Shown here: in pieces, positions 1-64,000 of the stretch | How positions within the stretch are numbered: position 1 is the stretch's first letter | Layout: every line of letters starts with the position of its first letter | Assembly (NCBI GenBank): GCA_964494475.1 | Contig: CAZBRS010000018.1 | Span: forward strand, 26,058-90,057 | Source: an uncultured Myxococcales bacterium | Lineage (GTDB): Bacteria; Myxococcota_A; UBA9042; CAZBRS01 | Direction of reading: 5' to 3' | DNA: 64,000 bases | Made by a program: the position numbers and the translations under genes | Notes under the pieces: model-generated | Databases searched by the model: none | What the model was told of the DNA's origin: nothing | The model's input: the letters and a program-made list of their open reading frames with translations, nothing else

Positions 1-3000
1 TCAACGACGACAGCGTCAACGTCGGCGACCTCTCGGCCTCCAACATCATCGGTTGGGAGTCCAACAACGTGTCGTGCACCGCCGACGCCGGCTGCCTCGC
101 CGCCGACGCGCGCTACCCGACCTGCCAGGCCACCAAGTGCTGGGGCCTGCAGCAGAAGATCGTGAACCCCGGCAAGTCGTTCGTGGTCTGCCGCGACGTG
201 GCGGCCAAGAACGCGGGCGTGCCCTGCTCGTACGTGATGTCGGCCACCGCGGCCTGGGGCCTCGGCAACTCGGGCGACACCGTGGCGCTCTTCGGGCCCG
301 ACCCCGACGGCACGCTGGGCGGCGGCGCGGCCGAGCCCGACCTCATCGACACCGTGACCTACTCGGCGGCCAAGGTGGTGACGGGCACGACGCTGGCCCT
401 GGCCCACCCCTACGTCGACAACGGCACCGACCTGCACTGGGTCGGCGCCGCCACCAACGTGCGCGTGAAGTACGACGCCTCGAACCAGGGCACGCCGCTC
501 AAGGTCAACAACGACGTGTTCGAGAAGGCGCTCATCGACGACGGCAGCGTGGCGACGTTCATCGACCTGTGCGATGACGCCAAGGACTGCACGCTCGGCC
601 TGTGCAACCTGAACGCGGCCAACTACTGCGGCCAGGTCCGGCTGAGCGGCTGCTGCGATCCGACCACGGCCACCAACGGCACGGGCTGCACGGCCGACGC
701 GCAGTGCACCACGGCGCCCTACACGGTGTGCGACCTCAGCCTCGGCAAGTGCGTGTCGGCCACGGCCCTCGCGCAGCAGTGCTCCGACGGCAACGCCTGC
801 ACCGTCGACAGCTGCGGCTCGTCCACGCTGACGTGCAACAACGGCACGGCCGACCCGGCCTGCTGCTCGAAGGACAGCGAGTGCGCCGACTACTACCCCG
901 AGAACCTCGACCTCGACGTCGACCTGGTGCCGCCGGTCGGTACCGTCAACGACCTCGACGAGACCGCCATCAAGGCGTCGTTCGACGAGATCGTCAACAA
1001 GAAGTGCGTGGGCCACAAGTGCCGCTACCGCAAGAACCCTGCGGCGCTCGGCGGCTGCATCGCCTCGACCTACGCGCTCGCGGCCTTCGCCTGCGACGAC
1101 AAGAACAGCTGCACCAAGAACGTGTGCACCTGCTCGACCGGCGCCGAGGGTGACTGCCGCAACGAGAACGCTGCCGACGGCTACTACAAGTGCGACTACG
1201 CCACGCCGACCACGGCGGGCGACGACTGCTGCTACGACGCCGCCGACTGCGCCGACGACGACCTGATCGTGGCCAAGCCGACGTGCGCCAAGGACAGCGA
1301 CTGCGGCGCGGCCCCGGCGCGCTGCTCGATCGACGGCAAGTGCTACGACGGCGTCGACAACGACCCGTCGACGGCCGAGAGCTGCTCGAACTACGAGTGC
1401 ACCACGAAGGCCAAGGACGGCTGGTGCGACGACAACGGCGACTGCAACAAGGGCACGATCTGCCAGGTGGGCACCTGCACCCTGGCGACCAACACGTGCG
1501 TCTACGCGGCCAACCCGGCCAAGGCCGGCTGCTGCGCCTCGAACGTCGACTGCATCAACGCCGAGATCGCCGACAAGGGCCAGAACCTGGCCTACACCAT
1601 CGACGTGTGCTGCGACAGCACGACCAACGCCATCGGCACCAACACGCAGCTCGACGCGCTCTGCGACGGCGTCGACGGCGCGCCGACGGCCGACCTGCCC
1701 CTGTGCGTCCACGCCACGGGCCAGAACTTCTGCGACACCAGCGCCGACTGCACCGCCGACGTGGGCAAGCGCTGCCTGACCGCCTACTGCGTGGCGCACC
1801 GCTGCCGCTTCGGGCTGCCCGAGCTCGACGGCAACCTCGGCACGACCCCGGCGAAGGAAGAGTGCTGCGATCCGACCCGGCCGCCCGTGGGCGGCGTGAA
1901 CCCCGACTGCCAGGACAACGACCCCTGCACCGTCGACGCCTGCGTCACGGTGGCGGGCCAGCCGACGTTCGGCTACTGCACGCACGTCGCCGACGCGGCC
2001 AAGCCCGCGTGCTGCAACAAGACCGAGGACTGCACGGCCAGCACCACCGACTGCACGCAGACGGCGTGCCAGTTCGACGCCACGGCCGGCTACAAGAAGT
2101 GCAAGGACTTCGACCTGCTGGCCCTCGGCCTCTGCTGCGCGGCCAACGCCGACTGCGACGACGCCAACGCCTGCACGCTCGATGTCTGCCAGGACGAGAA
2201 CTGCCGGCACACCAAGCCGGTCGAGGAGTGCTGCACGAAGGTGACCGAGTGCCCGCCCACCGGCGACATCTGCTCGACCAAGAGCTGCCCGCTCGCGGGC
2301 GACACCGGCGCGTGCACCCTGTCGGCGGTCGCGGGCTGCACGGCCCCGCTGCCCTACCAGCAGGACTTCGAGTTCGCGCACGAGTTCTACAACGACGCGT
2401 TCACCGACGAGGCGCTGGTCGGCTGGACGGCGCAGGGCCAGGCCACCGCGGCGTGGGCGCCCTCCGACGCCCTCGGCCAGAACCACTCGAAGCACCTGCG
2501 CTTCTCGCCGGCCGACGTCGTGGCGGCCGACACGGGCGCCTGCGTGGCCCTGCCCAAGCTGAACACCACGGGTCAGTCGGCGGCCGTGGTGGCCTTCTAC
2601 CACGCCCTCGACGTGGCGGCGACGCAGGGCGCGGTGACCCTCACCGTCCAGGCGCGTCAGAAGACCTCGAGCAGCTGGGAGACCATCTGGACGAACAACG
2701 CCGCGCTCGACGTGGCCGAGGTCGACGTGTACGCGCCGGTGGCGGCCAAGTACCTCGGCTCGGTCGAGACGGGCGTCCGCTTCTGCCTGACCAGCACCAC
2801 CGTCGTGGCCGGCACCTACTGGACGCTCGATGACGTCAAGGTGGTGCGCGGCAGCCTGCCGACGCTCGTGACCAACATCACCGACAAGGTGGTGGCGAAG
2901 GGCGCCGACCTGCTGATCAACGACGTGGACGCCTACGACCAGGACTTCGACACCGTGTCGTACAGCCTGGTGGGCGCCCCGGCGTTCGTGACGCTGACCG

Positions 3001-3182
3001 ACTTCCACACGGCGTCGGTGCTCGCGGTCACCCACACGTACATCGACGTCCAGGTGACCGACGCCGAGTGCGAAGGCGTGGGCGGTGACAACGTGTACCC
3101 GATCACGCTGAAGATCTCCGACGGGTTCCTCAACGTCTACGAGACCTTCAACCTGACCGTGACCGGCTGCAGCGGCCTCTAG
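1..3182 (+). CDS. Secreted cysteine-rich repeat protein, 5'-partial (lamin-tail-domain-like piece, long Cys-rich region, C-terminal cadherin/Ig-like segment)
   Basis: The frame of listed ORF 69..3182 stays open back to nt 3, so the gene runs off the window. LTD-like motif GNSGDTVALFGPD...DTVTY. Dozens of Cys in recurring C..C..D..C units. Tail DVDAYDQDFDTVSYSLVGAPAFVTL resembles cadherin-like domains. Confidence 0.7.
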   Translation, partial: NDDSVNVGDLSASNIIGWESNNVSCTADAGCLAADARYPTCQATKCWGLQQKIVNPGKSFVVCRDVAAKNAGVPCSYVMSATAAWGLGNSGDTVALFGPDPDGTLGGGAAEPDLIDTVTYSAAKVVTGTTLALAHPYVDNGTDLHWVGAATNVRVKYDASNQGTPLKVNNDVFEKALIDDGSVATFIDLCDDAKDCTLGLCNLNAANYCGQVRLSGCCDPTTATNGTGCTADAQCTTAPYTVCDLSLGKCVSATALAQQCSDGNACTVDSCGSSTLTCNNGTADPACCSKDSECADYYPENLDLDVDLVPPVGTVNDLDETAIKASFDEIVNKKCVGHKCRYRKNPAALGGCIASTYALAAFACDDKNSCTKNVCTCSTGAEGDCRNENAADGYYKCDYATPTTAGDDCCYDAADCADDDLIVAKPTCAKDSDCGAAPARCSIDGKCYDGVDNDPSTAESCSNYECTTKAKDGWCDDNGDCNKGTICQVGTCTLATNTCVYAANPAKAGCCASNVDCINAEIADKGQNLAYTIDVCCDSTTNAIGTNTQLDALCDGVDGAPTADLPLCVHATGQNFCDTSADCTADVGKRCLTAYCVAHRCRFGLPELDGNLGTTPAKEECCDPTRPPVGGVNPDCQDNDPCTVDACVTVAGQPTFGYCTHVADAAKPACCNKTEDCTASTTDCTQTACQFDATAGYKKCKDFDLLALGLCCAANADCDDANACTLDVCQDENCRHTKPVEECCTKVTECPPTGDICSTKSCPLAGDTGACTLSAVAGCTAPLPYQQDFEFAHEFYNDAFTDEALVGWTAQGQATAAWAPSDALGQNHSKHLRFSPADVVAADTGACVALPKLNTTGQSAAVVAFYHALDVAATQGAVTLTVQARQKTSSSWETIWTNNAALDVAEVDVYAPVAAKYLGSVETGVRFCLTSTTVVAGTYWTLDDVKVVRGSLPTLVTNITDKVVAKGADLLINDVDAYDQDFDTVSYSLVGAPAFVTLTDFHTASVLAVTHTYIDVQVTDAECEGVGGDNVYPITLKISDGFLNVYETFNLTVTGCSGL

Positions 3183-3194
3183 GTTCTCTCTCGG

Positions 3195-3230
3195 GGGGAG
3201 GGGAGCCCCGTGCTCCCTTCCCCCTTTTCT
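3195..3230 (+). terminator. Rho-independent-like terminator after the Cys-rich gene
   Basis: 11-bp stem GGGGAGGGGAG / CTCCCTTCCCC (one G-U pair), 7-nt loop, followed by CTTTTCT. Confidence 0.55.
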
Positions 3231-3248
3231 CCTCTCTCTCCCAAAAAC

Positions 3249-3276
3249 TTGCCGAAGCCCCGGGCGGCCCTAGAAT
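3249..3276 (+). promoter_or_regulatory. Sigma-70-like promoter candidate (TTGCCG-N16-TAGAAT)
   Basis: Hexamers at 3249-3254 and 3271-3276, 33 nt upstream of the ATG at 3309. Supports the internal start over 3210. Confidence 0.4.
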
Positions 3277-3308
3277 CGAGCCCGAATCAACTGGCGCGGT
3301 GCGGGTCC

Positions 3309-3932
3309 ATGCGCGTTCCGCTCGTCTTCCACGTCGACGAGGTGCTGCTCCCGCACAGCAGCACATCGCTGAAGCTCCGTGACGCCCGCCGTGGCATCCT
3401 CGACTACGTCGCCCAGTCCGAGGACGGCACGGTCTTCCTGACCGATCTCGAGGGCAAGGCCGGCACGCTCTCGCGCATCGTGCGCCTGCAGCCGCAGGGC
3501 GAAGAGGGCGTGTACGTGGGCAGCGTGCTCGGGATCGAGCGCGGGCTGCTGACGCGCCGCTTCGTGTCCGACGAGTACCGCATCGAGTTCGGCGACATCC
3601 AGACGTTCCCGGAGCCCTCCGAGGAGGACCGGGTGGCGGCGGCCGATTTCCTGCGTTGGCTGGACCCCGCGTTGCTGCAGCTGCCCGACGGGCTGGCCGA
3701 GATCGGCCTGGCGGCGCTGCGCCTGCGCGACGTGACCGAGCCCGTGGCCTACCTGTACCGCGTGGCGTCGCTCTTCCTGCGCTCGTCGCCCGCGCGCAAG
3801 GAGTTCCTGCTGCTCACCGACGTGGGCGAGCAGGTGGGGTACCTGCTGCAGGTGATCCGGCGCGCGTGCCTGACCGGCGAGCTGTCCGGATGGACCCCGA
3901 AGCCCGTGGGCGCAGAGCGCGTCCCCCACTGA
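3309..3932 (+). CDS. Hypothetical protein, Lon N-terminal (PUA-like) domain-like
   Basis: MRVPLVFHVDEVLLP...GTLSRIV...GIERG layout loosely resembles the LON substrate-binding domain. Start chosen at the internal ATG downstream of the promoter candidate. Confidence 0.45.
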   Translation: MRVPLVFHVDEVLLPHSSTSLKLRDARRGILDYVAQSEDGTVFLTDLEGKAGTLSRIVRLQPQGEEGVYVGSVLGIERGLLTRRFVSDEYRIEFGDIQTFPEPSEEDRVAAADFLRWLDPALLQLPDGLAEIGLAALRLRDVTEPVAYLYRVASLFLRSSPARKEFLLLTDVGEQVGYLLQVIRRACLTGELSGWTPKPVGAERVPH

Positions 3933-3934
3933 CC

Positions 3935-4903
3935 ATGCAGCCGTCTCCGCTGGTGGAGGTGCGAGACCTTTCGCTCGCGGTGCGCGGCGCCGACGGTCTC
4001 TGCCCGGTCGTCTCGGGGGTGTCGTTCTCCCTCGATCGCGGCGAGTGCCTGGCCCTGGTGGGAGAGTCTGGCTCGGGCAAGACCCTCACGGCCTTCTCGC
4101 TGCTCGGCCTCTACCCTTCTCCTGACCTCGTGCAGACCGGCGGGACGATCACGTTCGAGGGCGTGGAGCACGCCAGCCGCTCGCCCGAGGCGCTGCGACG
4201 CCTGCGCGGTCGGCGCCTGGGCATGGTCTTCCAGGAGCCCGCGCAGGCGCTGAACCCGGTGCGGCGCGTCGAAGACCACCTCGCGGAGGTGCTGGCCGCG
4301 CACGACGTGTGCGCGCCCCGCGAGCGGCGGGCGCGCATGCTGCGGGGGCTCGAGGAGGCCGGGCTCCGCGACCCGGAGGTCGTGCTCCGCATGTACCCGT
4401 TCGAGCTCAGCGGGGGCATGATGCAGCGCGTGTGCATCGCGCTGGCGCTCATCGCCGACCCCGTCGTGCTCATCGCCGACGAGCCCACCACCGCGCTCGA
4501 CCCCGAGGTCTCGGCGCGCATCGTCGACAGCTTCGCCGCGCTCCGCAGGTCGCGCGAGCTGGCCATCCTGTACATCTCGCACGACCTGCACGTCGTCGGT
4601 CGCCTGGCCGATCGGGTGGGCGTCATGTACCTGGGCCGCCTGGTCGAGCTCGGACCCGCCGCCGAGGTCCTCCGTACGCCCAGGCATCCCTATACCCGCG
4701 GGCTCCTCGACGCGCTCACGCCCGACGGGCACGGGCGCTTCCGCACCATCCCGGGCGATCCCCGCGACCGGCCGCCGACCGAGGGTGCCTGCCCGTTCCT
4801 GCCGCGCTGCGGGCGGGCCGACGCCGCGTGCGCGACGGGTCCCTCGCTCGGTGGCGACGAACGGCGCGTGGTCGCGTGCCACCACCCCCTGGAGGCCCCA
4901 TGA
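3935..4903 (+). CDS. ABC transporter ATP-binding protein, oligopeptide/dipeptide (DppD/OppD) type
   Basis: Walker A GESGSGKT, signature LSGGMMQR, Walker B LIADEPTTALD, oligopeptide-type C-terminal tail (PRHPYTRGLL...CPFLPRC). Confidence 0.85.
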   Translation: MQPSPLVEVRDLSLAVRGADGLCPVVSGVSFSLDRGECLALVGESGSGKTLTAFSLLGLYPSPDLVQTGGTITFEGVEHASRSPEALRRLRGRRLGMVFQEPAQALNPVRRVEDHLAEVLAAHDVCAPRERRARMLRGLEEAGLRDPEVVLRMYPFELSGGMMQRVCIALALIADPVVLIADEPTTALDPEVSARIVDSFAALRRSRELAILYISHDLHVVGRLADRVGVMYLGRLVELGPAAEVLRTPRHPYTRGLLDALTPDGHGRFRTIPGDPRDRPPTEGACPFLPRCGRADAACATGPSLGGDERRVVACHHPLEAP

Positions 4904-5631
4904 CGGCGCAGGAGGTGGTGCTCGACGTCCGCGGCGTCTCGAAGGTCTTCACGAAGCGCGTGGGGGCCATGCCGTGGCAACGGCGCGAGCTGCACGCGCT
5001 GGCCGACGTGAGCCTGCAGGTGCGGCGTGGCGAGATCGTGGCGCTGGTCGGCGAGAGCGGCAGCGGCAAGAGCACGCTCGGGCGGTTGGCGCTCGGCGTG
5101 GGGCGGCCGAGCGCGGGCTCGATCCACCTGCTGGGGCACGACCTCCAGCGCGCCGGCCGCGGCGAGTGGCGGGCCCTGCGGCAGCGCGCGCAGATGATCT
5201 TCCAGGACCCGTTCTCGAGCCTGAACCCCTACCTGACCGTGCAGCAGGCCGTGAGCGAGGCGCCGCTGGCGCACGGGCGCTGGGTAAGGCGCGAAGCGGC
5301 GGACCGGGCCGGGGCGCTGCTCGAGAGCGTGGGGCTCGGCCGCGACGATCTGGGCAAGCGCCCGCACCAGTTCAGCGGGGGGCAGCGCCAGCGGCTGGTG
5401 ATCGCGCGCGCTTTGGCTCTGGACCCCGAGTTCCTGGTGGCCGACGAGCCCGTGAGCGCGCTCGATCGCAGCGTGGCGGCCCAGGTCTTGAACCTGCTCC
5501 TCGACCTGCGCGAGCGCCTTGGGCTCACCTACCTGCTCATCTCGCACGACCTCGCCGTGGTGAACGCCGTGGCCGACCGCGTGGTCACGCTGCGCGCGGG
5601 CCGCGTCGAGAGCGAGGTCGCGCCGGCATGA
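4900..5631 (+). CDS. ABC transporter ATP-binding protein, DppF/OppF type
   Basis: GESGSGKST, FSGGQRQR, LVADEPVSALD. ATGA start/stop overlap with the upstream gene. Confidence 0.85.
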   Translation: MTAQEVVLDVRGVSKVFTKRVGAMPWQRRELHALADVSLQVRRGEIVALVGESGSGKSTLGRLALGVGRPSAGSIHLLGHDLQRAGRGEWRALRQRAQMIFQDPFSSLNPYLTVQQAVSEAPLAHGRWVRREAADRAGALLESVGLGRDDLGKRPHQFSGGQRQRLVIARALALDPEFLVADEPVSALDRSVAAQVLNLLLDLRERLGLTYLLISHDLAVVNAVADRVVTLRAGRVESEVAPA

Positions 5632-6227
5632 AACCTTTTCTGCTGCTGCTCGTCGTACTCTTCGGGAAGCGGCTCCGCAAGGAGCCCGACGAGGAGCTGC
5701 TGCGCCGCTTCGCCGAGGGCGAGGCCGAAGCCATCGGCGTGCTGTACGATCGGCACGGGCGGTTCCTGCTGCGCTACGTGGGGATGTACATGGGTTCGTG
5801 GAGCCACGCCGAGGATGTGCTGCAGGAGGCCTTCGCGCGCCTGATGAGCGTGGTCGAGCAGGGCGGGCAGATCCAGAACGCGCGCGCCTTCCTGACCGTC
5901 ACGTGCCGCAACCTGGCCATCGACCAGGCCCGCCGCGGGAAGCGCTTCGCCGGGCCCTCGCTCGACGACGATCCGCTGCCGGCGAACGAGCCCCGCGAGG
6001 AGCGAGGTCCCCTCGACGACGTGACCGATCGCGAGTTCGCGGCGCGGCTGGCGCGCGCCCTCGAGGGGCTGCCCGAGGAGCAGCGCGACGCGTTCCTCCT
6101 GAAGGAGTCGCTGGGGTACAAGTTCCGCGAGATCGCCGAGGTGACGGGGGTGACCGAGAGCACCGTGAAGAGCCGGCTGCGCTACGCGCTCACGAAGCTG
6201 CAGGCCGAGCTCGGGGATTTCGCATGA
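5628..6227 (+). CDS. ECF-family RNA polymerase sigma factor
   Basis: Region 2 (LLRRFAEGEAEAIGVLYDRH...AEDVLQEAF) and region 4 HTH (YKFREIAEVTGVTESTVKSRL). ATGA overlap with the upstream ABC gene. Confidence 0.8.
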   Translation: MKPFLLLLVVLFGKRLRKEPDEELLRRFAEGEAEAIGVLYDRHGRFLLRYVGMYMGSWSHAEDVLQEAFARLMSVVEQGGQIQNARAFLTVTCRNLAIDQARRGKRFAGPSLDDDPLPANEPREERGPLDDVTDREFAARLARALEGLPEEQRDAFLLKESLGYKFREIAEVTGVTESTVKSRLRYALTKLQAELGDFA

Positions 6228-7720
6228 GCGACGACCGCGAACAGCGCCTGGTCGAGGCCATCTACGGCGAGGGCGCCGCTGCCCCCGAAGACGCCGCCGA
6301 GGCTCTGCGCTTGAAGGCGTTCCGCGAGGGGCTCGCGAGCCGGTTGGGCGACGTACAGCCGCCCTCCGAGGTGCGCGCGCGGCTGGTCGCCGAGGCCCGG
6401 GCGCGGCTGCGGGCGCGGCGTTCGCCGTGGACGGTGTGGGCGCTGCGCCTGGCGCCTGTCGCGACCGTCGTTCTCGTGGTGGGGGTCTGGCTCACGGTGC
6501 AGCCGCGCTTCGACGAGTCGGAGCGCGCCACCCCCGAACAAGCGGCCGCGCGCGCGGTGGACGAATGGGCGGCGGCGAAGACGCCGGCCGCTCCTGCGGC
6601 CGAGCCGCCTGCGCCCGTCGACCTCTCGAAGGCCGCGCCGGCGGCGGTGGTCACGAAACCGGGGCCGGTGGTCACGGCCGCTTCAGCGGGCGACGCGCCG
6701 GCTCCGGAGCCCGCCGACACGCCGGTGGCGGCGGGGCAGAAGGAAGAGGCGGCGACCCGCAAGTTCGACCTGGCGCCCCATGAGGGACCCAAGGCGACCG
6801 CCACGAGGCTGCAGCGCGCGCGGCTGGCCAAGGAGCTGGAGGCGCTCGGCGCCCTGAAGCCGGGGGCCGGCGAAGGCAAGGTCGCCGACCTGTTCAGCGC
6901 GGGCACCGGCCGGGGCTCCGCCCCGGAGAACGCGCTGGTGAGCGCCGAGCTGGGGCCTCGCGGCGACTCGCGTGGCCTCGCGGAGAGCGGCTCGCTGGGC
7001 GCGTCGGGCGGCGGCTCCGTAGCCGGGGGCAGCGTGGGCGGCCTCGGCCAACTGGGCCGGCGTGGCGGGTCCCCCGGCAAGGGCGGCGCGGGCCTGGCCG
7101 ACGACACCGACGCGCGCGCCGAGGGGCAGTCGTCGGTCCGGCCGGCGAAGGCCAGGGCGCCGGTCGCCGACGCGGGGCTGGTGGCCGGCGAGGACCTGGC
7201 CTCGGTCGCCTACCGGCAGGCCGCGCCGCGGCGCGACGAGGTGCAGAGCGCGGAACAGGAGGCGGACGAGGCTCCGGCCGAGGCGTTGGCCGAGGCCCGG
7301 GAGGCGACGCCGGCGGCCGCCCCGACGGCGAGCGCGATGGCCGTGGCCACGGCCTCGGCGCCTGCGCGGAAACCCGCTCCCGACGCCGCGGTGACGGCGG
7401 ATCCGGACGACGGCGAGGCTACCGAGAAGAAGGCGGAGCAGGCGGCCCCCGCGGCTCCGAAGCCCGCGGCGCAGGGCTGGTCGGCGCCAGCGGCCCCGGC
7501 AGAGCCGGATCACGACGCGTCGTGCCTGGCGCTCGAGAGGGCCCTGGCACGCGCGACCACGCCCGCCGCCCGGGTCGACGCGGCGCTGGCGCTGGCCGAC
7601 TGCCGCAAGCGGGCCGGCGTGGCCGGGCTCGCGAAGCGGTTGCTCGAAGACCTGCTGGACGACACCACCCTCGACGCTCCGCTCCGCGAGCGCGTGCAGG
7701 ATGCCCTGCGCCGCCTCTGA
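6224..7720 (+). CDS. Putative anti-sigma factor, single-pass membrane protein with Ala/Pro/Gly-rich extracytoplasmic region
   Basis: ATGA overlap with the sigma gene. TM segment WALRLAPVATVVLVVGVWL after a ~70-aa cytoplasmic part. Low-complexity remainder. Confidence 0.55.
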   Translation: MSDDREQRLVEAIYGEGAAAPEDAAEALRLKAFREGLASRLGDVQPPSEVRARLVAEARARLRARRSPWTVWALRLAPVATVVLVVGVWLTVQPRFDESERATPEQAAARAVDEWAAAKTPAAPAAEPPAPVDLSKAAPAAVVTKPGPVVTAASAGDAPAPEPADTPVAAGQKEEAATRKFDLAPHEGPKATATRLQRARLAKELEALGALKPGAGEGKVADLFSAGTGRGSAPENALVSAELGPRGDSRGLAESGSLGASGGGSVAGGSVGGLGQLGRRGGSPGKGGAGLADDTDARAEGQSSVRPAKARAPVADAGLVAGEDLASVAYRQAAPRRDEVQSAEQEADEAPAEALAEAREATPAAAPTASAMAVATASAPARKPAPDAAVTADPDDGEATEKKAEQAAPAAPKPAAQGWSAPAAPAEPDHDASCLALERALARATTPAARVDAALALADCRKRAGVAGLAKRLLEDLLDDTTLDAPLRERVQDALRRL

Positions 7721-7842
7721 TCGAAGCCCGTGACATTCCGGGCGGCTGCGTGTAGAGAAATTGCTCGGTTCGCGAGCCCGGCGGGGGCCGCCCGGATCGT
7801 GGAGCCCGCGTTCTTTCACGGGGAACGCGGTTCGGCGGGCCG

Positions 7843-7858
7843 TGGCACGGGGATTGCT
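7843..7858 (+). promoter_or_regulatory. Sigma-54 (-24/-12) promoter
   Basis: TGGCACG-GGGA-TTGCT matches the consensus TGGCACG-N4-TTGCW exactly. Lies 20-33 nt upstream of the lipoprotein start codons. Confidence 0.65.
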
Positions 7859-7890
7859 GGTAACGACGTCGCACGGAAATGGGGGGAACG

Positions 7891-9447
7891 ATGGGAAGGG
7901 CCCGTCCGACAGCAAGGCTTCTGGTTCCCTGGCTGGGGCTGCTGGTGCTGGCGGCCTGTTACGAGCGCCCGAGCGAGCTCGACGGGGCGCTGCAGGGGCA
8001 GGCCTCGTTCGCGCTGGGTTCGCGCATGCTCTACCTGCGCGCGAGCCCGGCCGAGGCCGTGCTGCTCGACTTCTCGGGGGCGGAGCCGCGCCGCTTCTCG
8101 TGGCCCTTCGCGTGCGACGTGGGTCCGTCCCGGGTCCTGGCCGACCTCAGCCTGGCCTTGATCTGCTGGGGCGACGCGTCGGAGTTGAGGGTGCTCCGCG
8201 TCGACGCCGACGGCGCGCCGATCTGGAGCGTCTATCCGCTGCCCAGCGCGTACTCGAGCCTGGCGGCGTCCGACGACGGGCGCTGGCTCGTGGCCTTCTT
8301 CGGTCCGGGCGCGTCGAGCGGCCACCTGTTCCAGAACGCGAGCGAGGTGACGGTGGTCGACGCCGCGGCCGAGCCCTCCGAGGCGAACCCGTCGACCCGC
8401 GTGCTCGATCTGCGCGACCGCGATCCCCTCGACGTGACCGTGGGCCCCGAGTTCGAGCACGAGGGCGCGCGGGGGCGCCTGGCGGTGGTCGAGGCCCCGT
8501 CGCTGCTCGCCGTGTTCAACCTGCTGGCGCCCGGCGACGGCGCCGACGTGGTGCCCCTGGTCCCGTCGGGCAGCCTGACGGCGATCCAGCCCGACCGGCT
8601 GCGCTTCTTCGCCGATCGCCCCGACGGCAAGCTCGACCTCTACGTGGGCGCGTCCCAGTCGTCCGACATCTTCGAGGTGCTCTTCGCCGCCGATCCGACC
8701 GGGGTCGGCACGTCGGCGCCGGACTTCGCATCAACCATCCGCCTGCTCACGCTCCCGAGCCCGCCCGCCGACTTCCTGCCCTTCGTCGATCACGACGGGC
8801 TCGTTCGGGTGGCGGCGCTCAGCACGGCGACGCAAGACGTGTACCTCTTCGCGCCCGACCAGGGGCTGCAGCGGGTGAACCGCATGCCCTACCGCTTCAC
8901 GAGCATGGCGCCGGTGCTGCGCGGCGACGGCCGGGCGCACTTCCTGCTGTCGGCCCCGGGCAACACCCAGATGGGGCGGCTGCTCGCCGACTTCGACGTG
9001 GCCGAGGCCGATGCCAAGAGCGCCGACACGTTCACGCTCGTCGAGCTCGGCGATCTGGCCTCGTCGCTGCAGGCCGTCGAGGGTACCCCGACCTTCGTGG
9101 TGCGCCACGGCGCCGACTCGCTCACCCTGCTCGACGGCGTGACCCACGCGCGCAGCCTGGTCAAGGAGCTCGGCGCCATCCGCGACGCCCGCCTGGTGGG
9201 CGACACCTTCCACGTGCTCACCGACATCGGCGGGGGCTCGGCCTACGGCCGGCTCGACGTCGTCCACCACGAGTCGGTCACCGTCGACGTGCCGAGCTCG
9301 ACCACGCACTTCCTGGGGGTGGGCGACGACCTGACGCTCTTCGGGCTGGAGGGCGGGCCCGGGGGCGCGCTGCTCGGCGTGCGCGGCGGGCCGGGAGAGC
9401 CCGAGGTGCTGGAGTGGCGCGGCTTCCTGCTCGACGGACACCTGTGA
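7891..9447 (+). CDS. Lipoprotein, function unknown
   Basis: Signal MGRARPTARLLVPWLGLLVLAAC with a lipobox. An alternative ATG at 7879 is too close to the predicted sigma-54 start site. G-rich RBS before 7891. Confidence 0.6.
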   Translation: MGRARPTARLLVPWLGLLVLAACYERPSELDGALQGQASFALGSRMLYLRASPAEAVLLDFSGAEPRRFSWPFACDVGPSRVLADLSLALICWGDASELRVLRVDADGAPIWSVYPLPSAYSSLAASDDGRWLVAFFGPGASSGHLFQNASEVTVVDAAAEPSEANPSTRVLDLRDRDPLDVTVGPEFEHEGARGRLAVVEAPSLLAVFNLLAPGDGADVVPLVPSGSLTAIQPDRLRFFADRPDGKLDLYVGASQSSDIFEVLFAADPTGVGTSAPDFASTIRLLTLPSPPADFLPFVDHDGLVRVAALSTATQDVYLFAPDQGLQRVNRMPYRFTSMAPVLRGDGRAHFLLSAPGNTQMGRLLADFDVAEADAKSADTFTLVELGDLASSLQAVEGTPTFVVRHGADSLTLLDGVTHARSLVKELGAIRDARLVGDTFHVLTDIGGGSAYGRLDVVHHESVTVDVPSSTTHFLGVGDDLTLFGLEGGPGGALLGVRGGPGEPEVLEWRGFLLDGHL

Positions 9448-9458
9448 GGAGGCCCGCC

Positions 9459-10112
9459 ATGAGACGCATGCTGCCGATCCTCTTCGTGCTGCTGGTCCCG
9501 GCGTCGCTCGGCGCGCGTGACCTCGAGATCTTCGTGGGGGCGCGGGGCGGCCTCACGTTGTCGCACGGCTTCATCGACCAGTTCGACCGCCGCACCGTGT
9601 CGAGCCCTCACGTGGGGCTGGCCGTCGAGGTGTTCGACGATCTGCTGGTCGAGGTGAGCTACGCGACGTTGCGGGCCGAGGGCCGGGTGTTCCAGGAGTA
9701 CGCCACCGAATGGTCGGCCCACGCCGCCGAGGTGGGGGCGCGCTACGTGTGGCCCGTGCTGCCGTGGCTGCGGCCCTATGCGCGGCTGACCGGGGGCGTG
9801 CTCTTCGAGACGTACACGCTGGAGGGGCCCGGTCTCGAGGTGCGCGCGAAGCAGGTCGGCTTCGAGGTGCTGCCCCTCGCGGGCCTCGAGGTGCTGTGGC
9901 CCACCGACGCGCTGGCCGCCAACGAGGGGCTGTTCGACAAGGCCACGGGCGGGATCTATCTGGAGCTGGGGTACCGCTACGTGCTGCCGTTCGACGTGGG
10001 CCGCCGCGCGCCGGCCAGCGGGTTCGAGGGCGCGACCTCGACGCCGCTCGACCTGGGCGCCTTCGACGTGCAGGGCTTCGTGTTCGGTGGCGGCTTCGTG
10101 GGTCATTTCTGA
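9459..10112 (+). CDS. Outer-membrane beta-barrel-like protein
   Basis: Signal peptide MRRMLPILFVLLVPASLGA, alternating amphipathic strands, C-terminal ...GGGFVGHF ending in Phe. Confidence 0.5.
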   Translation: MRRMLPILFVLLVPASLGARDLEIFVGARGGLTLSHGFIDQFDRRTVSSPHVGLAVEVFDDLLVEVSYATLRAEGRVFQEYATEWSAHAAEVGARYVWPVLPWLRPYARLTGGVLFETYTLEGPGLEVRAKQVGFEVLPLAGLEVLWPTDALAANEGLFDKATGGIYLELGYRYVLPFDVGRRAPASGFEGATSTPLDLGAFDVQGFVFGGGFVGHF

Positions 10113-10130
10113 TTCGGGCGGGAGGATACC

Positions 10131-11750
10131 ATGCGAATCACGATATCCATGATGGCGCTCGGCGTGGGGCTCGGCCTCTGGGGATGCGGGGCGACCTCGG
10201 CCGGCGAGGGTTCGTGGGCCGGGTCCGACGACACCCTCTCGGCCTCGGAGACCTCGTCCCCCTGGGAGCCCGGCGGCGACCAGGCCGACGCCTCGGCGGA
10301 CACGTCCGATGGCTACTACGAAGAGCCCGAGCAGGCGTTCGCGTTCAACTCGGCGGCCGTGGGCGAGACCGTGGTCTTCGTGGTCGACACCAACCGCGAT
10401 CAGCTGCTGTGGGTCGACGCGGCCAGCCTGAAGATCCGCGCGGTCAAGGTGGGTGACCAGCCCGTGCTGGTGAAGGCCTTCCCGGGCACCGACACGGCGC
10501 TGGTGCTGAACCAGGGCAGCCAGACGGCCAGCCTGGTCAGCGTGGTCGGGGGCGAGGCCGAGGTGCGCCACTTCGACGTGCTGCCGGGCGTGAACACCGT
10601 GGCCATGTCGCCCTACGGGCCCTACGCGGTGCTCTACTTCGCGTGGGGGCAGGGCACGACCACGCTGGGCGCGCTGAACGCCGTCAACGTGCTCCGCGCC
10701 GAGGCGGGCAAGCAGGCGCTCGTCGAGGTGGGAACGGGCTTCAAGCCCGCGGCCGTGGCCTTCCGCGAAGACGGCGGCGCGCTGTACGTGGTGAGCCAGG
10801 CCGGCCTCACGCAGGTCGACCTGCCCACCGACATCGACGCGCCCCGCTTCCGGCCTCCGCTCCCCCTGGTCGACGATCCGCTGCTCGACCAGTACGAGCG
10901 CGAGGTGCAGGTGACCGCCGACGGCGCCTACGCCCTCACGCGCGTCGTCGGGCAGCCGGTGGTGTCGATCCTCGACGTGGCCGCAAAGACGGCACGCTCG
11001 TTCTCGTCGGTCGAGGGCTGGATTCCCTCGGACCTCGACCTCATCCCGGCCCAGGCGCGCTTCGTGCTCACCCTGCGCGACGCGCGGCGGGTGCAGGTGA
11101 TCGACATGGCCGGCCTGTTGGCCGGCGACGCGGCGGCGGTCGACGAGGTGACCACCGGCGACGTGCCCCTCGGCCTCGCCGAGATCGCCCCCGACGGCAA
11201 GACCGCGCTCCTCTACACGACCACGGCCGACTCGAAGACCATGGGCCTGCTCGACCTGGACGCCCCCGAGCTCGAGCTCGCCTACGTGCCGCTGCACAAG
11301 ACGGTGCGCTCGGCCGTGGTCGAGCCGGGCTCCGAGTTCGGCGTGCTCTACCACGACCGCGCGCCGGGTACGCCTTCGCCCTCGGACACCTTCGACCAGC
11401 TGGTGGCCAAGAGCCACGGCTACTCGGTGATCGACCTCGCGAGCGGCTACGTGCAGCCGTTCCTCACCGACCACGAGCCCAAGGACCTGGTCTTCCTGCC
11501 CGAGCACCACAAGATGATCGTGCTCCTGCCCGATCCGGACAACCTCGACCACCGCGTGGAGGTGGTCGACTTCCTGCGGCTGCTCGCCACGTCGCACCCG
11601 CTGTACGCGAGGCCGCTGTCGGTGCAGGCCTTCAAGGGCGCGCCCAAGGCCGTGATCCTCGAGGAGCACCTGTCGGGCCGCCTGACCATCCTCGACACCG
11701 ACACCCAGGGCACCGAGAGCGTGACGGGCTTCCACCTGAACGCCGAATAG
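10131..11750 (+). CDS. Lipoprotein, beta-propeller-like
   Basis: Lipobox LGLWGC. Repeated V-x-V-D / S-P-D-G-like strand motifs. RBS GGGAGGA. Confidence 0.6.
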   Translation: MRITISMMALGVGLGLWGCGATSAGEGSWAGSDDTLSASETSSPWEPGGDQADASADTSDGYYEEPEQAFAFNSAAVGETVVFVVDTNRDQLLWVDAASLKIRAVKVGDQPVLVKAFPGTDTALVLNQGSQTASLVSVVGGEAEVRHFDVLPGVNTVAMSPYGPYAVLYFAWGQGTTTLGALNAVNVLRAEAGKQALVEVGTGFKPAAVAFREDGGALYVVSQAGLTQVDLPTDIDAPRFRPPLPLVDDPLLDQYEREVQVTADGAYALTRVVGQPVVSILDVAAKTARSFSSVEGWIPSDLDLIPAQARFVLTLRDARRVQVIDMAGLLAGDAAAVDEVTTGDVPLGLAEIAPDGKTALLYTTTADSKTMGLLDLDAPELELAYVPLHKTVRSAVVEPGSEFGVLYHDRAPGTPSPSDTFDQLVAKSHGYSVIDLASGYVQPFLTDHEPKDLVFLPEHHKMIVLLPDPDNLDHRVEVVDFLRLLATSHPLYARPLSVQAFKGAPKAVILEEHLSGRLTILDTDTQGTESVTGFHLNAE

Positions 11751-11833
11751 TCCGACCGAAGGCCGGTTGTCATTCCGCTCCCCTTGGGGTACCGTCCTCA
11801 CCATCTGGTTGCTGTAAAGAGGACCGGTCCGGC

Positions 11834-12397
11834 ATGGTGTTGAGGGGCGCCTTGCACACGCACAGCACGTGCTCGGACGGGCGGCTCACCGTGCCCCAGG
11901 TGCTCGCGCGCTACACGGCCCTGGGCTTCGACTTCGTGGCGCTCACCGACCACGACACGCTGCTGCGCGACGGCTGCTACCAGCGCGCGCTCGAGGGCGT
12001 GTCGACCGACCTCGTCGTCTTCACCGGCGTCGAGCTCACGGTGTTCGAGAAGGGCTACGTGCACGTGGGGCGCATCCAGGGCGAGACGCAGGTGCTGCAC
12101 GTGTTCAACCACCCGGCCGAGCTCGGCCTGCCGGTCGAGAAGGCCCTCGAGCGCATCCGGGCCGTGGCGGGCACGCTGCCCCTCGACGCGGTCGAGGTCA
12201 CGGCGCACGGCTTCGCCACCCCCGAGTACGACCGACCCGAGCTGCCGCTCGTGAAGGTGGCCACCGACGACAGCCACACGGCCGAGGCGTGCGGTCGCGC
12301 CTGGATCGAGCTCAGCTGCCGCCGCGCCAAGGACGACATCCTCAAGGCGATCAAGGCGGGCGATTTCTGGAACTGCCTGGCTTCGTCCAGGGCCTAG
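11834..12397 (+). CDS. PHP-domain metallophosphoesterase
   Basis: N-terminal ALHTHSTCSDG...FVALTDHD, the typical PHP His/Asp motifs. Confidence 0.7.
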   Translation: MVLRGALHTHSTCSDGRLTVPQVLARYTALGFDFVALTDHDTLLRDGCYQRALEGVSTDLVVFTGVELTVFEKGYVHVGRIQGETQVLHVFNHPAELGLPVEKALERIRAVAGTLPLDAVEVTAHGFATPEYDRPELPLVKVATDDSHTAEACGRAWIELSCRRAKDDILKAIKAGDFWNCLASSRA

Positions 12398-12411
12398 GGA
12401 AAGGAGCCCCC

Positions 12412-13566
12412 ATGGACTTCGCGTTCACCGAGGAGCAGCTCATCTTCCGGCGCGCGGTCTACGACTACGCCGTGAAGCACGTGGCGCCCTTCGCCGAGGC
12501 GGCCGACGCGCGCAGCGAGTTCAGCTTCGAGGCCTGGAAGAAGCTCGGCGACTTCGGCCTGCTTGGGCTGCACTACCCGGCCGAGTACGGCGGCCAGGAG
12601 TCCGACGTGCTGACCGCGTGCCTGGCCTCCGAGGCGCTCGGCGAGGCCGGCGTCGACGGCGGGCTCATGCTGGCCCTCGGCGCCCACACCTACCTGTGTG
12701 GCGACACGATCCTGCAGTACGGCACGGAGGAGCAGAAGCGGCGCTACCTGCCGAAGCTCGCGTCGGGCGAGTGGATCGGCTGCATGGGGTTGACCGAGCC
12801 CGGCGCGGGCTCCGACGCGGCCTCCATCCGCACGCGCGCCGAGCGGCGGGGCGATCGGTTCGTGCTGAACGGCACCAAGATGTTCATCACGAACGCGCCC
12901 TACGCGCAGGTGGCCGTGATCTTCGCCGTCACCGACAAGGAGGCCGGGCACTTCGGCATCTCGGCCTTCCTGGTCGAGAAGGACACCCCCGGCTTCCGCG
13001 CGGGCAAGAAGCTGAACAAGCTCGGCGTGCGCTCGTCGGCCACCTCCGAGCTCATCCTCGAGGACGTCGAGATCCCGGCCCAGAACCTGCTCGGCCAGGA
13101 GGGCGAGGGCTTCCTCATCGCCCTGGGCGCCCTCGAGTGGGACCGCTCGGCGTTGCTGGCGCCGCTGGTGGGCTCGATGCAGAAGGCCTTGAACGACAGC
13201 GCGCGCTACGTGCTCGATCGCAAGCAGTTCGGGCGGCCCGTGGCCGACTTCCAGGCGGTGCAGCGCAAGATCGCCGACATCAAGGTGTACGTCGAGGCCG
13301 CGCGCCTGCTGGTCTACCGCATCGCCTGGAACAAGGACCGGGGTCAGCCCTTGAACCACCTCGAGGCGTCGGTCGCCAAGCTGTTCGTGGGCGACTGGGG
13401 CCTGCAGGCGGCGTCGGAGGCCGTGCAGCTCCATGGCGGCTACGGGTACATCCACGAGTTTCCGGTCGAGCGCGTGTTCCGCGACGCCAAGCTGGCCCAG
13501 ATCGGCGGCGGCACCTCCGAGGTGCAGCGCATGATCATCTCGCGGCTCTTGAAGGGGGGGCTCTGA
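12412..13566 (+). CDS. Acyl-CoA dehydrogenase (isovaleryl-CoA-DH-like C-terminal signature)
   Basis: GLTEPGAGSD, FITNA, QLHGGYGY...RDAKLAQIGGGTSEVQR. Confidence 0.9.
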   Translation: MDFAFTEEQLIFRRAVYDYAVKHVAPFAEAADARSEFSFEAWKKLGDFGLLGLHYPAEYGGQESDVLTACLASEALGEAGVDGGLMLALGAHTYLCGDTILQYGTEEQKRRYLPKLASGEWIGCMGLTEPGAGSDAASIRTRAERRGDRFVLNGTKMFITNAPYAQVAVIFAVTDKEAGHFGISAFLVEKDTPGFRAGKKLNKLGVRSSATSELILEDVEIPAQNLLGQEGEGFLIALGALEWDRSALLAPLVGSMQKALNDSARYVLDRKQFGRPVADFQAVQRKIADIKVYVEAARLLVYRIAWNKDRGQPLNHLEASVAKLFVGDWGLQAASEAVQLHGGYGYIHEFPVERVFRDAKLAQIGGGTSEVQRMIISRLLKGGL

Positions 13567-14729
13567 TGAACTTCGAGTACGCTCCGGAAGAGCTGGCGAA
13601 GAGCCAGGAGTTCGCGGCGTTCTGCGCCACGCGGCTCGCCGAGGTGCCCGACACCGAGCCGCCGGTGGCGCGCCACGAGGCCGTGCGCAGGAATCTGGCC
13701 ACCCTGGGGGCCGCGGGCCTGCTGGGCCTCGAGGTGGCGGTGGCCGACGGAGGGCTCGGCCTGGGGGCGCTGGCGGCGTTGCCGTACCATGTGGCGCTGG
13801 CGCGCGCGTCGGCCTCGACCTTCGCGGCCGCCGAGGCCTCGGTGGCCACCGTGGGTGGGCTGCTGGCGCGCCTGGGCACGCCCGCGCAGAAGCAGCGCTT
13901 CCTCCCCGGGCTGCTGGCCGGGAGCGCGTTGGCCGCCTTCGCCGTGACCGAGGCGGCGGCGGGCTCCGACCTGTCGACCACGGCCGCCACGGCCGCGCCT
14001 TCGGACGGGGGCTGGAGGTTGAACGGCACGAAGATCCTGGTTACCAACGCACCCCTGGCCGACCTGGCGCTGGTGCTGGCGCAGGTCGACCCGGCAGCCC
14101 CCGCCGACACCGGGTTGGCCCTGTTCCTGGTGCCCTGCGCGTCGCCGGGCGTGACCGTCGGCCCCGCCGAGGAGACGCTGGGGCTGCGGGGCATGACCCT
14201 CGGCAGCCTGGCGCTGGTCGACTGCGAGCTGCCCGCCGAGGCGCTGCTCGGGCCGGCGGGCGCGGGCCTCGGGGCCGTGCACGAGGCGTTGCTGGAGGGG
14301 TGCCTGCGCTACGCGGCCTACTCGCTCGGCCTGATCGAGCGCTGCGTCGACCTGGCCCTCGGTCACGCCACCACGCGTACGCTGGGGGGCAAGCCCATCT
14401 TCCGGCACCAGGAGGTCTCGTTCAAGCTGGCCGACATGTACGCGCTCAGTGACACCGCGCTGCAGTTGACGCGCCACGCCGCGTGGAGCCGCGATCAGCA
14501 GGGCGCGAAGGCGGCCACGCTCATCCAGGCGGCCAAGCTCTTCGCGAGCGAGGCGCTGGCGCGCGTGGCGCACCTGGCGGTGCAGGTTCACGGGGGGCAG
14601 GGCTTCCTGGCGGCGCATCCGGTGGAGCGGCTGTACCGCGACGCGCGCTACGCCGAGTTGGCCAAGGTGAGCTCCGAGTTGCTGCGCGTGCGCATCGCCG
14701 CCGACGTCTTCCGCGGCGTGGGGAGGTAG
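13566..14729 (+). CDS. Acyl-CoA dehydrogenase family protein, degenerate C-terminal signature
   Basis: VTEAAAGSD, LVTNA, VHGGQGF...RDARYAELAKVSSELLR. Its start overlaps the upstream stop (TGATG). Confidence 0.8.
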   Translation: MNFEYAPEELAKSQEFAAFCATRLAEVPDTEPPVARHEAVRRNLATLGAAGLLGLEVAVADGGLGLGALAALPYHVALARASASTFAAAEASVATVGGLLARLGTPAQKQRFLPGLLAGSALAAFAVTEAAAGSDLSTTAATAAPSDGGWRLNGTKILVTNAPLADLALVLAQVDPAAPADTGLALFLVPCASPGVTVGPAEETLGLRGMTLGSLALVDCELPAEALLGPAGAGLGAVHEALLEGCLRYAAYSLGLIERCVDLALGHATTRTLGGKPIFRHQEVSFKLADMYALSDTALQLTRHAAWSRDQQGAKAATLIQAAKLFASEALARVAHLAVQVHGGQGFLAAHPVERLYRDARYAELAKVSSELLRVRIAADVFRGVGR

Positions 14730-14732
14730 AGC

Positions 14733-15881
14733 ATGACCGATCGCGTGGGGATCTGCGCCGTCGCCCAGACGACGTACGTTCGTGACCGCTCGGATCAGCG
14801 CTTCCAGGGGATGGCGCTGGAGGTGGTCGGCGAGCTGCGCCGCCAGACCGGCCTCGGCTTCGAGCCGGGCCGGGGCATCGACGCCACCATCAGCGTGTCC
14901 GACGACCTGTTCGACGCCCGCACCATCTCGGACAACGCCATGACCGATGTGCTGGGCGCGCACCTCGGGTGCGAGGAGAAGGTGGCCCAGGAGGGGCTGC
15001 AGGCGCTGTACTACGGCCTGGCCATGATCCGCTCGGGCCACGCCGACGTGGTGCTGGTGGTCGGGCACTGCAAGGAGTCGCAGGGCGAGAGCCGCAACCA
15101 GGTGACCCACCTGGCCTTCGACCCGTTCTTCACGCGGCCCGTGGGGCTCGACTTCCAGGCCGCGGCCGCGCTGCAGGCGCAGGCCTACCAGGCCGCGGCG
15201 GGCCTCACCGAGCGGCACCTGGCCGAGATCGTCGTGCGCGCCCGCGCGGCCGGCGCCGCCAACCCGCACACGCCTGAGATCACCGCCGTCACCGCCGACG
15301 AGGTGCTGGCGTCGCCCATGCTGGCCGATCCGATCCGCCAGGCGCACGCCTGGCCGGTCTCCGACGGGGCCGTGGGGTTGATCCTGGCCTCCGAGGAGCG
15401 CGCGCGTGCTTTGACGGGAACGCCCGTGTGGCTCGAGGGGGTGGGCTGCTGCCTCGACACCTTCTTCCTCGGTGACCGTGACCTCACGGGCAACTTCGCG
15501 CTGAAGAAGGCCGCCGCGCGCGCCTACGAGCGGGCGGGCGTGGCCGACCCCCGGACCGCCTTCGACGTGGTCGAGGTATCCGACGCCTACGCCTACCAGC
15601 AGCCGCTGTGGCTCGAAGGTCTCGGCCTCTGCGACCCCGGGCGGGGAGCGCGCTTCCTGGACGGTGGGGGCGCCGAGCGCGCGAACGTGAACCGCTCGGG
15701 GGGGCTCCTGGCCGGCAACCCGCTGATCCTCGGGGGGTTGGTGCGCGCCGTCGAGGCCACGCTGCAGCTCACGGGGCGGGCGGGCACCCGCCAGGTGCCG
15801 AGCGCCCGGCGGGCGTTGGCTCAGGGCGCCATGGGGCCCGCGGGGCAGTTCCACTCCGTCGCCGTGCTCGCCAGGGATTGA
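14733..15881 (+). CDS. Thiolase-like (SCP-x/lipid-transfer type) protein
   Basis: Thiolase-fold layout with C-terminal NRSGGLLAGNPLILGG... motif. Confidence 0.75.
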   Translation: MTDRVGICAVAQTTYVRDRSDQRFQGMALEVVGELRRQTGLGFEPGRGIDATISVSDDLFDARTISDNAMTDVLGAHLGCEEKVAQEGLQALYYGLAMIRSGHADVVLVVGHCKESQGESRNQVTHLAFDPFFTRPVGLDFQAAAALQAQAYQAAAGLTERHLAEIVVRARAAGAANPHTPEITAVTADEVLASPMLADPIRQAHAWPVSDGAVGLILASEERARALTGTPVWLEGVGCCLDTFFLGDRDLTGNFALKKAAARAYERAGVADPRTAFDVVEVSDAYAYQQPLWLEGLGLCDPGRGARFLDGGGAERANVNRSGGLLAGNPLILGGLVRAVEATLQLTGRAGTRQVPSARRALAQGAMGPAGQFHSVAVLARD

Positions 15882-15892
15882 GGGGGACCACC

Positions 15893-17101
15893 ATGACGCA
15901 CAAGCGACGGAACGTCGGCATCCTCGGCACCGGGCAGACCGTGCACTCGAGCCACCGCGAAGACGTGAACCAGCCCGAGCTCATCTGGGAGGCCGTCAGC
16001 GCGGCCCTGGCCGACGCGGGCGTGGGCCTCGACGACATCGGCTGCATCGTGCACGGCAACATGGAGCTGTTCGAGATGGTGCACCAGCCCGACCTGTGGC
16101 ACGTGCTCGGCACGGGCGCCTACGGCAAGGAGGCCCTGCGGGTCACCACGGGCGGCACCACGGGCGCCACGCTGGCCTGCGCCGGCGATCACCTGGTGGC
16201 CTCGGGGCTGCACGATCTGGTGCTGGTGGTCGGCTTCGAGAAGCTGCAGGAGGGCCACACCACGGGCGGCATCACCAACATGGCCGACCCGCTGTGGGGG
16301 CGCAGCCTGCAGACCGGGGCCCTCACGGGCATGACCGCGCAGGCCATGATCGACGAGTTCGGCGCCGAACGCGCCAAGCGAGCCGCCATGCGCCACCGCG
16401 TGCTCATGGACCGCCACGCCATGAAGAACCGGCACGCCCACCGGCGCTTCGGCCTGACCTTCGAGCAGATCGACGATCTGATGCGCACCAGCCCCCCGCT
16501 GGTGGGCGAATTGCGCATGATCCACATGTGCTCCCAGAGCGACGGCGCGTGCGCCGTGGTCCTCTGCAGCGAGGAGGTCGCGCGGCGCCTGGGGAAGAAG
16601 GTGGCCTGGATCCACGATCACGTGACCGTGCACCGCGAGGAGACCTTCACCCTGTTCGGGCAAGAGAAGGTGAAGTCCACCATGCGCGTGGCGGCCGAGC
16701 GCCTGTTCGCGCGGAACGGCATCAGCGATCCGCGCCGGCAGCTCGACCTGTTCGAGATGTACGACCCCTCCAGTTGGTGGGGCCTCGACTGGCTGCGCGA
16801 GTTCCTGCTGCTCGAGGGCGACCAGCACCTGCAGATGGTCGAGAACGACGAGATCGCCCTGGACGGGAGCTTCCCCGTGAACCCCTCGGGCGGCGTGATC
16901 GCCTCGAACCCCATCGGCGCCACGGCGCTGGTGCGCGTGGCCGAGGCGGCCAACCAGATCCGCGGGTGCGCGGGCGAGCACCAGGTCGCGAAGACCGTCC
17001 GGCGGGCGCTGGCGTCGGGCTTCGGCGGCACGTACTGGACGGTGCTCATGCTGCTCGGCGCCGACCCGCTACCTCTCGAGCGCGATGGAGGTGCGGCATG
17101 A
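15893..17101 (+). CDS. Thiolase-like (SCP-x/lipid-transfer type) protein
   Basis: GGTTGATLAC..., C-terminal NPSGGVIASNPIGATA... typical of nonspecific lipid-transfer thiolases. Confidence 0.8.
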   Translation: MTHKRRNVGILGTGQTVHSSHREDVNQPELIWEAVSAALADAGVGLDDIGCIVHGNMELFEMVHQPDLWHVLGTGAYGKEALRVTTGGTTGATLACAGDHLVASGLHDLVLVVGFEKLQEGHTTGGITNMADPLWGRSLQTGALTGMTAQAMIDEFGAERAKRAAMRHRVLMDRHAMKNRHAHRRFGLTFEQIDDLMRTSPPLVGELRMIHMCSQSDGACAVVLCSEEVARRLGKKVAWIHDHVTVHREETFTLFGQEKVKSTMRVAAERLFARNGISDPRRQLDLFEMYDPSSWWGLDWLREFLLLEGDQHLQMVENDEIALDGSFPVNPSGGVIASNPIGATALVRVAEAANQIRGCAGEHQVAKTVRRALASGFGGTYWTVLMLLGADPLPLERDGGAA

Positions 17102-17958
17102 GCGACGTGAAGACCGAAGCGCGGCCCGAGGGCGTCACGGTCGCCGACATCTTCGGCACCATGGAGGGGCGCGTGAACCCCGGCGGAGTGGCTGGCGTCA
17201 GCGCCAACTACGCGTACAAGGTGACGGGCGAGGGCGGGGGCGAGTGGACGGTGTGCGTGAAGGACGGCGGCGTGAGGGTGCTGGCGGGCGTGCACGAGCC
17301 CGCCGTGACCTCGACCATCAGCGCGGCCGACTGGATCGACCTGACCCTCGGCAAGCTGGACGGCATGACGGCCTTCACGTCGGGGCGCCTGACGGTCGAG
17401 GGCGACCTGGGGCTCATGGGGAAGGCCTCGAAGTTCTTCAAGAAGTACCTGCCCCCCGGGGGCGAGGCGCGCGAGGCCCCCAAGGCCGAGCTGATCGTCT
17501 TGAAGCAGCTCTTGTCGTTGAACCAGCGCTTCGCGACGGGGCCGCTCCTGGGGCGCTTCCTGGCCGAGCTGCGCGACCACAAGCGCCTGCTCGCGAACCA
17601 GTGCCCGGTGTGCGGGCGCAAGCAGATTCCGCCGCGCGAGGTGTGCGCCGTGTGCCACGTGCCGGTCGACGAACTGGTCGAGGTGGGGCCGGCGGGCGTG
17701 GTCTGCTTCTACGACATCGCCTACTACGCGAGCCCCGACCCGCTGACGGGCGAGAGCCGCGAGACGCCCTACTGCTCGGCGTTCATCCTGCTCGACGGGT
17801 GCGCGGGCAACGACGTGCTGTGGCACGAGGTGAAGCCGACCGACATCCCCCGGCTGAAGCCCGGCGTGCGCGTGCGGCCCGTGTGGGCCGAGCAGCGCGC
17901 GGGGGCCATCACCGACATTCGCTACTTCGAGATCGTCGACGAGGCGGTGACCGCATGA
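17098..17958 (+). CDS. SCP2 sterol-carrier domain fused to DUF35 Zn-ribbon/OB-fold domain
   Basis: SCP2 part ...LDGMTAFTSGRLTVEGDLGLMGKASKFF. DUF35 part CPVCGRKQIPPREVCAVC plus an OB-fold. ATGA overlap upstream. Confidence 0.75.
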   Translation: MSDVKTEARPEGVTVADIFGTMEGRVNPGGVAGVSANYAYKVTGEGGGEWTVCVKDGGVRVLAGVHEPAVTSTISAADWIDLTLGKLDGMTAFTSGRLTVEGDLGLMGKASKFFKKYLPPGGEAREAPKAELIVLKQLLSLNQRFATGPLLGRFLAELRDHKRLLANQCPVCGRKQIPPREVCAVCHVPVDELVEVGPAGVVCFYDIAYYASPDPLTGESRETPYCSAFILLDGCAGNDVLWHEVKPTDIPRLKPGVRVRPVWAEQRAGAITDIRYFEIVDEAVTA

Positions 17959-18851
17959 GCACGACCCTGAAGGCCACAGCGAGCGACGCGTTCGTGATCG
18001 AGGGCAAGCTGGCGCTGCCGTACCAGTACTTCGCGGGGGCCACGGGCAGCCGCTTCCTGGTGGCGCTCCGCGACGAGCACAAGCTGCTGGGTACGCGCTG
18101 CCCCACCTGCGGCAAGGTGACCGTGCCGCCGCGGCCGACCTGCGAGCTGCACCCCGGGCCGGCCACCGAATGGGTGAGCCTGCCGGGCACCGGCGAGATC
18201 GCCGGCTTCACGGTGATCCGCTACGCAGAGCCCTACCAGCCCTGCAAGCCGCCCTACGTGCTGGCGCTCATCAAGCTGGACGGCGCCGACAGCCGATTGA
18301 CCCACGTGGTCAAGGGCGTGGCCCCCAGCCAGGTGCGGGTGGGCCTGCGCGTGAAGCCGGTGTTCGCGAAGGCGCCCGTCTCGACCCTTCTGGCCATCGA
18401 CCACTTCGAGCCCGACGAGAGCCCGTTCCAGCTGGGCCTCGGCTACGACGAGCTCGAGGTGGGCATGAGCGCGTCGGTGTCGAAGACCATCACCGAGACC
18501 GACGTGTACCTGTTCGCGGGCATCTCGGGCGACTTCAACCCCATGCACGTGAACGAGCAGTTCGCGAAGACCACGCCCTTCGGCACGCGCATCGCCCACG
18601 GGGCGCTGGCGCAGTCGCTGCTGGCGCCGGTCCTGGGCATGAAGCTGCCGGGGCTCGGCACCATCGCCCTCGAGGTCACGGCGCGCTTCAAGGCGCCCAC
18701 GCACTTCGGCGACACCATCACGTGCAAGGCCACCGTGTCGGAGCTGTTGCCCGAGAAGAGGTGGGTGCGCCTGAGCGCGGTGTGGACCAACCAGGACGGG
18801 CAGGTGGTGGCCACGGGCTCGGCGCTGGTGCTGCCTCCGCAGAAGGGGTAG
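17955..18851 (+). CDS. DUF35 Zn-ribbon/OB-fold domain fused to MaoC-like (R)-hydratase
   Basis: CPTCGKVTVPPRPTCE plus an OB-fold, then MaoC hot-dog motif LFAGISGDFNPMHVNEQFA...IAHGAL. ATGA overlap upstream. Confidence 0.8.
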   Translation: MSTTLKATASDAFVIEGKLALPYQYFAGATGSRFLVALRDEHKLLGTRCPTCGKVTVPPRPTCELHPGPATEWVSLPGTGEIAGFTVIRYAEPYQPCKPPYVLALIKLDGADSRLTHVVKGVAPSQVRVGLRVKPVFAKAPVSTLLAIDHFEPDESPFQLGLGYDELEVGMSASVSKTITETDVYLFAGISGDFNPMHVNEQFAKTTPFGTRIAHGALAQSLLAPVLGMKLPGLGTIALEVTARFKAPTHFGDTITCKATVSELLPEKRWVRLSAVWTNQDGQVVATGSALVLPPQKG

Positions 18852-18862
18852 GGGCGCGCGGG

Positions 18863-18885
18863 ACGCCGGCGGACCCGCCGCCGGC
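18863..18885. terminator. GC-rich hairpin between convergent operons
   Basis: 9-bp perfect stem CGCCGGCGG / CCGCCGGCG with 5-nt loop. No T tract, so intrinsic-terminator function is uncertain. Confidence 0.35.
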
Positions 18886-18916
18886 GATCGCCTTCCGGCC
18901 CACCTCTCCGTGCGAT

Positions 18917-19714
18917 TCAGCGCCGTGCGTCCTCGTCTCGCGGCGCCGGGCGCTCGGGCGGCGGTGACGGTTTGTGAAAGATCTCGTGCGCGTCCGCGTA
19001 GAGCGAATCCAGGCTGGCTCCATCGTGCGCTTTGAACAGTCCCTTGATTCGCAGCTCCATCTCCGGCGAGAAAGACCCATTCTCTTCCAGGTGCTGCTTT
19101 GGCATGTTCAATCTTCCGAGTATTATCGTGTCATTTACATATGGTCGAATTTTTCTCAGCAGGGGTCTCAGGTCCTCATCCAGCATCGGCTCGCACGAAA
19201 CGCTCGTGGCGAACCCTGCCGAGTGGGCGTACTTCAAGCATTCGAGCCGCTCCGAGAACTCCGGGGCCCCGGGCTCCCAGTACCGCAGGGTCTCCGGGTC
19301 GCACGAGCCGATGGTGAACCTGAACAGTATCCTGTCCTTGAATTCCGAAAAGCGTTCACATATGGCTGCAATGCACTGCAGTTGTGGTTTGGAGACCAGG
19401 AGCACCCGGGCGTAGGCGGTGAGCAGTTCGGCGATGAAGTCGAGGCACTCCGGCAGGATTTCTGGCGTGATGTCGTGCGTCGACGGGAACATCACGGTCT
19501 CTTGGAGCAGGGGCGTGCGTGGCTTGATCTTGCGCCTGCTCCTGCGCATCTTCGGATCTTTCCATCCATTGATGTCTGTACGTTTGAAGCGTATGGAAAC
19601 AGCCTTCGCGTGACAATACAGGCAGTTGTTAGAGCAGCCTATGGCTATATTTTTTTCTGTGTCTGCCCACTTTTTTGGTCCGTGAGTGTCATTTTTTATG
19701 TCATAATTGCCCAT
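18917..19714 (-). CDS. Radical SAM protein, SplB/COG1533-like
   Basis: IAIGCSNNCLYCHA (CxxxCxxC). Conspicuously low GC. Start is 2 nt after the upstream stop. Confidence 0.8.
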   Translation of the reverse strand: MGNYDIKNDTHGPKKWADTEKNIAIGCSNNCLYCHAKAVSIRFKRTDINGWKDPKMRRSRRKIKPRTPLLQETVMFPSTHDITPEILPECLDFIAELLTAYARVLLVSKPQLQCIAAICERFSEFKDRILFRFTIGSCDPETLRYWEPGAPEFSERLECLKYAHSAGFATSVSCEPMLDEDLRPLLRKIRPYVNDTIILGRLNMPKQHLEENGSFSPEMELRIKGLFKAHDGASLDSLYADAHEIFHKPSPPPERPAPRDEDARR

Positions 19715-19716
19715 GG

Positions 19717-20686
19717 CTACCTCTCTCGTTCGCGATCGCCGTGATCTTGTGCATCACGTTGAGGTCCGGGCCGAGGGGGATCGTCGCTGAGGTAGCCCCC
19801 ATGCCGGTGCCCGCACAACTCGAAGAACCGCCCGCCGAGCTGCAGGTTGTTGCGCAGGATTCGTCCCCAGCTCGATTCGGGCGGGTACGTCTGCAGCAGA
19901 ATGTGGCGGATGTCGTCGGGGGCGCTCCAGATCTCGCCAAGGGTCGACATCTCGTCGATCCGGCCGAGGTGACACGCGCGCTTCAGCGCCGGAAAGCTCT
20001 CTTCGAGGTAGATCGCCGCCGACCAGTACACGTTCCCATCGCAGTCGACGACGGCGTCGTTGTGGAGGAGGAAGGGCGCGATGGGCTCTGCCGCGTTCAT
20101 CAACAGCGGCGGGGACTTCCTGGCGATCAGATCACCGATCTCCTGGAGAAAGCGGGACGCCTCGTCCTCCGACCACTCGATCCCGACGCGAAAGAAGATC
20201 TCGACCCGCGGCACTCCGGCGGCCGCCAGGGTGTTCATGGTGGCGTGCACCGTACCAAGGTCGGAGGGCGCGACCACGACGTTCACGCAGTGCCACACGC
20301 CGGCCTGTCGGAGCAGCGCCGAGCGCCGGGCGGCGACGTCCTGGCCGCAGGCGAGGTTCAGGAACACCTGCAGCCGCTCGGCCGGGAAGATCCCCAGCGT
20401 GTCGTCGTCGAGCCGGAGCCCGTTGGTCGCCAGCGCATAGCGCACCCGCTTGCCGGAGCCGAGGGCGCGGCGTTCGGCCAACGCCACGGCTTCGCGCACG
20501 AGATCCGGGCGCTCCAGGGGCTCGCCGCCGAAGAAGACCAGCGTGACCTCGGCCCCCTGCGACGTGAACAGGAGGTCGATCGATCGGACCAGGAGATCGG
20601 AGCCCATGTCCTCCGTGCGCTTGTCGACCCGGCAGTAGGCGCAGCGAAGAGCAACTCCTCGTGACCATGACCTGCAGGTGGCGCAT
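19717..20686 (-). pseudogene. Radical-SAM paralog with frame disruption inside the CxxxCxxC motif (pseudogene or sequence error)
   Basis: Frame A from ATG 20686 reads MRHLQVMVTRSC. The frame of ORF 19717..20607 continues LRCAYCRVDKRTEDMGSDLL...GGEPL. Relative to the plus-strand paralog (CSLRCSYC), two nt of one codon are missing near 20650. Confidence 0.6.
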
Positions 20687-20717
20687 GCCCGGACCGGGGT
20701 TCGGGTCTGGCGTCACG

Positions 20718-21407
20718 TTAGCCATCGGCTCGGCTCGTGCGTGGCCCGAAGGGTTCGGTCGGGTAGGCGTGCCGGCCGGACTTCCGCAGCATGACCACGG
20801 CCTCGAAGCGGTCGGGCGTCGGATCGGCGGCGGGGTCGACGTGGACGAGCCGGCAGGTCTCCACGTAGTCGGGATTCCACGAGAAGAGGCGCGAATAGTC
20901 CATCTTGTAGCTGAACATCCCTTCTCGTGGCAGGTAAGGGTTCTTGTAGGGGAACGGTGGGCAGAAGTCCGACACGACCATCGTCCCTCCGTCGCGCAGG
21001 CACCGGTCGGCTTCGCAGGCGATCTTGAAGAGGTGCCTTCGGTCAACCAGGTACAGGCAGAAGCCCAGGATGATCGTATCGAAGGACTCGTCCGGATACC
21101 CCAGGTCGTCGGCGGTGCCGATGCGAAGGTCCAGCTCGGGCCAGGTGGCCTTCCCGTCCTCGATGGCGATCGTCGACGGGTCAATCCCATGACACTCCGT
21201 CCCGAAGAGCGCGTGGATCCGGCTCAGTCGACAGCCGTTGCTGCAGCCCACCTCGAGGAGTCGGGCCGGACGGAGGGACATCGCCTGCAACGCCGAGACG
21301 ACGCGGTCGCTCTTCTTCATGAACGACTCGCGATTCTGGCGGAACCACCCATCGCCTTCGGACGCGAGGAAGAGGTCTCTCTGCAACGTGCTCTCGTGGG
21401 TCGTCAT
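20718..21407 (-). CDS. Class I SAM-dependent methyltransferase (resembles the methylase family of pseudaminic-acid/flagellin-glycosylation loci)
   Basis: Motif I LLEVGCSNG, post-I HGIDPS, DTIILGFCLYLV, tail FPYKNPYLPREGMFSYKMDY. RBS GGAGAGGGAAG. Confidence 0.8.
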   Translation of the reverse strand: MTTHESTLQRDLFLASEGDGWFRQNRESFMKKSDRVVSALQAMSLRPARLLEVGCSNGCRLSRIHALFGTECHGIDPSTIAIEDGKATWPELDLRIGTADDLGYPDESFDTIILGFCLYLVDRRHLFKIACEADRCLRDGGTMVVSDFCPPFPYKNPYLPREGMFSYKMDYSRLFSWNPDYVETCRLVHVDPAADPTPDRFEAVVMLRKSGRHAYPTEPFGPRTSRADG

Positions 21408-21485
21408 GGCCCCTGCTTCCCTCTCCGGCGGCCCGGTGCTTCCCCCGGTTCTCGCCGGCCGGGGTCACCTCCGCTGCTGTCCCCA

Positions 21486-21514
21486 ATGATGACGACGGGT
21501 GCGGAGAACGTCAA
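21486..21514 (-). promoter_or_regulatory. Weak sigma-70-like promoter candidate for the minus-strand operon (TTGACG-N17-CATCAT)
   Basis: Read on the minus strand within the 250-bp divergent intergenic region. Confidence 0.25.
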
Positions 21515-21634
21515 GCCACCCGCCCGCCGCGCAGGCCCGAGCCGCTCGTTCGGGAGGGAGGTCGCGTTCGACCGGGACGCCCGCGGGGTGAGTCGTCGGA
21601 GGGCCGCGCTTCGAGCCCGGCGGGGGCCCCGGCG

Positions 21635-21662
21635 TTGACTTCGACCAGGCCCAACGTATGCT
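21635..21662 (+). promoter_or_regulatory. Sigma-70-like promoter candidate (TTGACT-N16-TATGCT)
   Basis: If used, the first ATG (21658) lies inside the -10 element. The true start would then be ATG 21670, 21691 or 21727 (MYHLELMVTRSC, colinear with the paralog start). Confidence 0.3.
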
Positions 21663-24255
21663 CACGGCGATGTCTTTCCCGTGGAATCCGATGAAACGCG
21701 CGCCCGCGCCCGTGCCCGACAGGCAGATGTATCACCTGGAGCTCATGGTCACCCGGAGCTGCTCCCTGCGCTGCTCGTATTGCCAGGTCGATCGGCGCCA
21801 GGAGAGCATGTCTCCGGAGATCGTGCGGGCTTCGGTGGAGTTTCTGTTCACCGCGGGCGCCGGCGACCTCGAGCTGCTCTTCTACGGCGGAGAACCGCTC
21901 GAGCGGTTCGATCTCGTCCGCCTGGCCGTCGAGCTCGCCGAGCAGCGCTCCGCCGAAACGGGCAAGCGCGTGAGCTACATCCTGATCACGAATGGGCTCC
22001 GCCTCGATCAGCACGTCCTGCGGGCCTTTCCGGCCGACCGCCTGAAGGTCTACCTCAATCTCGTCGCCCCCATGCCCGCCAGGCAGGCGGAGGGCCCGGG
22101 CGCTGTGTTGCCCTCCGAGATCCGGGGTCGCGTGGCGATGCTCGAAGCCGCCGGCGTCTGGCAATGCGTGAACGTCGTGGCCGATCCGGCCGACCTCGAG
22201 CCCCTGCGCTGGGCGCTGGCTGCGTTGACCCAGGCCCGCGTGCCGCGGCTGCAGGTGTTCTTTCGACTGGGCGCCGAGTGGCCGGAGGAGGCCGAGGCCG
22301 CGTTCCTCGACGAGATCGGCCGCCTCGTGGCCGGCCCCGACGTGCCCAGATTCCTGAACGCCGAAGAGCGAATGGCCCCGTTTCTCCTGCACAACGACCC
22401 CGTGGTCGACTGCGACGGCAGCCTCCATTGGTCGGCCGCGATCTGGCTCGAGCAAGGGTTCCCCGAGCTCATGCAGAGCTGTCGCATCGGTCACGTGCGC
22501 GAGACCACCAGCTTCGACGAGGTCTGGGCCGAGCCCGACGACATCCGCCGGATCCTCCTCGAGACCTATCCCCCCCAGTCGCCCCAGGGCCGGATCCTTC
22601 ACAACAACGTGGCGCTCGCCGACCGCTTCTGCCGGGTATGTGCCGCGTCGCCAGCCGGATCGCCCCCCCTGCCGGCCGTGTCGCCGAATTCGGGCCACCC
22701 GGAGCGCCGGGCGTTCTTCCTGTGCAGCACGGAGGCCGGTTGCCCGGTCAACCTGTCGTTCACCATCCAGTTTCACAACTACATCACGGAGAACGAGTGG
22801 TCCTTCCGCGACGTCGAGTCGTCCGATACCATCGTCATCGTGAACTGCAGCACGCTGCCCGAGTATCGGCGCCGCGTGCCGCTCACGGTCGAGTATCTGG
22901 CGAAGCGCTATCCGTCGAAGACGATCCTCGTCACGGGTTGCTTCGTGAAGCACGACGTGGTCGAAGCCGACAACGTCATCTACGTGAAGATGTCGCGCAA
23001 GGACGACTTCGACGCGCTCTTCGGGGCGACCGTCCGGTTCAAGGACGTGTCGCCGATCTCGACGGCCGAGGCTGACACGAAGGTGCGCGCGCTCGACGCC
23101 GCGAAGAAGGGTGGCGTGCCCTACAACATATCCATTGCCACCGGCTGTACGAACAACTGCTCTTTCTGTATCCAGAAAACGATATTTACGACAATCGAAA
23201 GCGTGCCTGTTGATGCTGTAATTTCTGGCTTGTTGGATGGAATTGAAAAAGGGTATACGAATTTCGTGATCGGTGGTGCCGACATCTCGTCCTATGGTCA
23301 CGACCTCGGCATCGACGTGACCGACCTGTTCGAGGCCTTGTTCACCCGGGTGCTCCGCGCGAACCCCCGGCTGTCGATCGGATTCTGGGCGTTCGAACCC
23401 CGCGGGCTCCTGAAGCACTTCGAGGAACTGAAGGCCTACTTCGCCGAAGGCTTGATAAACTGGGTGCGAATTCCCGTTCAATCCGGCAGCGACAGCGTCC
23501 TGAAGAGCATGAACAGGAAGTACAAGGTAAGAGACGTTCTGGATGCTATAAACGAATTGCGCATCCTGTCTCCTGCCATGAGGATCGACACGGATCTGCT
23601 CTTCTGCTATCCGACCGAGACCGAGGCAGATTTCGAAGCGTCCCTCGGAATAATTGACTATTTCGACGCCACGAGCCTGATCGTCTTCGGCCGGCACGAG
23701 AACACCCGGGCCTTCGCGATGCAGGATGTGTTCTCGGCTGACGAGAAGGCGCGCCGGTGCGAGGTGCTCGAGTCGATTCGGGCGAAGCAGACCGCGGGCA
23801 AGGAGAGCCAGGCAAGCCAGGGCATCGAGATCCAGTTGCCGTCGGCGCAGGGCGCGTCTCGGTTCTTCGTTCTCCAGGAGTCTGACCTTCAGCGTCCGGC
23901 GCTCCAGACGCCGCGGCCTCCCGAAGCGCCGCGCCCCGAGGAGGTCGGCGCCGCTCCTGCCCCCGACGACGCCGACACGGCGCGCCTGCGCCGCGTGGGC
24001 GAACTGCTGGCCGGCAAGGGCATCGAGCTCCAGTGGGCCGAGGGGCGCCTGGACCTCGTCTTCCCGGATGACGCGCAACCCGACGGCACGTCCTGCGTGT
24101 CCGTGTCCAGGGTCTCCGACGGCGCGAACGTGTACGGCAAGAGCGGGGCCCTCGGCGTGTGGCACTCCGGGAGCCTCCTCACGCCACGCATCTCGAGGGT
24201 GCTCTCGGGCGTCCTGCAGCAGCTCGAGCGCCTGCGCAGCGAAGCGTCGGACTGA
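21658..24255 (+). CDS. Double radical-SAM fusion: radical-SAM paralog + MiaB/RimO-like methylthiotransferase module + novel C-terminal domain
   Basis: N-terminal part has CSLRCSYC + GGEPL, about 50% identical by eye to the minus-strand paralog. Middle part is UPF0004-like (IVIVNCS...VTGC) then IATGCTNNCSFC...IPVQSGSDSVLKSMNRKY. The last 95 aa are shared with the second U32 protein. Confidence 0.8.
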   Translation: MLTAMSFPWNPMKRAPAPVPDRQMYHLELMVTRSCSLRCSYCQVDRRQESMSPEIVRASVEFLFTAGAGDLELLFYGGEPLERFDLVRLAVELAEQRSAETGKRVSYILITNGLRLDQHVLRAFPADRLKVYLNLVAPMPARQAEGPGAVLPSEIRGRVAMLEAAGVWQCVNVVADPADLEPLRWALAALTQARVPRLQVFFRLGAEWPEEAEAAFLDEIGRLVAGPDVPRFLNAEERMAPFLLHNDPVVDCDGSLHWSAAIWLEQGFPELMQSCRIGHVRETTSFDEVWAEPDDIRRILLETYPPQSPQGRILHNNVALADRFCRVCAASPAGSPPLPAVSPNSGHPERRAFFLCSTEAGCPVNLSFTIQFHNYITENEWSFRDVESSDTIVIVNCSTLPEYRRRVPLTVEYLAKRYPSKTILVTGCFVKHDVVEADNVIYVKMSRKDDFDALFGATVRFKDVSPISTAEADTKVRALDAAKKGGVPYNISIATGCTNNCSFCIQKTIFTTIESVPVDAVISGLLDGIEKGYTNFVIGGADISSYGHDLGIDVTDLFEALFTRVLRANPRLSIGFWAFEPRGLLKHFEELKAYFAEGLINWVRIPVQSGSDSVLKSMNRKYKVRDVLDAINELRILSPAMRIDTDLLFCYPTETEADFEASLGIIDYFDATSLIVFGRHENTRAFAMQDVFSADEKARRCEVLESIRAKQTAGKESQASQGIEIQLPSAQGASRFFVLQESDLQRPALQTPRPPEAPRPEEVGAAPAPDDADTARLRRVGELLAGKGIELQWAEGRLDLVFPDDAQPDGTSCVSVSRVSDGANVYGKSGALGVWHSGSLLTPRISRVLSGVLQQLERLRSEASD
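23968..24252 (+). other. Shared C-terminal domain, copy 1
   Basis: RLRRVGELLAGKGIELQW...FPDDAQPDG...LGVWHSGSLLTPRISRVLSGVL. 39/81 identical, ungapped, to the copy at 26427..26684. Confidence 0.7.
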
Positions 24256-24297
24256 GCACGGCGGGCCACCGATGGTCGGGAGAATGGGGAGGACAGG

Positions 24298-25236
24298 GTG
24301 ACATCGTCACGGACGCTGCCGGCAGGAGCCACGCGCGCTGCGCCCGGGCCCGTCGCCCCCCGACTGCCGGCGGGCGAGGATGCCGGAGCGCGGCCGGAGT
24401 GGGCGATCGCCGCGGGGGTCCCCGAGATCCAGGCGGCGGAGGCCTCGGGCGACCTGCAGCCCGCCGAGAGAGGATGGTCGGCGACCCTGTACAGCGGCGA
24501 ACCGGTGGTCTTTCAGCGGCTCTACGCCGGGGAGGAGTTCTGTCGCCACCTGATCCCCGGTCGCACGCGATGGCGATCGCTCCTGGCCCTGGCCGAACGG
24601 CGCGGCGTGCCCGTCACCCTGACGACCCCGCCCGCGACCGAGGACGACCTGGCCCGTCTCTCCGTGCTGTTCCGAATGCTCTCGGGGTCGCCGGGAGCCG
24701 AAGTCGTGGCCAACGACTGGGGCGTGCTGAGCCTCGTCCGGCGACGATTTCCCGACCTGCGTCCGCTCCTGGGGCGAGGCCTGCGTCGCCAGAGGAAGGA
24801 TCCACGATCCAAGGACCTCGCCCACCCGGGAGCCATGGCCCGGGAACTGCAGGACCTCCTCGCCCACCTTGGCGTCGATCGGGTCGAGGCCGACTGGTTG
24901 CCCGACGACGCGTCGCCCATCCCGCTGGTGATGCACGTGCCCTTCGCGTTCCTGGCCAGCGGCAGCCTGTGCGCCCTCAGCGGCTTGAATCGGCCCGTCT
25001 ACGAGAAGTTCCGCCCCGACCAGCCCTGCGCCGCGCCGTGCCGCGGGCTTCGGGCGCAGCTCCGCCACGCCGCGTTCAGCGCGCCGGTGCTGCTGAAGGG
25101 CAACACGCTGTTCGGTCAGAATGGCGTGGGCCTGGCCTCGGCCGCCCGCCCCGACGTCGCGCGCCTCGTGTACGACCTGGACACCGACGTGGAGCGGCGG
25201 TTCCTGAGGCCGACCCCCGAGGCCCGAAGACCATGA
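24298..25236 (+). CDS. U32-family protein, UbiV-like
   Basis: LYAGEEFC..., VVANDWGVL, HVPFAFLASGSLCALSG...DQPCAAPC, the four-Cys layout of U32 Fe-S proteins. GTG start with a GGAGG RBS. Confidence 0.7.
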   Translation: MTSSRTLPAGATRAAPGPVAPRLPAGEDAGARPEWAIAAGVPEIQAAEASGDLQPAERGWSATLYSGEPVVFQRLYAGEEFCRHLIPGRTRWRSLLALAERRGVPVTLTTPPATEDDLARLSVLFRMLSGSPGAEVVANDWGVLSLVRRRFPDLRPLLGRGLRRQRKDPRSKDLAHPGAMARELQDLLAHLGVDRVEADWLPDDASPIPLVMHVPFAFLASGSLCALSGLNRPVYEKFRPDQPCAAPCRGLRAQLRHAAFSAPVLLKGNTLFGQNGVGLASAARPDVARLVYDLDTDVERRFLRPTPEARRP

Positions 25237-26687
25237 AGATCGTAGCCGCCATAGCCACTTCCGCAGACGTGGAGCCCCTGATCGCGGCCGGCGCCGACGA
25301 GCTCTACTGCGGGGTCGTACCGGCCGGGCTCGGGCGCACGGAGGATGCCTGCCGGTTGAACCGTCGCTACAGCCCGAACGCGAACATCGGCAGCCTCGAC
25401 GACTTCGCCGCGCTCGTCGAGAGCGCGCGCGCCCGGGCCGTGCCGGTCTCGGTGACGCTGAACGAGCACGCGTACGACCCGGAGTTGATCCCGGCGCTGG
25501 TCGAGCTGGCGGGCAACCTGGCGGCGGCGGGCGCCCACGCGCTGATCGTGACGGATCTCGCGCTGATCCTGGCGATCCGACGGGCGGGAGTGGCGGTGGA
25601 CCTGCACCTCTCCAGCGTCGCCACCTGCTACAACTCCGAGGCCGCGAGGTTCTTCGCCGATCTCGGGATCCAACGCGTCATCCTTCCCAGGTACCTCTCG
25701 CCCCGGCAGATCTCCGTCCTCCGTGCAGCCGGCGCACCGGTCGACTACGAGGTCTTCGTCATGAACGACGGCTGCGGGTTCGAGGAGGGGCTTTGCATGA
25801 GCCTGCACCGGCCCCTCGGGCCCATGTGCCAGATGCCGTGGGACGCCGAGTTGGTGTCCGACGGGCCGATCTCGCCGGCGCTCGCCCAGGCCTGGGACGA
25901 GAACTGGAAGGCGTACCGGTGCTTGATGAATCTCCTGGACCACCCCGGCGGCACGGTCTCGCCCCAGGGCATTCCCAACGGCCCCTGCGGGGTGTGCGCG
26001 TTGCCGGCGTTGAAGGCGGCGGGCGTCGGCTACGTCAAGGTGCCCGGCCGGGAGTACCCGCCCGCGGTCCGATCCGGAGCGGTTCGGTTCGTGAAGACCG
26101 TCCTCGACGCGGTCGAGCGCGGAGAATCGTCCGAGGCCGTGCAGGGCCGGGCGCGGGCCCTGAAGGCCACGCCCCTGCTGTGCGACAGCACCCTGACGTG
26201 CTACTTCCGTGCGGGCATCCCGTCCGGTGGCTCGAACCCCGTCGTCGTTCCGGACCTCTCCCTGGCCGACCTCGCGGCCGCGGTTCGCTTCCAGCGTGGA
26301 GCGATGGGGGAGGCGTGCCGTCCAACGGGGGCGTGCAGCCCGGGTGCCCCGTCGGATTCCCCGACCGTGGAGGCAACTCCGCCGCCGCCGCCCGCCGCCG
26401 CCGTTCGCTCGACGCCGGACGTCGAGGGGCCCGACGCGACGCGCCTTCGACGAGTCGCGGACGCGCTGGGCGACAAGGGCATCGGCGTCCGGTGGATCGA
26501 CCGGGGGCTGGAGCTCTCCTTCCCCGACGACGCGCAACCCGGAGGCGCCTCCCGCGTCACGGTGGCCGCGATCGATCCGGCCACGCGCTGCTTCGCGACG
26601 AGCGGAGGCCTCGGGCTCTGGTATTCGGGGGGCGTCCTGACCCCGCGCGTGGCGCGGATGCTCAAGGGAATCCTGCGGCTGCTCTGA
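25233..26687 (+). CDS. U32-family protein, UbiU/RlhA/TrhP-like, with extra C-terminal domain
   Basis: AAGADELYCG, VSVTLNEHAY, HALIVTDLAL, RVILPRYLS, EVFVMNDGCGFEEGLCMSLHRPLGPMC. ATGA overlap with the upstream U32 gene. Confidence 0.8.
   Translation: MKIVAAIATSADVEPLIAAGADELYCGVVPAGLGRTEDACRLNRRYSPNANIGSLDDFAALVESARARAVPVSVTLNEHAYDPELIPALVELAGNLAAAGAHALIVTDLALILAIRRAGVAVDLHLSSVATCYNSEAARFFADLGIQRVILPRYLSPRQISVLRAAGAPVDYEVFVMNDGCGFEEGLCMSLHRPLGPMCQMPWDAELVSDGPISPALAQAWDENWKAYRCLMNLLDHPGGTVSPQGIPNGPCGVCALPALKAAGVGYVKVPGREYPPAVRSGAVRFVKTVLDAVERGESSEAVQGRARALKATPLLCDSTLTCYFRAGIPSGGSNPVVVPDLSLADLAAAVRFQRGAMGEACRPTGACSPGAPSDSPTVEATPPPPPAAAVRSTPDVEGPDATRLRRVADALGDKGIGVRWIDRGLELSFPDDAQPGGASRVTVAAIDPATRCFATSGGLGLWYSGGVLTPRVARMLKGILRLL
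26427..26684 (+). other. Shared C-terminal domain, copy 2
   Basis: RLRRVADALGDKGIGVRW...FPDDAQPGG...LGLWYSGGVLTPRVARMLKGIL. Confidence 0.7.
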
Positions 26688-26812
26688 CGCGACCGAGGGG
26701 CGGCCTTTCTCCGCCGCGCCGCGCGCCTTGAGATTCGAGCGCGGGCGCGCAGGCCCTTCCTCGGGCTCCCGACTCTTGGTAGAATCTTCGGGCGGATGAG
26801 GCGGTGGGTCGC

Positions 26813-28276
26813 ATGACGAGAAGCGGGTTCGAATCCTCCTTCGGTCTCTTCGTGATCCTGCTCACCGGCCCATGGCTCGCGGGGGCGTGTTCGGCCGAGG
26901 GCACGGCGAGCGCCGACGTGACCACGGCTCCGGATCTGGTCGTCGTGCCCGCCGGCTTCGACGGTGACGCCTTGCTGGGCACCCTGGACTCCACGGGGTG
27001 CTTCGACCTTTGCACCTGGATCGGCGCCGAGTTGCTGGACGAGGCTCCGGTGAGCATCTGCTCCTCCGTGGACTACTGCCTGTCGTTCTGCGCCCTCGCG
27101 CCGAAGCTGGCGACCCGGCCGTGCGACGTCAGCCTGGCCGAGTTCGCCACGTGCATGGACGCCGCCGGAGCCTCGCCGTGCACGAATCCGACCGACTCCC
27201 TCGACAGTCCCGCGTGCTTCGGGGTCTGGGCCTGCATGATGCTGCCCGGCGACACGGTCAAGGTGGCCGAGATCGAGCACCTGGCGATGCGGCTCCTCTG
27301 CGACGAGTTGAGCCTGGCCATGGGCGTGCCGTTCTCGCCGACCCCGCAGCCGACGTGGTCGGAGTGCGTCTCTTCCCTCCTGGGCTTCGCGTGCCGCTGC
27401 ACCGCCGAGGACCCGGCCGGTCTTTCGGCAGGCTGCGCGGTGACCGTCGGTGACGCGCTCGCGTGCATCGACCTCGCGAAGCCCGGAGACCTGCCGGACA
27501 GCCCGGGCTGCGCTCCCTTCCGGACCCAGGTCTCCGGGGCCTACGATCCGGACGCCCACCTCGTCGATCTCGACTGCGTGCAGGTCCGGAAGCTGTGCCA
27601 GGATTCCATCCCCGAGCAGGGCAACCTGCCCGAGAGCCCTGCGTGCAAGCCCGAGAACGGCGTCCTCGATGCAGATTACCGGGCCCCCGTGGAGACCTGC
27701 ATCGCCTCGGTCGGCTCCCTTCGCTGCCACTGCGACGCCAACCCGGCGGGACCCGGCTGCGACGCGGGCATCGACCGGCTGCAGTCGTGCATCGCCGACA
27801 GCTACGTGGACGGATGTGCCTATCTCGGCAGCGGCGTCTGCATCGCGCCGGGCAACCAGGCCTCGGGGATCCCGGGCGACGTGAAGATCTCGGAGGCCTC
27901 TGCCGACCTCCTCGAGCAATGGTGCTCGTGGCGCGTCTGCTTCGGCGGAGGGCCGGACTTCGCGGGCCACGGATGCGTGAGCGGTGCGTTCGCGACGCAG
28001 GTGCCGGACGTGGCCGGGTGCGTCGAGGACCTGACGTACCACTTCGCTGCCTGCGACGTGACGATCGCCGACGTGGAGCAGTGCCTGTACGCCGTCCACA
28101 CGAGCGATTCCTGCGAGCGCCTGGCCACGTTCGGCGCCTGCACCTCCGTCGAGAACAAGGCGCTCGCGTACTCGGTGTGCCACTACCTGTACTACGAACC
28201 TTGTGACGCGGTCGTCAACTGCCTCGCCGCCGGCTGGGACATCCCCCTGCAGCCGCCCGACGGCTACTCCCTGTGA
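26813..28276 (+). CDS. Cysteine-rich lipoprotein, function unknown
   Basis: Signal ...FVILLTGPWLAGAC. Many paired Cys. An alternative GTG start exists at 26804. Confidence 0.6.
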   Translation: MTRSGFESSFGLFVILLTGPWLAGACSAEGTASADVTTAPDLVVVPAGFDGDALLGTLDSTGCFDLCTWIGAELLDEAPVSICSSVDYCLSFCALAPKLATRPCDVSLAEFATCMDAAGASPCTNPTDSLDSPACFGVWACMMLPGDTVKVAEIEHLAMRLLCDELSLAMGVPFSPTPQPTWSECVSSLLGFACRCTAEDPAGLSAGCAVTVGDALACIDLAKPGDLPDSPGCAPFRTQVSGAYDPDAHLVDLDCVQVRKLCQDSIPEQGNLPESPACKPENGVLDADYRAPVETCIASVGSLRCHCDANPAGPGCDAGIDRLQSCIADSYVDGCAYLGSGVCIAPGNQASGIPGDVKISEASADLLEQWCSWRVCFGGGPDFAGHGCVSGAFATQVPDVAGCVEDLTYHFAACDVTIADVEQCLYAVHTSDSCERLATFGACTSVENKALAYSVCHYLYYEPCDAVVNCLAAGWDIPLQPPDGYSL

Positions 28277-30456
28277 TTCGGCGCGCCGTCCTCCTCCTCG
28301 CGGCCGTGGTGGCCTGCTCCGGGCCGCCCGGCGCGACGGAAGACGGGGGCGCCCTCGGCGACGGCGGACGTGACGAAGAGACCGCCGGCAAGGTGCCCTA
28401 CCTCACGCGACTGCCCACCGTCGAGGCGTTCGAGGCGGTGGCGGCGGGCGGTCGCGAGGTCAAATACCTCGCTCCTCTCGCGGGCTCTGCGACGACGCCT
28501 CCGCTCGTCGAGCCCTGCTACTTTCAGAACATGGACCTGTTCCCCTGGCACCTCGATTTCCTGAAGTCGTTCCCGGAGACCGAGGCCAGCACGATGGCCG
28601 AGTACTCTGCCTGGGTGCTCCGCGGCCCGACGCGCCGCTGGTGGGGAGGCTCCCTTCGCCGCTGGCCCGCCGTCGCCCACCCCGTGACGCGCCAACCCGG
28701 GCTCGTCACGTTCCAGGTCTACAACGAGGACGTGGCGGGGAATCCCTTCCCCCTCACGGGCATCACCGAGCTCGCGGAGACCTTGAAGACCTGCGCCGGG
28801 TTTGCGGCCGATCGGCTGGCGTTTCTCCCCCTCGGGACGAGTCAGCTCCAGGTGGCGGAGTTCTACCGGGAGGTGCTGGCCGCGAAGGGCGTCACGGTGG
28901 TCCTGCCGGAAGATCTGGCCGCGGCGTCCGGCGTCGACATCCTGGTCGAGGGGGAAGCCTACGGCTACCTGAACGTCGTCCCGGACGGACAGGCTCTCGA
29001 GGACTACGGGCCCCGGGACGTCGTCGTGGTGCGCAGCGCGCCCTCGGACCTGTCCATCGTGGCCGCGCTCATCACGGCGGATCCGCAGAACGAGTTCAGC
29101 CACGTGAACCTCCGCCTGGGCGAGAAGGGCATCCCGAACGCGTCGATTCCGGGGATCTATACCTGGCCGGACCTCGACGCGAAGCAATCCCTGCTCGTCC
29201 ACGTCGTGGCCGGGGAGAGCTCCGTCGAGATCCGGCTCGCCGCGCTCGAGGACGCAGAACGGTTCTGGGACTCCACCCGGCCCGCCTCCATCTCGGTCGT
29301 GTCGGACCTGGCTCCCGTCGCCCTGCGCGGATACGACGAGCTCCGCTTCGGCGATGCCCCGGCGTTCGGAGCCAAGGCCGCGAACCTGGGCGAGCTTCAC
29401 TCCATCCTCGCCCCGCAGGCTCGCGTCGAGGGGTTCGGAGTTCCCGTCTCGCACTACCGGAGGTTCGTCGACGAGCGGGGAGTCCAGGCCGCCATCGAGC
29501 TCATGGTGGCCTCGCCGGCCACCTTCACCGACGCCGACCTCCGCCGTGCGGCGCTGAGGTCGATCCGGGACAAGATCCGCGAGGCTCCGCTGCTCCCGGA
29601 GTTCGAGGCCGCGCTCCGTCTGCGCTTGGCCGACGTCTATGGGCCGGGGGTCGGGACGCTTCGGGTGCGGTTCCGCAGCAGCTCGAACTCCGAAGACCTG
29701 TCCGTGGCGAGCGGCGCCGGCCTGTACGCTTCGCGAAGCGGATGCCTCGCCGACGACGACGACGCCGATGACGCCGGACCCTCCGCGTGCCTGGGCGCCA
29801 TCGAGCGGGCCGAGCTCGAACGCCTGCTCGATCTGCGCCTGAAAGAGCAGGAGGACTGCCCGGACTGCCCCTGGCTCGCCGACGTCATCGCGGATCTCGA
29901 GGAGGATCTGACCGAGGAGAAGACGGTCGCGGATGCCGTGCGCAAGGTGTGGGCCAGCCTGTGGAGCGACCAGGCGTTTCAGGAGCGAGAGTACTGGGGG
30001 ATCGATCATCGCGCCGCCACCATGGCGATCGCCGTGAACCCGACGTTCGTCCTCGAGACGCGGGACGCGATCGCCGTGACGGGGCTGCCCGCGAGCGACG
30101 GGACGACGCTGGTCCGGGTGATCACGGTCGTTGCGCCCGAGAGCGTCGCAGAGCCGCTGGATCCGCGGGTCGTGGCCGAGGTCCTGACGTTCAGGAGAGC
30201 GGTCGGAGATCCCACCCCCCACGACGTGTCCGTCCTCGTGCCGTCTTCCCAGGTCGCGGGAGCGATGCCGCTCTGGACGGACGAGGAGGTCGCGAAGCTG
30301 GCCGGCCTGCTCTTCACGGCGCACGATCACTTCGCGAGCCTTCCCTGGACGGGCGCCGCCCCCACGAGCTTCGACATCGAGATCAAGAAGGACGTCGAGG
30401 GGCGGCTCGTCCTGAAGCAGGCGCGGCCCTATCTCCTCGATCCCTGGACACTCTAG
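28273..30456 (+). CDS. Lipoprotein with PEP/pyruvate-binding (PPDK_N, ATP-grasp) domain
   Basis: Signal MIRRAVLLLAAVVAC. FGAKAANLGEL...GFGVPVSHY... and VRFRSSSNSEDLSVASGAGLY match the PEP synthase/PPDK N-terminal domain. GTGA overlap upstream. Confidence 0.7.
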   Translation: MIRRAVLLLAAVVACSGPPGATEDGGALGDGGRDEETAGKVPYLTRLPTVEAFEAVAAGGREVKYLAPLAGSATTPPLVEPCYFQNMDLFPWHLDFLKSFPETEASTMAEYSAWVLRGPTRRWWGGSLRRWPAVAHPVTRQPGLVTFQVYNEDVAGNPFPLTGITELAETLKTCAGFAADRLAFLPLGTSQLQVAEFYREVLAAKGVTVVLPEDLAAASGVDILVEGEAYGYLNVVPDGQALEDYGPRDVVVVRSAPSDLSIVAALITADPQNEFSHVNLRLGEKGIPNASIPGIYTWPDLDAKQSLLVHVVAGESSVEIRLAALEDAERFWDSTRPASISVVSDLAPVALRGYDELRFGDAPAFGAKAANLGELHSILAPQARVEGFGVPVSHYRRFVDERGVQAAIELMVASPATFTDADLRRAALRSIRDKIREAPLLPEFEAALRLRLADVYGPGVGTLRVRFRSSSNSEDLSVASGAGLYASRSGCLADDDDADDAGPSACLGAIERAELERLLDLRLKEQEDCPDCPWLADVIADLEEDLTEEKTVADAVRKVWASLWSDQAFQEREYWGIDHRAATMAIAVNPTFVLETRDAIAVTGLPASDGTTLVRVITVVAPESVAEPLDPRVVAEVLTFRRAVGDPTPHDVSVLVPSSQVAGAMPLWTDEEVAKLAGLLFTAHDHFASLPWTGAAPTSFDIEIKKDVEGRLVLKQARPYLLDPWTL

Positions 30457-30572
30457 CGCGCGAGGCGCCCAGACCGTTGTCTGCGCGGACGACGCTGGAG
30501 ATTTCGCGAATGCTGCGAACGAGTATTGTGGGGCGTCGAGATCGGGTCAAGCCCGTCTCGAAGTCACCTGCG

Positions 30573-30600
30573 TTGACGCGCCTGCCCTGGTCCGTATGCT
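30573..30600 (+). promoter_or_regulatory. Sigma-70-like promoter candidate (TTGACG-N16-TATGCT) overlapping an 8-bp hairpin
   Basis: Hexamers at 30573-30578 and 30595-30600. Hairpin CCCTGGTC/GACCAGGG at 30585-30608. About 110 nt upstream of the PPTase gene. Confidence 0.3.
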
Positions 30601-30710
30601 GACCAGGGTCACGATCCGAGGCTCCGCGAGGTACCGCGCCGACCTGGCAGGCAATCCGTTCGAGCGGAAGGCGATCGTCTCCAGGCGGCGGTGAGGATTC
30701 GAGCACGGGG

Positions 30711-31442
30711 GTGGCGTCGATGTCCGTTCTGCGCGGGGCCGGAGGCGCGCTCGTGGTGGCCCGGTACGAGCCGGACGCGCTGGACCGCGAGCTCGACCGG
30801 GGAGCCGGCCTGGTCGGCGACGAGCGCGCGCTGGCGGGGCGGCTCGGACCGCGGCGCGCGCGCGACTTCGTGGCAGGTCGAAGGGCGTTGCGCGAGGCGG
30901 CCCTCGAGCTGGGCGCGCCGCTCGACGGGCCGATCCTCCGTACGCCCCGCGGAGCTCCGCAGATGCCTCCGGGGTGGGTGGGGTCGGTCAGCCACAAGAG
31001 CGACGCCTCGGGGGTCCTGGCCGCCGCGTGGGTCGAGCGCGTCGCCCCGGCGTCGACGCCCGGCGGGCTGGGCGTCGACCTCGAGGTGCTGGGCGAGCCG
31101 CGCGTGGAGCTGGCCCGGTTGGTTCTCACGCCGACCGAGCGCGCCCTGGTCGACGCAGCGCCTCCCGCGCGACGCGGGTTCGAGACGCTGGCGCGGTTCT
31201 CGCTGAAGGAGGCCCTCTACAAGGCGCTCGACCCGTGGATCGGGCGGGACCTCGACTTCCTCGACGTCGCCCTCGTCGAGCTCACGGCCGGTCGCGCCAC
31301 GGCACGGTTCGAGCGCGCGCTGGCCGCCGTTTCCCTCGAGACCGAGCTCTGGTGGTGGCTCGACGGGCCCGTGCTGGTCGCCGCCGCGCGGGCTTCGCCG
31401 GCTCGCGTCGCAGCTCACACCTCGGCCAGCAGCACCACGTAG
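30711..31442 (+). CDS. 4'-phosphopantetheinyl transferase (Sfp/EntD type)
   Basis: PPGWVGSVSHKSD, GLGVDLE, RFSLKEALYKAL. An alternative ATG start exists at 30720. Confidence 0.8.
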   Translation: MASMSVLRGAGGALVVARYEPDALDRELDRGAGLVGDERALAGRLGPRRARDFVAGRRALREAALELGAPLDGPILRTPRGAPQMPPGWVGSVSHKSDASGVLAAAWVERVAPASTPGGLGVDLEVLGEPRVELARLVLTPTERALVDAAPPARRGFETLARFSLKEALYKALDPWIGRDLDFLDVALVELTAGRATARFERALAAVSLETELWWWLDGPVLVAAARASPARVAAHTSASSTT

Positions 31443-31891
31443 TTCTTGCCGTGCTGCTTCGCGCACTTGGGGCAGCTCGTGTAGTACGCGAAGACCCGGC
31501 GGGCGGTCTTGCCGCGCGCGGCCACGAAGGCGGCCATCTCGCGCCGCCACGCGCCCTCCCGCCGGTAGGGGCCCTCGAAGACCTTGGCGAGGAAGGTGCC
31601 CGACAGGTGCGTCATGGCCGCCCCCGGTACGTCGCCGGTGGTGCCGAGGTAGACGTCCAGGCCCCAGGGCGAGCCCGCGTCGGCCAGCACGACCATGGCG
31701 GGGTCGGCGACCCCGGCGGCCTCGATGCGCGCCAGGTTCCGGACCATCACGCCCCCGAAGTTCAGGGGAATGTAGAAGAGGCACCGCACGTGGTCGCGCA
31801 CGAAGGGGCGCGCGCTCCACTGGAGCTCCTGCTCGTCCCAGGGCGCGGGGTCGAACGGCGGGCAGCACTCGGGCGTCGGCGCTTGGCTCAT
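31415..31891 (-). CDS. Conserved hypothetical protein (N-terminal CCPPFDP motif, C-terminal CPKC)
   Basis: Clean RBS GAGGGGGAG before the ATG at 31891. I recognise the CCP-FDP-W family but not its function. Confidence 0.6.
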   Translation of the reverse strand: MSQAPTPECCPPFDPAPWDEQELQWSARPFVRDHVRCLFYIPLNFGGVMVRNLARIEAAGVADPAMVVLADAGSPWGLDVYLGTTGDVPGAAMTHLSGTFLAKVFEGPYRREGAWRREMAAFVAARGKTARRVFAYYTSCPKCAKQHGKNYVVLLAEV

Positions 31892-31965
31892 GGGGCTCCC
31901 CCTCGTGGTTCCGACGCCGTGGCTTCGTTGGCTCTCTTCCACTGTGGACCGCGCCCGCGGCGTCG

Positions 31966-32277
31966 TCAAGGGAGCGCGGCCTCAGGGCCGGGCCGCAGCT
32001 GGATCAGGGTCGCGCCCCACCCGCCCGCGCCGGAGTCGGCTGTTCGGAACGACAGGACGGCGGGGTGACGCTGGAGCACGCCCTCGACGATGCGACGCTG
32101 CACACCCACGCCCTTGCCGTGGATCACCCGCACGCCGAGGATGCCCCGCGCGCGGCATTCGTCGAGGTACGTGGCCACCACGTCGGCCACGTCGCGGGGC
32201 CGGAACGTGTGCAGGTCGAGGGTGCCGTCGATGGGCACCTCGACGGGCTCGCCGTCGTACGCGTCGTCGTCGGTCAT
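31966..32277 (-). CDS. Smr-domain protein
   Basis: IDGTLDLHTF...VRVIHGKGVGVQR...SGAGGWGATLIQL. RBS GAGGTGG. Only the 3' end of the 1791-aa listed ORF is real. Confidence 0.8.
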   Translation of the reverse strand: MTDDDAYDGEPVEVPIDGTLDLHTFRPRDVADVVATYLDECRARGILGVRVIHGKGVGVQRRIVEGVLQRHPAVLSFRTADSGAGGWGATLIQLRPGPEAALP

Positions 32278-32421
32278 GGACCACCTCGTGGCGAGGATAC
32301 CACACCGGCCCTCGTTGGCTTGCGTCACCTCGGTCAACAGCGTACGCTTTTCGGGCAGGCGACGACGGCCGGGCGCGCGGGCGCCCGATCGCACCGCTGC
32401 CCCCACCCGCTCGAGACGACC

Positions 32422-35400
32422 ATGCCACGATCCGTAGTGCTGGTTGCGCGCTTCTTCGGGTTGCTCGCGGCCACCACGCTCCTGGCGGCCTGCCAGGGCC
32501 ACCGGGCGACGACCGGCGAGCCCGACGCCGATGCCCGCGTGGAGGACGCCACCTGCGGCGCCTCCGACTGCCATGACGCGGCCCCTGACGCACACGACGC
32601 GGCGCCCGACGGTCATGACGCGGCGCCCGATGGCCATGACGCGGCGCCCGATCTCCACGACGCGGCGCCCGATGGCCATGACGCGGCGCCCGAGATCGAG
32701 GACGCGACCCCCGAAGGTCATGACGCGACGCCTGAAACGGCCCCTGACACGGCCGACGCGGCGCCCGAGGGCCATGACGCGGCGCCCGACCTCCACGAGG
32801 TGGCGCCCGAGATCGATGACGCAGCGCCCGATCTCCACGAGGTGGCGCCCGATCTCCACGAAGTGGCGCCCGAGATCGAGGACGCGACCCCCGAAGATCA
32901 CGACGCGGAGGTCGAGAGCGCTGACGCCGAGGTCGAGGCCCTCGACGCCGAGGGCGAGGCTCCCGACGTGGCCGTGGACGACTGCCCGGAGGACCCCGAC
33001 AAGGTCGCTCCCGGCCTCTGTGGCTGCGGCGCGGTCGACACCCCGAACTGCGCCGAGATCCTGCCCCCGAACCCCGATCCGCCGGGTTGGCAGGACCCCC
33101 CCCACGCGACCGGCCCCACCTCGCTCGCCATGACGGTCGAGCCGCTCTCCGACCCGAGCGGCGTCGAGGTCTACTTCGCGTGCGTCGCGGGCCCCTGCCA
33201 CGACAGCGGCTGGCAGGACGGCGACACGTACGAAGACACCGGCCTCGCCCCCGACCACGCCTGCGCGTACCGCGTGAGGGCCCGCGACAAGAGCCCGAAC
33301 CAGAACGAGACCGCCTGGTCGCCGGAGGCGCTCGCGACCACCGAGCGCGACCCGGGCTACGCCGCGGGCCTCGAGGCGCGCTTCTTCGAGCTCGCGGGAG
33401 ACGCGACGACGTTGCCCGACTTCGCCGGGTGGCCCGCCGACGTGGCGCGCCTCGACCCCGTGCTCGACTACTCCGCTTCGCCGTGGCCCTGGCCCGGCCT
33501 GGGTTCCGCCTTCGCCGCAGGTGTTGCCAGTCGCCACGCGGGCTTCCTGCGCGTCTCCGCGGCGGGGGTGGTCACGTTGGCGCTGGGGGGCGACGGCCTG
33601 GCTCGGCTCTGGCTCGACGGCGAGCCCCTCCTCGACCTCCCGGCCGCAGACCCCGGCGCCCTGGGGGCCTCGGCCAGCCGGTCCCTCGAGGTCGGCTACC
33701 ACGCGCTGCGCGTCGACTTCCTCTCCACGGCCACGCCCGCGTCCCTGATGCTGTCGTGGCGGGGCCCGGAGTCGACGCCCGACGTGGTTCCGTCCACGGC
33801 CCTGTACCACGCCGACCCTCCCGACACGCAGCCGCCGGCGCCGAGCCCCCTGGCCTTCGAGATCCCCCCCACCGTGACGGGCCCCGCCTCCCTCACCATG
33901 ACCGCCGTGGCCGCCACCGACGCGGCCGGCGTGCAGGTCGCCTTCCTGTGCGTGCAGGGCGGCGGACCGTCGAGCGGCTGGCAGGCCGACCGAAGGTACG
34001 AGGCCATCGGCCTCCAGCCGGGGACGGTCTACGGGTACCGCGTGGTCGCCCGTGACGTCGGCATGAACGACAACACCGGCCTGCCCTCGGCGGTCGGCTT
34101 CGCGACGACCGACACCTACGTGCCCGATCTCGTGGGGCTCGAGCGGTCCCTGGCCGAGGCGGCGCTGGCCGACGCCGCGTTGGTGCCCGGCGACGTGTCG
34201 AACGCGCACAGCGCCACGGTGCCCGCCGGCCGGGTGATCGAGCAGAGCCCGGTCGTGGGCGAGGTGCTCCCCGCCGGCGCGACGGTCTCGTTCGTGGTGT
34301 CGCAGGGGCCCGAGTTGGTCGAGGTGCCCGACGTGGTGGGCCTGACCGCTGCCGAGGCCTCTGGCGCGCTGGCGGCCGCCGGGCTCGCGGTGGGCCCGGT
34401 CACGTTCGCCGCCAGCTGCACCGAGGCGCCCGGCAGCGTGCTCAGCCAGCAGCCGCAGGCCGGCGGCACGGCGCCGAAGGGCGGGGCGGTCAGCCTGGTC
34501 GTGTCGCGCGGGCCCGAGCAGGTCGTCATCACCGAGCTCCTGTACCACCCGGTGAAGGACGACGTGCTGCACGAGGAGTTCGTGGAGCTGTACAACCCCT
34601 GCGCCCACCCCGTGAACCTGGAGGGCTGGCAGGTGTTGGGCCTCGGGCCGTTCACCTTTGGCGCGGGGGCGTCGATCGAGGCCGGGGGGTACGTGGTGCT
34701 GGCCGAGGACGCCGACGCGTTCCTGGCGGCCTACGGGTTCGAGCCCGACGCCGTGGTCGCCGGGGCGTCGCTGGCCAACAGCGGCGAGCGCGTGGCGGTG
34801 ACCACGGCCGCCGGGCTCGTCGTCGACACGGTCACCTACGACGACGTGGCCCCGTGGCCGGTCACCCCCGACGGCCTGGGACCGTCGCTCGAGGTCGTCG
34901 ACCCGTCCGAGGACAACGCCACGCCCCGCAACTGGCACGCCTGCGTCGCCGCCGCGGGGAGCACGCCGCGGGCGGTCAACAGCGTCGACGCCGAGGGCCT
35001 TCCGCCCTGGCTCAGCGAGGTCCGGCACGGGACGCCCGAGGTCGGAGCGCCGATCGAGGTGACCGCGCTCGTCGAGGACGCGACCACGGTCACCCTGACG
35101 TACGTGCTCGACTGGGGCACCCCCGCGAGCCTGGCCCTGCAGGACGACGGTCAGAGCGCCGACGGCGAGGCCGGCGACGGGGTCTTCGGGGCGGTGCTCC
35201 CCGGCCAGGCGGTCGGCACGCTCGTGCGCTACCGCCTCGACGCCGTCGGGCCCACGGGCTCCATGGGCTACCCGCGCGACGACGACACGGTGATCTACAC
35301 GGGCACGTACCTGGCGCCGCCGGTCGAGACCGATCTCGACGTGTTCCATTGGCTCCTCGACCCCGTCGACTACGCCGACGCGCTCGCGCACTACTGGACC

Positions 35401-37023
35401 AACGAGACCGAGCCGGCCCTGCTCTTCCACCGGGGCGTGCTCTACGACGGCGTGCAGGTGCGCGTGCGCGGCCAGTCGTCGCGCGGCTGGCCCAAGAAGC
35501 ACTGGAACTTCTCGTTGCCGCAGGGCCACGGCTTCGACGCCGAGGGGTACACGGCCAGCCCGGTCAGCGGGTTCAACCTGCAGAGCAGCTACGCCGACAA
35601 GAGCTACGTGCGCGAGATCCTGTCGTACGAGACGTTCCGCGACGCCGGCTGCCCCTCGAACGTCATGGCGCCCGTGCTCGTGGTCCAGAACGGGCAGTTC
35701 TTCGGCCTGTACGGCTACCTCGAAGACCGCGATCCGACGAACCTCGAGCGCAACGGGCTCGACCCCGAGGGGGGGCTCTACAAGGCGTTCGGGAGCCAGT
35801 GCGAGGCGCGGCCCCTGCACGAGCTGCCCGGCCCCTGGGAGAAGGAGGAGCCCGACGACGGCGACTTCACGGAGTTGTTCGACCTCCTGACCGGCGTCGA
35901 CGCGCTCACCGGCCCGGACCGGCGCGACTTCCTGTTCGACCACGTCGACCTGCCGGCCATGCTCAGCTACCACGCCGCCTCGGTGCTCATCCACAACAAC
36001 GACCAGGTCGCCAAGAACTACTTCCTCTACCGCGACACGAAGGGCACGGGCCGCTGGTCCATGCAGGCCTGGGACATGGACCTGACGTTCGGCCGCAGCT
36101 ACCAGGGCACGGTGCTGAACGACGAGATCTTCGCCGAGGTCGACGGGGTGGCCGGGCGCCCCAACGTCTCGCCCAGCCATCCGCTCTTCGGCGACAGCGA
36201 GCACCAGAAGTGGGACTACCTGTGGAACCGGCTGACCGACGCGCTGCTCGAGGAGCCCGAGATCCGGCAGATGTACTACCGGCGCCTGCGTACGCTCCTG
36301 GACGAGCTGCTGGTCGAGGGGCGGTACGAGGCGCGCATCGACGAGCTGGCCGCCCTGGTGGCCGACGAGGCCGAGGCCGATCGTCAGCTGTGGGGCTGGT
36401 ACGGCGCCGACGAGCCGCCGGCCCTGGCCGTCAGCCGGCTGAAGACCGAGTACCTCGCGCGGCGGCGGGTCCACCTGTTCGAGACCCACCGGGTCGAGGG
36501 CGAGATCCCGGCGGCGCAGTCGCCAAACCCGGTCGTGGTGATCAACGAGATCATGTACAACCCCTACGTCGACCCGCTGGATCCCACGGCCGCCGGCGAC
36601 GAGCTCGAGTTCCTCGAGCTCTACAACCCCTCGGCGGTCGAGGCGGTCGATCTGTCGGGCTGGGTCGTGACCGGCGTGGGCCTCACGCTCCCGGCCGGCT
36701 CCGTCATCCTGCCCGCCCGCTACCTGCTCGTGGTGCGAAACGACGTGGCCTTCCGCCAGGCCTACGGCGTTGGCCATTACGTCGCCGCCGAGTACGACGG
36801 CAAGCTCGACGGCGGGGGTGAGCGCGTGACCCTGGTGAACCGCGCGGGCCTGGTCATCGACGACGTGACCTACGACGACGCCGCGCCGTGGCCCACGACC
36901 CCCGACGGCAAGGGCCCGTCGCTCGAGCTGCTGGACGTCGCCATGAACAACGCCCTGCCGAGCGCCTGGAGGCCGAGCAAGGCCCCCGGCGGCACCCCCG
37001 GCGCCCCGAACGGCGCGCCGTAG
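32422..37023 (+). CDS. Giant lipoprotein: His-containing heptad repeats, FN3-like, PA14, two PASTA, LTD, CotH kinase-like, LTD
   Basis: Lipobox LLAAC. PA14-like GLEARFFEL...GYHALRVDF. PASTA VPDLVGL...VVSQGP twice. LTD VVITELLYHP...EFVELYNP and VVINEIMYNP...EFLELYNP. CotH FNLQSSYADKSYVREILSYETFRDAG...FFGLYGYLE. Confidence 0.85.
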   Translation: MPRSVVLVARFFGLLAATTLLAACQGHRATTGEPDADARVEDATCGASDCHDAAPDAHDAAPDGHDAAPDGHDAAPDLHDAAPDGHDAAPEIEDATPEGHDATPETAPDTADAAPEGHDAAPDLHEVAPEIDDAAPDLHEVAPDLHEVAPEIEDATPEDHDAEVESADAEVEALDAEGEAPDVAVDDCPEDPDKVAPGLCGCGAVDTPNCAEILPPNPDPPGWQDPPHATGPTSLAMTVEPLSDPSGVEVYFACVAGPCHDSGWQDGDTYEDTGLAPDHACAYRVRARDKSPNQNETAWSPEALATTERDPGYAAGLEARFFELAGDATTLPDFAGWPADVARLDPVLDYSASPWPWPGLGSAFAAGVASRHAGFLRVSAAGVVTLALGGDGLARLWLDGEPLLDLPAADPGALGASASRSLEVGYHALRVDFLSTATPASLMLSWRGPESTPDVVPSTALYHADPPDTQPPAPSPLAFEIPPTVTGPASLTMTAVAATDAAGVQVAFLCVQGGGPSSGWQADRRYEAIGLQPGTVYGYRVVARDVGMNDNTGLPSAVGFATTDTYVPDLVGLERSLAEAALADAALVPGDVSNAHSATVPAGRVIEQSPVVGEVLPAGATVSFVVSQGPELVEVPDVVGLTAAEASGALAAAGLAVGPVTFAASCTEAPGSVLSQQPQAGGTAPKGGAVSLVVSRGPEQVVITELLYHPVKDDVLHEEFVELYNPCAHPVNLEGWQVLGLGPFTFGAGASIEAGGYVVLAEDADAFLAAYGFEPDAVVAGASLANSGERVAVTTAAGLVVDTVTYDDVAPWPVTPDGLGPSLEVVDPSEDNATPRNWHACVAAAGSTPRAVNSVDAEGLPPWLSEVRHGTPEVGAPIEVTALVEDATTVTLTYVLDWGTPASLALQDDGQSADGEAGDGVFGAVLPGQAVGTLVRYRLDAVGPTGSMGYPRDDDTVIYTGTYLAPPVETDLDVFHWLLDPVDYADALAHYWTNETEPALLFHRGVLYDGVQVRVRGQSSRGWPKKHWNFSLPQGHGFDAEGYTASPVSGFNLQSSYADKSYVREILSYETFRDAGCPSNVMAPVLVVQNGQFFGLYGYLEDRDPTNLERNGLDPEGGLYKAFGSQCEARPLHELPGPWEKEEPDDGDFTELFDLLTGVDALTGPDRRDFLFDHVDLPAMLSYHAASVLIHNNDQVAKNYFLYRDTKGTGRWSMQAWDMDLTFGRSYQGTVLNDEIFAEVDGVAGRPNVSPSHPLFGDSEHQKWDYLWNRLTDALLEEPEIRQMYYRRLRTLLDELLVEGRYEARIDELAALVADEAEADRQLWGWYGADEPPALAVSRLKTEYLARRRVHLFETHRVEGEIPAAQSPNPVVVINEIMYNPYVDPLDPTAAGDELEFLELYNPSAVEAVDLSGWVVTGVGLTLPAGSVILPARYLLVVRNDVAFRQAYGVGHYVAAEYDGKLDGGGERVTLVNRAGLVIDDVTYDDAAPWPTTPDGKGPSLELLDVAMNNALPSAWRPSKAPGGTPGAPNGAP
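32575..32964 (+). repeat. About 18 tandem 21-bp repeats encoding D-A-A-P-D/E-x-H heptads
   Basis: Units GACGCGGCGCCCGA(T/C)NNNCA(T/C) in strict 21-nt register, with one 33-nt irregular unit at 32722. Confidence 0.9.
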
Positions 37024-37057
37024 GTACGGTCCTTGCCGTTCTGCAGCGACCGCCGCT

Positions 37058-38818
37058 CTACAGGCACGAGTCCTGCGCGCGGAGGTGCGGCACGAACCCG
37101 GCGGGCAGCGCGGGCACCGACGAGATCGAGAAGCGATCGGGCGCGAGCAGCGCCTTGGTCTTGTACTGGACGTCGACGTAGGTGACCAGGTTCGGTGCGG
37201 GGGGCACGGGCAGCAGGGCCCACCAGACCCCGGCGAAGACCCCGGTGCCCTTGTCCAGCTCGTTGCTGCCCCACAGGAAGGCGTCGTCGGTCGACCACCA
37301 GAAGCGCACCTCCTCGACCTGGAGCGCCGAGCCGCCGCCATCGACCGTGGCCGTGACCAGCACGCCGCCGCCCTGCGCCTGCACCACGACGACGGGCGCC
37401 GCCGGGACGTAGGCGAAGCTGGCGTCGCTGGTCAGCCAGTGCCGCAGCCACATGCGCTGGCCGCCCCGGGCGCGCAGGTCGGCGCGCTCGGCGATGGTGT
37501 CGGCGCTCTCGCCGCCCGTGAGGGCATAGCAGCCGTGGTCGAAGTTGGCGGCCAGCGACGTGCGGGTGGTCGCTCCGGTGATGGCGTTGAGGGTGGGCAC
37601 GTGGGCGTTCAGCGGGAAGAACTCGTCGCTCGTGCCGTTCACCATCAGGACGGGGGTCTTGGTCGCCGCCACCACCACGGCGGGGTCGAGCCAGGCCAGC
37701 AGCGTGGCCCACTCGGGGCTCGCGGCCGACAGCCCGGCGGCCTGCAGCAGGTCGTTCTGCCAGGCGTCGGGCGACTGGACGGCGAGGTCCCATCGGCCGC
37801 AGGCGCTCAAGGGAACGGCGGCCTTCACGCGGTCGTCGGCGCCCGAGACCACCAGCGTGGCCACGCCGCCCGCCGAGAAGCCCGTCATGCCCAAGCGCGA
37901 GGCGTCGACGTCGGGGCGGGTCGTCAGGCAAGTGAGGCCGCGCATGGCCGCGACCGGGTGGCCCCAGAACCACGTGCCGCGCACGTCGGGGAGGGTGTCG
38001 AACAGGTGGTAGCCGTTGTCGGACCCCGCCGGGAGCCCCTCGGAGACCGCGCACCCTTCGACGCCCGAGCCGCCCCCCGGGCCCGTGTAGGCGAGCACGG
38101 CCATCCCCAGCAGCGCGGCCGGCCCCGTGGCGCCCTCTTCCCTGGTGCAGCCCCCCAGGCCGTGGGCGTGGATGACGCCCGGTAACGTGGACGTGCCCGA
38201 CGGGCGCGCGAAGAAGCCGCGGATGGTGACGGGCTGCAGGACACCGTCGACGGCCTCCCACGAGACGTAGCTCACGTCCCACACGTCCAGCAGCGTCGCG
38301 TCCTTGAGCGCCATGCGCTGGTTCGTGAACGTGCACTGGGCGGTCGAGGCGTCGCGGATGGCGGCCTGGTCGAACAGCGGCACGCAGCCGCTCGTGCCCA
38401 GGGTGAACGTCCCCTCCGGACAGAGGGCGTCCCCCCCCTCGTCGGTCGCGGCGCCCGGATCCTCCGCGAGGTCGGCGGTCGCCTCCGGGGTGGCCTCGTC
38501 GGGCGCCCCCGCGTCGGGGGTGGCTTCGTCGGGTTGGCCGGGATCCGGGGTGGCGTCGGTCGCGGGGCCCGGATCCTCCGCGAGGTCGGCGGTCGCCTCC
38601 GGGGTGGCCTCGTCGGGTTGGCCGGGATCCGGGGCGGCGTCGGTCGCGGGGCCCGGATCCTTCGTGAGGTCGGCGGTCGCCTCCGGGGTCCCCACCTCGA
38701 GGTGATCTGCGTCCGGGCCGGCGTCCTGGCCGTTCGTCGCGTCGCTGGAGCCTCCGTGGCATCCCGCGAGCAGCACGCACCCCGTGAGCAACGCCAGCCA
38801 CGATCGCGATCTGCGCAT
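37058..38818 (-). CDS. Lipoprotein alpha/beta-hydrolase (esterase/peptidase S9-like)
   Basis: MRRSRSWLALLTGCVLLAGC. Nucleophile elbow GFSAGG. RBS GGAGG before the ATG at 38818. Confidence 0.7.
   Translation of the reverse strand: MRRSRSWLALLTGCVLLAGCHGGSSDATNGQDAGPDADHLEVGTPEATADLTKDPGPATDAAPDPGQPDEATPEATADLAEDPGPATDATPDPGQPDEATPDAGAPDEATPEATADLAEDPGAATDEGGDALCPEGTFTLGTSGCVPLFDQAAIRDASTAQCTFTNQRMALKDATLLDVWDVSYVSWEAVDGVLQPVTIRGFFARPSGTSTLPGVIHAHGLGGCTREEGATGPAALLGMAVLAYTGPGGGSGVEGCAVSEGLPAGSDNGYHLFDTLPDVRGTWFWGHPVAAMRGLTCLTTRPDVDASRLGMTGFSAGGVATLVVSGADDRVKAAVPLSACGRWDLAVQSPDAWQNDLLQAAGLSAASPEWATLLAWLDPAVVVAATKTPVLMVNGTSDEFFPLNAHVPTLNAITGATTRTSLAANFDHGCYALTGGESADTIAERADLRARGGQRMWLRHWLTSDASFAYVPAAPVVVVQAQGGGVLVTATVDGGGSALQVEEVRFWWSTDDAFLWGSNELDKGTGVFAGVWWALLPVPPAPNLVTYVDVQYKTKALLAPDRFSISSVPALPAGFVPHLRAQDSCL
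38454..38700 (-). repeat. Three tandem copies (114/84-nt period) encoding DEATPEATADLAEDPGPATD linker units
   Basis: CCCGGATCCTCCGCGAGGTCGGCGGTCGCCTCCGGGG recurs at 38454, 38568 and 38652 (third copy CCCGGATCCTTCGTGAGG, 2 mismatches). Confidence 0.8.
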
Positions 38819-38907
38819 GGGGAACCTCCGAGCCGTGCTCGAACGCCGGGGCCGCGCGGCACCCGTCCATCTGGTAATGACCGAGCGCTCGCTCCGGGTC
38901 AAGCACG

Positions 38908-39216
38908 ATGCTCCAGGACCTCCGAGAGGCCGTCCTGTACGTCCGGGCCGACAACCCGAGCGCCGCCCGGGCTACCGCGGCGCGCATCCGACAGGGCCTC
39001 GAGCGGTTGCCGCACTTCCCCGTGAGTAGCCGCGTCGTTCCCGAGCTCGCCGAGGCGGGCTATCGCGAGATCGTCGGCGCGACCCGACGTAGTCGACCGC
39101 CCCTCCAGGCGGAAATCGAAATCGGGCCGATCCGATCGCTTCGGGAAGTGGCGGACAAGCGCGTCCGACGCGCTCAGAACCGGTTGGACGTTTGGACTTG
39201 GTGGAGGGAAAGCTGA
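38908..39216 (+). CDS. ParE/RelE-like toxin remnant (N-terminally short, no partner antitoxin)
   Basis: LQDLREAVLYVRADNPSAARATAARI...LPHFP resembles the ParE N-terminal half. The C-terminal half is degenerate. Confidence 0.35.
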   Translation: MLQDLREAVLYVRADNPSAARATAARIRQGLERLPHFPVSSRVVPELAEAGYREIVGATRRSRPPLQAEIEIGPIRSLREVADKRVRRAQNRLDVWTWWRES

Positions 39217-39289
39217 GCACAGCAGGAAGCCTCCGCACAAAACATGAATGATATCTACGGCAGAGGCTTCCGCGGACCGCGTCAGCCTA

Positions 39290-39574
39290 TCAGGCCGCTA
39301 GTCTCAGACTCACGCGCATCCCCGCTCGGGTCGCGAGCGTGATCAGCATTTCCAGGCTGAACTTCTCCCACTTGCCTCGCACGAGGTCAGAGACCCTGGA
39401 CTGGCTCACGCCGAAGATGCCCGCCGCCGCGGATTGCGTCAGGCTCTTCTTCTGGATGAATTTGCGCAAGTCGCTCATCAGGTCGGATCGCATTTGCAGG
39501 ATCGCCGCCTCGTCCGCAGAGAACCCGAGATCGAGGAACACGTTCCCCGAAGATTCGACGATGGGTGCGTCCAT
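39290..39574 (-). CDS. XRE-family HTH antitoxin (HigA-like)
   Basis: LTQSAAAGIFGVSQSRVSDLVRGK. 4 nt downstream of the Gp49/HigB-like gene. Confidence 0.8.
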   Translation of the reverse strand: MDAPIVESSGNVFLDLGFSADEAAILQMRSDLMSDLRKFIQKKSLTQSAAAGIFGVSQSRVSDLVRGKWEKFSLEMLITLATRAGMRVSLRLAA

Positions 39575-39578
39575 GTTG

Positions 39579-39893
39579 TCAACCTCCCAATTCCCGATAC
39601 CGTTTCCGAGCCAACTCGATGTCCTTCATGCTCGTCTTCCGGGTCTTCTTCTGAAACGAATGCAGTACGTAGACGGCATCGGACAGCCTGACAACGTAAA
39701 GAACCCGCCACTCACCCAGGACGTGGATTCGAATCTCGCTGACTCCCGCGCCAACGGTCTGCACGGTCTTCCAGTCAGTAGGTTCGAGCCCAGCCTGCAC
39801 AGCTCGCAACTCGAAGCCGGCCGCACGGCGCGCCTCCATCGGGAAATCGCGGAGGTCGTCCAGACTGGAGCCTACGAACTTCAGCGGCTTCAT
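39579..39893 (-). CDS. Gp49/HigB-like RelE-superfamily toxin
   Basis: MKPLKFVGSSLDDLRDFP...EWRVLYV...VYVLHSFQKKT. Start moved to the second ATG because the first lies inside the -10 hexamer. Confidence 0.8.
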   Translation of the reverse strand: MKPLKFVGSSLDDLRDFPMEARRAAGFELRAVQAGLEPTDWKTVQTVGAGVSEIRIHVLGEWRVLYVVRLSDAVYVLHSFQKKTRKTSMKDIELARKRYRELGG

Positions 39894-39900
39894 GAACTGC

Positions 39901-39928
39901 ATTATACAAGTACTTATATTGGAGTCAA
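39901..39928 (-). promoter_or_regulatory. Near-consensus sigma-70 promoter giving a leaderless toxin mRNA
   Basis: Minus strand TTGACT-N16-TATAAT, then 7 nt, then the ATG at 39893. Confidence 0.6.
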
Positions 39929-40090
39929 GCTCTCAGCTGTGGTCGCCGACTTGTGCCGAGGACTCGTGCACGGAAGTCCAGGTTGCGCTGGTGATCAGCA
40001 GCGCTGTTGACCGCCCGCTCGCGGCAAAGCGCTCGACGTCCTTTTCGGGACCGAGTCGAGTGGAGGACTCGTTGCTGAGGTCCAACTTCC

Positions 40091-40468
40091 TCATCGGACG
40101 CCGCCTCCCTTGCGCATCACCGCTTGATGTGCCGCACCCTTCGGCGTCAACCGATATCGCTGCCTGCTGCTCTTCGGCTTGTCCGGGATCGTCATCTCGA
40201 CGAAGCCGGACTCCAGCGCCGGCAACAGGTAGGCCGCGCGGAAGTAGTCCTCGTGGCGAAGCCCCAGGGCTCCTTGAATCTCTGTGCGTCGCATTTCGCC
40301 TTGGAGAACGAGGACCACGCGCTCCACTTCCCCGGTGACTTCCCCGGTGACTTCCCCGGTGACTTCCCCGGTGACTTCCCCGGTGGTCGCGGCCGGGCGT
40401 CGGACCGTCAAGCACTTCTGCGGAGCAGTCGGCGTCGCCACGTTGCGCTCGGCGCGGGGTCGTGGCAC
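40091..40468 (-). pseudogene. C-terminal fragment of a RecG-like/AlbA_2-type ATP-binding regulator
   Basis: (TGEV)x5 followed by LQGEMRRTEIQGALGLRHEDYFRAAYLLPALESGFVEMTIPDKPKSSRQRYRLTPKG, the tail typical of these ~480-aa proteins. The N-terminal ~350 aa are absent. Confidence 0.5.
40327..40386 (-). repeat. Five tandem 12-bp repeats (CTTCCCCGGTGA on the plus strand)
   Basis: Direct reading. Encodes TGEV x5 on the minus strand. Confidence 0.9.
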
Positions 40469-40495
40469 AGTTCAGGCTCCCAAGAGGAGGGGCGC

Positions 40496-41047
40496 TTGTT
40501 CGACGGGCCGGAGTGGTTTTGGCCGAGGGTGGTGGCCGCGGTGGCGATCGTGGTGTGGGGGATCCGGCGCTACCGGTGGGCCCGACGTCGCATCATCAGC
40601 GTCCGCTTCAAGGAACTGGCCGACGCGCTGCATGGGACGGCGAAGGAAGGCATGTTCGCCTTGCGGATCTCGGCCGTCTACGAAGGACGCGCTCTCCGAC
40701 TGCGCCTGCCCATGCCGTGGGATTGGTACTCCCGTCGCGATATCGTCATCGAATTCGGCGTATCTGCTCATCTCAGGGGCAAGATCCGCCCGACCCACGC
40801 GCTGGACGACGTCCGGCGGATGCACCCGAACGGCTCACCAGGGATGGACGCTGAGTCTATCGACTGGTTCGTGGGCGCTGGGATGGGCCCGCTCGTGTTC
40901 CGCGGGGGCAAGGCTCGGGTGGCGTATCACTGGGACTGGCGGGACGACGGTGTCCAGCGCGAGGCGTTGAAACTGGAACTGATCCTCCTGTCGAGCTTGA
41001 TCGACTCCGTTGATCCGGGCGGACCTATCGGGAGAGCCACCACGTGA
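40496..41047 (+). CDS. Hypothetical membrane protein
   Basis: TTG start 5 nt after AGGAGG. TM WPRVVAAVAIVVWGI. No recognised domain. Confidence 0.45.
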   Translation: MFDGPEWFWPRVVAAVAIVVWGIRRYRWARRRIISVRFKELADALHGTAKEGMFALRISAVYEGRALRLRLPMPWDWYSRRDIVIEFGVSAHLRGKIRPTHALDDVRRMHPNGSPGMDAESIDWFVGAGMGPLVFRGGKARVAYHWDWRDDGVQREALKLELILLSSLIDSVDPGGPIGRATT

Positions 41048-42122
41048 CGGCGTCGGCGAATTCGGCCAGCCCGCCGGTGATGCCTTTTTCGGCCCAATAG
41101 TCGCCGGCCTCGCTGGCGGTCTTCATGACCTTGCCGTACTCGCCCGCCTTGCTGCGCTCGTGGACCGCATCCATGCCCCGCGTGTCGCCCGTGACCACGC
41201 CCTCCCCGATGGCCGACAGCGCCGCCGCGCCGCCGCGATAGACCTGGCTCAACTTGTAGTCCTCGGGCACGAGCGCGTCGGCCACACCCACCGCCGGGTG
41301 CGCCATGACGAGCGCGCCTCCCCCTCCGGCCAGCGCGGCGTTGGCAGCCCTACCCCCCGTCGTGGTATTGGGCGAGTCCTGGTGGGCGGCCACCGTGTCC
41401 ATGGCCGCGCCGACCGCCATCAACCCGTTGACGAACGCCTTGCTGGACACGACCCTCCCCGCGGCAAGGAGTCCGCGGCCCACCTGGCTGGCCTGGAGCG
41501 AGGCCTCCAGCGCGGCGGCGGCCCCGCCCAGCCTGGCCATGGCAGCACCTCTCGCTCCGGCCTTGGCTCGCTCGTACTTCCTGAGGAGTTGGTTCGCGTC
41601 CGCGACCGACGCGTGCACCGTTGCGCCCTCCGCCGCGGCCACTTCTAACGCCGTGCGGGCTTCGGCGAGTTTGGCGGTCGCCTTTGCGCCGCCGCCGTTC
41701 TTCAACTGGCTCTCGACGGACCGCAGGTTCCGACGCATGAGGCGCAGGTCGTGCGTCATTCGAGCGTCCGTATCGAGGGTGGCGCGCGCCGCGGCCTGGT
41801 GCTTCGCGAAGTCCGCGGCCTCCTTCACCTCGGGGGCTGCCTCCTTCAGTCCTTCCCCGACCGCATGGGCCTTGTGCGCCGCATGCGCCGCATGCTCGGC
41901 GTAGCCGCCATCCTGGTGCTCGCCGCCGCCGAGTCCTGCCGGACCTGTCGTTTCACCGTGCCGCGTCGGTGCCACGATCGCCTGCTGCGCCTTGAGCCCG
42001 GGAGTGCGTTTCAAGACCGCGAGCGTCCCTCCCTGCCCGCCGGCCGGTGCTGGCGTCGGCGCCCCGCGACGCTCCTCATTCTGTTGTTCCGTCGACGCCC
42101 TGGCCTCGGGATTGTGCGCCAT
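41025..42122 (-). CDS. Hypothetical Ala/Gly-rich protein
   Basis: ATG 42122 with a GAGG RBS (the listed ORF start overlaps the tRNA). HAAHAAHKAH stretch, coiled-coil-like middle, Gly/Ala-rich hydrophobic C-terminal part. Confidence 0.5.
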   Translation of the reverse strand: MAHNPEARASTEQQNEERRGAPTPAPAGGQGGTLAVLKRTPGLKAQQAIVAPTRHGETTGPAGLGGGEHQDGGYAEHAAHAAHKAHAVGEGLKEAAPEVKEAADFAKHQAAARATLDTDARMTHDLRLMRRNLRSVESQLKNGGGAKATAKLAEARTALEVAAAEGATVHASVADANQLLRKYERAKAGARGAAMARLGGAAAALEASLQASQVGRGLLAAGRVVSSKAFVNGLMAVGAAMDTVAAHQDSPNTTTGGRAANAALAGGGGALVMAHPAVGVADALVPEDYKLSQVYRGGAAALSAIGEGVVTGDTRGMDAVHERSKAGEYGKVMKTASEAGDYWAEKGITGGLAEFADAVTWWLSR

Positions 42123-42221
42123 AGCGACCTCAGCGAAAGGGTGCGTATCTGGCAATCTACGGGATTGAACCCGGAGGATCAACTTTGACTGTGACCTGGG
42201 ATCGGAGTAGCCGAAGAAACT

Positions 42222-42246
42222 AAAAAGCCCCCGGTTACCCGGAGGC
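42222..42246 (-). terminator. Rho-independent terminator of tRNA-Ala
   Basis: Minus strand GCCTCCGG-GTAA-CCGGGGGC followed by TTTTT, 4 nt after the tRNA CCA end. Confidence 0.65.
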
Positions 42247-42250
42247 TTTC

Positions 42251-42326
42251 TGGTGGAGATGAAGGGATTCGAACCCTCGGCCTCTGCCTTGCGAAGGCAG
42301 CGCTCTCCCAACTGAGCTACATCCCC
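42251..42326 (-). tRNA. tRNA-Ala (anticodon CGC), CCA encoded
   Basis: Minus strand GGGGATGTAGCTCAGTTGGGAGAGCGCTGCCTTCGCAAGGCAGAGGCCGAGGGTTCGAATCCCTTCATCTCCACCA. Cloverleaf folds, G3:U70 present, anticodon loop TTCGCAA. Confidence 0.95.
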
Positions 42327-42421
42327 ACACGACGGAGGCGGTGTCTACCATCCGGGCGGGGCGGGGGTCAACTGAAAACGTGAGGCGGGGACTGCGGGCC
42401 TGCCCGGTGGCGTGGCGCCGC

Positions 42422-42997
42422 TCAGCGCCCCAGGTCGTTGACCCAGCGCTGCACGGTCGAGGGAAACGCCGCTGCGCGTTCGGTCAGGGTCTCTCGGTTC
42501 AGGTTTTCGAGGTTCGGCTCGCCGAACGGCTCGCGTTCGTGCTGCAGGCGGCGCAGGTACGCCAGGTCGAGCAGGGCCTTCTCGGGGGTGGCCAGCAGTC
42601 CGCTTGGGGTCGCCTCGAAGCCGGTGTAGAGGCGGGGCGCGATGCGGTGGAACTCGAGCTCGCCCAGGCCGGTCGTGACGCGGCCCGGGCGCCCGAGCGT
42701 GACGCAGGTCACGACCGCGGGGGCCTGGTCCAGCACGCCGTGCAGGAACAGGGCGTGCTCGAGGGAGATGTAGGCGGGGCGGAGGGCGCACGCTGCAGCC
42801 TCCAGGGACGGCGGGCGCAGGCCGTTGGCGTACAGCTCGGGGCCCACCCGCAGGAGCAACCTGCGCGCCAGCAGGCGCTGGGCGGCCTTGCGCGCGGCGT
42901 CTCGCTCCAGGTGGCCGAGCTTCATGAGGTCGGCCAGGTGGAAGAAGGGCCGACCCTCGTTCAGGACTCGCACCCAGTCACCGAGCGAGGCGCTCAC
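42422..42997 (-). CDS. AbiEi-family antitoxin-like protein
   Basis: GTG start overlapping the upstream stop (GTGA). LGDWVRVLNEGRPFFHLADLMKL...YISLEHALFLHGV. Confidence 0.7.
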   Translation of the reverse strand: MSASLGDWVRVLNEGRPFFHLADLMKLGHLERDAARKAAQRLLARRLLLRVGPELYANGLRPPSLEAAACALRPAYISLEHALFLHGVLDQAPAVVTCVTLGRPGRVTTGLGELEFHRIAPRLYTGFEATPSGLLATPEKALLDLAYLRRLQHEREPFGEPNLENLNRETLTERAAAFPSTVQRWVNDLGR

Positions 42998-43809
42998 CGG
43001 AGCACCTCGTCGAGGACTCTGCGCGTCGCGGCGCGCACGGTCTGGTAGCCGTCGGTTTCGAGCAGTCGACGCGTCGGCCCGGGAAGGAAGCGTCCCAGCT
43101 CGTCGACGAGATCGTGACCGTCCAGTTCGGTGAGCCGGCACCGCAGGGACTCCAGGGGGGCCGCGGTTCCGTAGTCGGCGAACTTCTGGTGGGCCAGTCC
43201 GACGTCGATCGGGACGTGCAGGATGTCGGCCAGGAACCACACGTCGAAGAGGTCGCGGGCTTTCAGGTAGGGTCGCTGCGCCAGCGCGTTCACCTTGTCG
43301 GCGAGCAGCTCGCGGGGAGAACAGGCCACGACCAGCGGCCGGGGCGTGTAGGGCTGCACCTCCCGACAGAGCGGCGACGGGCGGGCATCGTGGGCCGGGT
43401 ACCGGCCTGCTTCGAGCTTGACGCGCAGCACTTCGCGGGCGCCCAGACGCTGATAGCGGAACCACCAGGTGCGCAGGCGGCCCCCGGCGCCCGGTTTGGG
43501 CGCATCGAGGCGCGCGTCACCGGGGCCGAGCACGCTTGCCAGGCGACCGGCGGCGCTGCGTGCCGCGTCGGCCATCAACCGATCGAGCTCGTCGTCGGAG
43601 AGGTGGTTCGTGACCAGGTCGAGATCTTCCGAGTAGCGATAGCCGCCGTGCACCAGCCGCACGCACGTGCCCCCCTGGAAGGCAAGCCGTAGCGAGAGCG
43701 GCGCAGCGTACAACGCGTCGAGCAGGAAGAACTGGATGGCCTCCATGGCGACGATGCGGGCAGAGACGCCTTCTGCGGTCGCGCGCGCTTCGATCTCGTG
43801 CCACGTCAT
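42994..43809 (-). CDS. AbiEii/AbiGii nucleotidyltransferase toxin (DUF1814)
   Basis: LRLAFQGGTCVRLVHGGYRYSEDLDLV, later KARDLFDVWFL. Confidence 0.8.
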   Translation of the reverse strand: MTWHEIEARATAEGVSARIVAMEAIQFFLLDALYAAPLSLRLAFQGGTCVRLVHGGYRYSEDLDLVTNHLSDDELDRLMADAARSAAGRLASVLGPGDARLDAPKPGAGGRLRTWWFRYQRLGAREVLRVKLEAGRYPAHDARPSPLCREVQPYTPRPLVVACSPRELLADKVNALAQRPYLKARDLFDVWFLADILHVPIDVGLAHQKFADYGTAAPLESLRCRLTELDGHDLVDELGRFLPGPTRRLLETDGYQTVRAATRRVLDEVLR

Positions 43810-43968
43810 GAAGGACCTACTTTCGTTGCGAGAATAAGACAGATGCGTCCCAAATGCAAAACGAACTGTCGCGTCGGAATGGTCGGAGGGCAGGCGCAAG
43901 GCCTGCCCCTACGGTCTTGCAGGGGCGCTGGAAACGCGCTAGACGTCGTGCCGAACGCCGGGGGACGC

Positions 43969-45099
43969 ATGAAGCCCTTCATCGTCATGGAGCTGCTGGC
44001 CCGTGCGCAGGCCCTGGAGGCCGCGGGGCACTCGGTCATCCACATGGAGGTGGGCGAGCCCGATCTGCCGCCTCCGGAGGTGTGCCGGCGGGCGGCGGTC
44101 GAGGCCGTGCTCGCGAACCGCAACCGGTACTCGCACAGCTTCGGCCTGCTCGAACTGCGCGAGGCCATCGCGGGGTACTACCGCGAGGTCCATGGCGTCG
44201 AGGTGCCGGCGCGCCGCGTCGTGGCCACCACGGGCACGTCGGGGGCGTTCCTCTTGGTCTTGAGCGGCCTCGTGCCGCGCGGGGCTCGCGTGGCCGTCAC
44301 CGATCCGGGGTATCCCTGCTACCCCAACTTCTTCGAGGTGCTCGGCCTCGAGACCGTGCGTATCCCGGTCGACGCGGCCGACGGCTTCCGGCCTCGCGTC
44401 GACCGCCTCGACGCGGCGCTCGCCGAGGGGCCCATCGCGGCCATGATCCTGACCAGCCCCTCGAACCCGACGGGGGCCATGCTGTCCCGCGACGCGTACC
44501 GGGCCGTGCTGGAGCGCATCCCGCTCGTGATCTCGGACGAGATCTACCAGGGCATCGTGGTGGCCGACGGCGTCGACGAGTTCACCGGCGCGGAGTTCGG
44601 CGAGCGCGTGGTGGTCATCGACGGCTTCTCGAAGAAGTGGTCGTTGACGGGGGGGCGCCTGGGTTGGGCGGTGGTCCCCGAGGCGTCGCTCGAGGCGCTC
44701 ACCATGCTCACGCAGAACCTGTTCATCTGCCCGCCCACCATGACGCAGCACGCGGGCGTGGCGGCGCTGTCGACCGCGGGGCTCGCCGAGGTGCGGGCGC
44801 GGCGGGCGCTCTACCGCGAGCGCGTCGACGCAGTCGTGGCGGCCGTCGAGGGCCTGGGCCTCACCGTGCCCTGCCGTCCGCAGGGCGCCTTCTATCTATA
44901 CGTCGACGTGGGGTCGGTCACCGACGACGCCTACGCCTTCTGCTTCGACCTGCTCGATCGCGGCTACGTGGCCGTCACGCCGGGGGCCGACTTCGGCCTG
45001 CACCGCGCGGCCACCCACGTGCGCCTCTCGCTCGCGAACAGCCTGCCGAACCTGCTCGAGGGGGTGCGCCGGATGGGAGCCTACCTCCGGGATCGCTGA
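43969..45099 (+). CDS. Class I/II pyridoxal-phosphate aminotransferase (aspartate aminotransferase-like)
   Basis: HMEVGEPDLPPP, NRYSHSFGLLELREAI, SPSNPTGAM, FSKKWSLTGGRLGW (PLP lysine). Confidence 0.85.
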   Translation: MKPFIVMELLARAQALEAAGHSVIHMEVGEPDLPPPEVCRRAAVEAVLANRNRYSHSFGLLELREAIAGYYREVHGVEVPARRVVATTGTSGAFLLVLSGLVPRGARVAVTDPGYPCYPNFFEVLGLETVRIPVDAADGFRPRVDRLDAALAEGPIAAMILTSPSNPTGAMLSRDAYRAVLERIPLVISDEIYQGIVVADGVDEFTGAEFGERVVVIDGFSKKWSLTGGRLGWAVVPEASLEALTMLTQNLFICPPTMTQHAGVAALSTAGLAEVRARRALYRERVDAVVAAVEGLGLTVPCRPQGAFYLYVDVGSVTDDAYAFCFDLLDRGYVAVTPGADFGLHRAATHVRLSLANSLPNLLEGVRRMGAYLRDR

Positions 45100-45192
45100 A
45101 GCGCGCCGCCGTTCGGTCCATTGACCCCCTCGGCCGCTTCCTCGATAATCCGCCCCACGAGGCCGACCCGCACCCGGCCAGGAGGCTCCCTG

Positions 45193-46839
45193 ATGGCCAC
45201 CGATACGACGACCCCCGCCCGATCGTGCCCCGACGAGCGCTACGACTTCCTGGTGCTCGGCTCCGGGCTCGCGGCGCTGTCGTTTGCCCTCGAGTGCGCC
45301 GAGCACGGCTCGGTGTGCGTGCTCACCAAGCTGGGCGCCACCGACGCCGCCACCAACTGGGCGCAGGGCGGCCTGGCGGCCGTCAACGACCCCGACGACT
45401 CGGTCGACCTGCACGTGCGCGACACGCTGGCCGCCGGCGCGGGCCTCTGCCGCGAAGACGTGGTGCGATCCATCGTCGCCGAGGGTCCCGCCATCGTCCA
45501 GCGCCTGGTCGCGGCGGGCGTACAGTTCACGCACCGCTCCGACGGCCAGCGCTACGATCTGGGCCGCGAGGGCGGGCACAGCGTGCGGCGCGTGCTGCAC
45601 GCCGCCGACTTCACGGGCAAGGCCATCGAGGAGGTGTTGCTCGAGCGGGCGCGCGCGCACCGCAACATCGACGTCTTCGAAGACATGATGGTCGTCGACC
45701 TGATCACGGGCGAGCGCCTGCACGAAGGCGACGGCGAGCCCAACCGCTGCTTCGGCGTCTACGTCATCGACAAGCGCGCGCGCAAGGTGCTGACCGTGCT
45801 CGGAAAGGTCACGCTGCTGGCCACGGGCGGCGCGGGCAAGGTCTACCTGTACACCACCAACCCCGAGGTGGCCACGGGCGACGGGGTGGCCATGGCCTGG
45901 CGCGCGGGCTGCCGCGTGGCCAACATGGAGTTCTTCCAGTTCCACCCCACCTGCCTGTACCACGTGAAGGAGCGCACCTTCCTGATCAGCGAGGCCCTGC
46001 GCGGCGAGGGCGGAATCCTGCGCAACCTGGCCGGCGAGGCCTTCATGGAGCGCTACACGCCCCAGAAGGAGCTCGCCTCCCGCGACGTGGTGGCGCGCAG
46101 CATCGACGCCGAGCTGAAGCGCACCGGCGACGACCACGCCTGGCTCGACATGACCCACCTCGACGGCGACTTTCTGCAGCAGCGCTTCCCGAACATCGAC
46201 GAACGCCTGCGCGCGCTCGGCGTCGACCTGCGGCACGAGCCCATCCCGGTCGTGCCCGCGGCCCACTACCTGTGCGGCGGCGTGGTGGTCGACGTCGACG
46301 GCCGCACCAGCCTCGACGGCCTGCTGGCGGCGGGCGAGGTGGCGTGCACCGGCCTGCACGGCGCCAACCGCCTGGCCTCGAACAGCCTGCTCGAGGCCGC
46401 CGCCTGCGGCTACCGGGCCGCCCGGGTGGCCGTCACCAGCGTTCACGAGGGGCGCGTGCACTTTCCGCGCACGTTGCCCCAGTGGAACGCGCGCTTCACG
46501 GTCGAGTCCGACGAGGCGGTGGTCATCAGCCAGAACTGGGACGAGATCCGGCGCTTCATGTGGAACTACGTGGGCATCGTGCGCTCGAACAACCGCCTCA
46601 CGCGTGCCCGCAAGCGCATTCACTCCCTGCGCGAGGAGATCCGCGCCGACTACTGGAAGTACTTCCCCTCCCAGGATCTGATCGAGCTGCGCAACCTGGC
46701 CCAGGTGGCCGAGCTGATCATCGAGTGCGCCCAGGCGCGTCGCGAGAGCCGCGGGCTGCACTACACGCTCGACTACCCGGAGCGCGACGACGCGCTCTTC
46801 CTGCGCGACACGATCCTCTGGCGCGGACGGGCCTCGTAG
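45193..46839 (+). CDS. nadB: L-aspartate oxidase
   Basis: DFLVLGSGLAAL, TNWAQGGLAAV, FHPT, GLHGANRLASNSLLE. RBS AGGAGG. Confidence 0.9.
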   Translation: MATDTTTPARSCPDERYDFLVLGSGLAALSFALECAEHGSVCVLTKLGATDAATNWAQGGLAAVNDPDDSVDLHVRDTLAAGAGLCREDVVRSIVAEGPAIVQRLVAAGVQFTHRSDGQRYDLGREGGHSVRRVLHAADFTGKAIEEVLLERARAHRNIDVFEDMMVVDLITGERLHEGDGEPNRCFGVYVIDKRARKVLTVLGKVTLLATGGAGKVYLYTTNPEVATGDGVAMAWRAGCRVANMEFFQFHPTCLYHVKERTFLISEALRGEGGILRNLAGEAFMERYTPQKELASRDVVARSIDAELKRTGDDHAWLDMTHLDGDFLQQRFPNIDERLRALGVDLRHEPIPVVPAAHYLCGGVVVDVDGRTSLDGLLAAGEVACTGLHGANRLASNSLLEAAACGYRAARVAVTSVHEGRVHFPRTLPQWNARFTVESDEAVVISQNWDEIRRFMWNYVGIVRSNNRLTRARKRIHSLREEIRADYWKYFPSQDLIELRNLAQVAELIIECAQARRESRGLHYTLDYPERDDALFLRDTILWRGRAS

Positions 46840-46857
46840 GGGCTCCCACGCGGTCCG

Positions 46858-48279
46858 TCAGCAGTTGTAGTACAGCTCGAACTCGTAGGGGTGCGGCCGG
46901 CGCTGCAGCTCGTTCACCTCGCGCTCGCGCTTGGCTTTGATCCACGCGGTGACGGTGTCGGAGGTGACGATGCCCGGGTCGGTCAGGAAGGCGTGATCGG
47001 CCTCGAGGGCGTCGAGCGCGGCCTCCAGGCTGGTGGGCAGCGATTTGAGGTCGGCGCGGCCGGTCTCGAAGATGTTCTCGTCGTAGGGCCCGAAGCCCAG
47101 GGCCGAGGGGTCGAGCTTCTGGCGCATGCCGTCGACGCCGGCCGCCAGCATGGCCGCCATGGCCAGGTAGGGGTTGCAGGTGGCGTCGGGGGGGCGGAAC
47201 TCGAAGCGCTTGTCGTGGGGGTCGCGCGCGTACTTGGGGATGCGGATGGCCGCCGAGCGGTTGGCCAGCGAGAAGAAGAGCTGCACGGGGGCTTCGAAGC
47301 CCGGCACCAGGCGCTTGAAGCTGTTGGTCGAGGGGTTCGTGAAGGCCAGAATGGCCGGCCCGTGCCGGAGCACGCCCGCGATGTAGGACAGGCCCTCGGG
47401 GCTGAAGTCGGCGTAGCCGCCCTTCTTGTAGAACACGGGCTTCGAGCCCTTGAACAGGTGCTGGTGGAAGTGCATGCCCGAGCCCGCCACGTTGTAGAGC
47501 GGCTTGGGCATGAACGTGGCCGTGAGGCCGTGCTTCTTGGCGATCTGCTTCACGAAGTACTTGACGATCTGCACGCGGTCGGCCGACTCGAGCAGCGGGC
47601 CCTGCTCGAGCTCGATCTCGGACTGGCCCGCCGCGCCCACTTCGTGGTGGTGGTACTTCACGGGCACGCCGATGGACTGCAGCGCGTCGCTCATCTCGGA
47701 GCGCACGTTGAGGTAGCGATCGCGGTCGGGGGCCACCAGGTAGCCGCGCTGGGCCGGGATCAGCTCGGGGGCGTTGGTCGAGGCGCTGAGCCCGCCCACG
47801 TCGGCCTCTTCGGAGGCGATGTCGTAGTGCGCCACGCCCGGGCCGTTCTTGTACGACACGCGCTCGAACAGGTAGAACTCGAACTCGGGCCCCCACTGCG
47901 ACGCGTCGGCCAGGCCCGACGAGACCATGTGCGCATGGGCGCGGCGCAGGATCGAGCGCGGGTCGCGCGCGAAGCCGGCGTGGGTGTCGGGCTCGACCAC
48001 GTCGCAGAAGAACGACAGCGTGGGCACCTGGAAGAACGGATCGACCCAGCCCGTGTCGAGCAGGGGCTTCAGCACCATGTCGCCGCTCTCGACGGCCTTG
48101 AAGCCGGGGATGCTCGACGCGTCGAAGCCGGTGCCCTTGTCGATCTTCTTGGGGTCGACGTGGTGCGTCGAGACCGTCATGTGATGCAGGCCGCCGTACA
48201 GATCGGTGAACTTCAGGTCGATCTGCCGGATGCCGTGCTTGACGATGTACGAGTTCAGTTCGTCGGTCGCGGTGAACAT
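46858..48279 (-). CDS. glnA: Glutamine synthetase type I
   Basis: IRQIDLKFTDLYG..., KYHHHEVGAAGQSEIE, MPKPLYNVAGSGMHFHQ, NSFKRLVPGFEAP. Confidence 0.95.
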   Translation of the reverse strand: MFTATDELNSYIVKHGIRQIDLKFTDLYGGLHHMTVSTHHVDPKKIDKGTGFDASSIPGFKAVESGDMVLKPLLDTGWVDPFFQVPTLSFFCDVVEPDTHAGFARDPRSILRRAHAHMVSSGLADASQWGPEFEFYLFERVSYKNGPGVAHYDIASEEADVGGLSASTNAPELIPAQRGYLVAPDRDRYLNVRSEMSDALQSIGVPVKYHHHEVGAAGQSEIELEQGPLLESADRVQIVKYFVKQIAKKHGLTATFMPKPLYNVAGSGMHFHQHLFKGSKPVFYKKGGYADFSPEGLSYIAGVLRHGPAILAFTNPSTNSFKRLVPGFEAPVQLFFSLANRSAAIRIPKYARDPHDKRFEFRPPDATCNPYLAMAAMLAAGVDGMRQKLDPSALGFGPYDENIFETGRADLKSLPTSLEAALDALEADHAFLTDPGIVTSDTVTAWIKAKREREVNELQRRPHPYEFELYYNC

Positions 48280-48367
48280 GCTCCCTCCGCAGCGCTGCCG
48301 CCCTCGAGGGGCGAACGGCCTCCACGCTTAGCACCGGGCAGGGGAGAGGGCAAGGATTCTCGCGAGG

Positions 48368-50530
<2,163 letters not shown>

Positions 50531-50686
50531 GGCGCCTTCCCCCTGCGTACGAAGCCACCCGGCGGGCTATACTTCGAGGGTCGGGCTTTTTCCTGGGCTT
50601 GTCAATCGGGCGCGCGCTGGCCAAGCCTGCCCGCGCGGGAGTAGGATGCCCGAGGCGTCGGGCCCAGGGAGGGAGGGGAGGCGAGC

Positions 50687-52111
50687 ATGGATCGTGGCAA
50701 GGTGATCGCGGTGGCGTTGCTTTCGGTCGCGCTGGCCTGCGGCTCCAGCGGGGCCGGGGAGGCGGACGGCGGACGAGACCTCGGAGGTGAGGTCGACGTA
50801 TCGTGGGGCGACGGCCCGGGCCCGGCCGAGCCCGGCGAGGTCGTCGGGAAGGACTCGGAGGGGGACCAGAAGGAGGAGGTCGCGGCGCCGGACCTCGGCG
50901 CGGACCCGGGAGCCGAGCCCGCCGAGGCCGCCGACGCGCCGCCCGAGGTCCAGGTGGCCGAAGACCCGGGCCCGGACGCGGCCGACGATCCCGGATCGCC
51001 GCCCGACGTGCCCGCCGACACCAGCGGGCCCTGCCTCGCGGACCCGCCCGTCGCGGCCGACGGGCCGCGCACCGTGCTCGTGACGCACCCCTTCTCGGAA
51101 GAGAGCGGCGTGTGCGGGCGCGGCCTCGAGGTGCTGCGGCTCGAGACCGACGGCGCCCTGGTCACCACGGGCACCGTGCTCGACGTGGGCAGCTGCCCCT
51201 GGCGCGTGGTCTTCTCGCCCGACGGACGGCTGGTGCTGGTCGTGAACAACAACAACGACCCCCAGGCGGGCGATCGTGGCGTGGTCGTGCTGCGCCACCA
51301 CGCCGACGGCTCGCTCGAGATCGTGAACGAGCTGAAGGAGTTCGCGTTCCGGGCCGTCGACGACGTGGCCTTCTCGCTGGACGGCACGCGCGCCTACGTG
51401 ACCGACAACAACGTGGTGGGCGAGGGCGGCGTGCACGTGCTGGCCGTGAACCCCGGCTGCAACGCCAGCTACGTCTCGTGGATCGATCTGCACCACGCCT
51501 CGTCCATCGCCATGCTGCCGGGCGGCCTCCACGCGGCCGTGATGGCGGGGCCGGTGTGGAACGACACGAAGGACCTGGCGTTCCTCGACCTCGAGAGCGG
51601 CACGGTGGCCGGGCAGACCTCGAACTTCTCGGACTTCGTCTCGGCCTTCTCGCTGGGCGTGCCGCCCGACGGGCGCACCCTGGTGGTGCCGAACGCGTCG
51701 GCGTTCTCGGAGCTGGCCGATACGTTGACCGTGATGTCGCTCACGCTGACCAATGGCGTGCCCGTGCCTGCCATCCAGCAGGTGGTGACCGACGTGTACC
51801 AGCCCACCGAGCTGATCTTCTCGCCCGACGGCACCAAGATGCTGGCCACCACCTTCGATGGCGACAGCGTGCGCTGGTTCCACGTGGCCGAGGACGGCGA
51901 CCTGAGCGACGGCGGCAACGTGACCGGCATCGGCCTGGCCGACCGCGCCGACATGCTGCGTCGCGGGCCCCTGGCAGGCTACGTGGTGGTCTCGTCGGTC
52001 ACCGACGTGGCGCGCCTGCGCTTCACCGCCACGGGCCTGGAGAAGATGCCCAAGCTGGCCCTGGGTGAGGGTTCGGACAAGATCTGCGGCGACATCGCGA
52101 TCGAACCGTAA
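50687..52111 (+). CDS. Lipoprotein, beta-propeller (lactonase-like fold)
   Basis: Lipobox LALAC. Acidic Pro-rich linker. Repeated FSPDG/SLDG strand motifs. Confidence 0.65.
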   Translation: MDRGKVIAVALLSVALACGSSGAGEADGGRDLGGEVDVSWGDGPGPAEPGEVVGKDSEGDQKEEVAAPDLGADPGAEPAEAADAPPEVQVAEDPGPDAADDPGSPPDVPADTSGPCLADPPVAADGPRTVLVTHPFSEESGVCGRGLEVLRLETDGALVTTGTVLDVGSCPWRVVFSPDGRLVLVVNNNNDPQAGDRGVVVLRHHADGSLEIVNELKEFAFRAVDDVAFSLDGTRAYVTDNNVVGEGGVHVLAVNPGCNASYVSWIDLHHASSIAMLPGGLHAAVMAGPVWNDTKDLAFLDLESGTVAGQTSNFSDFVSAFSLGVPPDGRTLVVPNASAFSELADTLTVMSLTLTNGVPVPAIQQVVTDVYQPTELIFSPDGTKMLATTFDGDSVRWFHVAEDGDLSDGGNVTGIGLADRADMLRRGPLAGYVVVSSVTDVARLRFTATGLEKMPKLALGEGSDKICGDIAIEP

Positions 52112-52153
52112 CCTCAGCGTTGCAGACAACGTTCCCGTTCTCAGGTTCGTGAC

Positions 52154-52179
52154 CCCCCTCTCCATCGATGGAGAGGGGG
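52154..52179. other. Perfect 26-nt palindrome
   Basis: CCCCCTCTCCATCGATGGAGAGGGGG in the 97-nt gap before the glycosidase-like gene. Confidence 0.9.
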
Positions 52180-52208
52180 ATGGGGGTGAGGTCATCGTGG
52201 GAGGGATC

Positions 52209-55199
52209 ATGACCCGTTCGCTGCGCTCTCGCCTGGTCCCGCTCGTTCTCGTTCTGCTCTCCTGCGCCGAGACGGCTGCGCTCGACTCGGGCTTCGACGC
52301 CGCGGCGTTCGCCGATCCCCCCGTCACGGCGCGCCCCTGGGTGCGCTGGTGGTGGCCGGGCAACGACGTGGAGCCCGCCGAGCTGCGGCGCGAGCTGGGC
52401 GAACTGGCGGCGCGCTTCTTCGGCGGCGCCGAGGTTCAGGCCTTCGACGCCGCGCTCGACCCCCAGGCCCCCGCCGACGAGCTCGCGCGCCGTCGCTCGG
52501 TGCTCTCGCCCCCGTTCTTCGCGCACGTGCAGGTGGCCCTCGACGAGGCTTTGGCGCTGGGGCTCGGCCTCGACCTGACCCTCGGCTCGGGCTGGCCCAC
52601 CGGGGGCGCCCACGTGGCGCCGGCCGCGTCGCTGGGCACGCTCGTGCACGCCGAGACGCGCGTCACGGGCCCGCAGTCCGTGCCCGTGGTCCTCGACGGC
52701 CCCGACCTGCTGCCCTTCTACAAGGTGGCCTCCACGGCCGAGGCCGCGGGAGAGCCCCTGGCGCGCTACCTGCCCGAGCTCGCGGTGCCCGTGGTGGTGC
52801 TCGCGGCCGAGGTGGTCGGGGGCGAGCGCAGCACCAACTGGCTCGAGCTCCAGGATCAGCTCGTGCTCGACCCGGCGTCGGTGCGGGTGCTGGCCGAGGC
52901 CCCGGAGGTCGGGTCCAGCCTCTTGTTCGAGGCGCCCGCCGGCGACTGGATCGTGCTCGAGCTCTACCGCATGCCCGACGGCGAGCACGTGAGCCTGGCC
53001 GCCGAGGCCGAGCCGGCCTTCGTGACCGACCACGTCGACGGGCACGCCGTCGGGGCGTCCCTGGAGGCGCTGGTGGGCACCGGAACCGGGCTGTCGGCCG
53101 AGGCCTCCGGCGCGTGGCGCGGCCTGTTCGTCGACAGCTTCGAGCTCGAGTGCGAGCGCTTCTTCTCGACCGACTTCCTCGCCGAGTTCGCGGCCCGGCG
53201 CGGCTACGACCTGGTGCCGTGGCTGCCCGCCGTGCTCGAACCGGGCGCCGACAACCACCTGTTCGACGGCGGCGGCATCCCCACCGCGCCTTCGTACAGC
53301 CTGTCCGATCAGGACGACCGCGTGCGCTTCGATTACCAGCAGACCGTCTCGGAGCTCTTCGTCGAGCGCTTCGCGGGCACGGTCGGCGCCTGGGCCGCCG
53401 CCCGCGGCCTGGCCTTCCGGCTGCAGGGCTACGGGCTGAACGTCGACGTCCTGGCCGCGCTGGGGGCGGCCACCACCCCCGAGGTCGAGCAGCTCTACGC
53501 CGGCGGCACCGACCTCTTCCTCAAGCTCGGCTCCTCGGCCGCCCACCTCTACGGCCGCGCCGAGGTCAGCGCCGAGGCCTTCGTGTGGCCGGGCAAGGAC
53601 TGGGCCGAGACCCCCACGCTGTGGAAGGCCGCCGCCGACAAGCTGTTCGCGGCCGGGATCAACGCCCTGGTCTACCACGGGTACCCCTACCGCAAGCTCG
53701 AGGGCTACGGGCAGGGCGGCTGGCACGCCTTCAGCTCGACGTTCGGCGGGGCCAGCACCTACGGCTCGGCGATCACCGAGACCAACCCCTACTGGGGCGA
53801 CCTCGCCGAGCTCAACCGCTACGTGGCGCGCGTTCAGGTGGCGCTCCGGCAGGGCCGCCCCGACGCCGACGTGCTCGTGCTCTACCCCTGGTTCGGCTTC
53901 CCGGCCTCGTTCACGCGCCTGGCCGATCGCGACGAACTGCTCTTCAACGGGCGCTTCGACCCCGCCGACCCCGATCCGGCCTCGGGCACGCTGATGGCGC
54001 TGGTCACGCAGCTCTTCGGCGAGCCCGACCTGGGCGCGCGGGGCGAGTGGCTGCTGGCCGTCGAGCCCCTGCTGGCCGATCTGCACGCGGCCGGCTACGC
54101 CTGGGATTGGGTCAACCCCGCCAGGCTGGGGGCGGCGGTCGCCGACGACGGGCGCGTGCGCCTGGGCGACACCACCTGGGGCGCCGTGCTGCTGGTCGAC
54201 GTGCCCTGGCTGGCCCCGGAGACGGCGACGCAGTTGGCCGAGTTGGCGGCCGCCGACGTCCCGGTCGCGCTGATCGGGCTGGCCCCCACCCGGCAGCCGG
54301 GCCTGGCCGGCGCCGTCGAGGGTGACGCCACGGTGGGCGCCGAGATGGCGCGCCTGCTGGCCGGGCCGCGCGTGGCCCAGGTGGCCCCCGACGGCCTGCC
54401 GGCGGCCCTCGAAGACCGCCTGGGCGTGCCTCCGGGCGTGCGCTTCTGGCCCGACCATGCCGGGATCCGCCACGTGCGCCGCGCGCTGCCGAACGGCGAG
54501 CTGGTCTTCTTCTCGAACCCGGCCCGCGACCCGGCGGTCACGGCCGTCGACGTGCCCGGAGGCTGCGCCGAGCCCGCCTGGCTCGACCCCTGGACCGGGC
54601 GGGCCACTGCGGCCGCGCGCGACTTCGACGGGACGAGCCTGGCGCTGGCGCTCGCGCCCTACGGCTCGGCGCTCCTGCACTGCGGGACGGGCCTCGAGGC
54701 CGCGGAGCTCGTCGCGTGGACGGACGCTACGCCGCAGGACCTGACGGCGTGGACGTTGGCGGTGCCGACGGGGGCCGCCGGCGAGGGTTGGAGCGGCGAC
54801 GCGTCGAGCTTGTCCGACTGGCGCGACGTCCCTGAGCTGGCGCACGCCGAAGGCCCGGGGCGCTACGACGCCACGGTCGACCTGCCGAGCCTGCCCACGG
54901 GGGCGCGCGTGAGCCTCGATCTCGGCTGGGTCGACGGCGTGGCCGAGGTCAGCCTGAACGGGCAGTCGATCGGGCGGGCGCGGGTGCCGCCCTTCGTGCT
55001 CGACGTGACCGCCCAGGCGCGCGAGGGCCGGAACACGGTGACCGTGGAGGTGATCGCGCCCCTGCGCAACGCCTTCGTGGCCCGGGGTGTGGCCGGCGAT
55101 CCGGGGTATCGTCAGTTCGCGGGTCGCCCCGACGCGCTGGCGCCCGTGGGCCTGCGCGGCCCGGTGACGCTGACGGTGGAGCCCCTCGCCGCTGAGTAG
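52209..55199 (+). CDS. Secreted glycoside-hydrolase-like protein (RWWWPG N-terminal motif, C-terminal galactose-binding-like domain)
   Basis: Signal with LLSC. ARPWVRWWWPGNDV. C-terminal ...VSLNGQSIGRARVPPFVLDVT...RNTVTVEV resembles the GH2-type sugar-binding domain. The family assignment is tentative. Confidence 0.6.
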   Translation: MTRSLRSRLVPLVLVLLSCAETAALDSGFDAAAFADPPVTARPWVRWWWPGNDVEPAELRRELGELAARFFGGAEVQAFDAALDPQAPADELARRRSVLSPPFFAHVQVALDEALALGLGLDLTLGSGWPTGGAHVAPAASLGTLVHAETRVTGPQSVPVVLDGPDLLPFYKVASTAEAAGEPLARYLPELAVPVVVLAAEVVGGERSTNWLELQDQLVLDPASVRVLAEAPEVGSSLLFEAPAGDWIVLELYRMPDGEHVSLAAEAEPAFVTDHVDGHAVGASLEALVGTGTGLSAEASGAWRGLFVDSFELECERFFSTDFLAEFAARRGYDLVPWLPAVLEPGADNHLFDGGGIPTAPSYSLSDQDDRVRFDYQQTVSELFVERFAGTVGAWAAARGLAFRLQGYGLNVDVLAALGAATTPEVEQLYAGGTDLFLKLGSSAAHLYGRAEVSAEAFVWPGKDWAETPTLWKAAADKLFAAGINALVYHGYPYRKLEGYGQGGWHAFSSTFGGASTYGSAITETNPYWGDLAELNRYVARVQVALRQGRPDADVLVLYPWFGFPASFTRLADRDELLFNGRFDPADPDPASGTLMALVTQLFGEPDLGARGEWLLAVEPLLADLHAAGYAWDWVNPARLGAAVADDGRVRLGDTTWGAVLLVDVPWLAPETATQLAELAAADVPVALIGLAPTRQPGLAGAVEGDATVGAEMARLLAGPRVAQVAPDGLPAALEDRLGVPPGVRFWPDHAGIRHVRRALPNGELVFFSNPARDPAVTAVDVPGGCAEPAWLDPWTGRATAAARDFDGTSLALALAPYGSALLHCGTGLEAAELVAWTDATPQDLTAWTLAVPTGAAGEGWSGDASSLSDWRDVPELAHAEGPGRYDATVDLPSLPTGARVSLDLGWVDGVAEVSLNGQSIGRARVPPFVLDVTAQAREGRNTVTVEVIAPLRNAFVARGVAGDPGYRQFAGRPDALAPVGLRGPVTLTVEPLAAE

Positions 55200-55214
55200 C
55201 GGGCCGGGGGGTCG

Positions 55215-55457
55215 CTACGCCTCGATCCCCAGCCTCTTCGCGAGCTCGTCGCGCTCGAAGCCCACGGTGGCCTCGCCGCCCACGATGAGGATGGGCAGCC
55301 CGCTCCGCCCCGTCAGGCGCCGCGCGGCACGCCATTTGTCGCGATTCTGGAGAACGTCGATCTCGGTGAAGGGCACGCGCTTCTCGAGCAGGAAGTCGCG
55401 GGCCGCCGTGCACCACACGCAGTCGGGCGCGCAGTAAAGGACCACTTCGGGCGGCAC
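55215..55457 (-). CDS. Glutaredoxin/NrdH-like thioredoxin-fold protein
   Basis: VVLYCAPDCVWC...GLPILIVGGEATVGF. GTG start chosen for an 80-aa product; the exact start is uncertain. Confidence 0.6.
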   Translation of the reverse strand: MPPEVVLYCAPDCVWCTAARDFLLEKRVPFTEIDVLQNRDKWRAARRLTGRSGLPILIVGGEATVGFERDELAKRLGIEA

Positions 55458-55599
55458 GAGCTGCGTGGCGATGGCCGGAGCCCCGGTCGATGACCGACCG
55501 CGACTCTGCCGGAGCCGCCGGCGGTTTCGCAAGGGCAGGGGTTGATCCCGCACCCGCGCCGCGATACAACGCCAAGCGCACCCCTCGTCGAGGCACGCC

Positions 55600-56634
55600 A
55601 TGGAGATCGCGGTCGTCGGAGTCCCCCAGAGCGGCAAGACCCTGGCCATCCAGGCCATGGGCGGCCACCACGACGAGGCGGCGGGCAAGAAGCGCGACGA
55701 CCGGCTGGTGGTGCCCGTGCCCGACGCACGCATCGACCACCTGTCGTCCATCTACAAGCCGAAGAAGACCACCTACGCCCGCATCCAGTTCCGCGAGGCC
55801 GCCGGCCTCGGCCAGGAGCACCAGAAGGGCACGGCCGACTTCCGCAACCAGGTGCAGGGCGCCGACGGCCTGCTGGTCGTGGTGCGCGACTTCGACGCGC
55901 TGGGCGAGGCCCCCGACCCCGCCCGCGAGGCCACCAAGCTGCTCGAAGAGCTGCAGACCCTCGACTACCTGCTCGCGTCGGGCCGCCAGGAGCGCCTCGA
56001 CGAGGCCAAGAAGAAGGGCAAGAAGCCCGAGCCCGGCGAAGAAGAAGCCCTCAAGGAGGTGCTCGACATCCTCGAGGGCGGCCAGCCCCTGGGCGATCGC
56101 CTGACCCCCGAGGCCCTCAGCCACCTGTCCGGCTTCGGCTTCCTGACGCGCAAGCGCATCGTCGTGCTCCTGAACACCGACGAGGGCCGCGTGCACGACC
56201 CCGTGCCCGCCACTGCGCCCTTCGACCGCTACCCCACCTTCCGCGCCAGCCTGCCCATCGAGGCCGAGATCGCCGAGCTCGAGACGGCCGAGGAGCGCAC
56301 GGCCTTCCTGGCCGATCTGGGCATCGGCGAGCCCGTGCTCCACAAGGTCATCCAGTCGTTCTACAAGGCCATGGACCTCATCCCCTTCTTCACCGTGGGC
56401 GAAGACGAGGTGCGCGCCTGGACCATCACGCGGGGCACCCACGCCAAGGACGCCGCGGGCGAGATCCACACCGATCTCAGCCGCGGCTTCATCGCCGCCG
56501 AGGTGCTGGCCTACGCCGAGTTCGTCTCGCTGGGAGGATTCAAGGAGGCCAAGGCCAAGGGCCGCGTGCGCGTCGAGAGCCGCGACTACGTGGTGCAGGA
56601 TGGGGATATCCTCAACATACGGTTCAACGTGTAG
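55600..56634 (+). CDS. ychF: YchF/OLA1-like P-loop NTPase (divergent P-loop, TGS-like C-terminus)
   Basis: VVGVPQSGKT. C-terminal FFTVGEDEVRAWTI..G..A..AAGEIHTDLSRGFI.AEV...DGDILNIRFNV, as in YchF. Confidence 0.7.
   Translation: MEIAVVGVPQSGKTLAIQAMGGHHDEAAGKKRDDRLVVPVPDARIDHLSSIYKPKKTTYARIQFREAAGLGQEHQKGTADFRNQVQGADGLLVVVRDFDALGEAPDPAREATKLLEELQTLDYLLASGRQERLDEAKKKGKKPEPGEEEALKEVLDILEGGQPLGDRLTPEALSHLSGFGFLTRKRIVVLLNTDEGRVHDPVPATAPFDRYPTFRASLPIEAEIAELETAEERTAFLADLGIGEPVLHKVIQSFYKAMDLIPFFTVGEDEVRAWTITRGTHAKDAAGEIHTDLSRGFIAAEVLAYAEFVSLGGFKEAKAKGRVRVESRDYVVQDGDILNIRFNV
56620..56634 (+). repeat. Core repeat copy 0 (last codons and stop of ychF)
   Basis: CGGTTCAACGTGTAG. Confidence 0.9.
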
Positions 56635-56640
56635 TAACGC

Positions 56641-56669
56641 TTGACGTTAATACCGGACCGCGTTATTAT
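56641..56669 (+). promoter_or_regulatory. Sigma-70-like promoter giving a leaderless higB mRNA
   Basis: TTGACG-N17-TATTAT, then 6 nt, then the ATG at 56676. Confidence 0.5.
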
Positions 56670-56675
56670 TCTCTC

Positions 56676-56966
56676 ATGATCCGCTCGTTCCGCTGCGCCG
56701 AGACCGAGAAGCTGTTCCGCCGGGAGCCGACGCGGAAGATTCCTCCCGACGTGCAGCGGGTGGCGTTGCGGAAGTTGTTGCACGTGCACGCGGCGGTTCG
56801 GCTCGACGAGTTGCGGGTACCGCCGGGCAACCGTCTCGAAGCCCTGAAGGGCGACCGCGCCGGGCAGCACAGCGTGCGGATCAACGACCAGTGGCGTGTG
56901 TGCTTCGTGTGGCGCGATGGCGGCGCCGAGGACGTGGAGATCGTGGACTACCACAAGGGCAGGTGA
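56676..56966 (+). CDS. higB: HigB-type toxin (plasmid-maintenance killer protein family)
   Basis: MIRSFRCAETEKLF...ALKGDRAGQHSVRINDQWRVCFVW...VEIVDYH. Confidence 0.85.
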   Translation: MIRSFRCAETEKLFRREPTRKIPPDVQRVALRKLLHVHAAVRLDELRVPPGNRLEALKGDRAGQHSVRINDQWRVCFVWRDGGAEDVEIVDYHKGR

Positions 56967-56969
56967 GCC

Positions 56970-57275
56970 ATGAGCGACAAGATGGCCCCCATCCACCCGG
57001 GCGAGATCCTGGCCGAGGACTTCCTCGCGGGGCTGGGTATCACGCAGTACCGGCTGGCCAAGGGCATCGGAGTGCCGCCCCGGCGCATCAACGAGATCGT
57101 GAAAGGGATCCGCGGCATCTCGGCCGACACGGCCCTGCGCTTCGCCCGCTTCTTCGGCACGAGCCCGGAGTTCTGGGTGAACCTGCAGTCGCACTACGAC
57201 CTGGAGGTCCAGCGAGACCACGTCGGCGCCCTGATCGACGCCCAGGTTGAGGTATTTCACCACAAGGTCGCGTGA
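56970..57275 (+). CDS. higA: HigA-type HTH antitoxin
   Basis: IHPGEILAEDFL...GITQYRLAKGIGVPPRRINEIVKGIRGISADTALRFARFFGTSPEFWVNLQ. Confidence 0.85.
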   Translation: MSDKMAPIHPGEILAEDFLAGLGITQYRLAKGIGVPPRRINEIVKGIRGISADTALRFARFFGTSPEFWVNLQSHYDLEVQRDHVGALIDAQVEVFHHKVA

Positions 57276-57295
57276 GGACGGATCCGGGGCGTTCT

Positions 57296-57368
57296 GGTGA
57301 CAAGCTGGGTACAACGCCCCTCATCCCCGCACGGGGTGCGGTTGCTCATACGTCGGTTCAACGTGTAG
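57296..57368 (+). repeat. 73-nt junction block, copy 1, ending in the ychF core
   Basis: GGTGACAAGCTGGGTACAACGCCCCTCATCCCCGCACGGGGTGCGGTTGCTCATACGTCGGTTCAACGTGTAG. Confidence 0.85.
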
Positions 57369-57412
57369 CCATCCCGATGGACCATTCGGCCCCGGGTTTA
57401 CGCGGCAGGCCG

Positions 57413-57440
57413 TTGCGTTTGTTTCGTTTGCGCCTACAAT
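57413..57440 (+). promoter_or_regulatory. Sigma-70-like promoter candidate (TTGCGT-N16-TACAAT)
   Basis: 17 nt upstream of the ATG at 57458, with RBS GGAGGTG between them. Confidence 0.4.
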
Positions 57441-57457
57441 GGGTGTGGAGGTGAACC

Positions 57458-57913
57458 ATGACCACTCCCGCCATCCGGGTCCCGAACGAGCACGAAGCCG
57501 AAGAGGCGCAGTCCGCCGTCGAAGTCCTGCGTGCTTTCGTACTCGGCCGGGGGACGCCGCACGTGCGCCTTCTGCCGGAGGATGGGCAGCACGAAATTGA
57601 CGTGCAGATTCCGGCCGAGGCGTTCCAGCTTCTCGTGCGAATCCTCACCCTAATGGCGAATGGCCACGCGGTGTCGGTGTTGGCCCTCCAAACCGAGTTG
57701 ACGACGCAGCAGGCTGCCGAGTTGCTCAACGTCTCCCGCCCCCACGTCGTGAAGCTCCTCTCGGAGGGCGTTATCCCGTTCCGCAAGGTCGGCACGCATC
57801 GCCGGGTGGCACTCGTCGATCTGCTGGCCCACAAGGACCGGGAGGAGCGTCGGACCAAGCAGGCGCTGGACGAACTTGCCGAAGAAGCCCAGAAGCTCGA
57901 CCTCGGGTACTGA
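57458..57913 (+). CDS. Excisionase/MerR-type HTH protein, probable antitoxin of the PIN gene
   Basis: LTTQQAAELLNVSRPHVVKLLSEGVIPFRKVGTHRRV. Confidence 0.65.
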   Translation: MTTPAIRVPNEHEAEEAQSAVEVLRAFVLGRGTPHVRLLPEDGQHEIDVQIPAEAFQLLVRILTLMANGHAVSVLALQTELTTQQAAELLNVSRPHVVKLLSEGVIPFRKVGTHRRVALVDLLAHKDREERRTKQALDELAEEAQKLDLGY

Positions 57914-57920
57914 GCCGCCC

Positions 57921-58493
57921 ATGTCGAAGCTCATCGTCGTCTACGACGCTTGCGTCCTGTATCCCGCGCCGTTGCGGGATTTGTTGATGCGCGTGGCTGG
58001 CGCCGGGCTCGTCCAGGCGAAGTGGAGCGAGGAGATCCTCGAAGAGGTCTTCTCGAACATCCTGCGACAGAGACCCGACCTCGACGCGAGCCGCCTTGCC
58101 CGAACCAGGGAGTTGATGAAGAGCGCCGTGCCGGACTGTCTGGTCGAGGGCTACGAAGGGCTCGCGGACATGGCAGAACTACCCGACCCCGGGGATCGCC
58201 ACGTGCTGGCCGCTGCAGTGCGCGGTGGTGCCCAGGCCATCGTCACGAGCAACCTGAAGGACTTCCCCCGCGCCGCGCTGGAGCCCCTGGGCATCGAGGC
58301 GATTCACCCCGACCGTTTTGTCCTCAACCTGCTCGATCTCCGGGAAGGTGTCGTGCTCCAGTGCCTGCACGAGCAGCGCGCTGCCCTCCGGCATCCGCCG
58401 GTCACGCTGTCCGACCTGATCGCGACGCTCGAGGCGTGTGGCCTGGTCCAGGCCATGGCAGAGGTCCGGATGCTGCTTGGCTCAGGCGCCTGA
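57921..58493 (+). CDS. PIN-domain nuclease
   Basis: VVYDACVLYPAPLRDLLM...DRHVLAAAV...IVTSNLKDF. Confidence 0.75.
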   Translation: MSKLIVVYDACVLYPAPLRDLLMRVAGAGLVQAKWSEEILEEVFSNILRQRPDLDASRLARTRELMKSAVPDCLVEGYEGLADMAELPDPGDRHVLAAAVRGGAQAIVTSNLKDFPRAALEPLGIEAIHPDRFVLNLLDLREGVVLQCLHEQRAALRHPPVTLSDLIATLEACGLVQAMAEVRMLLGSGA

Positions 58494-58497
58494 CACC

Positions 58498-58893
58498 ATG
58501 GACACCATCCTTCGTTGCCACGAGTGCGGGGCCGACATGGTGCGAGCCGTGCGCCCCGACACCGTCGAGTACAAGGGACGCTCGACCGCCATCGAGCAGC
58601 CTGGGTGGTACTGCAAGGGCTGCAAGGAGGTCGTGCTCAGCGGCGACGACATGGCGGTCACCGAGGCCGCGTTCGTCCACCTGAAGGCCGAGGTCGATGG
58701 CATCCTCACGCCCGCCGAGGTCCAGCGCATCCGCAAGAAGCTGGGCCTATCCCAGCGCAAGGCGGGCGCCCTGCTCGGAGGCGGCCCCCGGTCGTTCCAG
58801 AAGTACGAAAGCGGCACCGACTGGGTGACGAAGCCCATGGCCAACCTGCTGCGCCTGCTCGACCGGCACCCGACCATGATCAAGGAACTGTAG
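58498..58893 (+). CDS. MqsA-family antitoxin (Zn-ribbon + HTH), no MqsR partner
   Basis: CHECG...YKGRSTAIEQPGWYCKGCKEVV, then LTPAEVQRIRKKLGLSQRKAGALLGGGPRSFQKYESG. Confidence 0.8.
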   Translation: MDTILRCHECGADMVRAVRPDTVEYKGRSTAIEQPGWYCKGCKEVVLSGDDMAVTEAAFVHLKAEVDGILTPAEVQRIRKKLGLSQRKAGALLGGGPRSFQKYESGTDWVTKPMANLLRLLDRHPTMIKEL

Positions 58894-58927
58894 GCGGCGG
58901 TCGCCGGGCGCACCAAGGGGGGACAAC

Positions 58928-59350
58928 ATGAGGTCGTTCGTGTTCCTGCTGTTCCCGATCTTCGTCATCGCTGCGGCCTGCTCGTCGGAAGACGGCTCCT
59001 CTGGAGCCGACGCCGAAGTCCGAGGCGACGGAATCCCGGTGGATGGTTGTTGCGGCGCTGGTGACACGACGGCCGACGAGACGCCGAGCGCAGGATGCAG
59101 CGGCCTCGGCCAGGGCGAGTGCGAGGCTTCCGACGAGTGCGAGCCGTACCTCGCGTGGCCCGAGGCGGTGGCGTGTGCGTCGGCCGAGCCCTCGGAGTCG
59201 CCGTCGTTCCTGGGCTGCGGTCCTATGCAGGCATGTTCCCAGACATGGACGTGGGCAGCCCCCGAGGCGCAACCCGACGACTGGTACCAGTTCATCAACG
59301 GTTGCCTTCCAGACGGATGGGTCCGGTCGAACCTGTCCCCTTGCGAGTAG
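58928..59350 (+). CDS. Small Cys-rich lipoprotein
   Basis: MRSFVFLLFPIFVIAAAC lipobox, acidic Cys-rich mature part. Confidence 0.55.
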   Translation: MRSFVFLLFPIFVIAAACSSEDGSSGADAEVRGDGIPVDGCCGAGDTTADETPSAGCSGLGQGECEASDECEPYLAWPEAVACASAEPSESPSFLGCGPMQACSQTWTWAAPEAQPDDWYQFINGCLPDGWVRSNLSPCE

Positions 59351-59370
59351 GGCAGCGGCCGGGACGAACC

Positions 59371-59442
59371 GGCGACAACTCGGAGACAACGCCCGCAACC
59401 CATCGGATTTATTGGGCGCCGAACCTTCGGTTCAACGTGTAG
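59371..59442 (+). repeat. Junction block, copy 2 (mosaic), ending in the ychF core
   Basis: The first 25 nt are 20/25 identical to copy 3. The middle CATCGGATT matches the second repeat family. It ends CGGTTCAACGTGTAG. Confidence 0.8.
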
Positions 59443-59570
59443 CTCGCGCGACTCCTCCCGGGAGATCAGGGACTCCGCCGAGGCTCGACCCGAACTTGAC
59501 CGCCGCCTCTGAATTGTCCTGTTGACCGCCGCCATAAATAAGGACATATTGAGCACAGGGGAGGTCGTGG

Positions 59571-59843
59571 ATGCCCTTTGACCTGGACGTGCCGTCGGGG
59601 CTGAAGAAGGCGGGCTGGAAGGTGAAGATTTTCGACAAGGAAGGGCTGGAGCCGCCCCACGTGACCATCCTCCGAGGACCCGACAAGTGGAGGTACGGGC
59701 TTCGCGAGCAACGGCTGTTGGTGCCACCCGGAGGCTCGCCCAGGGACATCCCGGCAGGCGTCTGGGCGGTCATCGAGGGCAACCTCGACCAACTCAATGC
59801 GGCGTGGGATCGGATGTTCCCCACGAACCCCGTTGGAGGCTGA
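59571..59843 (+). CDS. Hypothetical small protein (possibly DUF4160-like)
   Basis: KIFDKEGLEPPHVTIL resembles the PPH-H-V motif of DUF4160. Promoter-like TTGACC-N17-CATATT at 59522-59550. Confidence 0.4.
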   Translation: MPFDLDVPSGLKKAGWKVKIFDKEGLEPPHVTILRGPDKWRYGLREQRLLVPPGGSPRDIPAGVWAVIEGNLDQLNAAWDRMFPTNPVGG

Positions 59844-59844
59844 C

Positions 59845-60636
59845 ATGAGCAACGCCGTCTACGTGCTCGACGACCATCCCCGGAAGCGTGCCGGAAGCAA
59901 GCCGACGCAGCCCGTCTACCTTGATGACGAAGCCGACGTGCGCGATGTCGTGCGGTCGGGGAACGTTCGCGCCTTCTGGATCGCCAGCAACCAGGTCGCG
60001 GTAGGTTGGCTGGTGAAGGCGCTCGGCGAGAGCCCCCGTCGACGGTGGGGAGAGTTCGTGATGCTGAAGCCTGTCTCTCCGTCGATGGCGACGTTGCTCC
60101 AGGACCGATTCGACCGGGTGGTCCTGCCCCTGCAGCGGATACTGCCCCTCGACGAGATCCTCGCCGTCCACGACCGCGCCGACCGCGCCGACTTCTGCAT
60201 CAGCGGTTCGGTCGACCGCGAGTCCGAGACCGTGGTAATGGTCCTGGGCGACCTGTCGGTCCTCGCCGTACCCCTCACGGACTTCGCCCCCTACGCCGAC
60301 GGACCCGTGCCCGACTTCGACGCCTTCGAGATCACGGACCACGGCAGAACCCTGAAGTTCGGAGCCTACGAAGCCTCGGTAGACGCCGTGCTGTACGAAC
60401 GGGATCCGCGCTACCGACGCCGCCTGAAGAAGGCCCGCGCCGAGGAGGACCGGTCGTTCGGTGCCTCGCTCCGCCGCCTGCGGAAGCAGCGCAAGCTACG
60501 CCTCGAAGACTTCGGTGCCCTCGCCAAGACCGTGGCCCGCATCGAACGCGGCGACGTTACCAGCCCCAGGCGCACGACCTTGCAGGGTATCGCCGCGAGG
60601 CTCGGGGTCGAGCCCGACCAAATCCGCGACTTCTGA
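59845..60636 (+). CDS. Hypothetical protein with C-terminal XRE-type HTH
   Basis: ATG 1 nt after the upstream stop. C-terminal FGASLRRLRKQRKLRLEDFGALAKTVARIERGD. Confidence 0.5.
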   Translation: MSNAVYVLDDHPRKRAGSKPTQPVYLDDEADVRDVVRSGNVRAFWIASNQVAVGWLVKALGESPRRRWGEFVMLKPVSPSMATLLQDRFDRVVLPLQRILPLDEILAVHDRADRADFCISGSVDRESETVVMVLGDLSVLAVPLTDFAPYADGPVPDFDAFEITDHGRTLKFGAYEASVDAVLYERDPRYRRRLKKARAEEDRSFGASLRRLRKQRKLRLEDFGALAKTVARIERGDVTSPRRTTLQGIAARLGVEPDQIRDF

Positions 60637-60643
60637 CGTGTCC

Positions 60644-60702
60644 CTCGCATCGGATTCTCGACTGGGGTAAACTGCACTCGAATCTGTTGATCGGTCATCA
60701 TG
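60644..60702 (+). repeat. Leader repeat, copy a
   Basis: CTCGCATCGGATTCTCGACTGGGG...CGAATCTGTTGATCGGTCATCATG. The last 24 nt are identical to copy b. Confidence 0.85.
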
Positions 60703-61014
60703 GCTGTGCTGACGGACCATGCGGGTCTCGCGATTCGGCTGACGGACGAACGCCGAGCGCACATCCTCGAACATCCCGAGATGGTCGGGATGGAAGAGGC
60801 GCTCCTGCGCTGCCTGAGTGAGCCGGACCTCGTCACCGCATCTCGCGTCGATGCCGACGTGGCGATGTACTACCGCTTCCTGCCGACCACGCCGGTCGGC
60901 GCGAAGTTCGTGGTGGTGGTCGTGAAGACGACGCCAGACGATGCGTTTCTGGTAACGGCGTACCTGACCGACAAGGTCAAGACCGGGAGGGTGCTATGGA
61001 GCCGCGAGAGGTGA
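60700..61014 (+). CDS. Small toxin-like protein usually paired with DUF2283
   Basis: IRLTDERRAHILEHPEM...PDLV...FVVVVVK...AFLVTAYLTDKVKTG. A recognisable family, but its name is not certain. Confidence 0.5.
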   Translation: MAVLTDHAGLAIRLTDERRAHILEHPEMVGMEEALLRCLSEPDLVTASRVDADVAMYYRFLPTTPVGAKFVVVVVKTTPDDAFLVTAYLTDKVKTGRVLWSRER

Positions 61015-61217
61015 AGATCTGGTACGACCGCGAGGCGGACTACCTGGAAGTACTGTTCGACAACCGGGTGGGCTTCTACCGCGAAACGTCGAACGACCAC
61101 GTGATGGAGAAGGTCGACGACGAGGGACGCGTGCTGGGCTTCTCGGTGCAGAAGGTCAGCGCCCTCTCCAACCATCCGCTCTCCTTGCTTCTGCCTACTG
61201 TTGTACGCGCAGCATGA
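60996..61217 (+). CDS. DUF2283-domain protein
   Basis: IWYDREADYLEVLFD...VDDEGRVLGFSV. Overlaps the upstream gene by 19 nt. Confidence 0.7.
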   Translation: MEPREVKIWYDREADYLEVLFDNRVGFYRETSNDHVMEKVDDEGRVLGFSVQKVSALSNHPLSLLLPTVVRAA

Positions 61218-61266
61218 CGTTCGGGCTGGCCCCTCGCTTCGTGCGGGAACCAACCTGGGGCGAAAC

Positions 61267-61338
61267 GGTGACAAAACGGGGACAACGCCCCTCAACTCCG
61301 CACGGGGCGCGGGTGCATATACGTCGGTTCAACGTCTG
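61267..61338 (+). repeat. Junction block, copy 3, ending in a degenerate core
   Basis: 60/73 identical, ungapped, to copy 1. The core reads CGGTTCAACGTCTG. Confidence 0.85.
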
Positions 61339-61373
61339 CCGCGCCACCCTGTGAGGCGCTCCGAAGCCTCTCG

Positions 61374-61432
61374 CTCGCATTGGATTTTCTACTGCGGTAG
61401 GCTTCGCCCGAATCTGTTGATCGGTCATCATG
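61374..61432 (+). repeat. Leader repeat, copy b
   Basis: CTCGCATTGGATTTTCTACTGCGG...CGAATCTGTTGATCGGTCATCATG. Confidence 0.85.
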
Positions 61433-61455
61433 ACCTCGAGAACGGAGGCGGAGCG

Positions 61456-62187
61456 GTGACAACTCTCGAACGAGGCGTCCTTCTTGCCGCCTCGATGCTC
61501 CTCGCGTCCGCCTGCTCCGACGACCGACCCATCCCGACGGTCTACCCCCTGCCCGCGCCCTGGGCCGACGTCGACCTCGGCTACCTGCCCTTCGAGTACC
61601 TGCCCGACGGGTGCTCTCAGCGCGCCTCGTACCTGGGGATGGAGTTGGCCGTTCGGGGCGTCGTGACGATCGCCGTCGACGCCGAGACGTGTGACTACGG
61701 GATGGGCCTGCGCGGCCCGTTTGGCGAGCCCTGGCGGCACCACGCGGTGCCGGTGGTGCTGGTCGACGGAGAGCCGGCGCTGCTCGACCCCCTCGCGAGC
61801 CCAGAGCTCCTGACGATCGACGCGTGGCTGGCCGGCTTGACGGACGATCCCGTCCGGGTCTTCCTGACGTCGACGGCCTACCCGACCTCGCATGGGCACG
61901 AGACGACGTGCGGCTCCGTCGAGGCGACCGAGTCGCCCCTGCCCACGACCGTGGCCGGGATGACGCCCTGGCTGCTCGAGAACGTGATGAGCGACTGCGC
62001 CGCGCTGCGGCAGTTCCATCGCGACGCGCCCGTCCACGACCCGGCGCGCGAAGAGCGCCTGATCGTCCGCACGACCGAGCTCGTGCAGCAGATCGAGGCC
62101 CTGGGCCTGTTGGACGAGAGCATGAACCCCGGGCTGATGGACCAGTTGGCCGCGGCGCCCTGGTGCCCCGAGCCCGTACCGAAGTAG
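61456..62187 (+). CDS. Lipoprotein resembling protein-glutamine glutaminase (papain-like fold)
   Basis: GTG start after GGAGG. Lipobox LLASAC. DGCSQRASYLGMEL...PWRHHAVPVVLVDG...LLDP matches the C..RA / W.YHVAP / DPS pattern of protein glutaminases as I recall it. Confidence 0.55.
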   Translation: MTTLERGVLLAASMLLASACSDDRPIPTVYPLPAPWADVDLGYLPFEYLPDGCSQRASYLGMELAVRGVVTIAVDAETCDYGMGLRGPFGEPWRHHAVPVVLVDGEPALLDPLASPELLTIDAWLAGLTDDPVRVFLTSTAYPTSHGHETTCGSVEATESPLPTTVAGMTPWLLENVMSDCAALRQFHRDAPVHDPAREERLIVRTTELVQQIEALGLLDESMNPGLMDQLAAAPWCPEPVPK

Positions 62188-62278
62188 GGTCGCAGAGCGG
62201 CTCGACAACCCGCGACACCTCGGCTACCTTTCTGACCGACCGTTGTGGCGACCCCGAACCCCTTGCGTGAGGCGACCC

Positions 62279-64000
62279 ATGCTGCGATCCCGTTTCCCCC
62301 TCGTGATGACGATCCTGCTGGCCCTGGTGGCCCTGTTCGCGCTCGCCGCGTGCGGCGGCGGAGGAGGCGGCTCCGACGCCTCTTCCGACGTGCCCGCCGA
62401 CATCGCCGGGCCCGACGCGGCCGCCGACGTCGTCGCGCCTGACGCGCCGGCCGACGTGCCGGCCCCGGACGACGAGGCCGAGGTGTCGACCCCGGACGCC
62501 GCCGACGTACCCGATGCCACCGACGTGCCCGACGCCGCCGACGTGGTGGCGCCCTTCGAGCTGGTCCTGAAGGCTCCCCTGCCGACCCCCGCCGACCCGC
62601 TGAAGGACACCGGCGTCGCCTCTTGCTCGGTCTACCAGCAGGAGCGCTGCGAGGGCGGCGCGCGCCAGGTCTGCAACGTCTACGATCCGGGCGCCCAGGC
62701 CTTCGTGGCCGAGCCCGACCCCATGTTCGAGCGCGTGCTGCTCTTCGAGCGCTGGCGCGACTTGTACGGCAAGCCCGACGGCATGACCTCCGAGCGCAGC
62801 TTCACCGAGGCCACGCCTCCGGGCACCCCCGAGGCCGAGTGGGCGGCGGCCGAGCGCTTCCGGTCCCACGACGGCATGGGCGACTCGGGCATCTGGACCG
62901 GCTGGACGGTCATCGGCGACATCCTGCGCTACTCGCAGACCGGCACCGAGGCCGACTACGTGCGCATGGAGCAGGGCGTGCGCACGCTGCTCACCATGTA
63001 CGACGTCTCGGGCGTGCCCGGCTATTTCGTGCGCTACTTCTTCCTGCTGATGCCGCCCGGCGCGCCCAACTCGCCCGATCACGTGTTCCGCTACGAAGGT
63101 CAGATCACGCTCGATCACCACAACCGCGATATCGACCCGGCAGCCCTGGCCAATCTGGCGCCCGTGTACCGCGACGGCATCACCGACGCCGACGGCAAGG
63201 TCTGGAAGGGCCGGCCCATGTGGGAAGGGCGTCCCTCGATCGACCAGAACACCGGGCCCATGAACGCGCTGCCGATGGCGTTCCCCATGCTGCGCGACGA
63301 CACGCTGAAGCAGCGCATCGTCCACCACCTCACGTGCTACCTGAAGCGCCTGCAGCGCATCGAGATCATCAACCTGCAGCAGAACCCCGACCTGCTCGCG
63401 TCCCTCACGCAGTACTTCAACGCCGGCGAGCTCATGCTCGACCCCGGCGACGTCGATCTCACCAAGCTGGACCGCATCGTGGCCTACGTGCAACGCCAGA
63501 TCAACACGACCAACGAGGCCACCTTCGATCGCTCGTGCCCCGCGAACGTGCAGCTCGTGCCCTGGCGCGTCATCGACGCCACCAGCCCGTCGTTCCTCGG
63601 CGAGTTCCTGAAGCTCACTCAAGACATGGACACCAACGGCAAGGGCGCGAACCAGATCGACCACTACTACTTCCCGAACCTGCGCGGCGGCGACACCGTC
63701 CACCTGATGCACCTGGCGGCCATGGCGTGGTGGTTCACGGGCGAGGAGCAGTACCGCTCGTTCCTCGTCGACGAGCTGCTCGGCAACCTGAACGGCCTGG
63801 CCACCATCTTCACGACCGGCGCCTTCGACCAGGACAAGTTCTGCAGTCACTTCTTCGGCGACCAGCTCACCTACGGCTCGTGGTGGGTGCTGCTCTCCAT
63901 GCTGGGCGACTCGCCGCTCAAGACCGAGCTCCAGCAGGCCTTCCACGACGAGATGTGGGAGAAGCTCCTGAAGCAGAAGGGCAACGCCGACTTCTACCTG
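62279..64000 (+). CDS. Lipoprotein, function unknown, 3'-partial
   Basis: Not in the ORF track because it has no stop in the window. Hand translation from ATG 62279 is open to nt 64000. MLRSRFPLVMTILLALVALFALAAC lipobox plus an acidic Pro-rich linker. Confidence 0.65.
   Translation, partial: MLRSRFPLVMTILLALVALFALAACGGGGGGSDASSDVPADIAGPDAAADVVAPDAPADVPAPDDEAEVSTPDAADVPDATDVPDAADVVAPFELVLKAPLPTPADPLKDTGVASCSVYQQERCEGGARQVCNVYDPGAQAFVAEPDPMFERVLLFERWRDLYGKPDGMTSERSFTEATPPGTPEAEWAAAERFRSHDGMGDSGIWTGWTVIGDILRYSQTGTEADYVRMEQGVRTLLTMYDVSGVPGYFVRYFFLLMPPGAPNSPDHVFRYEGQITLDHHNRDIDPAALANLAPVYRDGITDADGKVWKGRPMWEGRPSIDQNTGPMNALPMAFPMLRDDTLKQRIVHHLTCYLKRLQRIEIINLQQNPDLLASLTQYFNAGELMLDPGDVDLTKLDRIVAYVQRQINTTNEATFDRSCPANVQLVPWRVIDATSPSFLGEFLKLTQDMDTNGKGANQIDHYYFPNLRGGDTVHLMHLAAMAWWFTGEEQYRSFLVDELLGNLNGLATIFTTGAFDQDKFCSHFFGDQLTYGSWWVLLSMLGDSPLKTELQQAFHDEMWEKLLKQKGNADFYL

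Follow-up and report, generated by a model that had tools for sequence, protein, structure and literature searches.

An uncharacterised radical-SAM and U32 gene cluster in a Myxococcales genome, a probable cassette for O2-independent C–H functionalisation

Gene layout of the locus

The window, i.e. the whole stretch of 64,000 nucleotides that was analysed, carries two divergent gene groups, and the six open reading frames listed for them in a first-pass annotation were all recovered by ORF calling and translation. The motifs quoted there (LLEVGCSNG, GCSNNCLYC, CSLRCSYC with GGEPL, GCTNNCSFC, EEFC/SLCALSG/QPCAAPC and GCGFEEGLCMSLHRPLGPMC) were all found, and the gaps of 31 and 2 nt on the minus strand and the ATGA overlap on the plus strand were correct. 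The features are as follows.

18917..19714, minus strand: small radical-SAM protein, 265 aa, GCSNNCLYC; 3'-most gene of the minus-strand trio (ORF and translation)
19717..20686, minus strand: stand-alone QhpD/PapB-like radical-SAM copy (the paralog), disrupted, in two frames; intact counterpart in contig L002
20718..21407, minus strand: class I SAM-dependent methyltransferase, 229 aa, leading the trio (Methyltransf_11/25/23/31 matches)
21408..21657, no strand: divergent intergenic region, one sigma-70-like hexamer pair per strand
21658..22692, plus strand: fusion N-domain, radical-SAM, CSLRCSYC, QhpD/PapB/CteB thioether-maturase type (NCBIfam, PDB)
22705..23892, plus strand: fusion middle module, MiaB/RimO-family methylthiotransferase lacking TRAM (TIGR00089, PDB, alignment)
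23968..24252, plus strand: fusion C-terminal domain of about 90 aa (homology to the U32-2 tail)
24298..25236, plus strand: U32-1, UbiV-like partner subunit, 312 aa (Cys layout, hhalign, Foldseek)
25233..26240, plus strand: U32-2 catalytic core, UbiU-like (Peptidase_U32, BLASTP against UbiU)
26421..26684, plus strand: U32-2 C-terminal domain of about 90 aa, second copy of the shared domain (homology to the fusion tail)

The methyltransferase matched Methyltransf_11 with 46 bits in the Pfam profile search and, as its top NCBIfam family, DVU_1556 with 47 bits against a cutoff of 155. The paralog, previously described as a single gene, cannot be one reading frame, since its interval of 970 nt is no multiple of 3; the ATG at 20686 is out of frame with the 296-aa ORF 19717..20607. 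The loss of 2 nt (CT) at about 20649-20652, between the first and second Cys of the CxxxCxxC motif, breaks the frame. In the metagenomic contig L002, which is 99% identical, the paralog is intact and encodes a protein of 323 aa (MRHLQVMVTRSCSLRCAYC...), and the deletion is the sole indel in 2.8 kb between this contig and the window. Either the gene has recently become a pseudogene or varies between strains, or the assembly is in error here and the Logan contig L001 has the same error. Four radical-SAM domains are encoded, as had been announced, with one of them disrupted by the frameshift in the present sequence.

The small radical-SAM protein scored 27.4 bits with Radical_SAM, below the cutoff of 29.5. 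Weak partial matches to the Rv2578c/PA0069 (COG1533-type) families cover 47 residues (E 1.7e-4) and a PDB sequence search returned no match, which leaves little of the earlier SplB-like label; no relative was found in the genome contigs searched. A 252-aa radical-SAM gene lies directly upstream of P0002, a fusion 55% identical to that of the window, and may match the small protein, by size alone.

The intergenic region holds sigma-70-like hexamer pairs at 21635..21662 (plus) and 21514..21486 (minus), both consensus matches only, and no credible small ORF. Within the cluster we found no Rfam family, tRNA gene, transporter, peptidase, exporter or leader-recognition (RRE) domain. No precursor-sized ORF is kept across the window and the related loci L003, L005 and L007, and none in the intergenic gaps of the window is credible, in agreement with the earlier statement that the cluster contains no precursor-peptide ORF, RNA gene or transporter.

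The fusion protein, the U32 pair and their shared domain

The 865-aa fusion matched Radical_SAM with 105 bits, split over two stretches, UPF0004 with 22.5 bits (cutoff 27) and TIGR00089 (MiaB/RimO) with 177 bits, below the subfamily cutoff of 251. The leading curated NCBIfam matches of its N-domain are all peptide maturases (PapB 8e-21, QhpD 3e-17), and the best PDB match is CteB (5wgg, 1.4e-11); the PapB/CteB-type match spans just the first 110-120 residues or so. The domain is 32% identical to genuine QhpD and 48% identical to the paralog, and both copies are QhpD-like (TIGR03906 matches). Unlike QhpD, it has in place of the full SPASM motif a reduced region with four Cys (C170, C252, C275 and C325), which are conserved in two alignments. 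It also differs from the PapB/CteB maturases of ranthipeptides and SCIFF peptides in having no SPASM match, no N-terminal RRE and no neighbouring precursor peptide.

The middle module matched MiaB (7mjz, 1.5e-20) and RimO (4jc0, 2e-16) in the PDB. Alignment with canonical MiaB showed that it keeps the UPF0004 Cys triad of the auxiliary cluster and the CxxxCxxC core (GCTNNCSFC), and the signatures PVQSGS...MNR and TD...PxET are present. The auxiliary cluster of MiaB/RimO-type methylthiotransferases donates sulfur. In contrast to RimO, MiaB and MtaB, the module lacks TRAM, an RNA-binding domain, and is placed between another radical-SAM domain and a new domain. Profile search and alignment showed that these methylthiotransferases, as a clade, keep the three UPF0004 cysteines and have no TRAM; they form a paralogous expansion, of which L005 carries as many as three copies.

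U32-2 matched Peptidase_U32 with 104 bits. Its closest curated family is UbiU (NF047963, 74 bits, cutoff 440), followed among NCBIfam matches by TrhP (45 bits against 534). BLASTP against E. coli UbiU gave 25% identity (E 1e-13), with C182/C189 aligned to UbiU C169/C176, the first two cluster cysteines. U32-1 gave no Pfam or NCBIfam match, and its link to U32 proteins by sequence is weak (hhalign E 0.004-0.06). Nevertheless, C82, C225, C244 and C248 are invariant across 44 homologues, with a Cx142Cx18Cx3C spacing close to the C39/C180/C193/C197 layout of UbiV, and all four align with the UbiV cysteines in a collinear but weak hhalign comparison (E 0.057). The AlphaFold2 model (pLDDT 84) had as its top Foldseek PDB match the U32 peptidase Mk0906 (5d88, E 1.1e-3), the only U32 structure in the PDB.

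The stop codon of U32-1 and the start codon of U32-2 overlap (ATGA, 25233-25236), and UbiU-UbiV, the O2-independent ubiquinone hydroxylase of E. coli, is likewise encoded by two adjacent, translationally coupled U32-type genes. The earlier UbiV/UbiU-like reading of the pair is reasonable. The pair differs from UbiU-UbiV in that U32-2 lies far below the equivalog cutoff, carries extra invariant Cys (C26, CGxC, C317/C323) and ends in a novel domain, that U32-1 is invisible to Pfam, and that the locus has no UbiT partner or quinone pathway context. With the RNA hydroxylases TrhP and RlhA it has the U32 catalytic domain in common, but it is a two-subunit pair in another context and without an RNA-binding module.

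The C-terminal tails of the fusion and of U32-2 are 48% identical (E 1e-28), a shared domain overlooked in the first-pass annotation. In the fusion it sits behind a Pro/Ala-rich linker and is modelled by AlphaFold2 as alpha-beta5-alpha (pLDDT 90.6). Only 17 matches turned up among 1.84 billion representative proteins. The domain is kept in orthologous fusions and U32-2 proteins, including P0002 and P0018, and is further found by itself, as tandem copies and attached to other radical-SAM proteins (P0023, P0024, P0027, P0031). Adaptor modules typically show such a distribution. No PDB match was significant (best Foldseek E 0.015, TM about 0.5), the weak analogues being KA1/AMPK-CTD-type modules. 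By structure comparison, the tail does not have the fold of a PqqD-like RRE.

None of the six proteins reached the cutoff of a curated NCBIfam equivalog, and the family matches all score below their curated cutoffs. Because of this, activities cannot be transferred with confidence. The family calls stand at superfamily level only. The profile searches returned the expected Radical_SAM, methyltransferase and, for U32-2, Peptidase_U32 families; U32-1 had no match, and UPF0004 and the small radical-SAM protein stayed below cutoff. Our literature search found no paper linking these enzyme families. The locus is thus an uncharacterised combination of recognisable enzyme families, as the first reading had held.

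Relatives, synteny and rarity

U32-1 and U32-2 are adjacent in 74 of 80 genomes. The pair recurs together with TRAM-less methylthiotransferases in two uncultured "Deltaproteobacteria" loci: L003 has the pair and two such enzymes, and L005 the pair, an 882-aa fusion (47% identity) and two further ones. The methylthiotransferases beside the pair in these independent loci are 47-50% identical. As the pair and methylthiotransferases, and in L005 also the fusion, recur in independent loci, the plus-strand gene set is not a chance juxtaposition. Synteny is conserved for this set. For the minus-strand trio, the only confirmations came from L002, which is nearly identical, and from L001, whose sequence matches the window; L003, L005 and L007 contain no homologues of its genes. 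The system is extremely rare: 5.8 billion protein clusters yielded three or four fusion sequences, and the genomes of 185,579 species yielded none.

U32 pairs of the same clade adjoin carbamoyltransferase, AsnB-like amidotransferase, GT2, PMT_2 and deacetylase genes in L003 and L007, and in the Omnitrophota locus L090 a pair adjoins a B12-radical-SAM gene, GT2 genes and an ABC-2 exporter. Pairs of the same U32 family with 30-44% identity, which belong to a more distant sister clade and not to the window's own, stand last in the qhp operons of L008, L011 (Magnetospirillum sp. XM-1) and L012; the same arrangement was seen in 27 of 80 species genomes. No UbiH/UbiI-like flavoprotein was found within 10 kb. 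The peptidyl Trp hydroxylase of characterised qhp operons is QhpG, an O2-dependent flavoprotein (PMC7876137). The related pairs end their operons at the position where a Trp hydroxylase is needed, which suggests protein-directed hydroxylation. The window differs from the Qhp maturation system in that QhpA, QhpB, QhpC, the S8 peptidase and the ABC exporter are missing, and in the fusion of its QhpD-like domain to a methylthiotransferase, which is absent from the qhp system.

Candidate chemistry and substrate

Leaving the substrate aside, it is highly probable that the locus is an uncharacterised cassette for O2-independent C–H functionalisation. The fuller statement, a cassette of this kind composed of iron-sulfur enzymes throughout and with a protein or peptide as its likeliest substrate, is put forward tentatively, at somewhat less than even chances. 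The fusion would be a bifunctional radical-SAM protein, joining a QhpD/PapB-type domain to a methylthiotransferase that keeps its sulfur-donating cluster and has lost the RNA-binding TRAM. QhpD/PapB-type relatives form thioethers between Cys sulfur and Asp/Glu carbons. By analogy with UbiU/V, TrhP and RlhA, the U32 pair may hydroxylate without O2. We infer that the shared tail, on its flexible Pro/Ala linker, has a docking role: it would bring the fusion and U32-2 together or attach both to the same macromolecular substrate, and thereby let sulfur insertion, hydroxylation and methylthiolation take place on one molecule. The minus-strand trio would be an accessory set of this lineage, probably serving additional tailoring steps.

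The likeliest targets would be amino-acid side chains in a protein or peptide whose gene lies outside the cluster. The chemistry, on Asp, Glu or aromatic residues, would be comparable to that of RimO, a precedent for a protein Asp substrate, and to the steps that mature the gamma subunit of quinohemoprotein amine dehydrogenase. A protein is preferred because all top curated matches of the N-domain belong to peptide maturases, with the identity to QhpD given above, and because U32 pairs of the same family close qhp operons. With the loss of TRAM, these points do not favour the nucleic-acid base or aromatic small molecule proposed earlier. Counting against a protein or peptide are the precursor ORF, peptidase, RRE and exporter missing from the cluster, the carbamoyl and glyco gene context of the same U32 clade, and the sister-clade position of the qhp-linked pairs.

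The gene context in L003 and L007 speaks for a lipid, a glycoconjugate or a small molecule as substrate. The cassette might tailor a small molecule that is lipophilic or glycosylated, such as a membrane lipid, a glycoconjugate of the cell envelope or an isoprenoid quinone-like aromatic. U32 hydroxylation would be followed by methylthiolation and then O/S-methylation, with the tail as a membrane- or complex-targeting module; this is essentially the aromatic option of the first reading, and we hold it unlikely, though worth weighing. UbiU, the closest family of U32-2, acts with UbiV on a quinone precursor, the weak matches of the methyltransferase include MenG/UbiE-type quinone methylases, and the L090 context, the missing precursor peptide and the KA1/AMPK-CTD-type analogues of the tail would fit. 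However, the cluster has no prenyltransferase, no chorismate, menaquinone or ubiquinone gene and no UbiT-type partner; the nearby SCP2 protein is fused to DUF35/ChsH2 within a thiolase/acyl-CoA dehydrogenase operon. The glyco and carbamoyl genes are absent from the window, no Foldseek match of the tail reaches significance, and the fused radical-SAM domain is nearest to peptide maturases.

Modification of tRNA, rRNA or DNA, for example by an anaerobic pathway that hydroxylates and methylthiolates a base, with the U32 pair in the TrhP/RlhA role and the methylthiotransferase in the MiaB/MtaB role, is improbable: MtaB and MiaB-like tRNA enzymes are the top characterised families of the module, TrhP is second for U32-2 and the small radical-SAM protein faintly resembles COG1533-type (SplB-like) proteins, but all scores are far below equivalog cutoffs, TRAM is missing from the whole clade, the SplB-like call has no PDB support, defence-system and phage libraries gave generic matches only, and such extreme rarity is unlike housekeeping RNA modification.

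Equally doubtful is a decaying, horizontally acquired mosaic of unrelated neighbouring operons that no longer works here: besides the frameshift and the restriction of the trio, the GC content is uneven (small radical-SAM gene 56%, methylthiotransferase module 59%, methyltransferase 64.5%, window 70%), yet the frameshift is a single 2-nt change absent from the 99% identical relative, the remaining ORFs are intact with all catalytic Cys conserved, the identity between paralog and fusion N-domain ties both operons functionally, and on the P0002 contig a radical-SAM gene directly precedes the fusion.

Gene content of the divergent locus

The six ORFs of the first-pass annotation, with the motifs quoted for them, the 31-nt and 2-nt gaps between the minus-strand genes and the ATGA overlap of the U32 genes, are all present in the window. 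The features needed here are:
18917-19714 (minus strand), small radical-SAM gene
19717-20686 (minus strand), radical-SAM paralog
20718-21407 (minus strand), methyltransferase
23968-24252 (plus strand), tail domain ending the 865-aa fusion
26421-26684 (plus strand), tail domain ending U32-2, the second of the two U32 genes that follow the fusion

Profile searches concur with the double radical-SAM make-up of the fusion and place its C-terminal half among the MiaB/RimO-family methylthiotransferases. This module scored 176.7 bits against TIGR00089, under the cutoff of 251, and 22.5 bits against UPF0004, under the cutoff of 27, and it matched MiaB (7mjz, 1.5e-20) and RimO (4jc0, 2e-16) in the PDB. 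It has CxxxCxxC in a radical-SAM core as well as the motifs of the family, and the three auxiliary-cluster cysteines, kept in 7 members of the clade, align with those of canonical MiaB. No TRAM domain, the RNA-binding module of methylthiotransferases, was matched in the fusion: the profile match stops at position 368 of 429 and, in the alignment, the clade ends about 40 residues past the core, whereas MiaB runs on into TRAM. The module thus shares the UPF0004 Cys triad and core motifs with MiaB, RimO and MtaB but has no TRAM and does not reach the TIGR00089 cutoff.

The N-domain of the fusion and the paralog (48% identical to each other) had their best matches among peptide thioether maturases, namely PapB (8e-21), QhpD (3e-17) and CteB (5wgg, 1.4e-11), the N-domain scores all lying far under the equivalog cutoffs. 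The radical-SAM core is homologous to that of these SPASM/Twitch maturases; however, neither protein gave a Pfam SPASM match or carries the seven-Cys motif for two auxiliary clusters, and the N-domain conserves only four extra cysteines beyond the core. The fusion itself is extremely rare. Among 5.8 billion protein clusters, a word-indexed search gave just two matches, at 99% and 55% identity, and a third fusion (47% identity) was found via genomic context; none was found in the species-genome collection, and a metagenome-contig scan was also empty.

Among the minus-strand genes, the methyltransferase call agrees with the profile searches, which place it in class I. The paralog, described earlier as a single ORF, is not one in the window: 19717-20686 is 970 nt long and spans two reading frames. 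In the alignment with L002, a JGI metagenome contig of 99% identity in which the paralog is intact (323 aa, N-terminal sequence MRHLQVMVTRSCSLRCAYC), two nucleotides (CT) are missing from a short CT run at 20649-20652, between the first and second cysteines of the CxxxCxxC motif, which is thereby broken. This deletion is the sole indel across 2.8 kb of the alignment, and the window and the Logan contig L001 carry it alike. It is either a very recent pseudogene, a strain variant or an assembly error. Four radical-SAM domains are therefore encoded, as claimed, but one of them is broken in the window by the frameshift. The label "SplB-like" for the small radical-SAM gene is barely supported, its match being a 47-residue partial one (residues 132-178 to Rv2578c/PA0069, E 1.7e-4, 20.8 bits against cutoffs of 360-430). 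It had no PDB match, no relative of it turned up among 185,579 species genomes, and it is best called a small radical-SAM protein of unrecognised type.

The GC content of this region is uneven. The trio lies at 56-67% (small radical-SAM gene 56%, methyltransferase 64.5%) and the methylthiotransferase module at 59%, compared with 69-75% for the modules neighbouring them and 70% for the window. This mosaic over 18917-24255 suggests recent horizontal acquisition and assembly with domain shuffling. The 5' end of the small radical-SAM gene is strikingly AT-rich.

Conserved synteny and the shared tail domain

Despite the rarity of the fusion, the core gene association is conserved. On L005, a metagenome contig of 64 kb, U32-1, U32-2 with its tail and an 882-aa fusion with its tail occur together with a 341-aa radical-SAM gene and further radical-SAM genes, among them two TRAM-less methylthiotransferases that stand alone and one B12-type enzyme. 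L003, from a groundwater "Deltaproteobacteria" MAG, shows this set too, except that there is no fusion; carbamoyltransferase, AsnB-like and GT2 genes come next. In a third related locus, L007, the U32 pair occurs with carbamoyltransferase, PMT_2, deacetylase-like, AsnB-like and GT2 genes. The neighbourhood is thus not confined to the window, its core recurring in L005 and L003, and the view of the locus as an undescribed anaerobic-type modification pathway stands, strengthened by this synteny and by the domain described below. The methyltransferase, paralog and small radical-SAM gene are without counterparts in L003, L005 and L007 and recur together in L002 and L001, which match the window at about 99-100% identity. 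A possible further counterpart is a radical-SAM gene of 252 aa adjacent to the fusion with 55% identity. The trio is a lineage-specific accessory and not part of the conserved core.

The earlier description had missed a domain common to the fusion and U32-2. Over about 90 residues at their C-termini the two proteins are homologous (48% identity, E 1e-28), each copy is preceded by a Pro/Ala-rich linker, and the domain is kept in the orthologous fusions and U32-2 proteins. AlphaFold2 modelled it as alpha-beta5-alpha with a pLDDT of 90.6. It gave no PDB sequence match and no significant Foldseek match; assignment to a known fold or to an RRE was rejected, the best hit being AMPK-alpha CTD/KA1-like (E 0.015, TM about 0.5) and frataxin-like ones worse. 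An exhaustive HMMER search over 1.84 billion representative proteins returned only 17 matches, which are the system's own proteins, a version of 80 aa that stands alone, one in tandem and two further radical-SAM enzymes bearing it at the C-terminus. An adaptor or docking module would be expected to show such a distribution. A metagenome scan with the domain recovered only the already known contig of P0004, a tail-domain protein.

Two further proteins end in tails of about 70 residues that resemble the domain in pattern: a conserved 668-aa protein with no Pfam match (L005, 5977-7983, minus strand), divergent from the L003/L005 clusters, and a radical-SAM protein convergent on P0004 (L093, 2288-3550, minus strand). 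They were rejected as additional copies, since hhalign gave non-significant E values of 0.07-0.2.

The U32 pair and its relatives in qhp operons

U32-2 carries a Peptidase_U32 domain (PF01136, 104 bits against a cutoff of 22.4). Its nearest curated family is UbiU, at 74 bits against an equivalog cutoff of 440, and it is 25% identical to E. coli UbiU (E 1e-13). Of the UbiU cluster cysteines in the E. coli numbering, C169 and C176 are aligned with C182 and C189 of U32-2, and C193 falls close to C200; which residue is the fourth ligand is ambiguous, an invariant CGxC offering alternatives. U32-1 gave no Pfam or NCBIfam match, nor did any of its 62 database homologues. Nevertheless, four of its cysteines (C82, C225, C244 and C248) do not vary across 44 sequences, and they match the four of E. 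coli UbiV in spacing and alignment. Comparison by hhalign was weak (E 2e-4 to 4e-3 with the U32-2 family, 0.06 with UbiV). The top PDB match of its AlphaFold2 model (pLDDT 84) was the U32 peptidase 5d88, the only known U32 crystal structure (E 1.1e-3, TM 0.35-0.43); the other Foldseek matches were generic TIM barrels. From sequence and model together we assign U32-1, with moderate confidence, as a UbiV-like partner.

The UbiV/UbiU-type layout proposed earlier holds in part. The Peptidase_U32 domain of U32-2 and four conserved cysteines per subunit, which could hold a [4Fe-4S] cluster in each, are shared with UbiU/UbiV; the UbiU equivalog score and the UbiT/ubiquinone context are missing. The sole nearby SCP2 protein was rejected as a UbiT-like partner because its gene carries fused DUF35/ChsH2 modules and belongs to a thiolase/acyl-CoA dehydrogenase operon. 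By analogy with UbiU/UbiV, the pair would be an O2-independent hydroxylase.

A profile scan of species genomes with U32-1 returned 244 relatives, 80 of which were examined as loci, most of them from anaerobes or denitrifiers (Thauera, Aromatoleum, Desulfosporosinus, Thermodesulfobacteriota, Omnitrophota, Acidobacteria, Bacillota). U32-2 adjoins U32-1 in 74 of the 80, and QhpC and QhpD lie within 10 kb of the pair in 27. In three related loci, L008, L011 (Magnetospirillum sp. XM-1) and L012, the pair forms the final overlapping genes of qhpA-D-C-B-ABC-S8(-CcsA-like) operons, and such qhp-terminal pairs occur in Magnetospirillum, Thauera, Aromatoleum, Sedimenticola, Thermodesulfobacteriota and others. 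The characterised qhp operons need QhpG, an O2-dependent flavoprotein that dihydroxylates the gamma-subunit Trp (PMC7876137). No UbiH/UbiI-like flavoprotein, used as a proxy for QhpG, was found within 10 kb of the qhp-linked loci. The operon placement together with this absence suggests that the U32 family would be able to hydroxylate a peptidyl residue without O2, and the qhp-linked pairs may be an O2-independent stand-in for the Trp hydroxylase. A literature search found no paper tying U32 proteins to quinohemoprotein amine dehydrogenase.

The best match of the window pair outside its own clade is a qhp-linked pair (L014, 44%). The window differs from a qhp operon in that the structural genes QhpA, QhpB and QhpC are missing; in tblastn with the L008 subunits it gave only a match to the QhpD radical-SAM core and, elsewhere, a generic ABC one. 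Other family members sit in unrelated or radical-SAM-rich contexts. One of these, the Omnitrophota locus L090, has two U32 pairs, a B12-radical-SAM gene and a methylthiotransferase-like gene without the auxiliary-cluster cysteines. Right after its last radical-SAM gene lies a 79-aa ORF (12956-13195, plus strand) with a leader-like N-terminus and a Cys/Gly/Asn-rich C-terminus, resembling a RiPP precursor; it was rejected as a shared precursor, having no homologue in the other loci.

Candidate substrates and the flanking genes

To our knowledge, the substrates of O2-independent U32 hydroxylation are just ubiquinone precursors, tRNA U34 and rRNA C2501, and we know of methylthiotransferases acting only on tRNA and ribosomal protein S12. 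In the locus the two chemistries are brought together by a fused gene, by translationally coupled genes and by a new domain held in common. Considering that they are coupled in a form without the RNA-binding module, a new substrate class is likely for both families. A protein or peptide is the substrate that we tentatively favour, at somewhat less than even confidence, on the strength of the TRAM loss, the kinship of the fused domain with QhpD, PapB and CteB, the link of the sister clade to qhp operons, RimO as a precedent and the adaptor-like tails on several enzymes. Against it counts that a precursor gene was not found. An all-against-all comparison of 20-140-aa ORFs in the window, L003, L005 and L007 gave only shadow frames of large genes, the window intergenic ORFs included no credible candidate, and no peptidase, exporter or transporter was found in the window cluster. 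RiPP clusters, in contrast, hold a precursor gene, usually with a peptidase or exporter. The earlier observation that no precursor-sized ORF, RNA gene or transporter lies inside the cluster is borne out by the ORF comparison, the Rfam/tRNA searches and the profile searches.

A small molecule, lipid or glycoconjugate is a possible but less likely substrate; the glycosyltransferase, carbamoyltransferase and amidotransferase genes nearby in L003 and L007 would suit a small molecule or an envelope glycoconjugate, and the peptide-maturase affinity of the fused domain speaks for a protein or peptide instead. A nucleic acid is improbable: RNA targets are known for both families, but the TRAM domain is lost. 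No Rfam family or tRNA was found within the cluster. The earlier suggestions of a nucleic-acid base or an aromatic small molecule were not supported. That the locus is a non-functional mosaic, with its uneven GC and broken paralog, is equally improbable. A defence or phage origin was rejected, PADLOC and PHROGs yielding only generic radical-SAM or methyltransferase matches.

The system is built from known enzyme superfamilies and its combination is new. In the fullest reading, which is speculative and more likely wrong than right in its entirety, U32-1/U32-2 would be the first U32 hydroxylases acting on protein residues, replacing QhpG for cysteine tryptophylquinone in the qhp operons of anaerobes and denitrifiers; the window would hold a derived version that, with the fusion, builds a new protein-derived cofactor or RiPP bearing thioether or methylthio groups and hydroxylated residues, and the tail would be a new class of domain for docking substrates or partners in radical-SAM pathways. 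The qhp-operon placement offers a testable hypothesis of how anaerobes make the tryptophylquinone cofactor without O2, and the U32-1 proteins, with their species-genome relatives and no Pfam model, form a large, unannotated family of partner subunits.

The flanks look unrelated to the cluster. Convergent on it, 12618-18851 (plus strand) encodes an acyl-CoA dehydrogenase, two SCP-x-type thiolases, an SCP2-DUF35 fusion and a ChsH2/MaoC hydratase, and resembles an operon for the beta-oxidation of lipid or steroid side chains. On the other side, 126 nt past U32-2 and on the same strand, lies a predicted 487-aa lipoprotein (26813-28276, plus strand) with a LAGAC lipobox, 39 cysteines and no Pfam match, which overlaps a PPDK_N-like gene (28273-30456) by 4 nt and is not kept beside related clusters. 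A phosphopantetheinyl transferase gene is also found downstream. An ORF of about 1650 aa (32065-37023, plus strand) has, close to its N-terminus, an extended stretch of acidic repeats of the DAAPD/HDAAPE type and, judged by eye, later segments of CotH-type and lamin-tail-type look.

The glutamine synthetase at 46858-48327 (minus strand) has at most 56% identity among its best 80 matches in the 185,579 species-representative genomes, indicating a lineage without a close sequenced representative in that set. ARAGORN predicted two tRNA-Ala genes in the window. The one at 15774-15869 (plus strand, 96 nt) is probably a false positive, since it falls inside the overlap of the thiolase ORFs 14733-15881 and 15608-17101. 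The other, at 42251-42326 (minus strand), overlaps the 5' end of a TTG-start ORF (41025-42311, minus strand) whose start, if the tRNA is real, is probably overcalled. Adjacent ORFs of 107 and 94 aa (39290-39902, minus strand, and 40100-40470) are HigB/HigA-type toxin-antitoxin-like and lie beside a short tandem repeat that encodes GEVT or, on the opposite strand, FPGD.

Follow-up and report, generated by a model that had tools for sequence, protein, structure and literature searches.

A previously unclassified C-terminal domain shared by a double radical-SAM fusion protein and a U32 protein, tentatively read as a co-recruitment module

In the 64-kb stretch of DNA analysed here (the window), two otherwise unrelated iron-sulfur enzymes encoded close together end in the same domain. 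The features of this region are as follows.

18917..19714, minus strand: radical-SAM protein, 265 aa, at the island edge, its GC content much lower (0.56)
19717..20690, minus strand: second QhpD-like radical-SAM core (called ORF 19717..20607), with 2 nt deleted within the codons of its CX3CX2C motif
20718..21407, minus strand: class I SAM methyltransferase, divergent, in the same lower-GC3 island
21658..24255, plus strand: double radical-SAM fusion, 865 aa (QhpD/PapB-like radical-SAM module, methylthiotransferase-like (MTTase-like) module, Pro/Ala linker, shared domain)
21712..22647, plus strand: N-terminal QhpD/PapB/HxsB-like radical-SAM module of the fusion, aa about 19-330, from NCBIfam profiles
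22738..23808, plus strand: MiaB/RimO-like MTTase-type module, aa 361-717, from TIGR00089 and cysteine motifs; no TRAM
23878..23967, plus strand: Pro/Ala-rich linker ahead of copy A, from the sequence
23968..24252, plus strand: shared domain, copy A, aa 771-865 of the fusion, predicted alpha-beta5-alpha
24298..25236, plus strand: U32-1, UbiV-like partner subunit, 312 aa, from profile comparison and cysteine pattern
25233..26687, plus strand: U32-2, UbiU-like U32 protein, 484 aa, PF01136 (core, short conserved segment, Pro/Ala linker, shared domain)
26223..26426, plus strand: U32-2 extension before the domain, with a conserved 'L-x-L-A-D-L-A-A-A-x-R-F-Q' segment followed by a Pro/Ala-rich linker
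26427..26684, plus strand: shared domain, copy B, aa 399-484 of U32-2

The second QhpD-like core is probably a pseudogene, to judge from its deletion; its 296-aa gene call recurs in two independent assemblies (L001 and L002). The methyltransferase is specific to this window's version of the cluster. Within the window we found no plausible small ORF for a precursor peptide, no His-Xaa-Ser repeat, no homologue of QhpA, QhpB or QhpC and no Hxs genes.

In the fusion protein, Pfam picks out Radical_SAM twice and UPF0004 weakly, and CX3CX2C motifs stand at C35/39/42 and C497/501/504. Its N-terminal module is matched at aa 19-135 by the QhpD, PapB and HxsB models of NCBIfam, in each case below the cut-off. 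These matches begin only at model positions 76-99, so that the N-terminal 75-100 residues of the peptide maturase models have no counterpart: aa 19-134 correspond to positions 88-210 of TIGR03906, and the start offsets for HxsB, CcpM, nif11 and SCIFF are 87, 80, 76 and 99, respectively. By tblastn, residues 60-221 of the QhpD from a related locus (L010) match 21628..22071 of the window, beginning 30 nt ahead of the annotated start codon (ATG, 21658), and the three fusion orthologues carry just 27-36 low-complexity residues ahead of the core. A recognition module at the C-terminus could compensate for this loss. The MTTase-like module has three N-terminal cysteines (C362-x34-C397-x30-C428) in addition to its CX3CX2C motif. 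The fusion scores 176.7 bits against TIGR00089, below the cut-off of 251, and aa 361-717 cover positions 8-368 of the 429 in this MiaB/RimO model, leaving its TRAM part unmatched; there is also no TRAM match (PF01938) in Pfam anywhere in the fusion. The sequence-only reading had placed the shared domain where a TRAM domain would normally stand, and this agrees with the profile data. Since stand-alone MTTase-like paralogues in related clusters do without both TRAM and the shared domain, the latter is not a literal TRAM replacement.

The two U32 genes are adjacent, the stop codon of U32-1 overlapping the start of U32-2 (ATGA). U32-2 matches PF01136 with 104 bits (cut-off 22.4) and the UbiU model NF047963 with an E-value of 1.2e-20 and 73.9 bits against a cut-off of 440; it has eight family-invariant cysteines, and its motif is CX6CX10C with additional invariant cysteines. 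The UbiV model scores 14.8 against a cut-off of 275 bits. U32-1 matches no Pfam or NCBIfam family and is U32/UbiV-like by profile comparison and cysteine pattern alone: hhalign relates it to the U32-2 family (P=5e-4, 108 columns) and to the partner gene of the L010 qhp operon (99.6% probability), and its cysteines are arranged as C82...C225-x18-C244-x3-C248. The pair is presumed to form a two-subunit Fe-S enzyme of the UbiU/UbiV type, an O2-independent hydroxylase.

Copies A and B of the shared domain align without gaps, with 40 identities and 57 positives in 84 positions (BLASTP with compositional adjustment, E=2e-28). The Smith-Waterman score of 219 compares with 26.7 +/- 5.0 for 2000 shuffles (z=38), and the similarity is thus not compositional. 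The sequence-only reading had reported a gapless common segment of about 85 aa with a hand count of 39/81, which is essentially right, and every block it had listed (RLRRV, KGI, FPDDAQP, LG-W-SG and LTPR) is found in both copies, as is the Pro/Ala-rich stretch ahead of each ('RPALQTPRPPEAPRPEEVGAAPAPDD' before copy A and 'SPGAPSDSPTVEATPPPPPAAAVRSTPD' before copy B). These two copies are the only ones in the window by tblastn and a six-frame HMM scan. Among all 12 known copies, pairwise identity ranges from 24 to 76%, mostly 42-57%; the three copies on radical-SAM fusions are 44-55% identical to every other copy except the truncated P0007, and the copies do not cluster by genome. This divergence without genome grouping argues that the domain has long been kept under selection in both hosts, so that the homology is evidently old as well as real. 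Among the positions of highest conservation are those of an exposed hairpin, F-P-D-[DE]-A-Q-P-x-G, and of the loop G-x-L-G...G...T-P-R. Both are alike in the two host types, which suggests one common, putative binding surface; variants (FADDAQA and TPG) occur in the P0021 copy. The outward-facing residues of the predicted sheet are polar and the top-conserved elements are charged or polar loops, not a hydrophobic patch, while the net charge is about neutral (-1 to +4) and a conserved basic patch is absent.

AlphaFold2, run separately for each paralogue, returned the same topology with pLDDT values of 89.2 and 90.3: a helix, a five-stranded antiparallel sheet and a second helix. The segment, of about 85 residues, is accordingly predicted to be a domain that folds autonomously. 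It has no match in Pfam, NCBIfam or PDB sequences. For both models the top Foldseek neighbours are KA1, the AMPK alpha-CTD and the SOS2 C-terminal domain, with query-normalised TM values of 0.44-0.56, identities of 7-14% and E-values of 0.02-0.6 that are not significant; no neighbour reached E<=0.001. Further weak neighbours are the RWD domains of CENP-O/P and Knl1 and the KA1 domain of METTL16. The domain is thus none of TRAM, ACT and RRE. The domain had gone unrecognised in the sequence-only reading, and the searches bear this out: it is previously unclassified, novel and very rare.

An exhaustive HMMER profile scan of 1.84 billion representative proteins gave eight matches, two of them spurious repeat proteins, and no fusion partners beyond orthologues of the fusion and of U32-2. 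The carriers are uncultured high-GC Deltaproteobacteria-like bacteria. In several loci (L003, L008, L011 and the P0014 and P0015 contigs) a U32 protein bears the domain and has no radical-SAM partner with a copy in its neighbourhood; tying the two enzymes together therefore cannot have been its original role, and the U32 protein is, judging by these loci, the domain's primary host. Nor is the domain a general tag of pathway enzymes, since in L004 just one of about nine radical-SAM enzymes of the cluster carries it and in L003 the U32 protein is the sole carrier. All three known fusion orthologues bear it, and in L004 as well as in the window a domain-bearing U32-2 gene directly adjoins the fusion. 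There seems to be more than one domain-bearing protein per genome or sample, with P0010 and P0011 in one MAG and P0014, P0015 and P0021 in one metagenome. In P0014 and P0015 the U32 core is without its CX6CX10C cysteines, which have been lost, while the domain is still well conserved, a pattern that would fit a scaffolding or recruiting role independent of catalysis. In L008, the neighbours of the domain-bearing U32 pair are a radical-SAM enzyme, a His-Gly-Ser repeat ORF and an HxsD-like protein that scores 54 bits against a cut-off of 41.

The U32 pair's closest relatives that lack the domain were compared in 37 loci spanning 8 kb or more: they lie inside quinohemoprotein amine dehydrogenase (qhp) operons in 27 of these, and the U32-1 partner is kept in 36. 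QhpD, a peptide maturase resembling the N-terminal module of the fusion, accompanies them there. In L010 the qhp operon is complete, with QhpA, D, C, B, F and E each exceeding its NCBIfam cut-off, and no FAD monooxygenase was found within 10 kb in the two qhp-type loci checked. Of the qhp-type U32 loci retrieved, 79 of 80 have no match to the domain. Because of this qhp/QhpD context, the QhpD/PapB-like module of the fusion and the near-neutral charge of the domain, the partner is far more likely to be a peptide or protein than RNA, and an RNA-binding role is unlikely.

We tentatively favour, at somewhat less than even chances, the reading in which the domain acts on its tether as a co-recruitment module, bringing both enzymes to one peptide or protein as their shared substrate, both the binding and the partner being inferred. 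Hanging at the C-terminus of each enzyme on a flexible Pro/Ala-rich tether, both copies would recognise the same partner, most likely a recognition segment within a ribosomally made substrate (peptide or protein), or else a small chaperone that presents this substrate. Hydroxylation and radical-SAM chemistry would thereby take place on one molecule in one assembly, making the domain analogous in function to the RRE of RiPP enzymes, to HxsD as partner of HxsC and to the ternary QhpC-QhpD-QhpG complex. This is consistent with the independent fold, the conserved hairpin and loop, the qhp context, the lost N-terminal region of the fusion and the HxsD-like neighbour in L008; moreover, the host families normally have a substrate-binding domain at this position (TRAM in MTTases, missing here). 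Against it stand the window's lack of a substrate or precursor gene among the types looked for (small ORF, His-Xaa-Ser, QhpA/B/C) and the presence of the domain on one of about nine radical-SAM enzymes in L004 and on the U32 protein alone in L003. The predicted fold is also not that of an RRE, and its weak neighbours (KA1, AMPK alpha-CTD, RWD) include heterodimerisation scaffolds, which would fit docking equally well.

Homotypic docking is the main rival, a possible but doubtful one; docking and common substrate recognition were also the two alternatives of the sequence-only reading. The domain would first have dimerised the U32 enzyme, and a copy on the neighbouring fusion would then have drawn the radical-SAM enzyme into the complex, the copies binding each other. 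Docking domains typically sit on flexible linkers, the best structural neighbours, weak as they are, are subunit-interaction scaffolds (AMPK alpha-CTD, SOS2-CTD bound to SOS3, CENP-O/P, Knl1 RWD), and the constant presence of the domain on the fusion, the adjacency to U32-2 and the apparent multiplicity of carriers per genome or sample point the same way. However, a second copy is missing near the domain-bearing U32 pairs of L003, L008, L011 and the P0015 contig, neither co-variation nor genome-specific pairing of the copies was seen, and the polar sheet face and polar conserved loops are not what this reading would lead one to expect. With low probability, the domain may instead be a KA1- or ACT-like module that binds a small molecule (quinone-like or other) or an acidic lipid, or acts as an autoinhibitory lid; the two enzymes would then have it in common only because of a shared place of action or a shared signal. 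KA1, which binds acidic phospholipids or autoinhibits kinases, is the nearest fold class (TM about 0.5), the characterised U32 pair UbiU/UbiV has a membrane lipid as its substrate and SCP2 as a helper (PMC6747719), and an SCP2 gene lies upstream, 3.7 kb from the fusion gene and 7.3 kb from U32-2. Yet the SCP2/thiolase/ChsH2 cassette is probably unrelated, because its GC3 differs (0.97 versus 0.86-0.90) and it is missing from related clusters; the insignificant Foldseek matches and the lack of a basic patch also speak against a ligand.

That the domain stands in for TRAM as an RNA-binding module, both enzymes acting on one and the same nucleotide of a tRNA or rRNA through methylthiolation and O2-independent hydroxylation, has a very small chance of being correct. 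MiaB-type enzymes do act on RNA, as do TrhP and RlhA of the U32 family, the domain occupies the TRAM slot and the METTL16 KA1 domain, a weak neighbour, binds U6 snRNA. Yet the U32 pair has its nearest relatives in operons for a protein cofactor and not to RNA-modification contexts, the other half of the fusion is a radical-SAM module of the peptide-maturase type, the charge is near neutral, the MTTase-like paralogues of related clusters have no C-terminal domain at all and the extremely narrow distribution is unlike a translation-related function. Least probable, and scarcely to be credited, is a swinging arm whose FPDDAQP hairpin carries, or itself becomes, a modified residue passed between active sites. 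Lipoyl and biotinyl domains pass a modified residue between active sites on Pro/Ala-rich linkers, and the tethers and the one invariant exposed hairpin recall the lipoyl-domain architecture; RimO-type MTTases, moreover, have a protein as their target, modifying an Asp in one of its loops. But the hairpin has no invariant Lys, Cys or Ser and varies in P0021, a substrate borne 1:1 on the enzyme would be stoichiometric, and the predicted fold is not a lipoyl-type barrel.

The co-recruitment reading can be set beside several known systems. TRAM domains of MiaB, RimO and MtaB hold the same place, C-terminal to the MTTase radical-SAM core; TRAM is, however, a small all-beta barrel, whereas the shared domain is predicted to have two long helices and leaves PF01938 unmatched. 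KA1, the AMPK alpha-CTD and the SOS2-CTD are likewise two-layer alpha+beta sandwiches of similar size, but they are accessory domains of eukaryotic kinases and the resemblance is at the fold level only. As in UbiU-UbiV, the window's U32 genes are adjacent and translationally coupled, and the UbiU-like member matches PF01136; the CXnCX18CX3C pattern of U32-1 is UbiV-like, that of UbiV being CXnCX12CX3C (PMC6747719). The UbiU and UbiV models, however, score far below their cut-offs, and UbiU has no C-terminal extension while U32-2 has one. RRE/PqqD-like domains are also accessory domains of about 85-90 residues on unrelated enzyme classes of one cluster, inferred to hold a common peptide, and the QhpD-like module here is without the N-terminal region where maturases usually carry a recognition domain. 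The RRE is a beta3-alpha3 winged helix, in contrast to the predicted alpha-beta5-alpha order of the shared domain, which moreover sits C-terminally on a long Pro/Ala tether in a window with no precursor peptide found. In the His-Xaa-Ser (HXS) system the small adaptor HxsD binds HxsC, partnering a radical-SAM maturase (PMC13128918); the shared domain does not match the HxsD models and differs in the order of its secondary structure, but in L008 the domain-bearing U32 pair is adjoined by a gene of HxsD type and by the His-Gly-Ser repeat ORF. The QhpD-like module of the window scores 62.5 bits against a QhpD cut-off of 453 and is fused to an MTTase-like module, qhp-type U32 proteins are generally domain-less and the window has none of QhpA, QhpB and QhpC. 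Nevertheless, the nearest relatives of its U32 pair are found in complete qhp operons; in the qhp pathway the hydroxylase QhpG, the substrate QhpC and the radical-SAM enzyme QhpD form a ternary complex, a hydroxylase and a QhpD-type enzyme thus acting on one peptide (PMC7876137).

The last 95 residues of the double radical-SAM fusion (copy A, 23968..24252) and the last 86 residues of the UbiU-like protein U32-2 (copy B, 26427..26684) align without a gap over 84 positions, of which 40 are identical and 57 positive (BLASTP with composition-based statistics, E=2e-28). The sequence-only reading had counted 39/81 identities by hand and listed the shared blocks RLRRV, KGI, FPDDAQP, LG-W-SG and LTPR; the gapless homology is confirmed, and every block was found, as were the Pro/Ala-rich stretches upstream of both copies. 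The G+C content of the window is ~70%. A compositional artefact was excluded both by the composition-adjusted E-value and by the Smith-Waterman score of 219, compared with 26.7 +/- 5.0 for 2000 shuffles (z=38). The window contains these two copies of the domain and no other, and since their DNA is 68% identical, they do not result from a recent duplication. The three genes concerned are:

21658..24255, + strand, 865-aa fusion ORF with two radical-SAM cores
24298..25236, + strand, 312-aa ORF (U32-1), matched by no curated model
25233..26687, + strand, 484-aa ORF (U32-2), with a PF01136 match

Neither copy has a match in Pfam or NCBIfam at E<=0.1, and a six-sequence profile of the domain found nothing at E<0.39 in the PDB sequence set. 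AlphaFold2 modelled copy A with a pLDDT of 89.2 (two-sequence alignment) and copy B with a pLDDT of 90.3 (eight-sequence alignment, 4/5 models at or above 88.9), and in both models a helix (2-14) is followed by five strands (20-24, 27-33/37, 40/41-48, 57-59 and 62-67) and a long helix (73-85/94). A Foldseek comparison of both models with PDB gave no neighbour at E<=0.001. The top neighbours of both are of the KA1 type (AMPK alpha C-terminal domain, SOS2 C-terminal domain, MARK3 KA1, METTL16 KA1), after which RWD-type kinetochore domains rank; TM values are 0.44-0.56, E-values 0.02-0.6, and superposition on KA1 or the AMPK alpha C-terminal domain gives E-values of 0.02-0.1 and an rmsd of 5-7 A, with no sequence signal to either when the domain profile is compared with PDB sequences. 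The modelled likeness to KA1-type domains appears to be one of fold class only, and nothing closer.

Known small domains were considered and rejected. TRAM (PF01938), a small all-beta barrel without helices, has no Pfam match at E<=0.1 in the 86-aa segment, the 95-aa segment or the full fusion, and as a fold it is ruled out by the AlphaFold2 order of helix, five strands and long helix. ACT (beta-alpha-beta-beta-alpha-beta) has no Pfam or NCBIfam match either and differs from the alpha-beta5-alpha domain found here. RRE/PqqD-like domains, in which a three-stranded sheet is followed by a three-helix winged-helix bundle, gave no profile match and have another topology, and no RRE-containing chain is among the Foldseek neighbours listed. 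Likenesses to frataxin/CyaY and type III chaperones reached TM values of at most 0.36. We conclude that the domain is neither TRAM nor ACT nor RRE, and that it is new: it has no Pfam, NCBIfam or PDB-sequence counterpart, and its fold neighbours in PDB are insignificant. The sequence-only reading, which did not recognise the domain, was right in this. Strictly invariant in 11 aligned copies are L14, F32, D34, Q37, G60, G68, T72, P73, R74 and L86; R74 is not invariant over all 12 copies, because the fusion orthologue P0021 has TPG at positions 72-74. Conservation is centred on the hairpin F-P-D-[DE]-A-Q-P-x-G and on the segment before the last helix, and the net charge of the domain ranges from -1 to +4.

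When the domain alone was used as query, a word-indexed homologue search returned no match; an exhaustive search was therefore needed, in which the two-copy profile was compared with 1.84 billion representative proteins. Two of its eight matches (P0006 and P0008) are spurious, being FN3/Ig-like repeat proteins, and the genuine ones comprise the two window proteins, three U32-2 orthologues or fragments, the fusion orthologue P0005 (882 aa) and the contig-edge fragment P0007. The latter is no stand-alone 80-aa domain: it begins at the contig edge (L007 4..246) with a U32-like gene next to it, and is thus a truncated C-terminus. Full-protein searches added P0009, P0010, P0011, P0014 and P0015 as U32-2 orthologues and P0021 (872 aa) as the third orthologue of the fusion, so that the catalytic proteins to which the segment is fused elsewhere are again U32-2 and fusion orthologues. 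The named source of domain-bearing proteins is a groundwater MAG, GCA_016218785.1, labelled Deltaproteobacteria. A first metagenome scan with the domain pattern gave zero confirmed loci. A later scan for the U32-2 subfamily gave 198 confirmed matches, for which 80 loci were retrieved; one of these 80 carries the domain, in a protein identical to P0009, and many members of the subfamily are ~330 residues long and stop directly past the catalytic core. About a dozen metagenomic proteins make up the whole known distribution of the domain.

The 12 copies are pairwise 24-76% identical (most pairs 42-57%), and those borne by radical-SAM enzymes are 44-55% identical to every copy but the truncated P0007. 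A neighbour-joining tree of the 12 did not resolve the monophyly of the radical-SAM-borne copies. Since the copies are divergent and group neither by host enzyme nor by genome, the duplication is old and the two copies have both been retained. The domain is present in each of the three fusion orthologues, two of which (in the window and in L004) adjoin a U32-2 gene that bears it too; on the 8.7-kb contig of P0021 no U32 gene was recognised. Domain-bearing U32 pairs with no domain-bearing radical-SAM enzyme nearby were found in L003, L008 and L011 and on the contigs of P0014 and P0015. L003 contains two stand-alone MTTase-like genes, both without the domain, and a second copy is absent from L008 and L011. 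In the simplest history the domain originated on U32-2, and the adjacent fusion received its copy afterwards. The CX6CX10C cysteine triad of the U32 core is lost from P0014 and P0015 (JGI 3300075153), which have kept the C-terminal domain and the U32-1-type neighbour; judged by these residues, they may be non-catalytic scaffolding paralogues.

Residues ~19-135 of the fusion match radical-SAM/SPASM peptide maturases (PapB 8e-21, QhpD 3e-17, HxsB 1.5e-15), with all scores far under the family cut-offs: the QhpD model TIGR03906 gives 62.5 bits against a cut-off of 453 and covers the first third of the core only, and the HxsB model gives 56.9 against 370. These alignments begin at model positions 76-99, thus the N-terminal 75-100 residues of a maturase are missing. 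We rejected the fusion as a true QhpD, the peptide maturase of quinohemoprotein amine dehydrogenase (QHNDH, qhp genes), as its score falls far short of the cut-off and neither QhpA, QhpB nor QhpC was found in the window. Residues 361-717 correspond to positions 8-368 of the 429 of TIGR00089 (MiaB/RimO; 176.7 bits, below the cut-off of 251), and UPF0004 scores 22.5 against a cut-off of 27. The cysteines of this MTTase-like module are present (C362-x34-C397-x30-C428, and C497-x3-C501-x2-C504 as the CX3CX2C motif). In Pfam and NCBIfam searches it has no C-terminal TRAM, and the shared domain does sit in the TRAM position, as had been proposed from the sequence. Stand-alone MTTase-like genes occur in tandem in L003 (6527..8985; 404 and ~440 aa) and L004 (17846..20259; 390-410 aa) and have neither TRAM nor the shared domain; their proteins end in a short 'I-x-L-P-S...F-x-V-L' hairpin, which is also present in the window fusion, right before the linker.

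U32-2, whose ATG overlaps the stop codon of U32-1 (ATGA), belongs to the peptidase U32 family (PF01136, 104.3 bits against a cut-off of 22.4) and distantly resembles UbiU (NF047963, 73.9 against 440); the UbiV model NF047965 gives 14.8 against 275. As both models stay under their cut-offs and U32-1 has no match at all, UbiU/UbiV equivalog status was rejected. The subfamily invariably has the U32-2 cysteines C181-x6-C188-x10-C199, C252/C255 and C317/C323, which are spaced differently from those of UbiU; the four-cysteine Fe-S motif of U32 proteins is of the type CX6CX15-16C... (PMC6747719). In hhalign, U32-1 matches the N-terminal half of the U32-2 family (P=5e-4), its cysteine pattern C...C-x18-C-x3-C is like that of UbiV (PMC6747719), and a U32-1-type protein lies beside U32-2 in 36/37 related loci of at least 8 kb; by these three lines U32-1 is a UbiV-like partner. 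U32 proteins have been proposed to be prephenate-dependent, O2-independent hydroxylases (PMC10990095).

The domain-less relative P0019 and a U32-1-type partner (hhalign probability 99.6%) end a complete qhp operon (L010 2254..11020), in which QhpA, QhpD, QhpC, QhpB and QhpE exceed the NCBIfam cut-offs and the place of QhpF is taken by an ABC exporter. Among the 37 loci of at least 8 kb in the retrieved set (80 of 198), QhpA, QhpD and QhpC are present in 27, QhpB in 28, and QhpE and QhpF in 30. The usual conserved order is qhpA-D-C-B-F-E, then U32-1 and U32-2, with the pair lying between qhpB and qhpF in some loci; qhp-embedded U32 pairs were also found in L015, L020, L024, L026, L030, L053, L073, L080 and others. 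In QHNDH maturation, QhpG dihydroxylates a Trp of the QhpD-cross-linked peptide substrate QhpC inside a QhpC-QhpD-QhpG ternary complex (PMC7876137). No FAD monooxygenase was found within 10 kb in the two loci checked. Taking together the qhp-operon association, the role of QhpG in the ternary complex and the proposed U32 hydroxylation, the nearest relatives of the window U32 pair therefore very probably act, to judge from gene context, on a peptide bound to a radical-SAM enzyme of the QhpD type, and in tryptophylquinone biogenesis the qhp-embedded pair may stand in for QhpG without needing O2. U32 and qhp/QHNDH are mentioned together by no paper in the searched literature; to our knowledge the association is unreported there, and it may be more consequential than the domain itself. 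The window retains the U32 pair and the fusion of a QhpD-like with an MTTase-like core; no precursor-like small ORF was found in its cluster, and no substrate gene in the window.

Three genes are convergent with the domain-bearing U32 pair of L008 (2567..4535), a locus from the same MAG as L003. They encode a radical-SAM enzyme like TrsS/HxsC4, an HxsD-like protein (54 bits, NCBIfam cut-off 41) and, in an ORF running off the contig, pure His-Gly-Ser repeats; L011 (2288..3550) was grouped with L008 here. The three genes form an HXS-like set for maturation and lie outside Pseudomonadota. HxsD serves the HXS system as an adaptor and binds HxsC (PMC13128918). Among the related loci, HxsD-like and HGS-repeat genes together were found only in L008, and the window is not an HXS system, having no H-x-S repeat ORF, no HxsD homologue and an HxsB score below the cut-off. 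Other radical-SAM enzymes of the related clusters also have conserved C-terminal regions of ~95-105 aa (L008 2567..2870; L011 2288..2590; L004 5977..6290; L003 8998..9310), whose pattern of helix, strands and [CY]F-x-R/K-x-G...SY...P...helix...RLL resembles the shared domain; the rSAM463-type region of L008 and L011 sits behind a variable Pro/Ala linker. These rSAM463 (L008/L011), rSAM668 (L004) and B12-rSAM (L003/L004) candidates were chosen by eye, and remote homology was not established (hhalign P=0.01-0.07): 2-7 of 150 shuffles score equally high, and a two-sequence profile brings no gain.

Several features of the surroundings deserve mention. A second QhpD-like radical-SAM core (19717..20690, - strand) has a 2-nt deletion within its CX3CX2C codons, with frame 1 reading MRHLQVMVTRSCSS and frame 2 going on as LRCAYCRVDK; the same truncated 296-aa gene call is found in the independent assemblies L001 and L002, and the gene is probably a pseudogene. 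GC3 is 0.86-0.91 over the cluster and its downstream neighbours (18917..30456), compared with 0.97-0.98 in the flanking beta-oxidation/ChsH2 genes, and the 265-aa radical-SAM gene at 18917..19714 has a GC content of 56% and a GC3 of 0.71; such a composition points to an island gained by horizontal transfer, at whose edge lies a gene of still more foreign character. The upstream SCP2/thiolase/ChsH2 cassette, considered as a UbiT-like lipid link, was judged unrelated on composition and missing synteny. PADLOC assigned no defence system. Downstream (26804..30456) lie two predicted lipoprotein genes with overlapping stop and start (GTGA), the first, at 26804..28276, encoding 490 aa with 39 cysteines and no family match, the second 727 aa with a PPDK_N (PEP-utilising, ATP-grasp-like) domain. 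A 1652-aa protein (32065..37023) combines PA14, PASTA, lamin-tail and CotH kinase in an unusual architecture unrelated to the domain.

As to function, we tentatively regard the domain as a tethered co-recruitment module. Both tethered copies would bind one common partner, most likely a segment by which a peptide or protein substrate is recognised, or the chaperone of that substrate, and the hydroxylase and the double radical-SAM enzyme would thereby work on the same molecule. We favour this because the domain fills the substrate-binding slot of both enzyme families, both hosts show the same conserved polar loops, the domain hangs on flexible tethers, the usual N-terminal region is missing from the QhpD-like module, relatives occur in peptide/protein contexts, and the domain stays on catalytically degenerate U32 proteins. 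The main rival, which we consider somewhat unlikely, is homotypic docking, in which the domain would self-associate and, by its transfer to the fusion, would have made that enzyme part of the U32 complex; the scaffold-type structural neighbours agree with it, as does the fact that the two hosts are strictly adjacent, but neighbourhoods with a single copy and the polar domain surface do not. Lipid or ligand binding, or regulation, is improbable, RNA binding still more so, and a swinging-arm carrier or self-substrate domain is the least credible.

Building on co-recruitment, a broader and rather doubtful proposal is that the domain represents a new class of substrate-recognition or co-recruitment element and marks out a family of anaerobic systems for peptide/protein maturation that is as yet uncharacterised. 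Their origin would lie in the machinery for cysteine-tryptophylquinone biogenesis, and the identical tethered domains would bring a prephenate-type U32 pair and a double radical-SAM enzyme, itself a QhpD-like cross-linker joined to a methylthiotransferase-like core, onto one ribosomal substrate. As a corollary, the domain-less relatives in qhp operons would be an O2-independent replacement for the flavin monooxygenase QhpG.

The domain is limited to a handful of metagenomic sequences and its function is predicted. If the reading is true, it would be a handle on the substrate of a cluster joining three rare anaerobic chemistries: U32-type O2-independent hydroxylation, QhpD-type cross-linking and MTTase-type methylthiolation. 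With U32 proteins in qhp operons, the prephenate-dependent hydroxylation proposed for quinones and RNA would reach peptidyl residues as well, and the link would make O2-free synthesis of the tryptophylquinone cofactor testable. The domain would then be a new fold for an old trick, in which one recognition module on several enzymes leads them to the same substrate; the same principle, by which several enzymes of a cluster share one fused accessory module, is already known from RRE domains.

Follow-up and report, generated by a model that had tools for sequence, protein, structure and literature searches.

Small cassettes behind the ychF gene

The 64-kb stretch of DNA that we analysed (hereafter, the window) carries a ychF gene followed by small, co-oriented genes that repeats of the ychF 3' end divide into cassettes (Table 1). 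In all related contigs ychF has the same upstream neighbours (glutaredoxin and GH106). Within the 64-kb window, core copies 0, 1 and 2 are exact copies of CGGTTCAACGTGTAG, the first of them at the ychF stop, and copy 3 is the variant CGGTTCAACGTCTGC. When up to three mismatches were allowed, the core motif had 9 matches in the window versus 1.08 expected, a number that none of 100 shuffles reached. We propose the last 15 nt of ychF as the chromosomal attachment site.

Table 1. Coordinates of ychF, the cassettes and their parts in the window.
Feature	Position	Strand	Basis or remark
ychF, 344 aa, YchF-GTPase_C	55600..56634	+	Pfam PF06071, E = 2e-34
Core copy 0, attL-like: CGGTTCA + ACGTGTAG	56620..56634	+	encodes YchF R-F-N-V-stop
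Cassette 1 (HigBA)	56635..57368	+	HigB-like_toxin and HTH_3 domains
Cassette 1: promoter-like site	56641-56669		promoter scan
Cassette 1: higB	56676-56966	+
Cassette 1: higA	56970-57275	+
Cassette 1: attachment block	57283-57353
Core copy 1	57354-57368
Cassette 2	57369..59442	+
Cassette 2: HTH_17 gene	57458-57913	+	excisionase family
Cassette 2: PIN_3 gene	57921-58493	+
Cassette 2: MqsA gene	58498-58893	+
Cassette 2: Cys-rich lipoprotein gene	58928-59350	+
Cassette 2: type-B block	59359-59427
Core copy 2	59428-59442
Cassette 3a	59443..60639	+	fused to cassette 3b
Cassette 3a: promoter-like site	59522-59550		promoter scan
Cassette 3a: orf90	59571-59843	+	weak DUF4160 match
Cassette 3a: orf263	59845-60636	+	C-terminal HTH_31/HTH_3
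Cassette 3b	60640..61339	+
Cassette 3b: leader	60641-60702
Cassette 3b: orf104	60700-61014	+	weak PBECR2 nuclease-like match
Cassette 3b: DUF2283 gene	60996-61217	+
Cassette 3b: type-A block	61254-61324
Core copy 3	61325-61339		degenerate stop
Distal segment	61340..62278	+
Distal segment: repeat of the cassette 3b leader	61371-61432		84%
Distal segment: Gln_deamidase_2-like lipoprotein gene	61495-62187	+

Each downstream core copy forms the end of a conserved block of ~85 nt, whose orientation is constant and which lies at the 3' end of its cassette, with an in-frame Val-stop next to it at most junctions. The block contains two invariant direct repeats, GGnnACAA, 12 nt apart and separated from the core by a fixed spacer of 35–36 nt. 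An imperfect and weak 8-bp inverted repeat flanks the 7-bp CGGTTCA; it matches at 4–7 of 8 positions at the cassette junctions of the window and its close relatives and at 1–4 of 8 at ychF junctions, the range becoming 2–7 of 8 once the integrase-element junctions of contigs L039, L044 and L048 and junction L030_b are included. The repeat sequence also shows GGGGCG...CGCCCC complementarity, and the blocks fall into subtypes (type-A in cassette 3b, type-B in cassette 2). A profile built from 13 blocks matched only the three array blocks and, partially, the ychF end in the whole 64-kb window, and a pattern scan for the block in GTDB representative genomes returned only two real loci. The profile scan found no block near 60600–60650, at the 3' end of cassette 3a, and no terminal block in the distal segment.

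Much of the initial annotation of this region stands. A motif search of the window confirmed its repeat positions (three exact copies and a changed fourth), the ungapped 60/73 identity of copies 1 and 3 was exactly reproduced, their likeness stretching to 97 nt at 77%, and the partial likeness of copy 2 corresponds to a 5' part, GACAAnnnnGnnACAACGCCC, in common with the other blocks. Its HigB/HigA, HTH_17/PIN_3, MqsA and Cys-rich lipoprotein genes are present, but the supposed DUF2283 pair is one ORF only. The three cassettes that it described become four in all, since its third cassette is two fused ones and 60640–61338 matches the complete first cassette of contig L032. A promoter for every cassette, as it had also claimed, was borne out for cassettes 1 and 3, where the promoter scan flagged promoter-like sites, but not for the others, where it flagged none.

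The cassettes are of foreign origin according to their lower third-position GC content (GC3 of 0.80–0.92 in cassette genes versus 0.95 in ychF and its neighbours). The distal segment has a core-gene-like GC3 of 0.95, and the conserved right flank (a 742-aa gene from 62279) aligns with contigs L025 and L030 from about 62420 on; the distal segment is probably native flank, or else the eroded end of the array.

Cassette junctions and integrases in related contigs

Across related metagenome contigs, near-identical ychF genes are followed by differing cassettes, and even among close relatives (ychF nucleotide identity of 87–92%) both the kind and the order of cassettes differ. Thus, ychF is followed by AbiEi-AbiEii and then HigBA in L025, L028 and ERZ1426840, by a TacA-like plus GNAT cassette and then an AbiE-like...MqsA one in L031, and by an orf104 cassette and then MqsR-MqsA in L032, whereas L026 and L027 have a lipoprotein cassette followed by HigBA, and L030 has DUF4258 plus Zn-ribbon, lipoprotein and HigBA cassettes. 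Homologues of cassette 1 (90–92% identity) occupy varied array positions in L025, L026, L027, L028 and L030. The lipoprotein and block part of cassette 2 recurs in L026, L027 and L030 with HigBA next to it instead of cassette 3, and in L034 and L035 an integrase gene precedes the cassette 2 leader, GTTGCGTTTGTTTCG, together with the HTH_17 gene. Over 699 nt, cassette 3b has 89% identity with the cassette that directly follows ychF in L032, where the core and the left end are intact.

Homology between arrays begins or ends exactly at the core; in blastn comparisons, position 56620 of the window is the start of homology with L025 (position 2640), L026 (1896) and L028 (1710). The core, CGGTTCA-AYGT-N-stop, was found at all 22 junctions examined, in frame at most of them, with minor variants in four contigs (CTGTTCA in L039 and L048, CGATTCA in the L001 empty site, and ACAT for AYGT in L044). 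Degenerate stops occur at three junctions, all internal or distal and never at the ychF junction: TGC (window copy 3) and TGG (L031_b) are in the last block of their respective arrays, and CAG (L030_b) lies ahead of a decayed higB. To the right of CGGTTCA, the bases AYGT-N-stop go along with the cassette on that side, so that nearly every cassette can complete ychF by supplying Val and a stop. In fact, the right 8 nt of core copy 0 come from the HigBA cassette, as the stretch (A[C/T]GTG[T/C]AG)TAACGCTTG[A/G]CG follows the blocks of other cassettes, and not ychF, in L025, L026 and L030. The ychF ends that the initial annotation had taken as displaced are, therefore, real repeats but not all native, and the cassettes carry their own surrogate ychF terminus.

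The comparison of relatives downstream of ychF that the initial annotation had called for shows that the cassettes vary. The sole candidate for an empty site belongs to the distant relative L001, where ychF ends in CGATTCAACGTCTGA, followed by a hairpin; in close relatives we saw neither an empty site nor a circular junction. Among Logan contigs built with k=31, those of several samples show breaks at 56620/56649 and 61265/61294, where the core starts in the first case and a block in the second. Such branch points of the assembly graph at the core suggest alternative junctions, although they could reflect coexisting strains or SNPs (e.g., the ATA/ATC codon at 56619) instead of recombination.

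As the initial annotation had stated, no integrase is detectable in the window, nor is a resolvase, and the close relatives' arrays also yielded no integrase. Nevertheless, a family of ~380-aa tyrosine integrases is encoded just upstream of block and core at five independent Myxococcota loci, at one of which it lies directly at ychF. This is L035, where a 4.96-kb element with an HTH_17 gene and a truncated integrase lies between the ychF stop region and block plus core. Full-length integrases on the same strand lie 0.5–3.5 kb upstream of block and core in L039, L044-46, L048 and L049; in L044-46 a resolvase gene, rather than ychF, adjoins on the left, and the 10 kb preceding the L049 integrase contain no ychF. 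By comparison, the block was present at none of seven unrelated integrase loci. These integrases have an extra N-terminal region of ~85 aa, which matched no known arm-binding family in Pfam, a SAM-like domain and a catalytic domain with R-K-HxxR-H-Y residues. Their putative link with the block rests on co-occurrence, and the family may catalyse cassette recombination.

A probable cassette array and its alternative explanations

We consider it likely, with a probability of roughly 0.7, that the region 56620–61339 is a tandem array of recombinase-less cassettes inserted serially and site-specifically at an attB in the 3' end of ychF. The array is integron-like in its behaviour but differs in its attachment sites. 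The two options of the initial annotation, serial site-specific integration and a non-integron accretion of cassettes, are essentially one mechanism, and this is supported by our results. Each cassette, of 0.7–2 kb and devoid of its own recombinase, would begin with the right half of the core (A-Y-G-T-N-stop), which would give ychF its Val and stop when in first position, continue with usually its own promoter and a toxin-antitoxin (TA) or other small module, and end in the ~85-nt block with the GGnnACAA pair, the 35–36 nt spacer and the inverted repeat around CGGTTCA. The latter would be the strand-exchange (overlap) region, and the direct repeats might serve as arm-type or accessory sites on double-stranded DNA. 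The integrase is probably of a type other than that of integrons and unlinked to the array; a ~380-aa tyrosine integrase would work in trans, here encoded outside the 64-kb window and, in related Myxococcota, borne by putative driver elements with the same block and core. Since each internal junction regenerates block and core, we propose that cassettes can be excised, presumably as circular intermediates, re-inserted at ychF and reordered. The sequence comparisons indicate that cassettes are shuffled between related uncultured Myxococcota, and this mobility may be ongoing rather than past. Since cassette 3a and the distal segment have no blocks, deletions or homologous recombination between shared leaders would also shape the array.

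As neither the window nor the close relatives' arrays contain an integrase, the array could be a fossil, made of decayed islands whose integrases have been deleted, with strain differences arising by homologous recombination or deletion between blocks and leaders. The truncated L035 integrase, the lost block of cassette 3a and the degenerate distal stops (TGC, TGG, CAG) agree with this, and the shared 62-nt leader and the block subtypes are suitable substrates for homologous recombination. However, ychF and the cassettes share only 11–15 nt at the junctions, and yet several independent arrangements have their breaks precisely at the core. Moreover, cassettes that are 90–92% identical occupy differing positions in strains whose ychF genes are 87–92% identical, which points to recent movement, and the core and stop are intact at most internal junctions, which suggests selection for insertion competence. 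We thus regard a fossil array as unlikely. That the repeats are a generic intergenic sequence (REP/MITE-like or a terminator) resembling the ychF end, or Xer/dif-type modules, is hardly credible, even if they are short, GC-rich and intergenic, with local stems in minimum free energy folds (e.g., CCCCGC/GCGGGG) besides the GGGGCG...CGCCCC complementarity. The initial annotation had considered repeats scattered irrespective of ychF, but within the window only the array blocks were found, not dispersed over the 64 kb, always in one orientation at a cassette 3' end with Val-stop next at most junctions, and the block co-occurs with one integrase family. Terminator-like T runs are absent from the repeats; by eye, no 28-bp dif-like XerC/XerD site (11-6-11) is apparent, and the repeats are arranged directly instead of as the inverted pairs of pdif modules.

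A remnant of a classical integron (a CALIN, or cluster of attC sites without an integron integrase) appears very improbable; under this reading, an IntI encoded elsewhere would recombine the blocks, in the form of folded single strands, as attC sites. Small co-oriented cassettes, which, like those of sedentary chromosomal integrons, often consist of TA modules under promoters of their own, a recombination site at each cassette 3' end, first bases derived from the core, and a GTTCAAC within this core whose reverse complement, GTTGAAC, fits GTTRRRY, all recall integrons. Nevertheless, single-strand DNA folds of four blocks on both strands were no better than those of shuffles (z of -1.8 to +1.1), and RNAalifold found no consensus pairs in 13 aligned blocks. 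Block conservation lies in primary sequence and spacing (both GGnnACAA repeats and the 35–36 nt to the core) and not in R''/L''-L'/R' complementarity, which is consistent with recognition as duplex DNA. IntI1 had no tblastn match in the window, with TIGR02249, the model for integron integrases, two linked integrases reached scores of only 23.5 and 31.4 bits (cutoff 265), and the insertion target lies at the 3' end of a protein-coding gene, not in an attI adjoining intI, the gene upstream of ychF being that for glutaredoxin. Without an attC-like fold and without an IntI in the window, the array does not look like a classical integron.

Comparison with known systems

The closest analogues of the ychF array appear to be the SCC/ψSCC arrays at rlmH, the accretion of CIMEs, and integrons. 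In the lambda Int paradigm, heterobivalent tyrosine integrases of phages and ICE-type elements use arm-type sites. The linked integrases resemble them in having an extra N-terminal region and SAM-like and catalytic domains, as do the sites in that their direct repeats keep a constant distance to the core, which has a 7-bp candidate overlap region. However, the core has putative arm sites on a single side, and most of the elements carry no integrase. SCC composites (SCCmec, ψSCC, ACME) are inserted at the 3' end of rlmH-orfX by large serine recombinases (CcrAB/CcrC) and consist of elements of 3–60 kb with diverse cargo. Both systems, as we read the ychF array, show site-specific insertion at the terminal codons of a housekeeping gene that is conserved, restoration of its 3' end by the arriving element, tandem stacking with direct repeats of the integration site between elements, and members without a recombinase, which in SCC are served by those of others and may be so at ychF. 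Unlike SCC, the ychF array has ychF as target, a tyrosine integrase as linked recombinase, and cassettes of 0.7–2 kb, almost all of TA type, with a one-sided attachment block of ~85 nt.

With integrons, the array shares a fixed insertion point, co-oriented cassettes whose content varies between strains, a recombination site at the cassette 3' end with the boundary inside the core, and TA cassettes with their own promoters and without their own recombinase; it differs in its coding 3'-end insertion point and in having no attC hairpin, IntI, or attI beside an integrase gene. CIMEs and tandem islands likewise accrete at gene 3' ends, as described for ICESt1/ICESt3 at fda and Dehalococcoides ssrA islands (PMC5704250, PMC3146451). 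They also comprise att-flanked, integrase-less elements in tandem beside the target-gene 3' end, with copies of this end marking the junctions, that a related integrase can mobilise in cis or in trans, as may be the case at ychF. Arrays of this kind, however, are composed of a small number of large islands, most of them having an integrase of their own or derived from one, whereas the cassettes at ychF are minimal, share a uniform 3' block and form an integron-like series; they are freely reordered among strains, and nearly every one can terminate ychF.

Repeats and cassettes behind ychF

The array of repeats behind ychF is real. A motif search confirmed the three exact copies and one variant copy of the core (the last 15 nt of ychF) that the initial annotation had reported and, with up to 3 mismatches allowed, returned 9 matches in the window (70% G+C), against 1.08 expected; 0 shuffles reached 9. 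The gap-free identity of 60 out of 73 positions claimed for copies 1 and 3 was reproduced exactly, and their likeness extends to 97 nt at 77%; GACAAnnnnGnnACAACGCCC is common to copy 2. Each downstream copy ends a conserved attachment stretch of ~85 nt, hereafter the block. Since a profile of 13 blocks, scanned over the 64-kb window with all filters off, matched only the three blocks of the array and, partially, the ychF end, the block is not a dispersed repeat within the window. An Rfam scan of the window at gathering threshold gave one tRNA only and no match in the array.

Among the genes that the initial annotation had assigned to three cassettes, HigB/HigA and the content of cassette 2 were recovered, whereas its DUF2283 pair proved to be one DUF2283 protein; of the promoter-like elements ascribed to each cassette, our scan flagged two and not the others. 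Its third cassette is not a single unit: the right-hand part matches, at 89% identity, the whole cassette that comes first in the related contig L032, so that the interval consists of two fused cassettes (3a and 3b), the first of which has lost its block. In line with the stated lack of an integrase, no tyrosine or serine recombinase was detectable anywhere in the window, either by tblastn (queries XerD, IntI1, the L003 fragment and eight members of the integrase family described below, and a resolvase; nothing below E = 0.1) or by a Pfam scan of integrase-sized ORFs, which gave no integrase. GC3 values of 0.80-0.92 in the cassette genes, versus 0.95 in ychF and adjacent genes, are consistent with a foreign origin of the former. 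The sole match in a plasmid database search was the generic HTH_17-PIN pair; the HTH_17 protein of cassette 2 is therefore more likely an antitoxin of the PIN protein than a dedicated excisionase.

The segment to the right of copy 3 lacks a block, has a core-genome-like GC3 (0.95) and opens with the cassette-3b leader in a second copy; we take it to be either native flank or the eroded end of the array. A degenerate terminal block suspected by eye at 62188-62290 found no support in the profile scan. The two copies of the leader, 62 nt ending in ATG, are 84% identical, and L032 has a third version (74%) after its ychF core. The leader may act as a shared promoter/operator, or let cassettes and flank undergo homologous recombination with each other. 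Beyond the array, the large lipoprotein gene that starts at 62279 is least conserved among relatives in its N-terminal part. Elsewhere in the window, a lone AbiEii toxin gene may represent another small island or TA insertion, and a tRNA-Ala(GGC) called by ARAGORN is probably spurious, or else an unusual or interrupted tRNA.

Coordinates of features in the window and in compared contigs
Feature	Sequence	Coordinates	Details
Core copy 0	window	56620	CGGTTCAACGTGTAG, exact; ychF last codons and stop
Core copy 1	window	57354	CGGTTCAACGTGTAG, exact
Core copy 2	window	59428	CGGTTCAACGTGTAG, exact
Core copy 3	window	61325	CGGTTCAACGTCTGC, variant
Block 1	window	57283-57369
Block 2	window	59359-59443
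Block 3	window	61254-61338
Cassette 1	window		HigB, HigA
Cassette 2	window		HTH_17 (excisionase-family) protein, PIN_3 protein, MqsA, Cys-rich lipoprotein
Third interval (3a + 3b)	window		orf90 (weak DUF4160), orf263 (C-terminal HTH), orf104 (weak PBECR2 nuclease-like), one DUF2283 protein
Match to first L032 cassette	window	60640-61338
Promoter-like site	window	56641-56669
Promoter-like site	window	59522-59550
Leader copy	window	60641-60702	precedes orf104
Leader copy	window	61371-61432	precedes Gln_deamidase_2-like lipoprotein gene; ATG opens 9-codon ORF only
Segment right of copy 3	window	61340-62278
27-nt periodic repeat	window	62385-62543	4 copies, 67-81% identity to reference copy; in Ala/Asp/Pro-rich N-terminal region of lipoprotein gene
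AbiEii gene	window	42994-43899 (-)	PF08843, E = 1e-27; beside tRNA-Ala(CGC)
tRNA-Ala(CGC)	window	42251-42326 (-)
tRNA-Ala(GGC)	window	15774-15869	96 nt; no Rfam tRNA match at gathering threshold
Degenerate block	L025	3645-3712	profile E = 5e-4; after 83-aa ORF following HigBA
Small ORF before integrase	L039	102-413
Small ORF before integrase	L043	865-1176
Small ORF before integrase	L044	395-682
Small ORF before integrase	L042	8254-8580

Arrays in relatives and anatomy of the block

The closest YchF proteins in a GTDB search, from Myxococcales MAGs, were only 38-39% identical, so that species-representative genomes offered no close relative. Exact-protein look-ups, together with a single pattern scan of metagenomes, brought up contigs in which the glutaredoxin-ychF neighbourhood is preserved and ychF genes of 87-92% nucleotide identity are followed by differing arrays: AbiEi-AbiEii then HigBA (L025, L028, ERZ1426840); a lipoprotein cassette then HigBA (L026, L027); TacA-like and GNAT toxin genes, then AbiE-like genes, orf113 and MqsA (L031); the orf104 cassette, MqsR-MqsA and a lipoprotein (L032); or DUF4258 and Zn-ribbon genes, a lipoprotein and a decayed HigB-HigA (L030). 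In blastn comparisons, homology between arrays sets in precisely where the core does (window 56620 corresponding to L025:2640, L026:1896 and L028:1710). The HigBA cassette always opens with A(C/T)GTG(T/C)AG-TAACGCTTG(A/G)CG, whatever its left neighbour, and the AbiE cassette with ACGTCTGA-CCGCCCTC. Given these constant starts, what follows CGGTTCA is part of the cassette on the right and, as it travels with that cassette, nearly every cassette bears its own ychF Val-stop ending (GTG TAG, GTC TGA or GTT TGA). Degenerate stops occur at three junctions, never the ychF junction: TGC (window copy 3) and TGG (L031_b), both where the respective array has its final block, and CAG (L030_b) ahead of the decayed higB. 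A degenerate block in L025 is probably a sign that the array there is eroded at its distal end. Between the arrays and a conserved 742-aa lipoprotein gene, the genes vary by strain (HAD/bestrophin, enoyl-CoA hydratase-like, Gln_deamidase_2-like).

Two GGnnACAA direct repeats 12 nt apart, with the core C(G/T)GTTCAAYGT 35-36 nt beyond them, are invariant in the 13 blocks from 9 loci; in between, the sequence depends on the subtype (A, B or C). Around the 7-bp CGGTTCA lies an imperfect 8-bp inverted repeat, which scores 4-7/8 at cassette junctions of the window and close relatives, 2-3/8 at junction L030_b and three integrase-element junctions (L039, L044, L048), and 1-4/8 at ychF junctions. A tyrosine-recombinase core with a 7-bp overlap would be laid out in this way, and we infer such a site here, its symmetry being weak. 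Single-strand DNA folds of the blocks were no better than those of shuffles on either strand and the alignment fold gave no consensus structure, so the blocks do not behave like attC/hairpin sites.

In several runs, Logan (k=31) contigs stop at 56649 or begin at 56620; for other contigs the end is 61294 or the start 61265. This pattern, suggestive only, is what a de Bruijn graph yields when the core or block 3 has, from its first base on, two different left contexts in a sample; coexistence of strains, or a SNP at 56619, could also explain it. Logan/JGI contigs also break in or beside block 1 (L014 and L016 end at 57311; L018 starts at 57169, L020/L022 at 57191 and L024 at 57374), and a C/T SNP lies within it at 57294. 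The breaks from several independent assemblies and this SNP suggest strain-level variation inside the attachment block, beyond the core breaks.

A tyrosine integrase family linked to the block

A first GTDB pattern scan gave 7 matches, about the chance expectation, of which L003 alone was real. This Myxococcales MAG locus (L003/L035) has the same block and core, and a 4.96-kb element there is bounded by the ychF stop region (CGGTTCAATGTTTGA) on one side and the block plus CGGTTCAACGTCTGA on the other; in it, a truncated gene for a tyrosine recombinase precedes an HTH_17 gene whose leader is that of window cassette 2. A word-indexed search with the integrase fragment found 2 matches only, and an exhaustive HMMER search with the fuller homolog P0002 delimited a small family with 11 representatives below 1e-30, its full-length members being ~366-390 aa long. 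In these proteins, ~85 N-terminal residues without a domain assignment precede a SAM-like domain and a catalytic domain in which R, K, HxxR, H and Y are conserved; they score far under the XerC, XerD and IntI cutoffs, and a phage database contained no relatives.

Family members lie 0.5-3.5 kb upstream of a block and core, on the same strand, in L039 (integrase P0004), L044-L046 (P0007), L048 (a Nannocystaceae MAG) and L049 (Myxococcota KLAP118); the block is absent from all 7 unrelated integrase loci of the same scan. L049 has no ychF within 10 kb upstream, the left neighbour in L044-L046 is a resolvase gene and not ychF, and neither block nor ychF is recognisable in L043 (P0006). By guilt of association, this family is the likely recombinase for these sites.

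A small ORF (95-108 aa) precedes every full-length family integrase, its stop overlapping the integrase start; it may encode a partner protein, perhaps a directionality factor, and Pfam and NCBIfam gave no match for its L039 copy, the only one that was scanned. L039 (1-60) and L041 (1-140) carry the same element (orf103, integrase P0004, AbiE) and diverge directly left of AGTTCGAGGTC, which loosely resembles the core; this point may be the left end of the element in two contexts.

Interpretation and known systems

We consider it probable (roughly 0.7) that integrase-less cassettes accrete in tandem, and are shuffled, by site-specific recombination at the ychF 3' end acting as attB, the enzyme being probably the tyrosine integrase family working in trans. 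The differing arrays of relatives, with their core-exact homology starts, support the serial integration or cassette accretion at ychF that the initial annotation had proposed. A fossil array that deletions and homologous recombination have reshaped would account for the missing integrase and the eroded parts, but it is hard to square with core-precise junctions sharing only 11-15 nt and with preserved stop codons, and we regard it as unlikely. With blocks devoid of an attC-like fold and no IntI in the window, a classical integron or CALIN, which the annotation had also set aside in its accretion alternative, is highly improbable. A generic REP/MITE or Xer module, contradicted by both distribution and context, deserves hardly any credence.

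A bolder and more tentative proposal, to which we lend somewhat less than even credence, is that of an independently evolved, integron-like gene-capture platform of Myxococcota. The ychF stop-codon region would play the role of attI, and a duplex-DNA block would replace the folded attC in minimal, self-promoted cassettes, mostly TA/abortive-infection modules, each built for correct termination of the host gene. One unlinked heterobivalent tyrosine integrase, at times on a 'driver' cassette, would insert, excise and reorder them.

Full-text literature searches turned up no account of attachment at the ychF 3' end. A pneumococcal prophage inserts upstream of ychF (PMC6375853), a different site from the 3' end. 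With the array, ychF would join the conserved genes used as attB sites, its 3' end being an exchange hotspot for TA and abortive-infection modules among uncultured Myxococcota. If the cassettes are mobile, integron-style accretion is not exclusive to IntI/attC chemistry and would have had a second origin, based on an ordinary tyrosine integrase and a target in a coding gene, as a compact sequence-defined system (an 85-nt block and a 15-nt target in a near-universal gene) that could serve for site-specific insertion in GC-rich bacteria. The interest of the array lies in an integron-like cassette platform assembled from other parts, with mobility and enzyme putative in this organism.

SCCmec/ψSCC elements at rlmH likewise form tandem composites at a gene 3' end, but they differ in recombinase type (apparently tyrosine here), target gene and cassette size, and the 85-nt block of the ychF array is one-sided. 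The array behaves like CIME accretion and ssrA islands, which form tandem composites at gene 3' ends (PMC5704250, PMC3146451). With integrons it shares a similar cassette logic, while standing outside the integron family.
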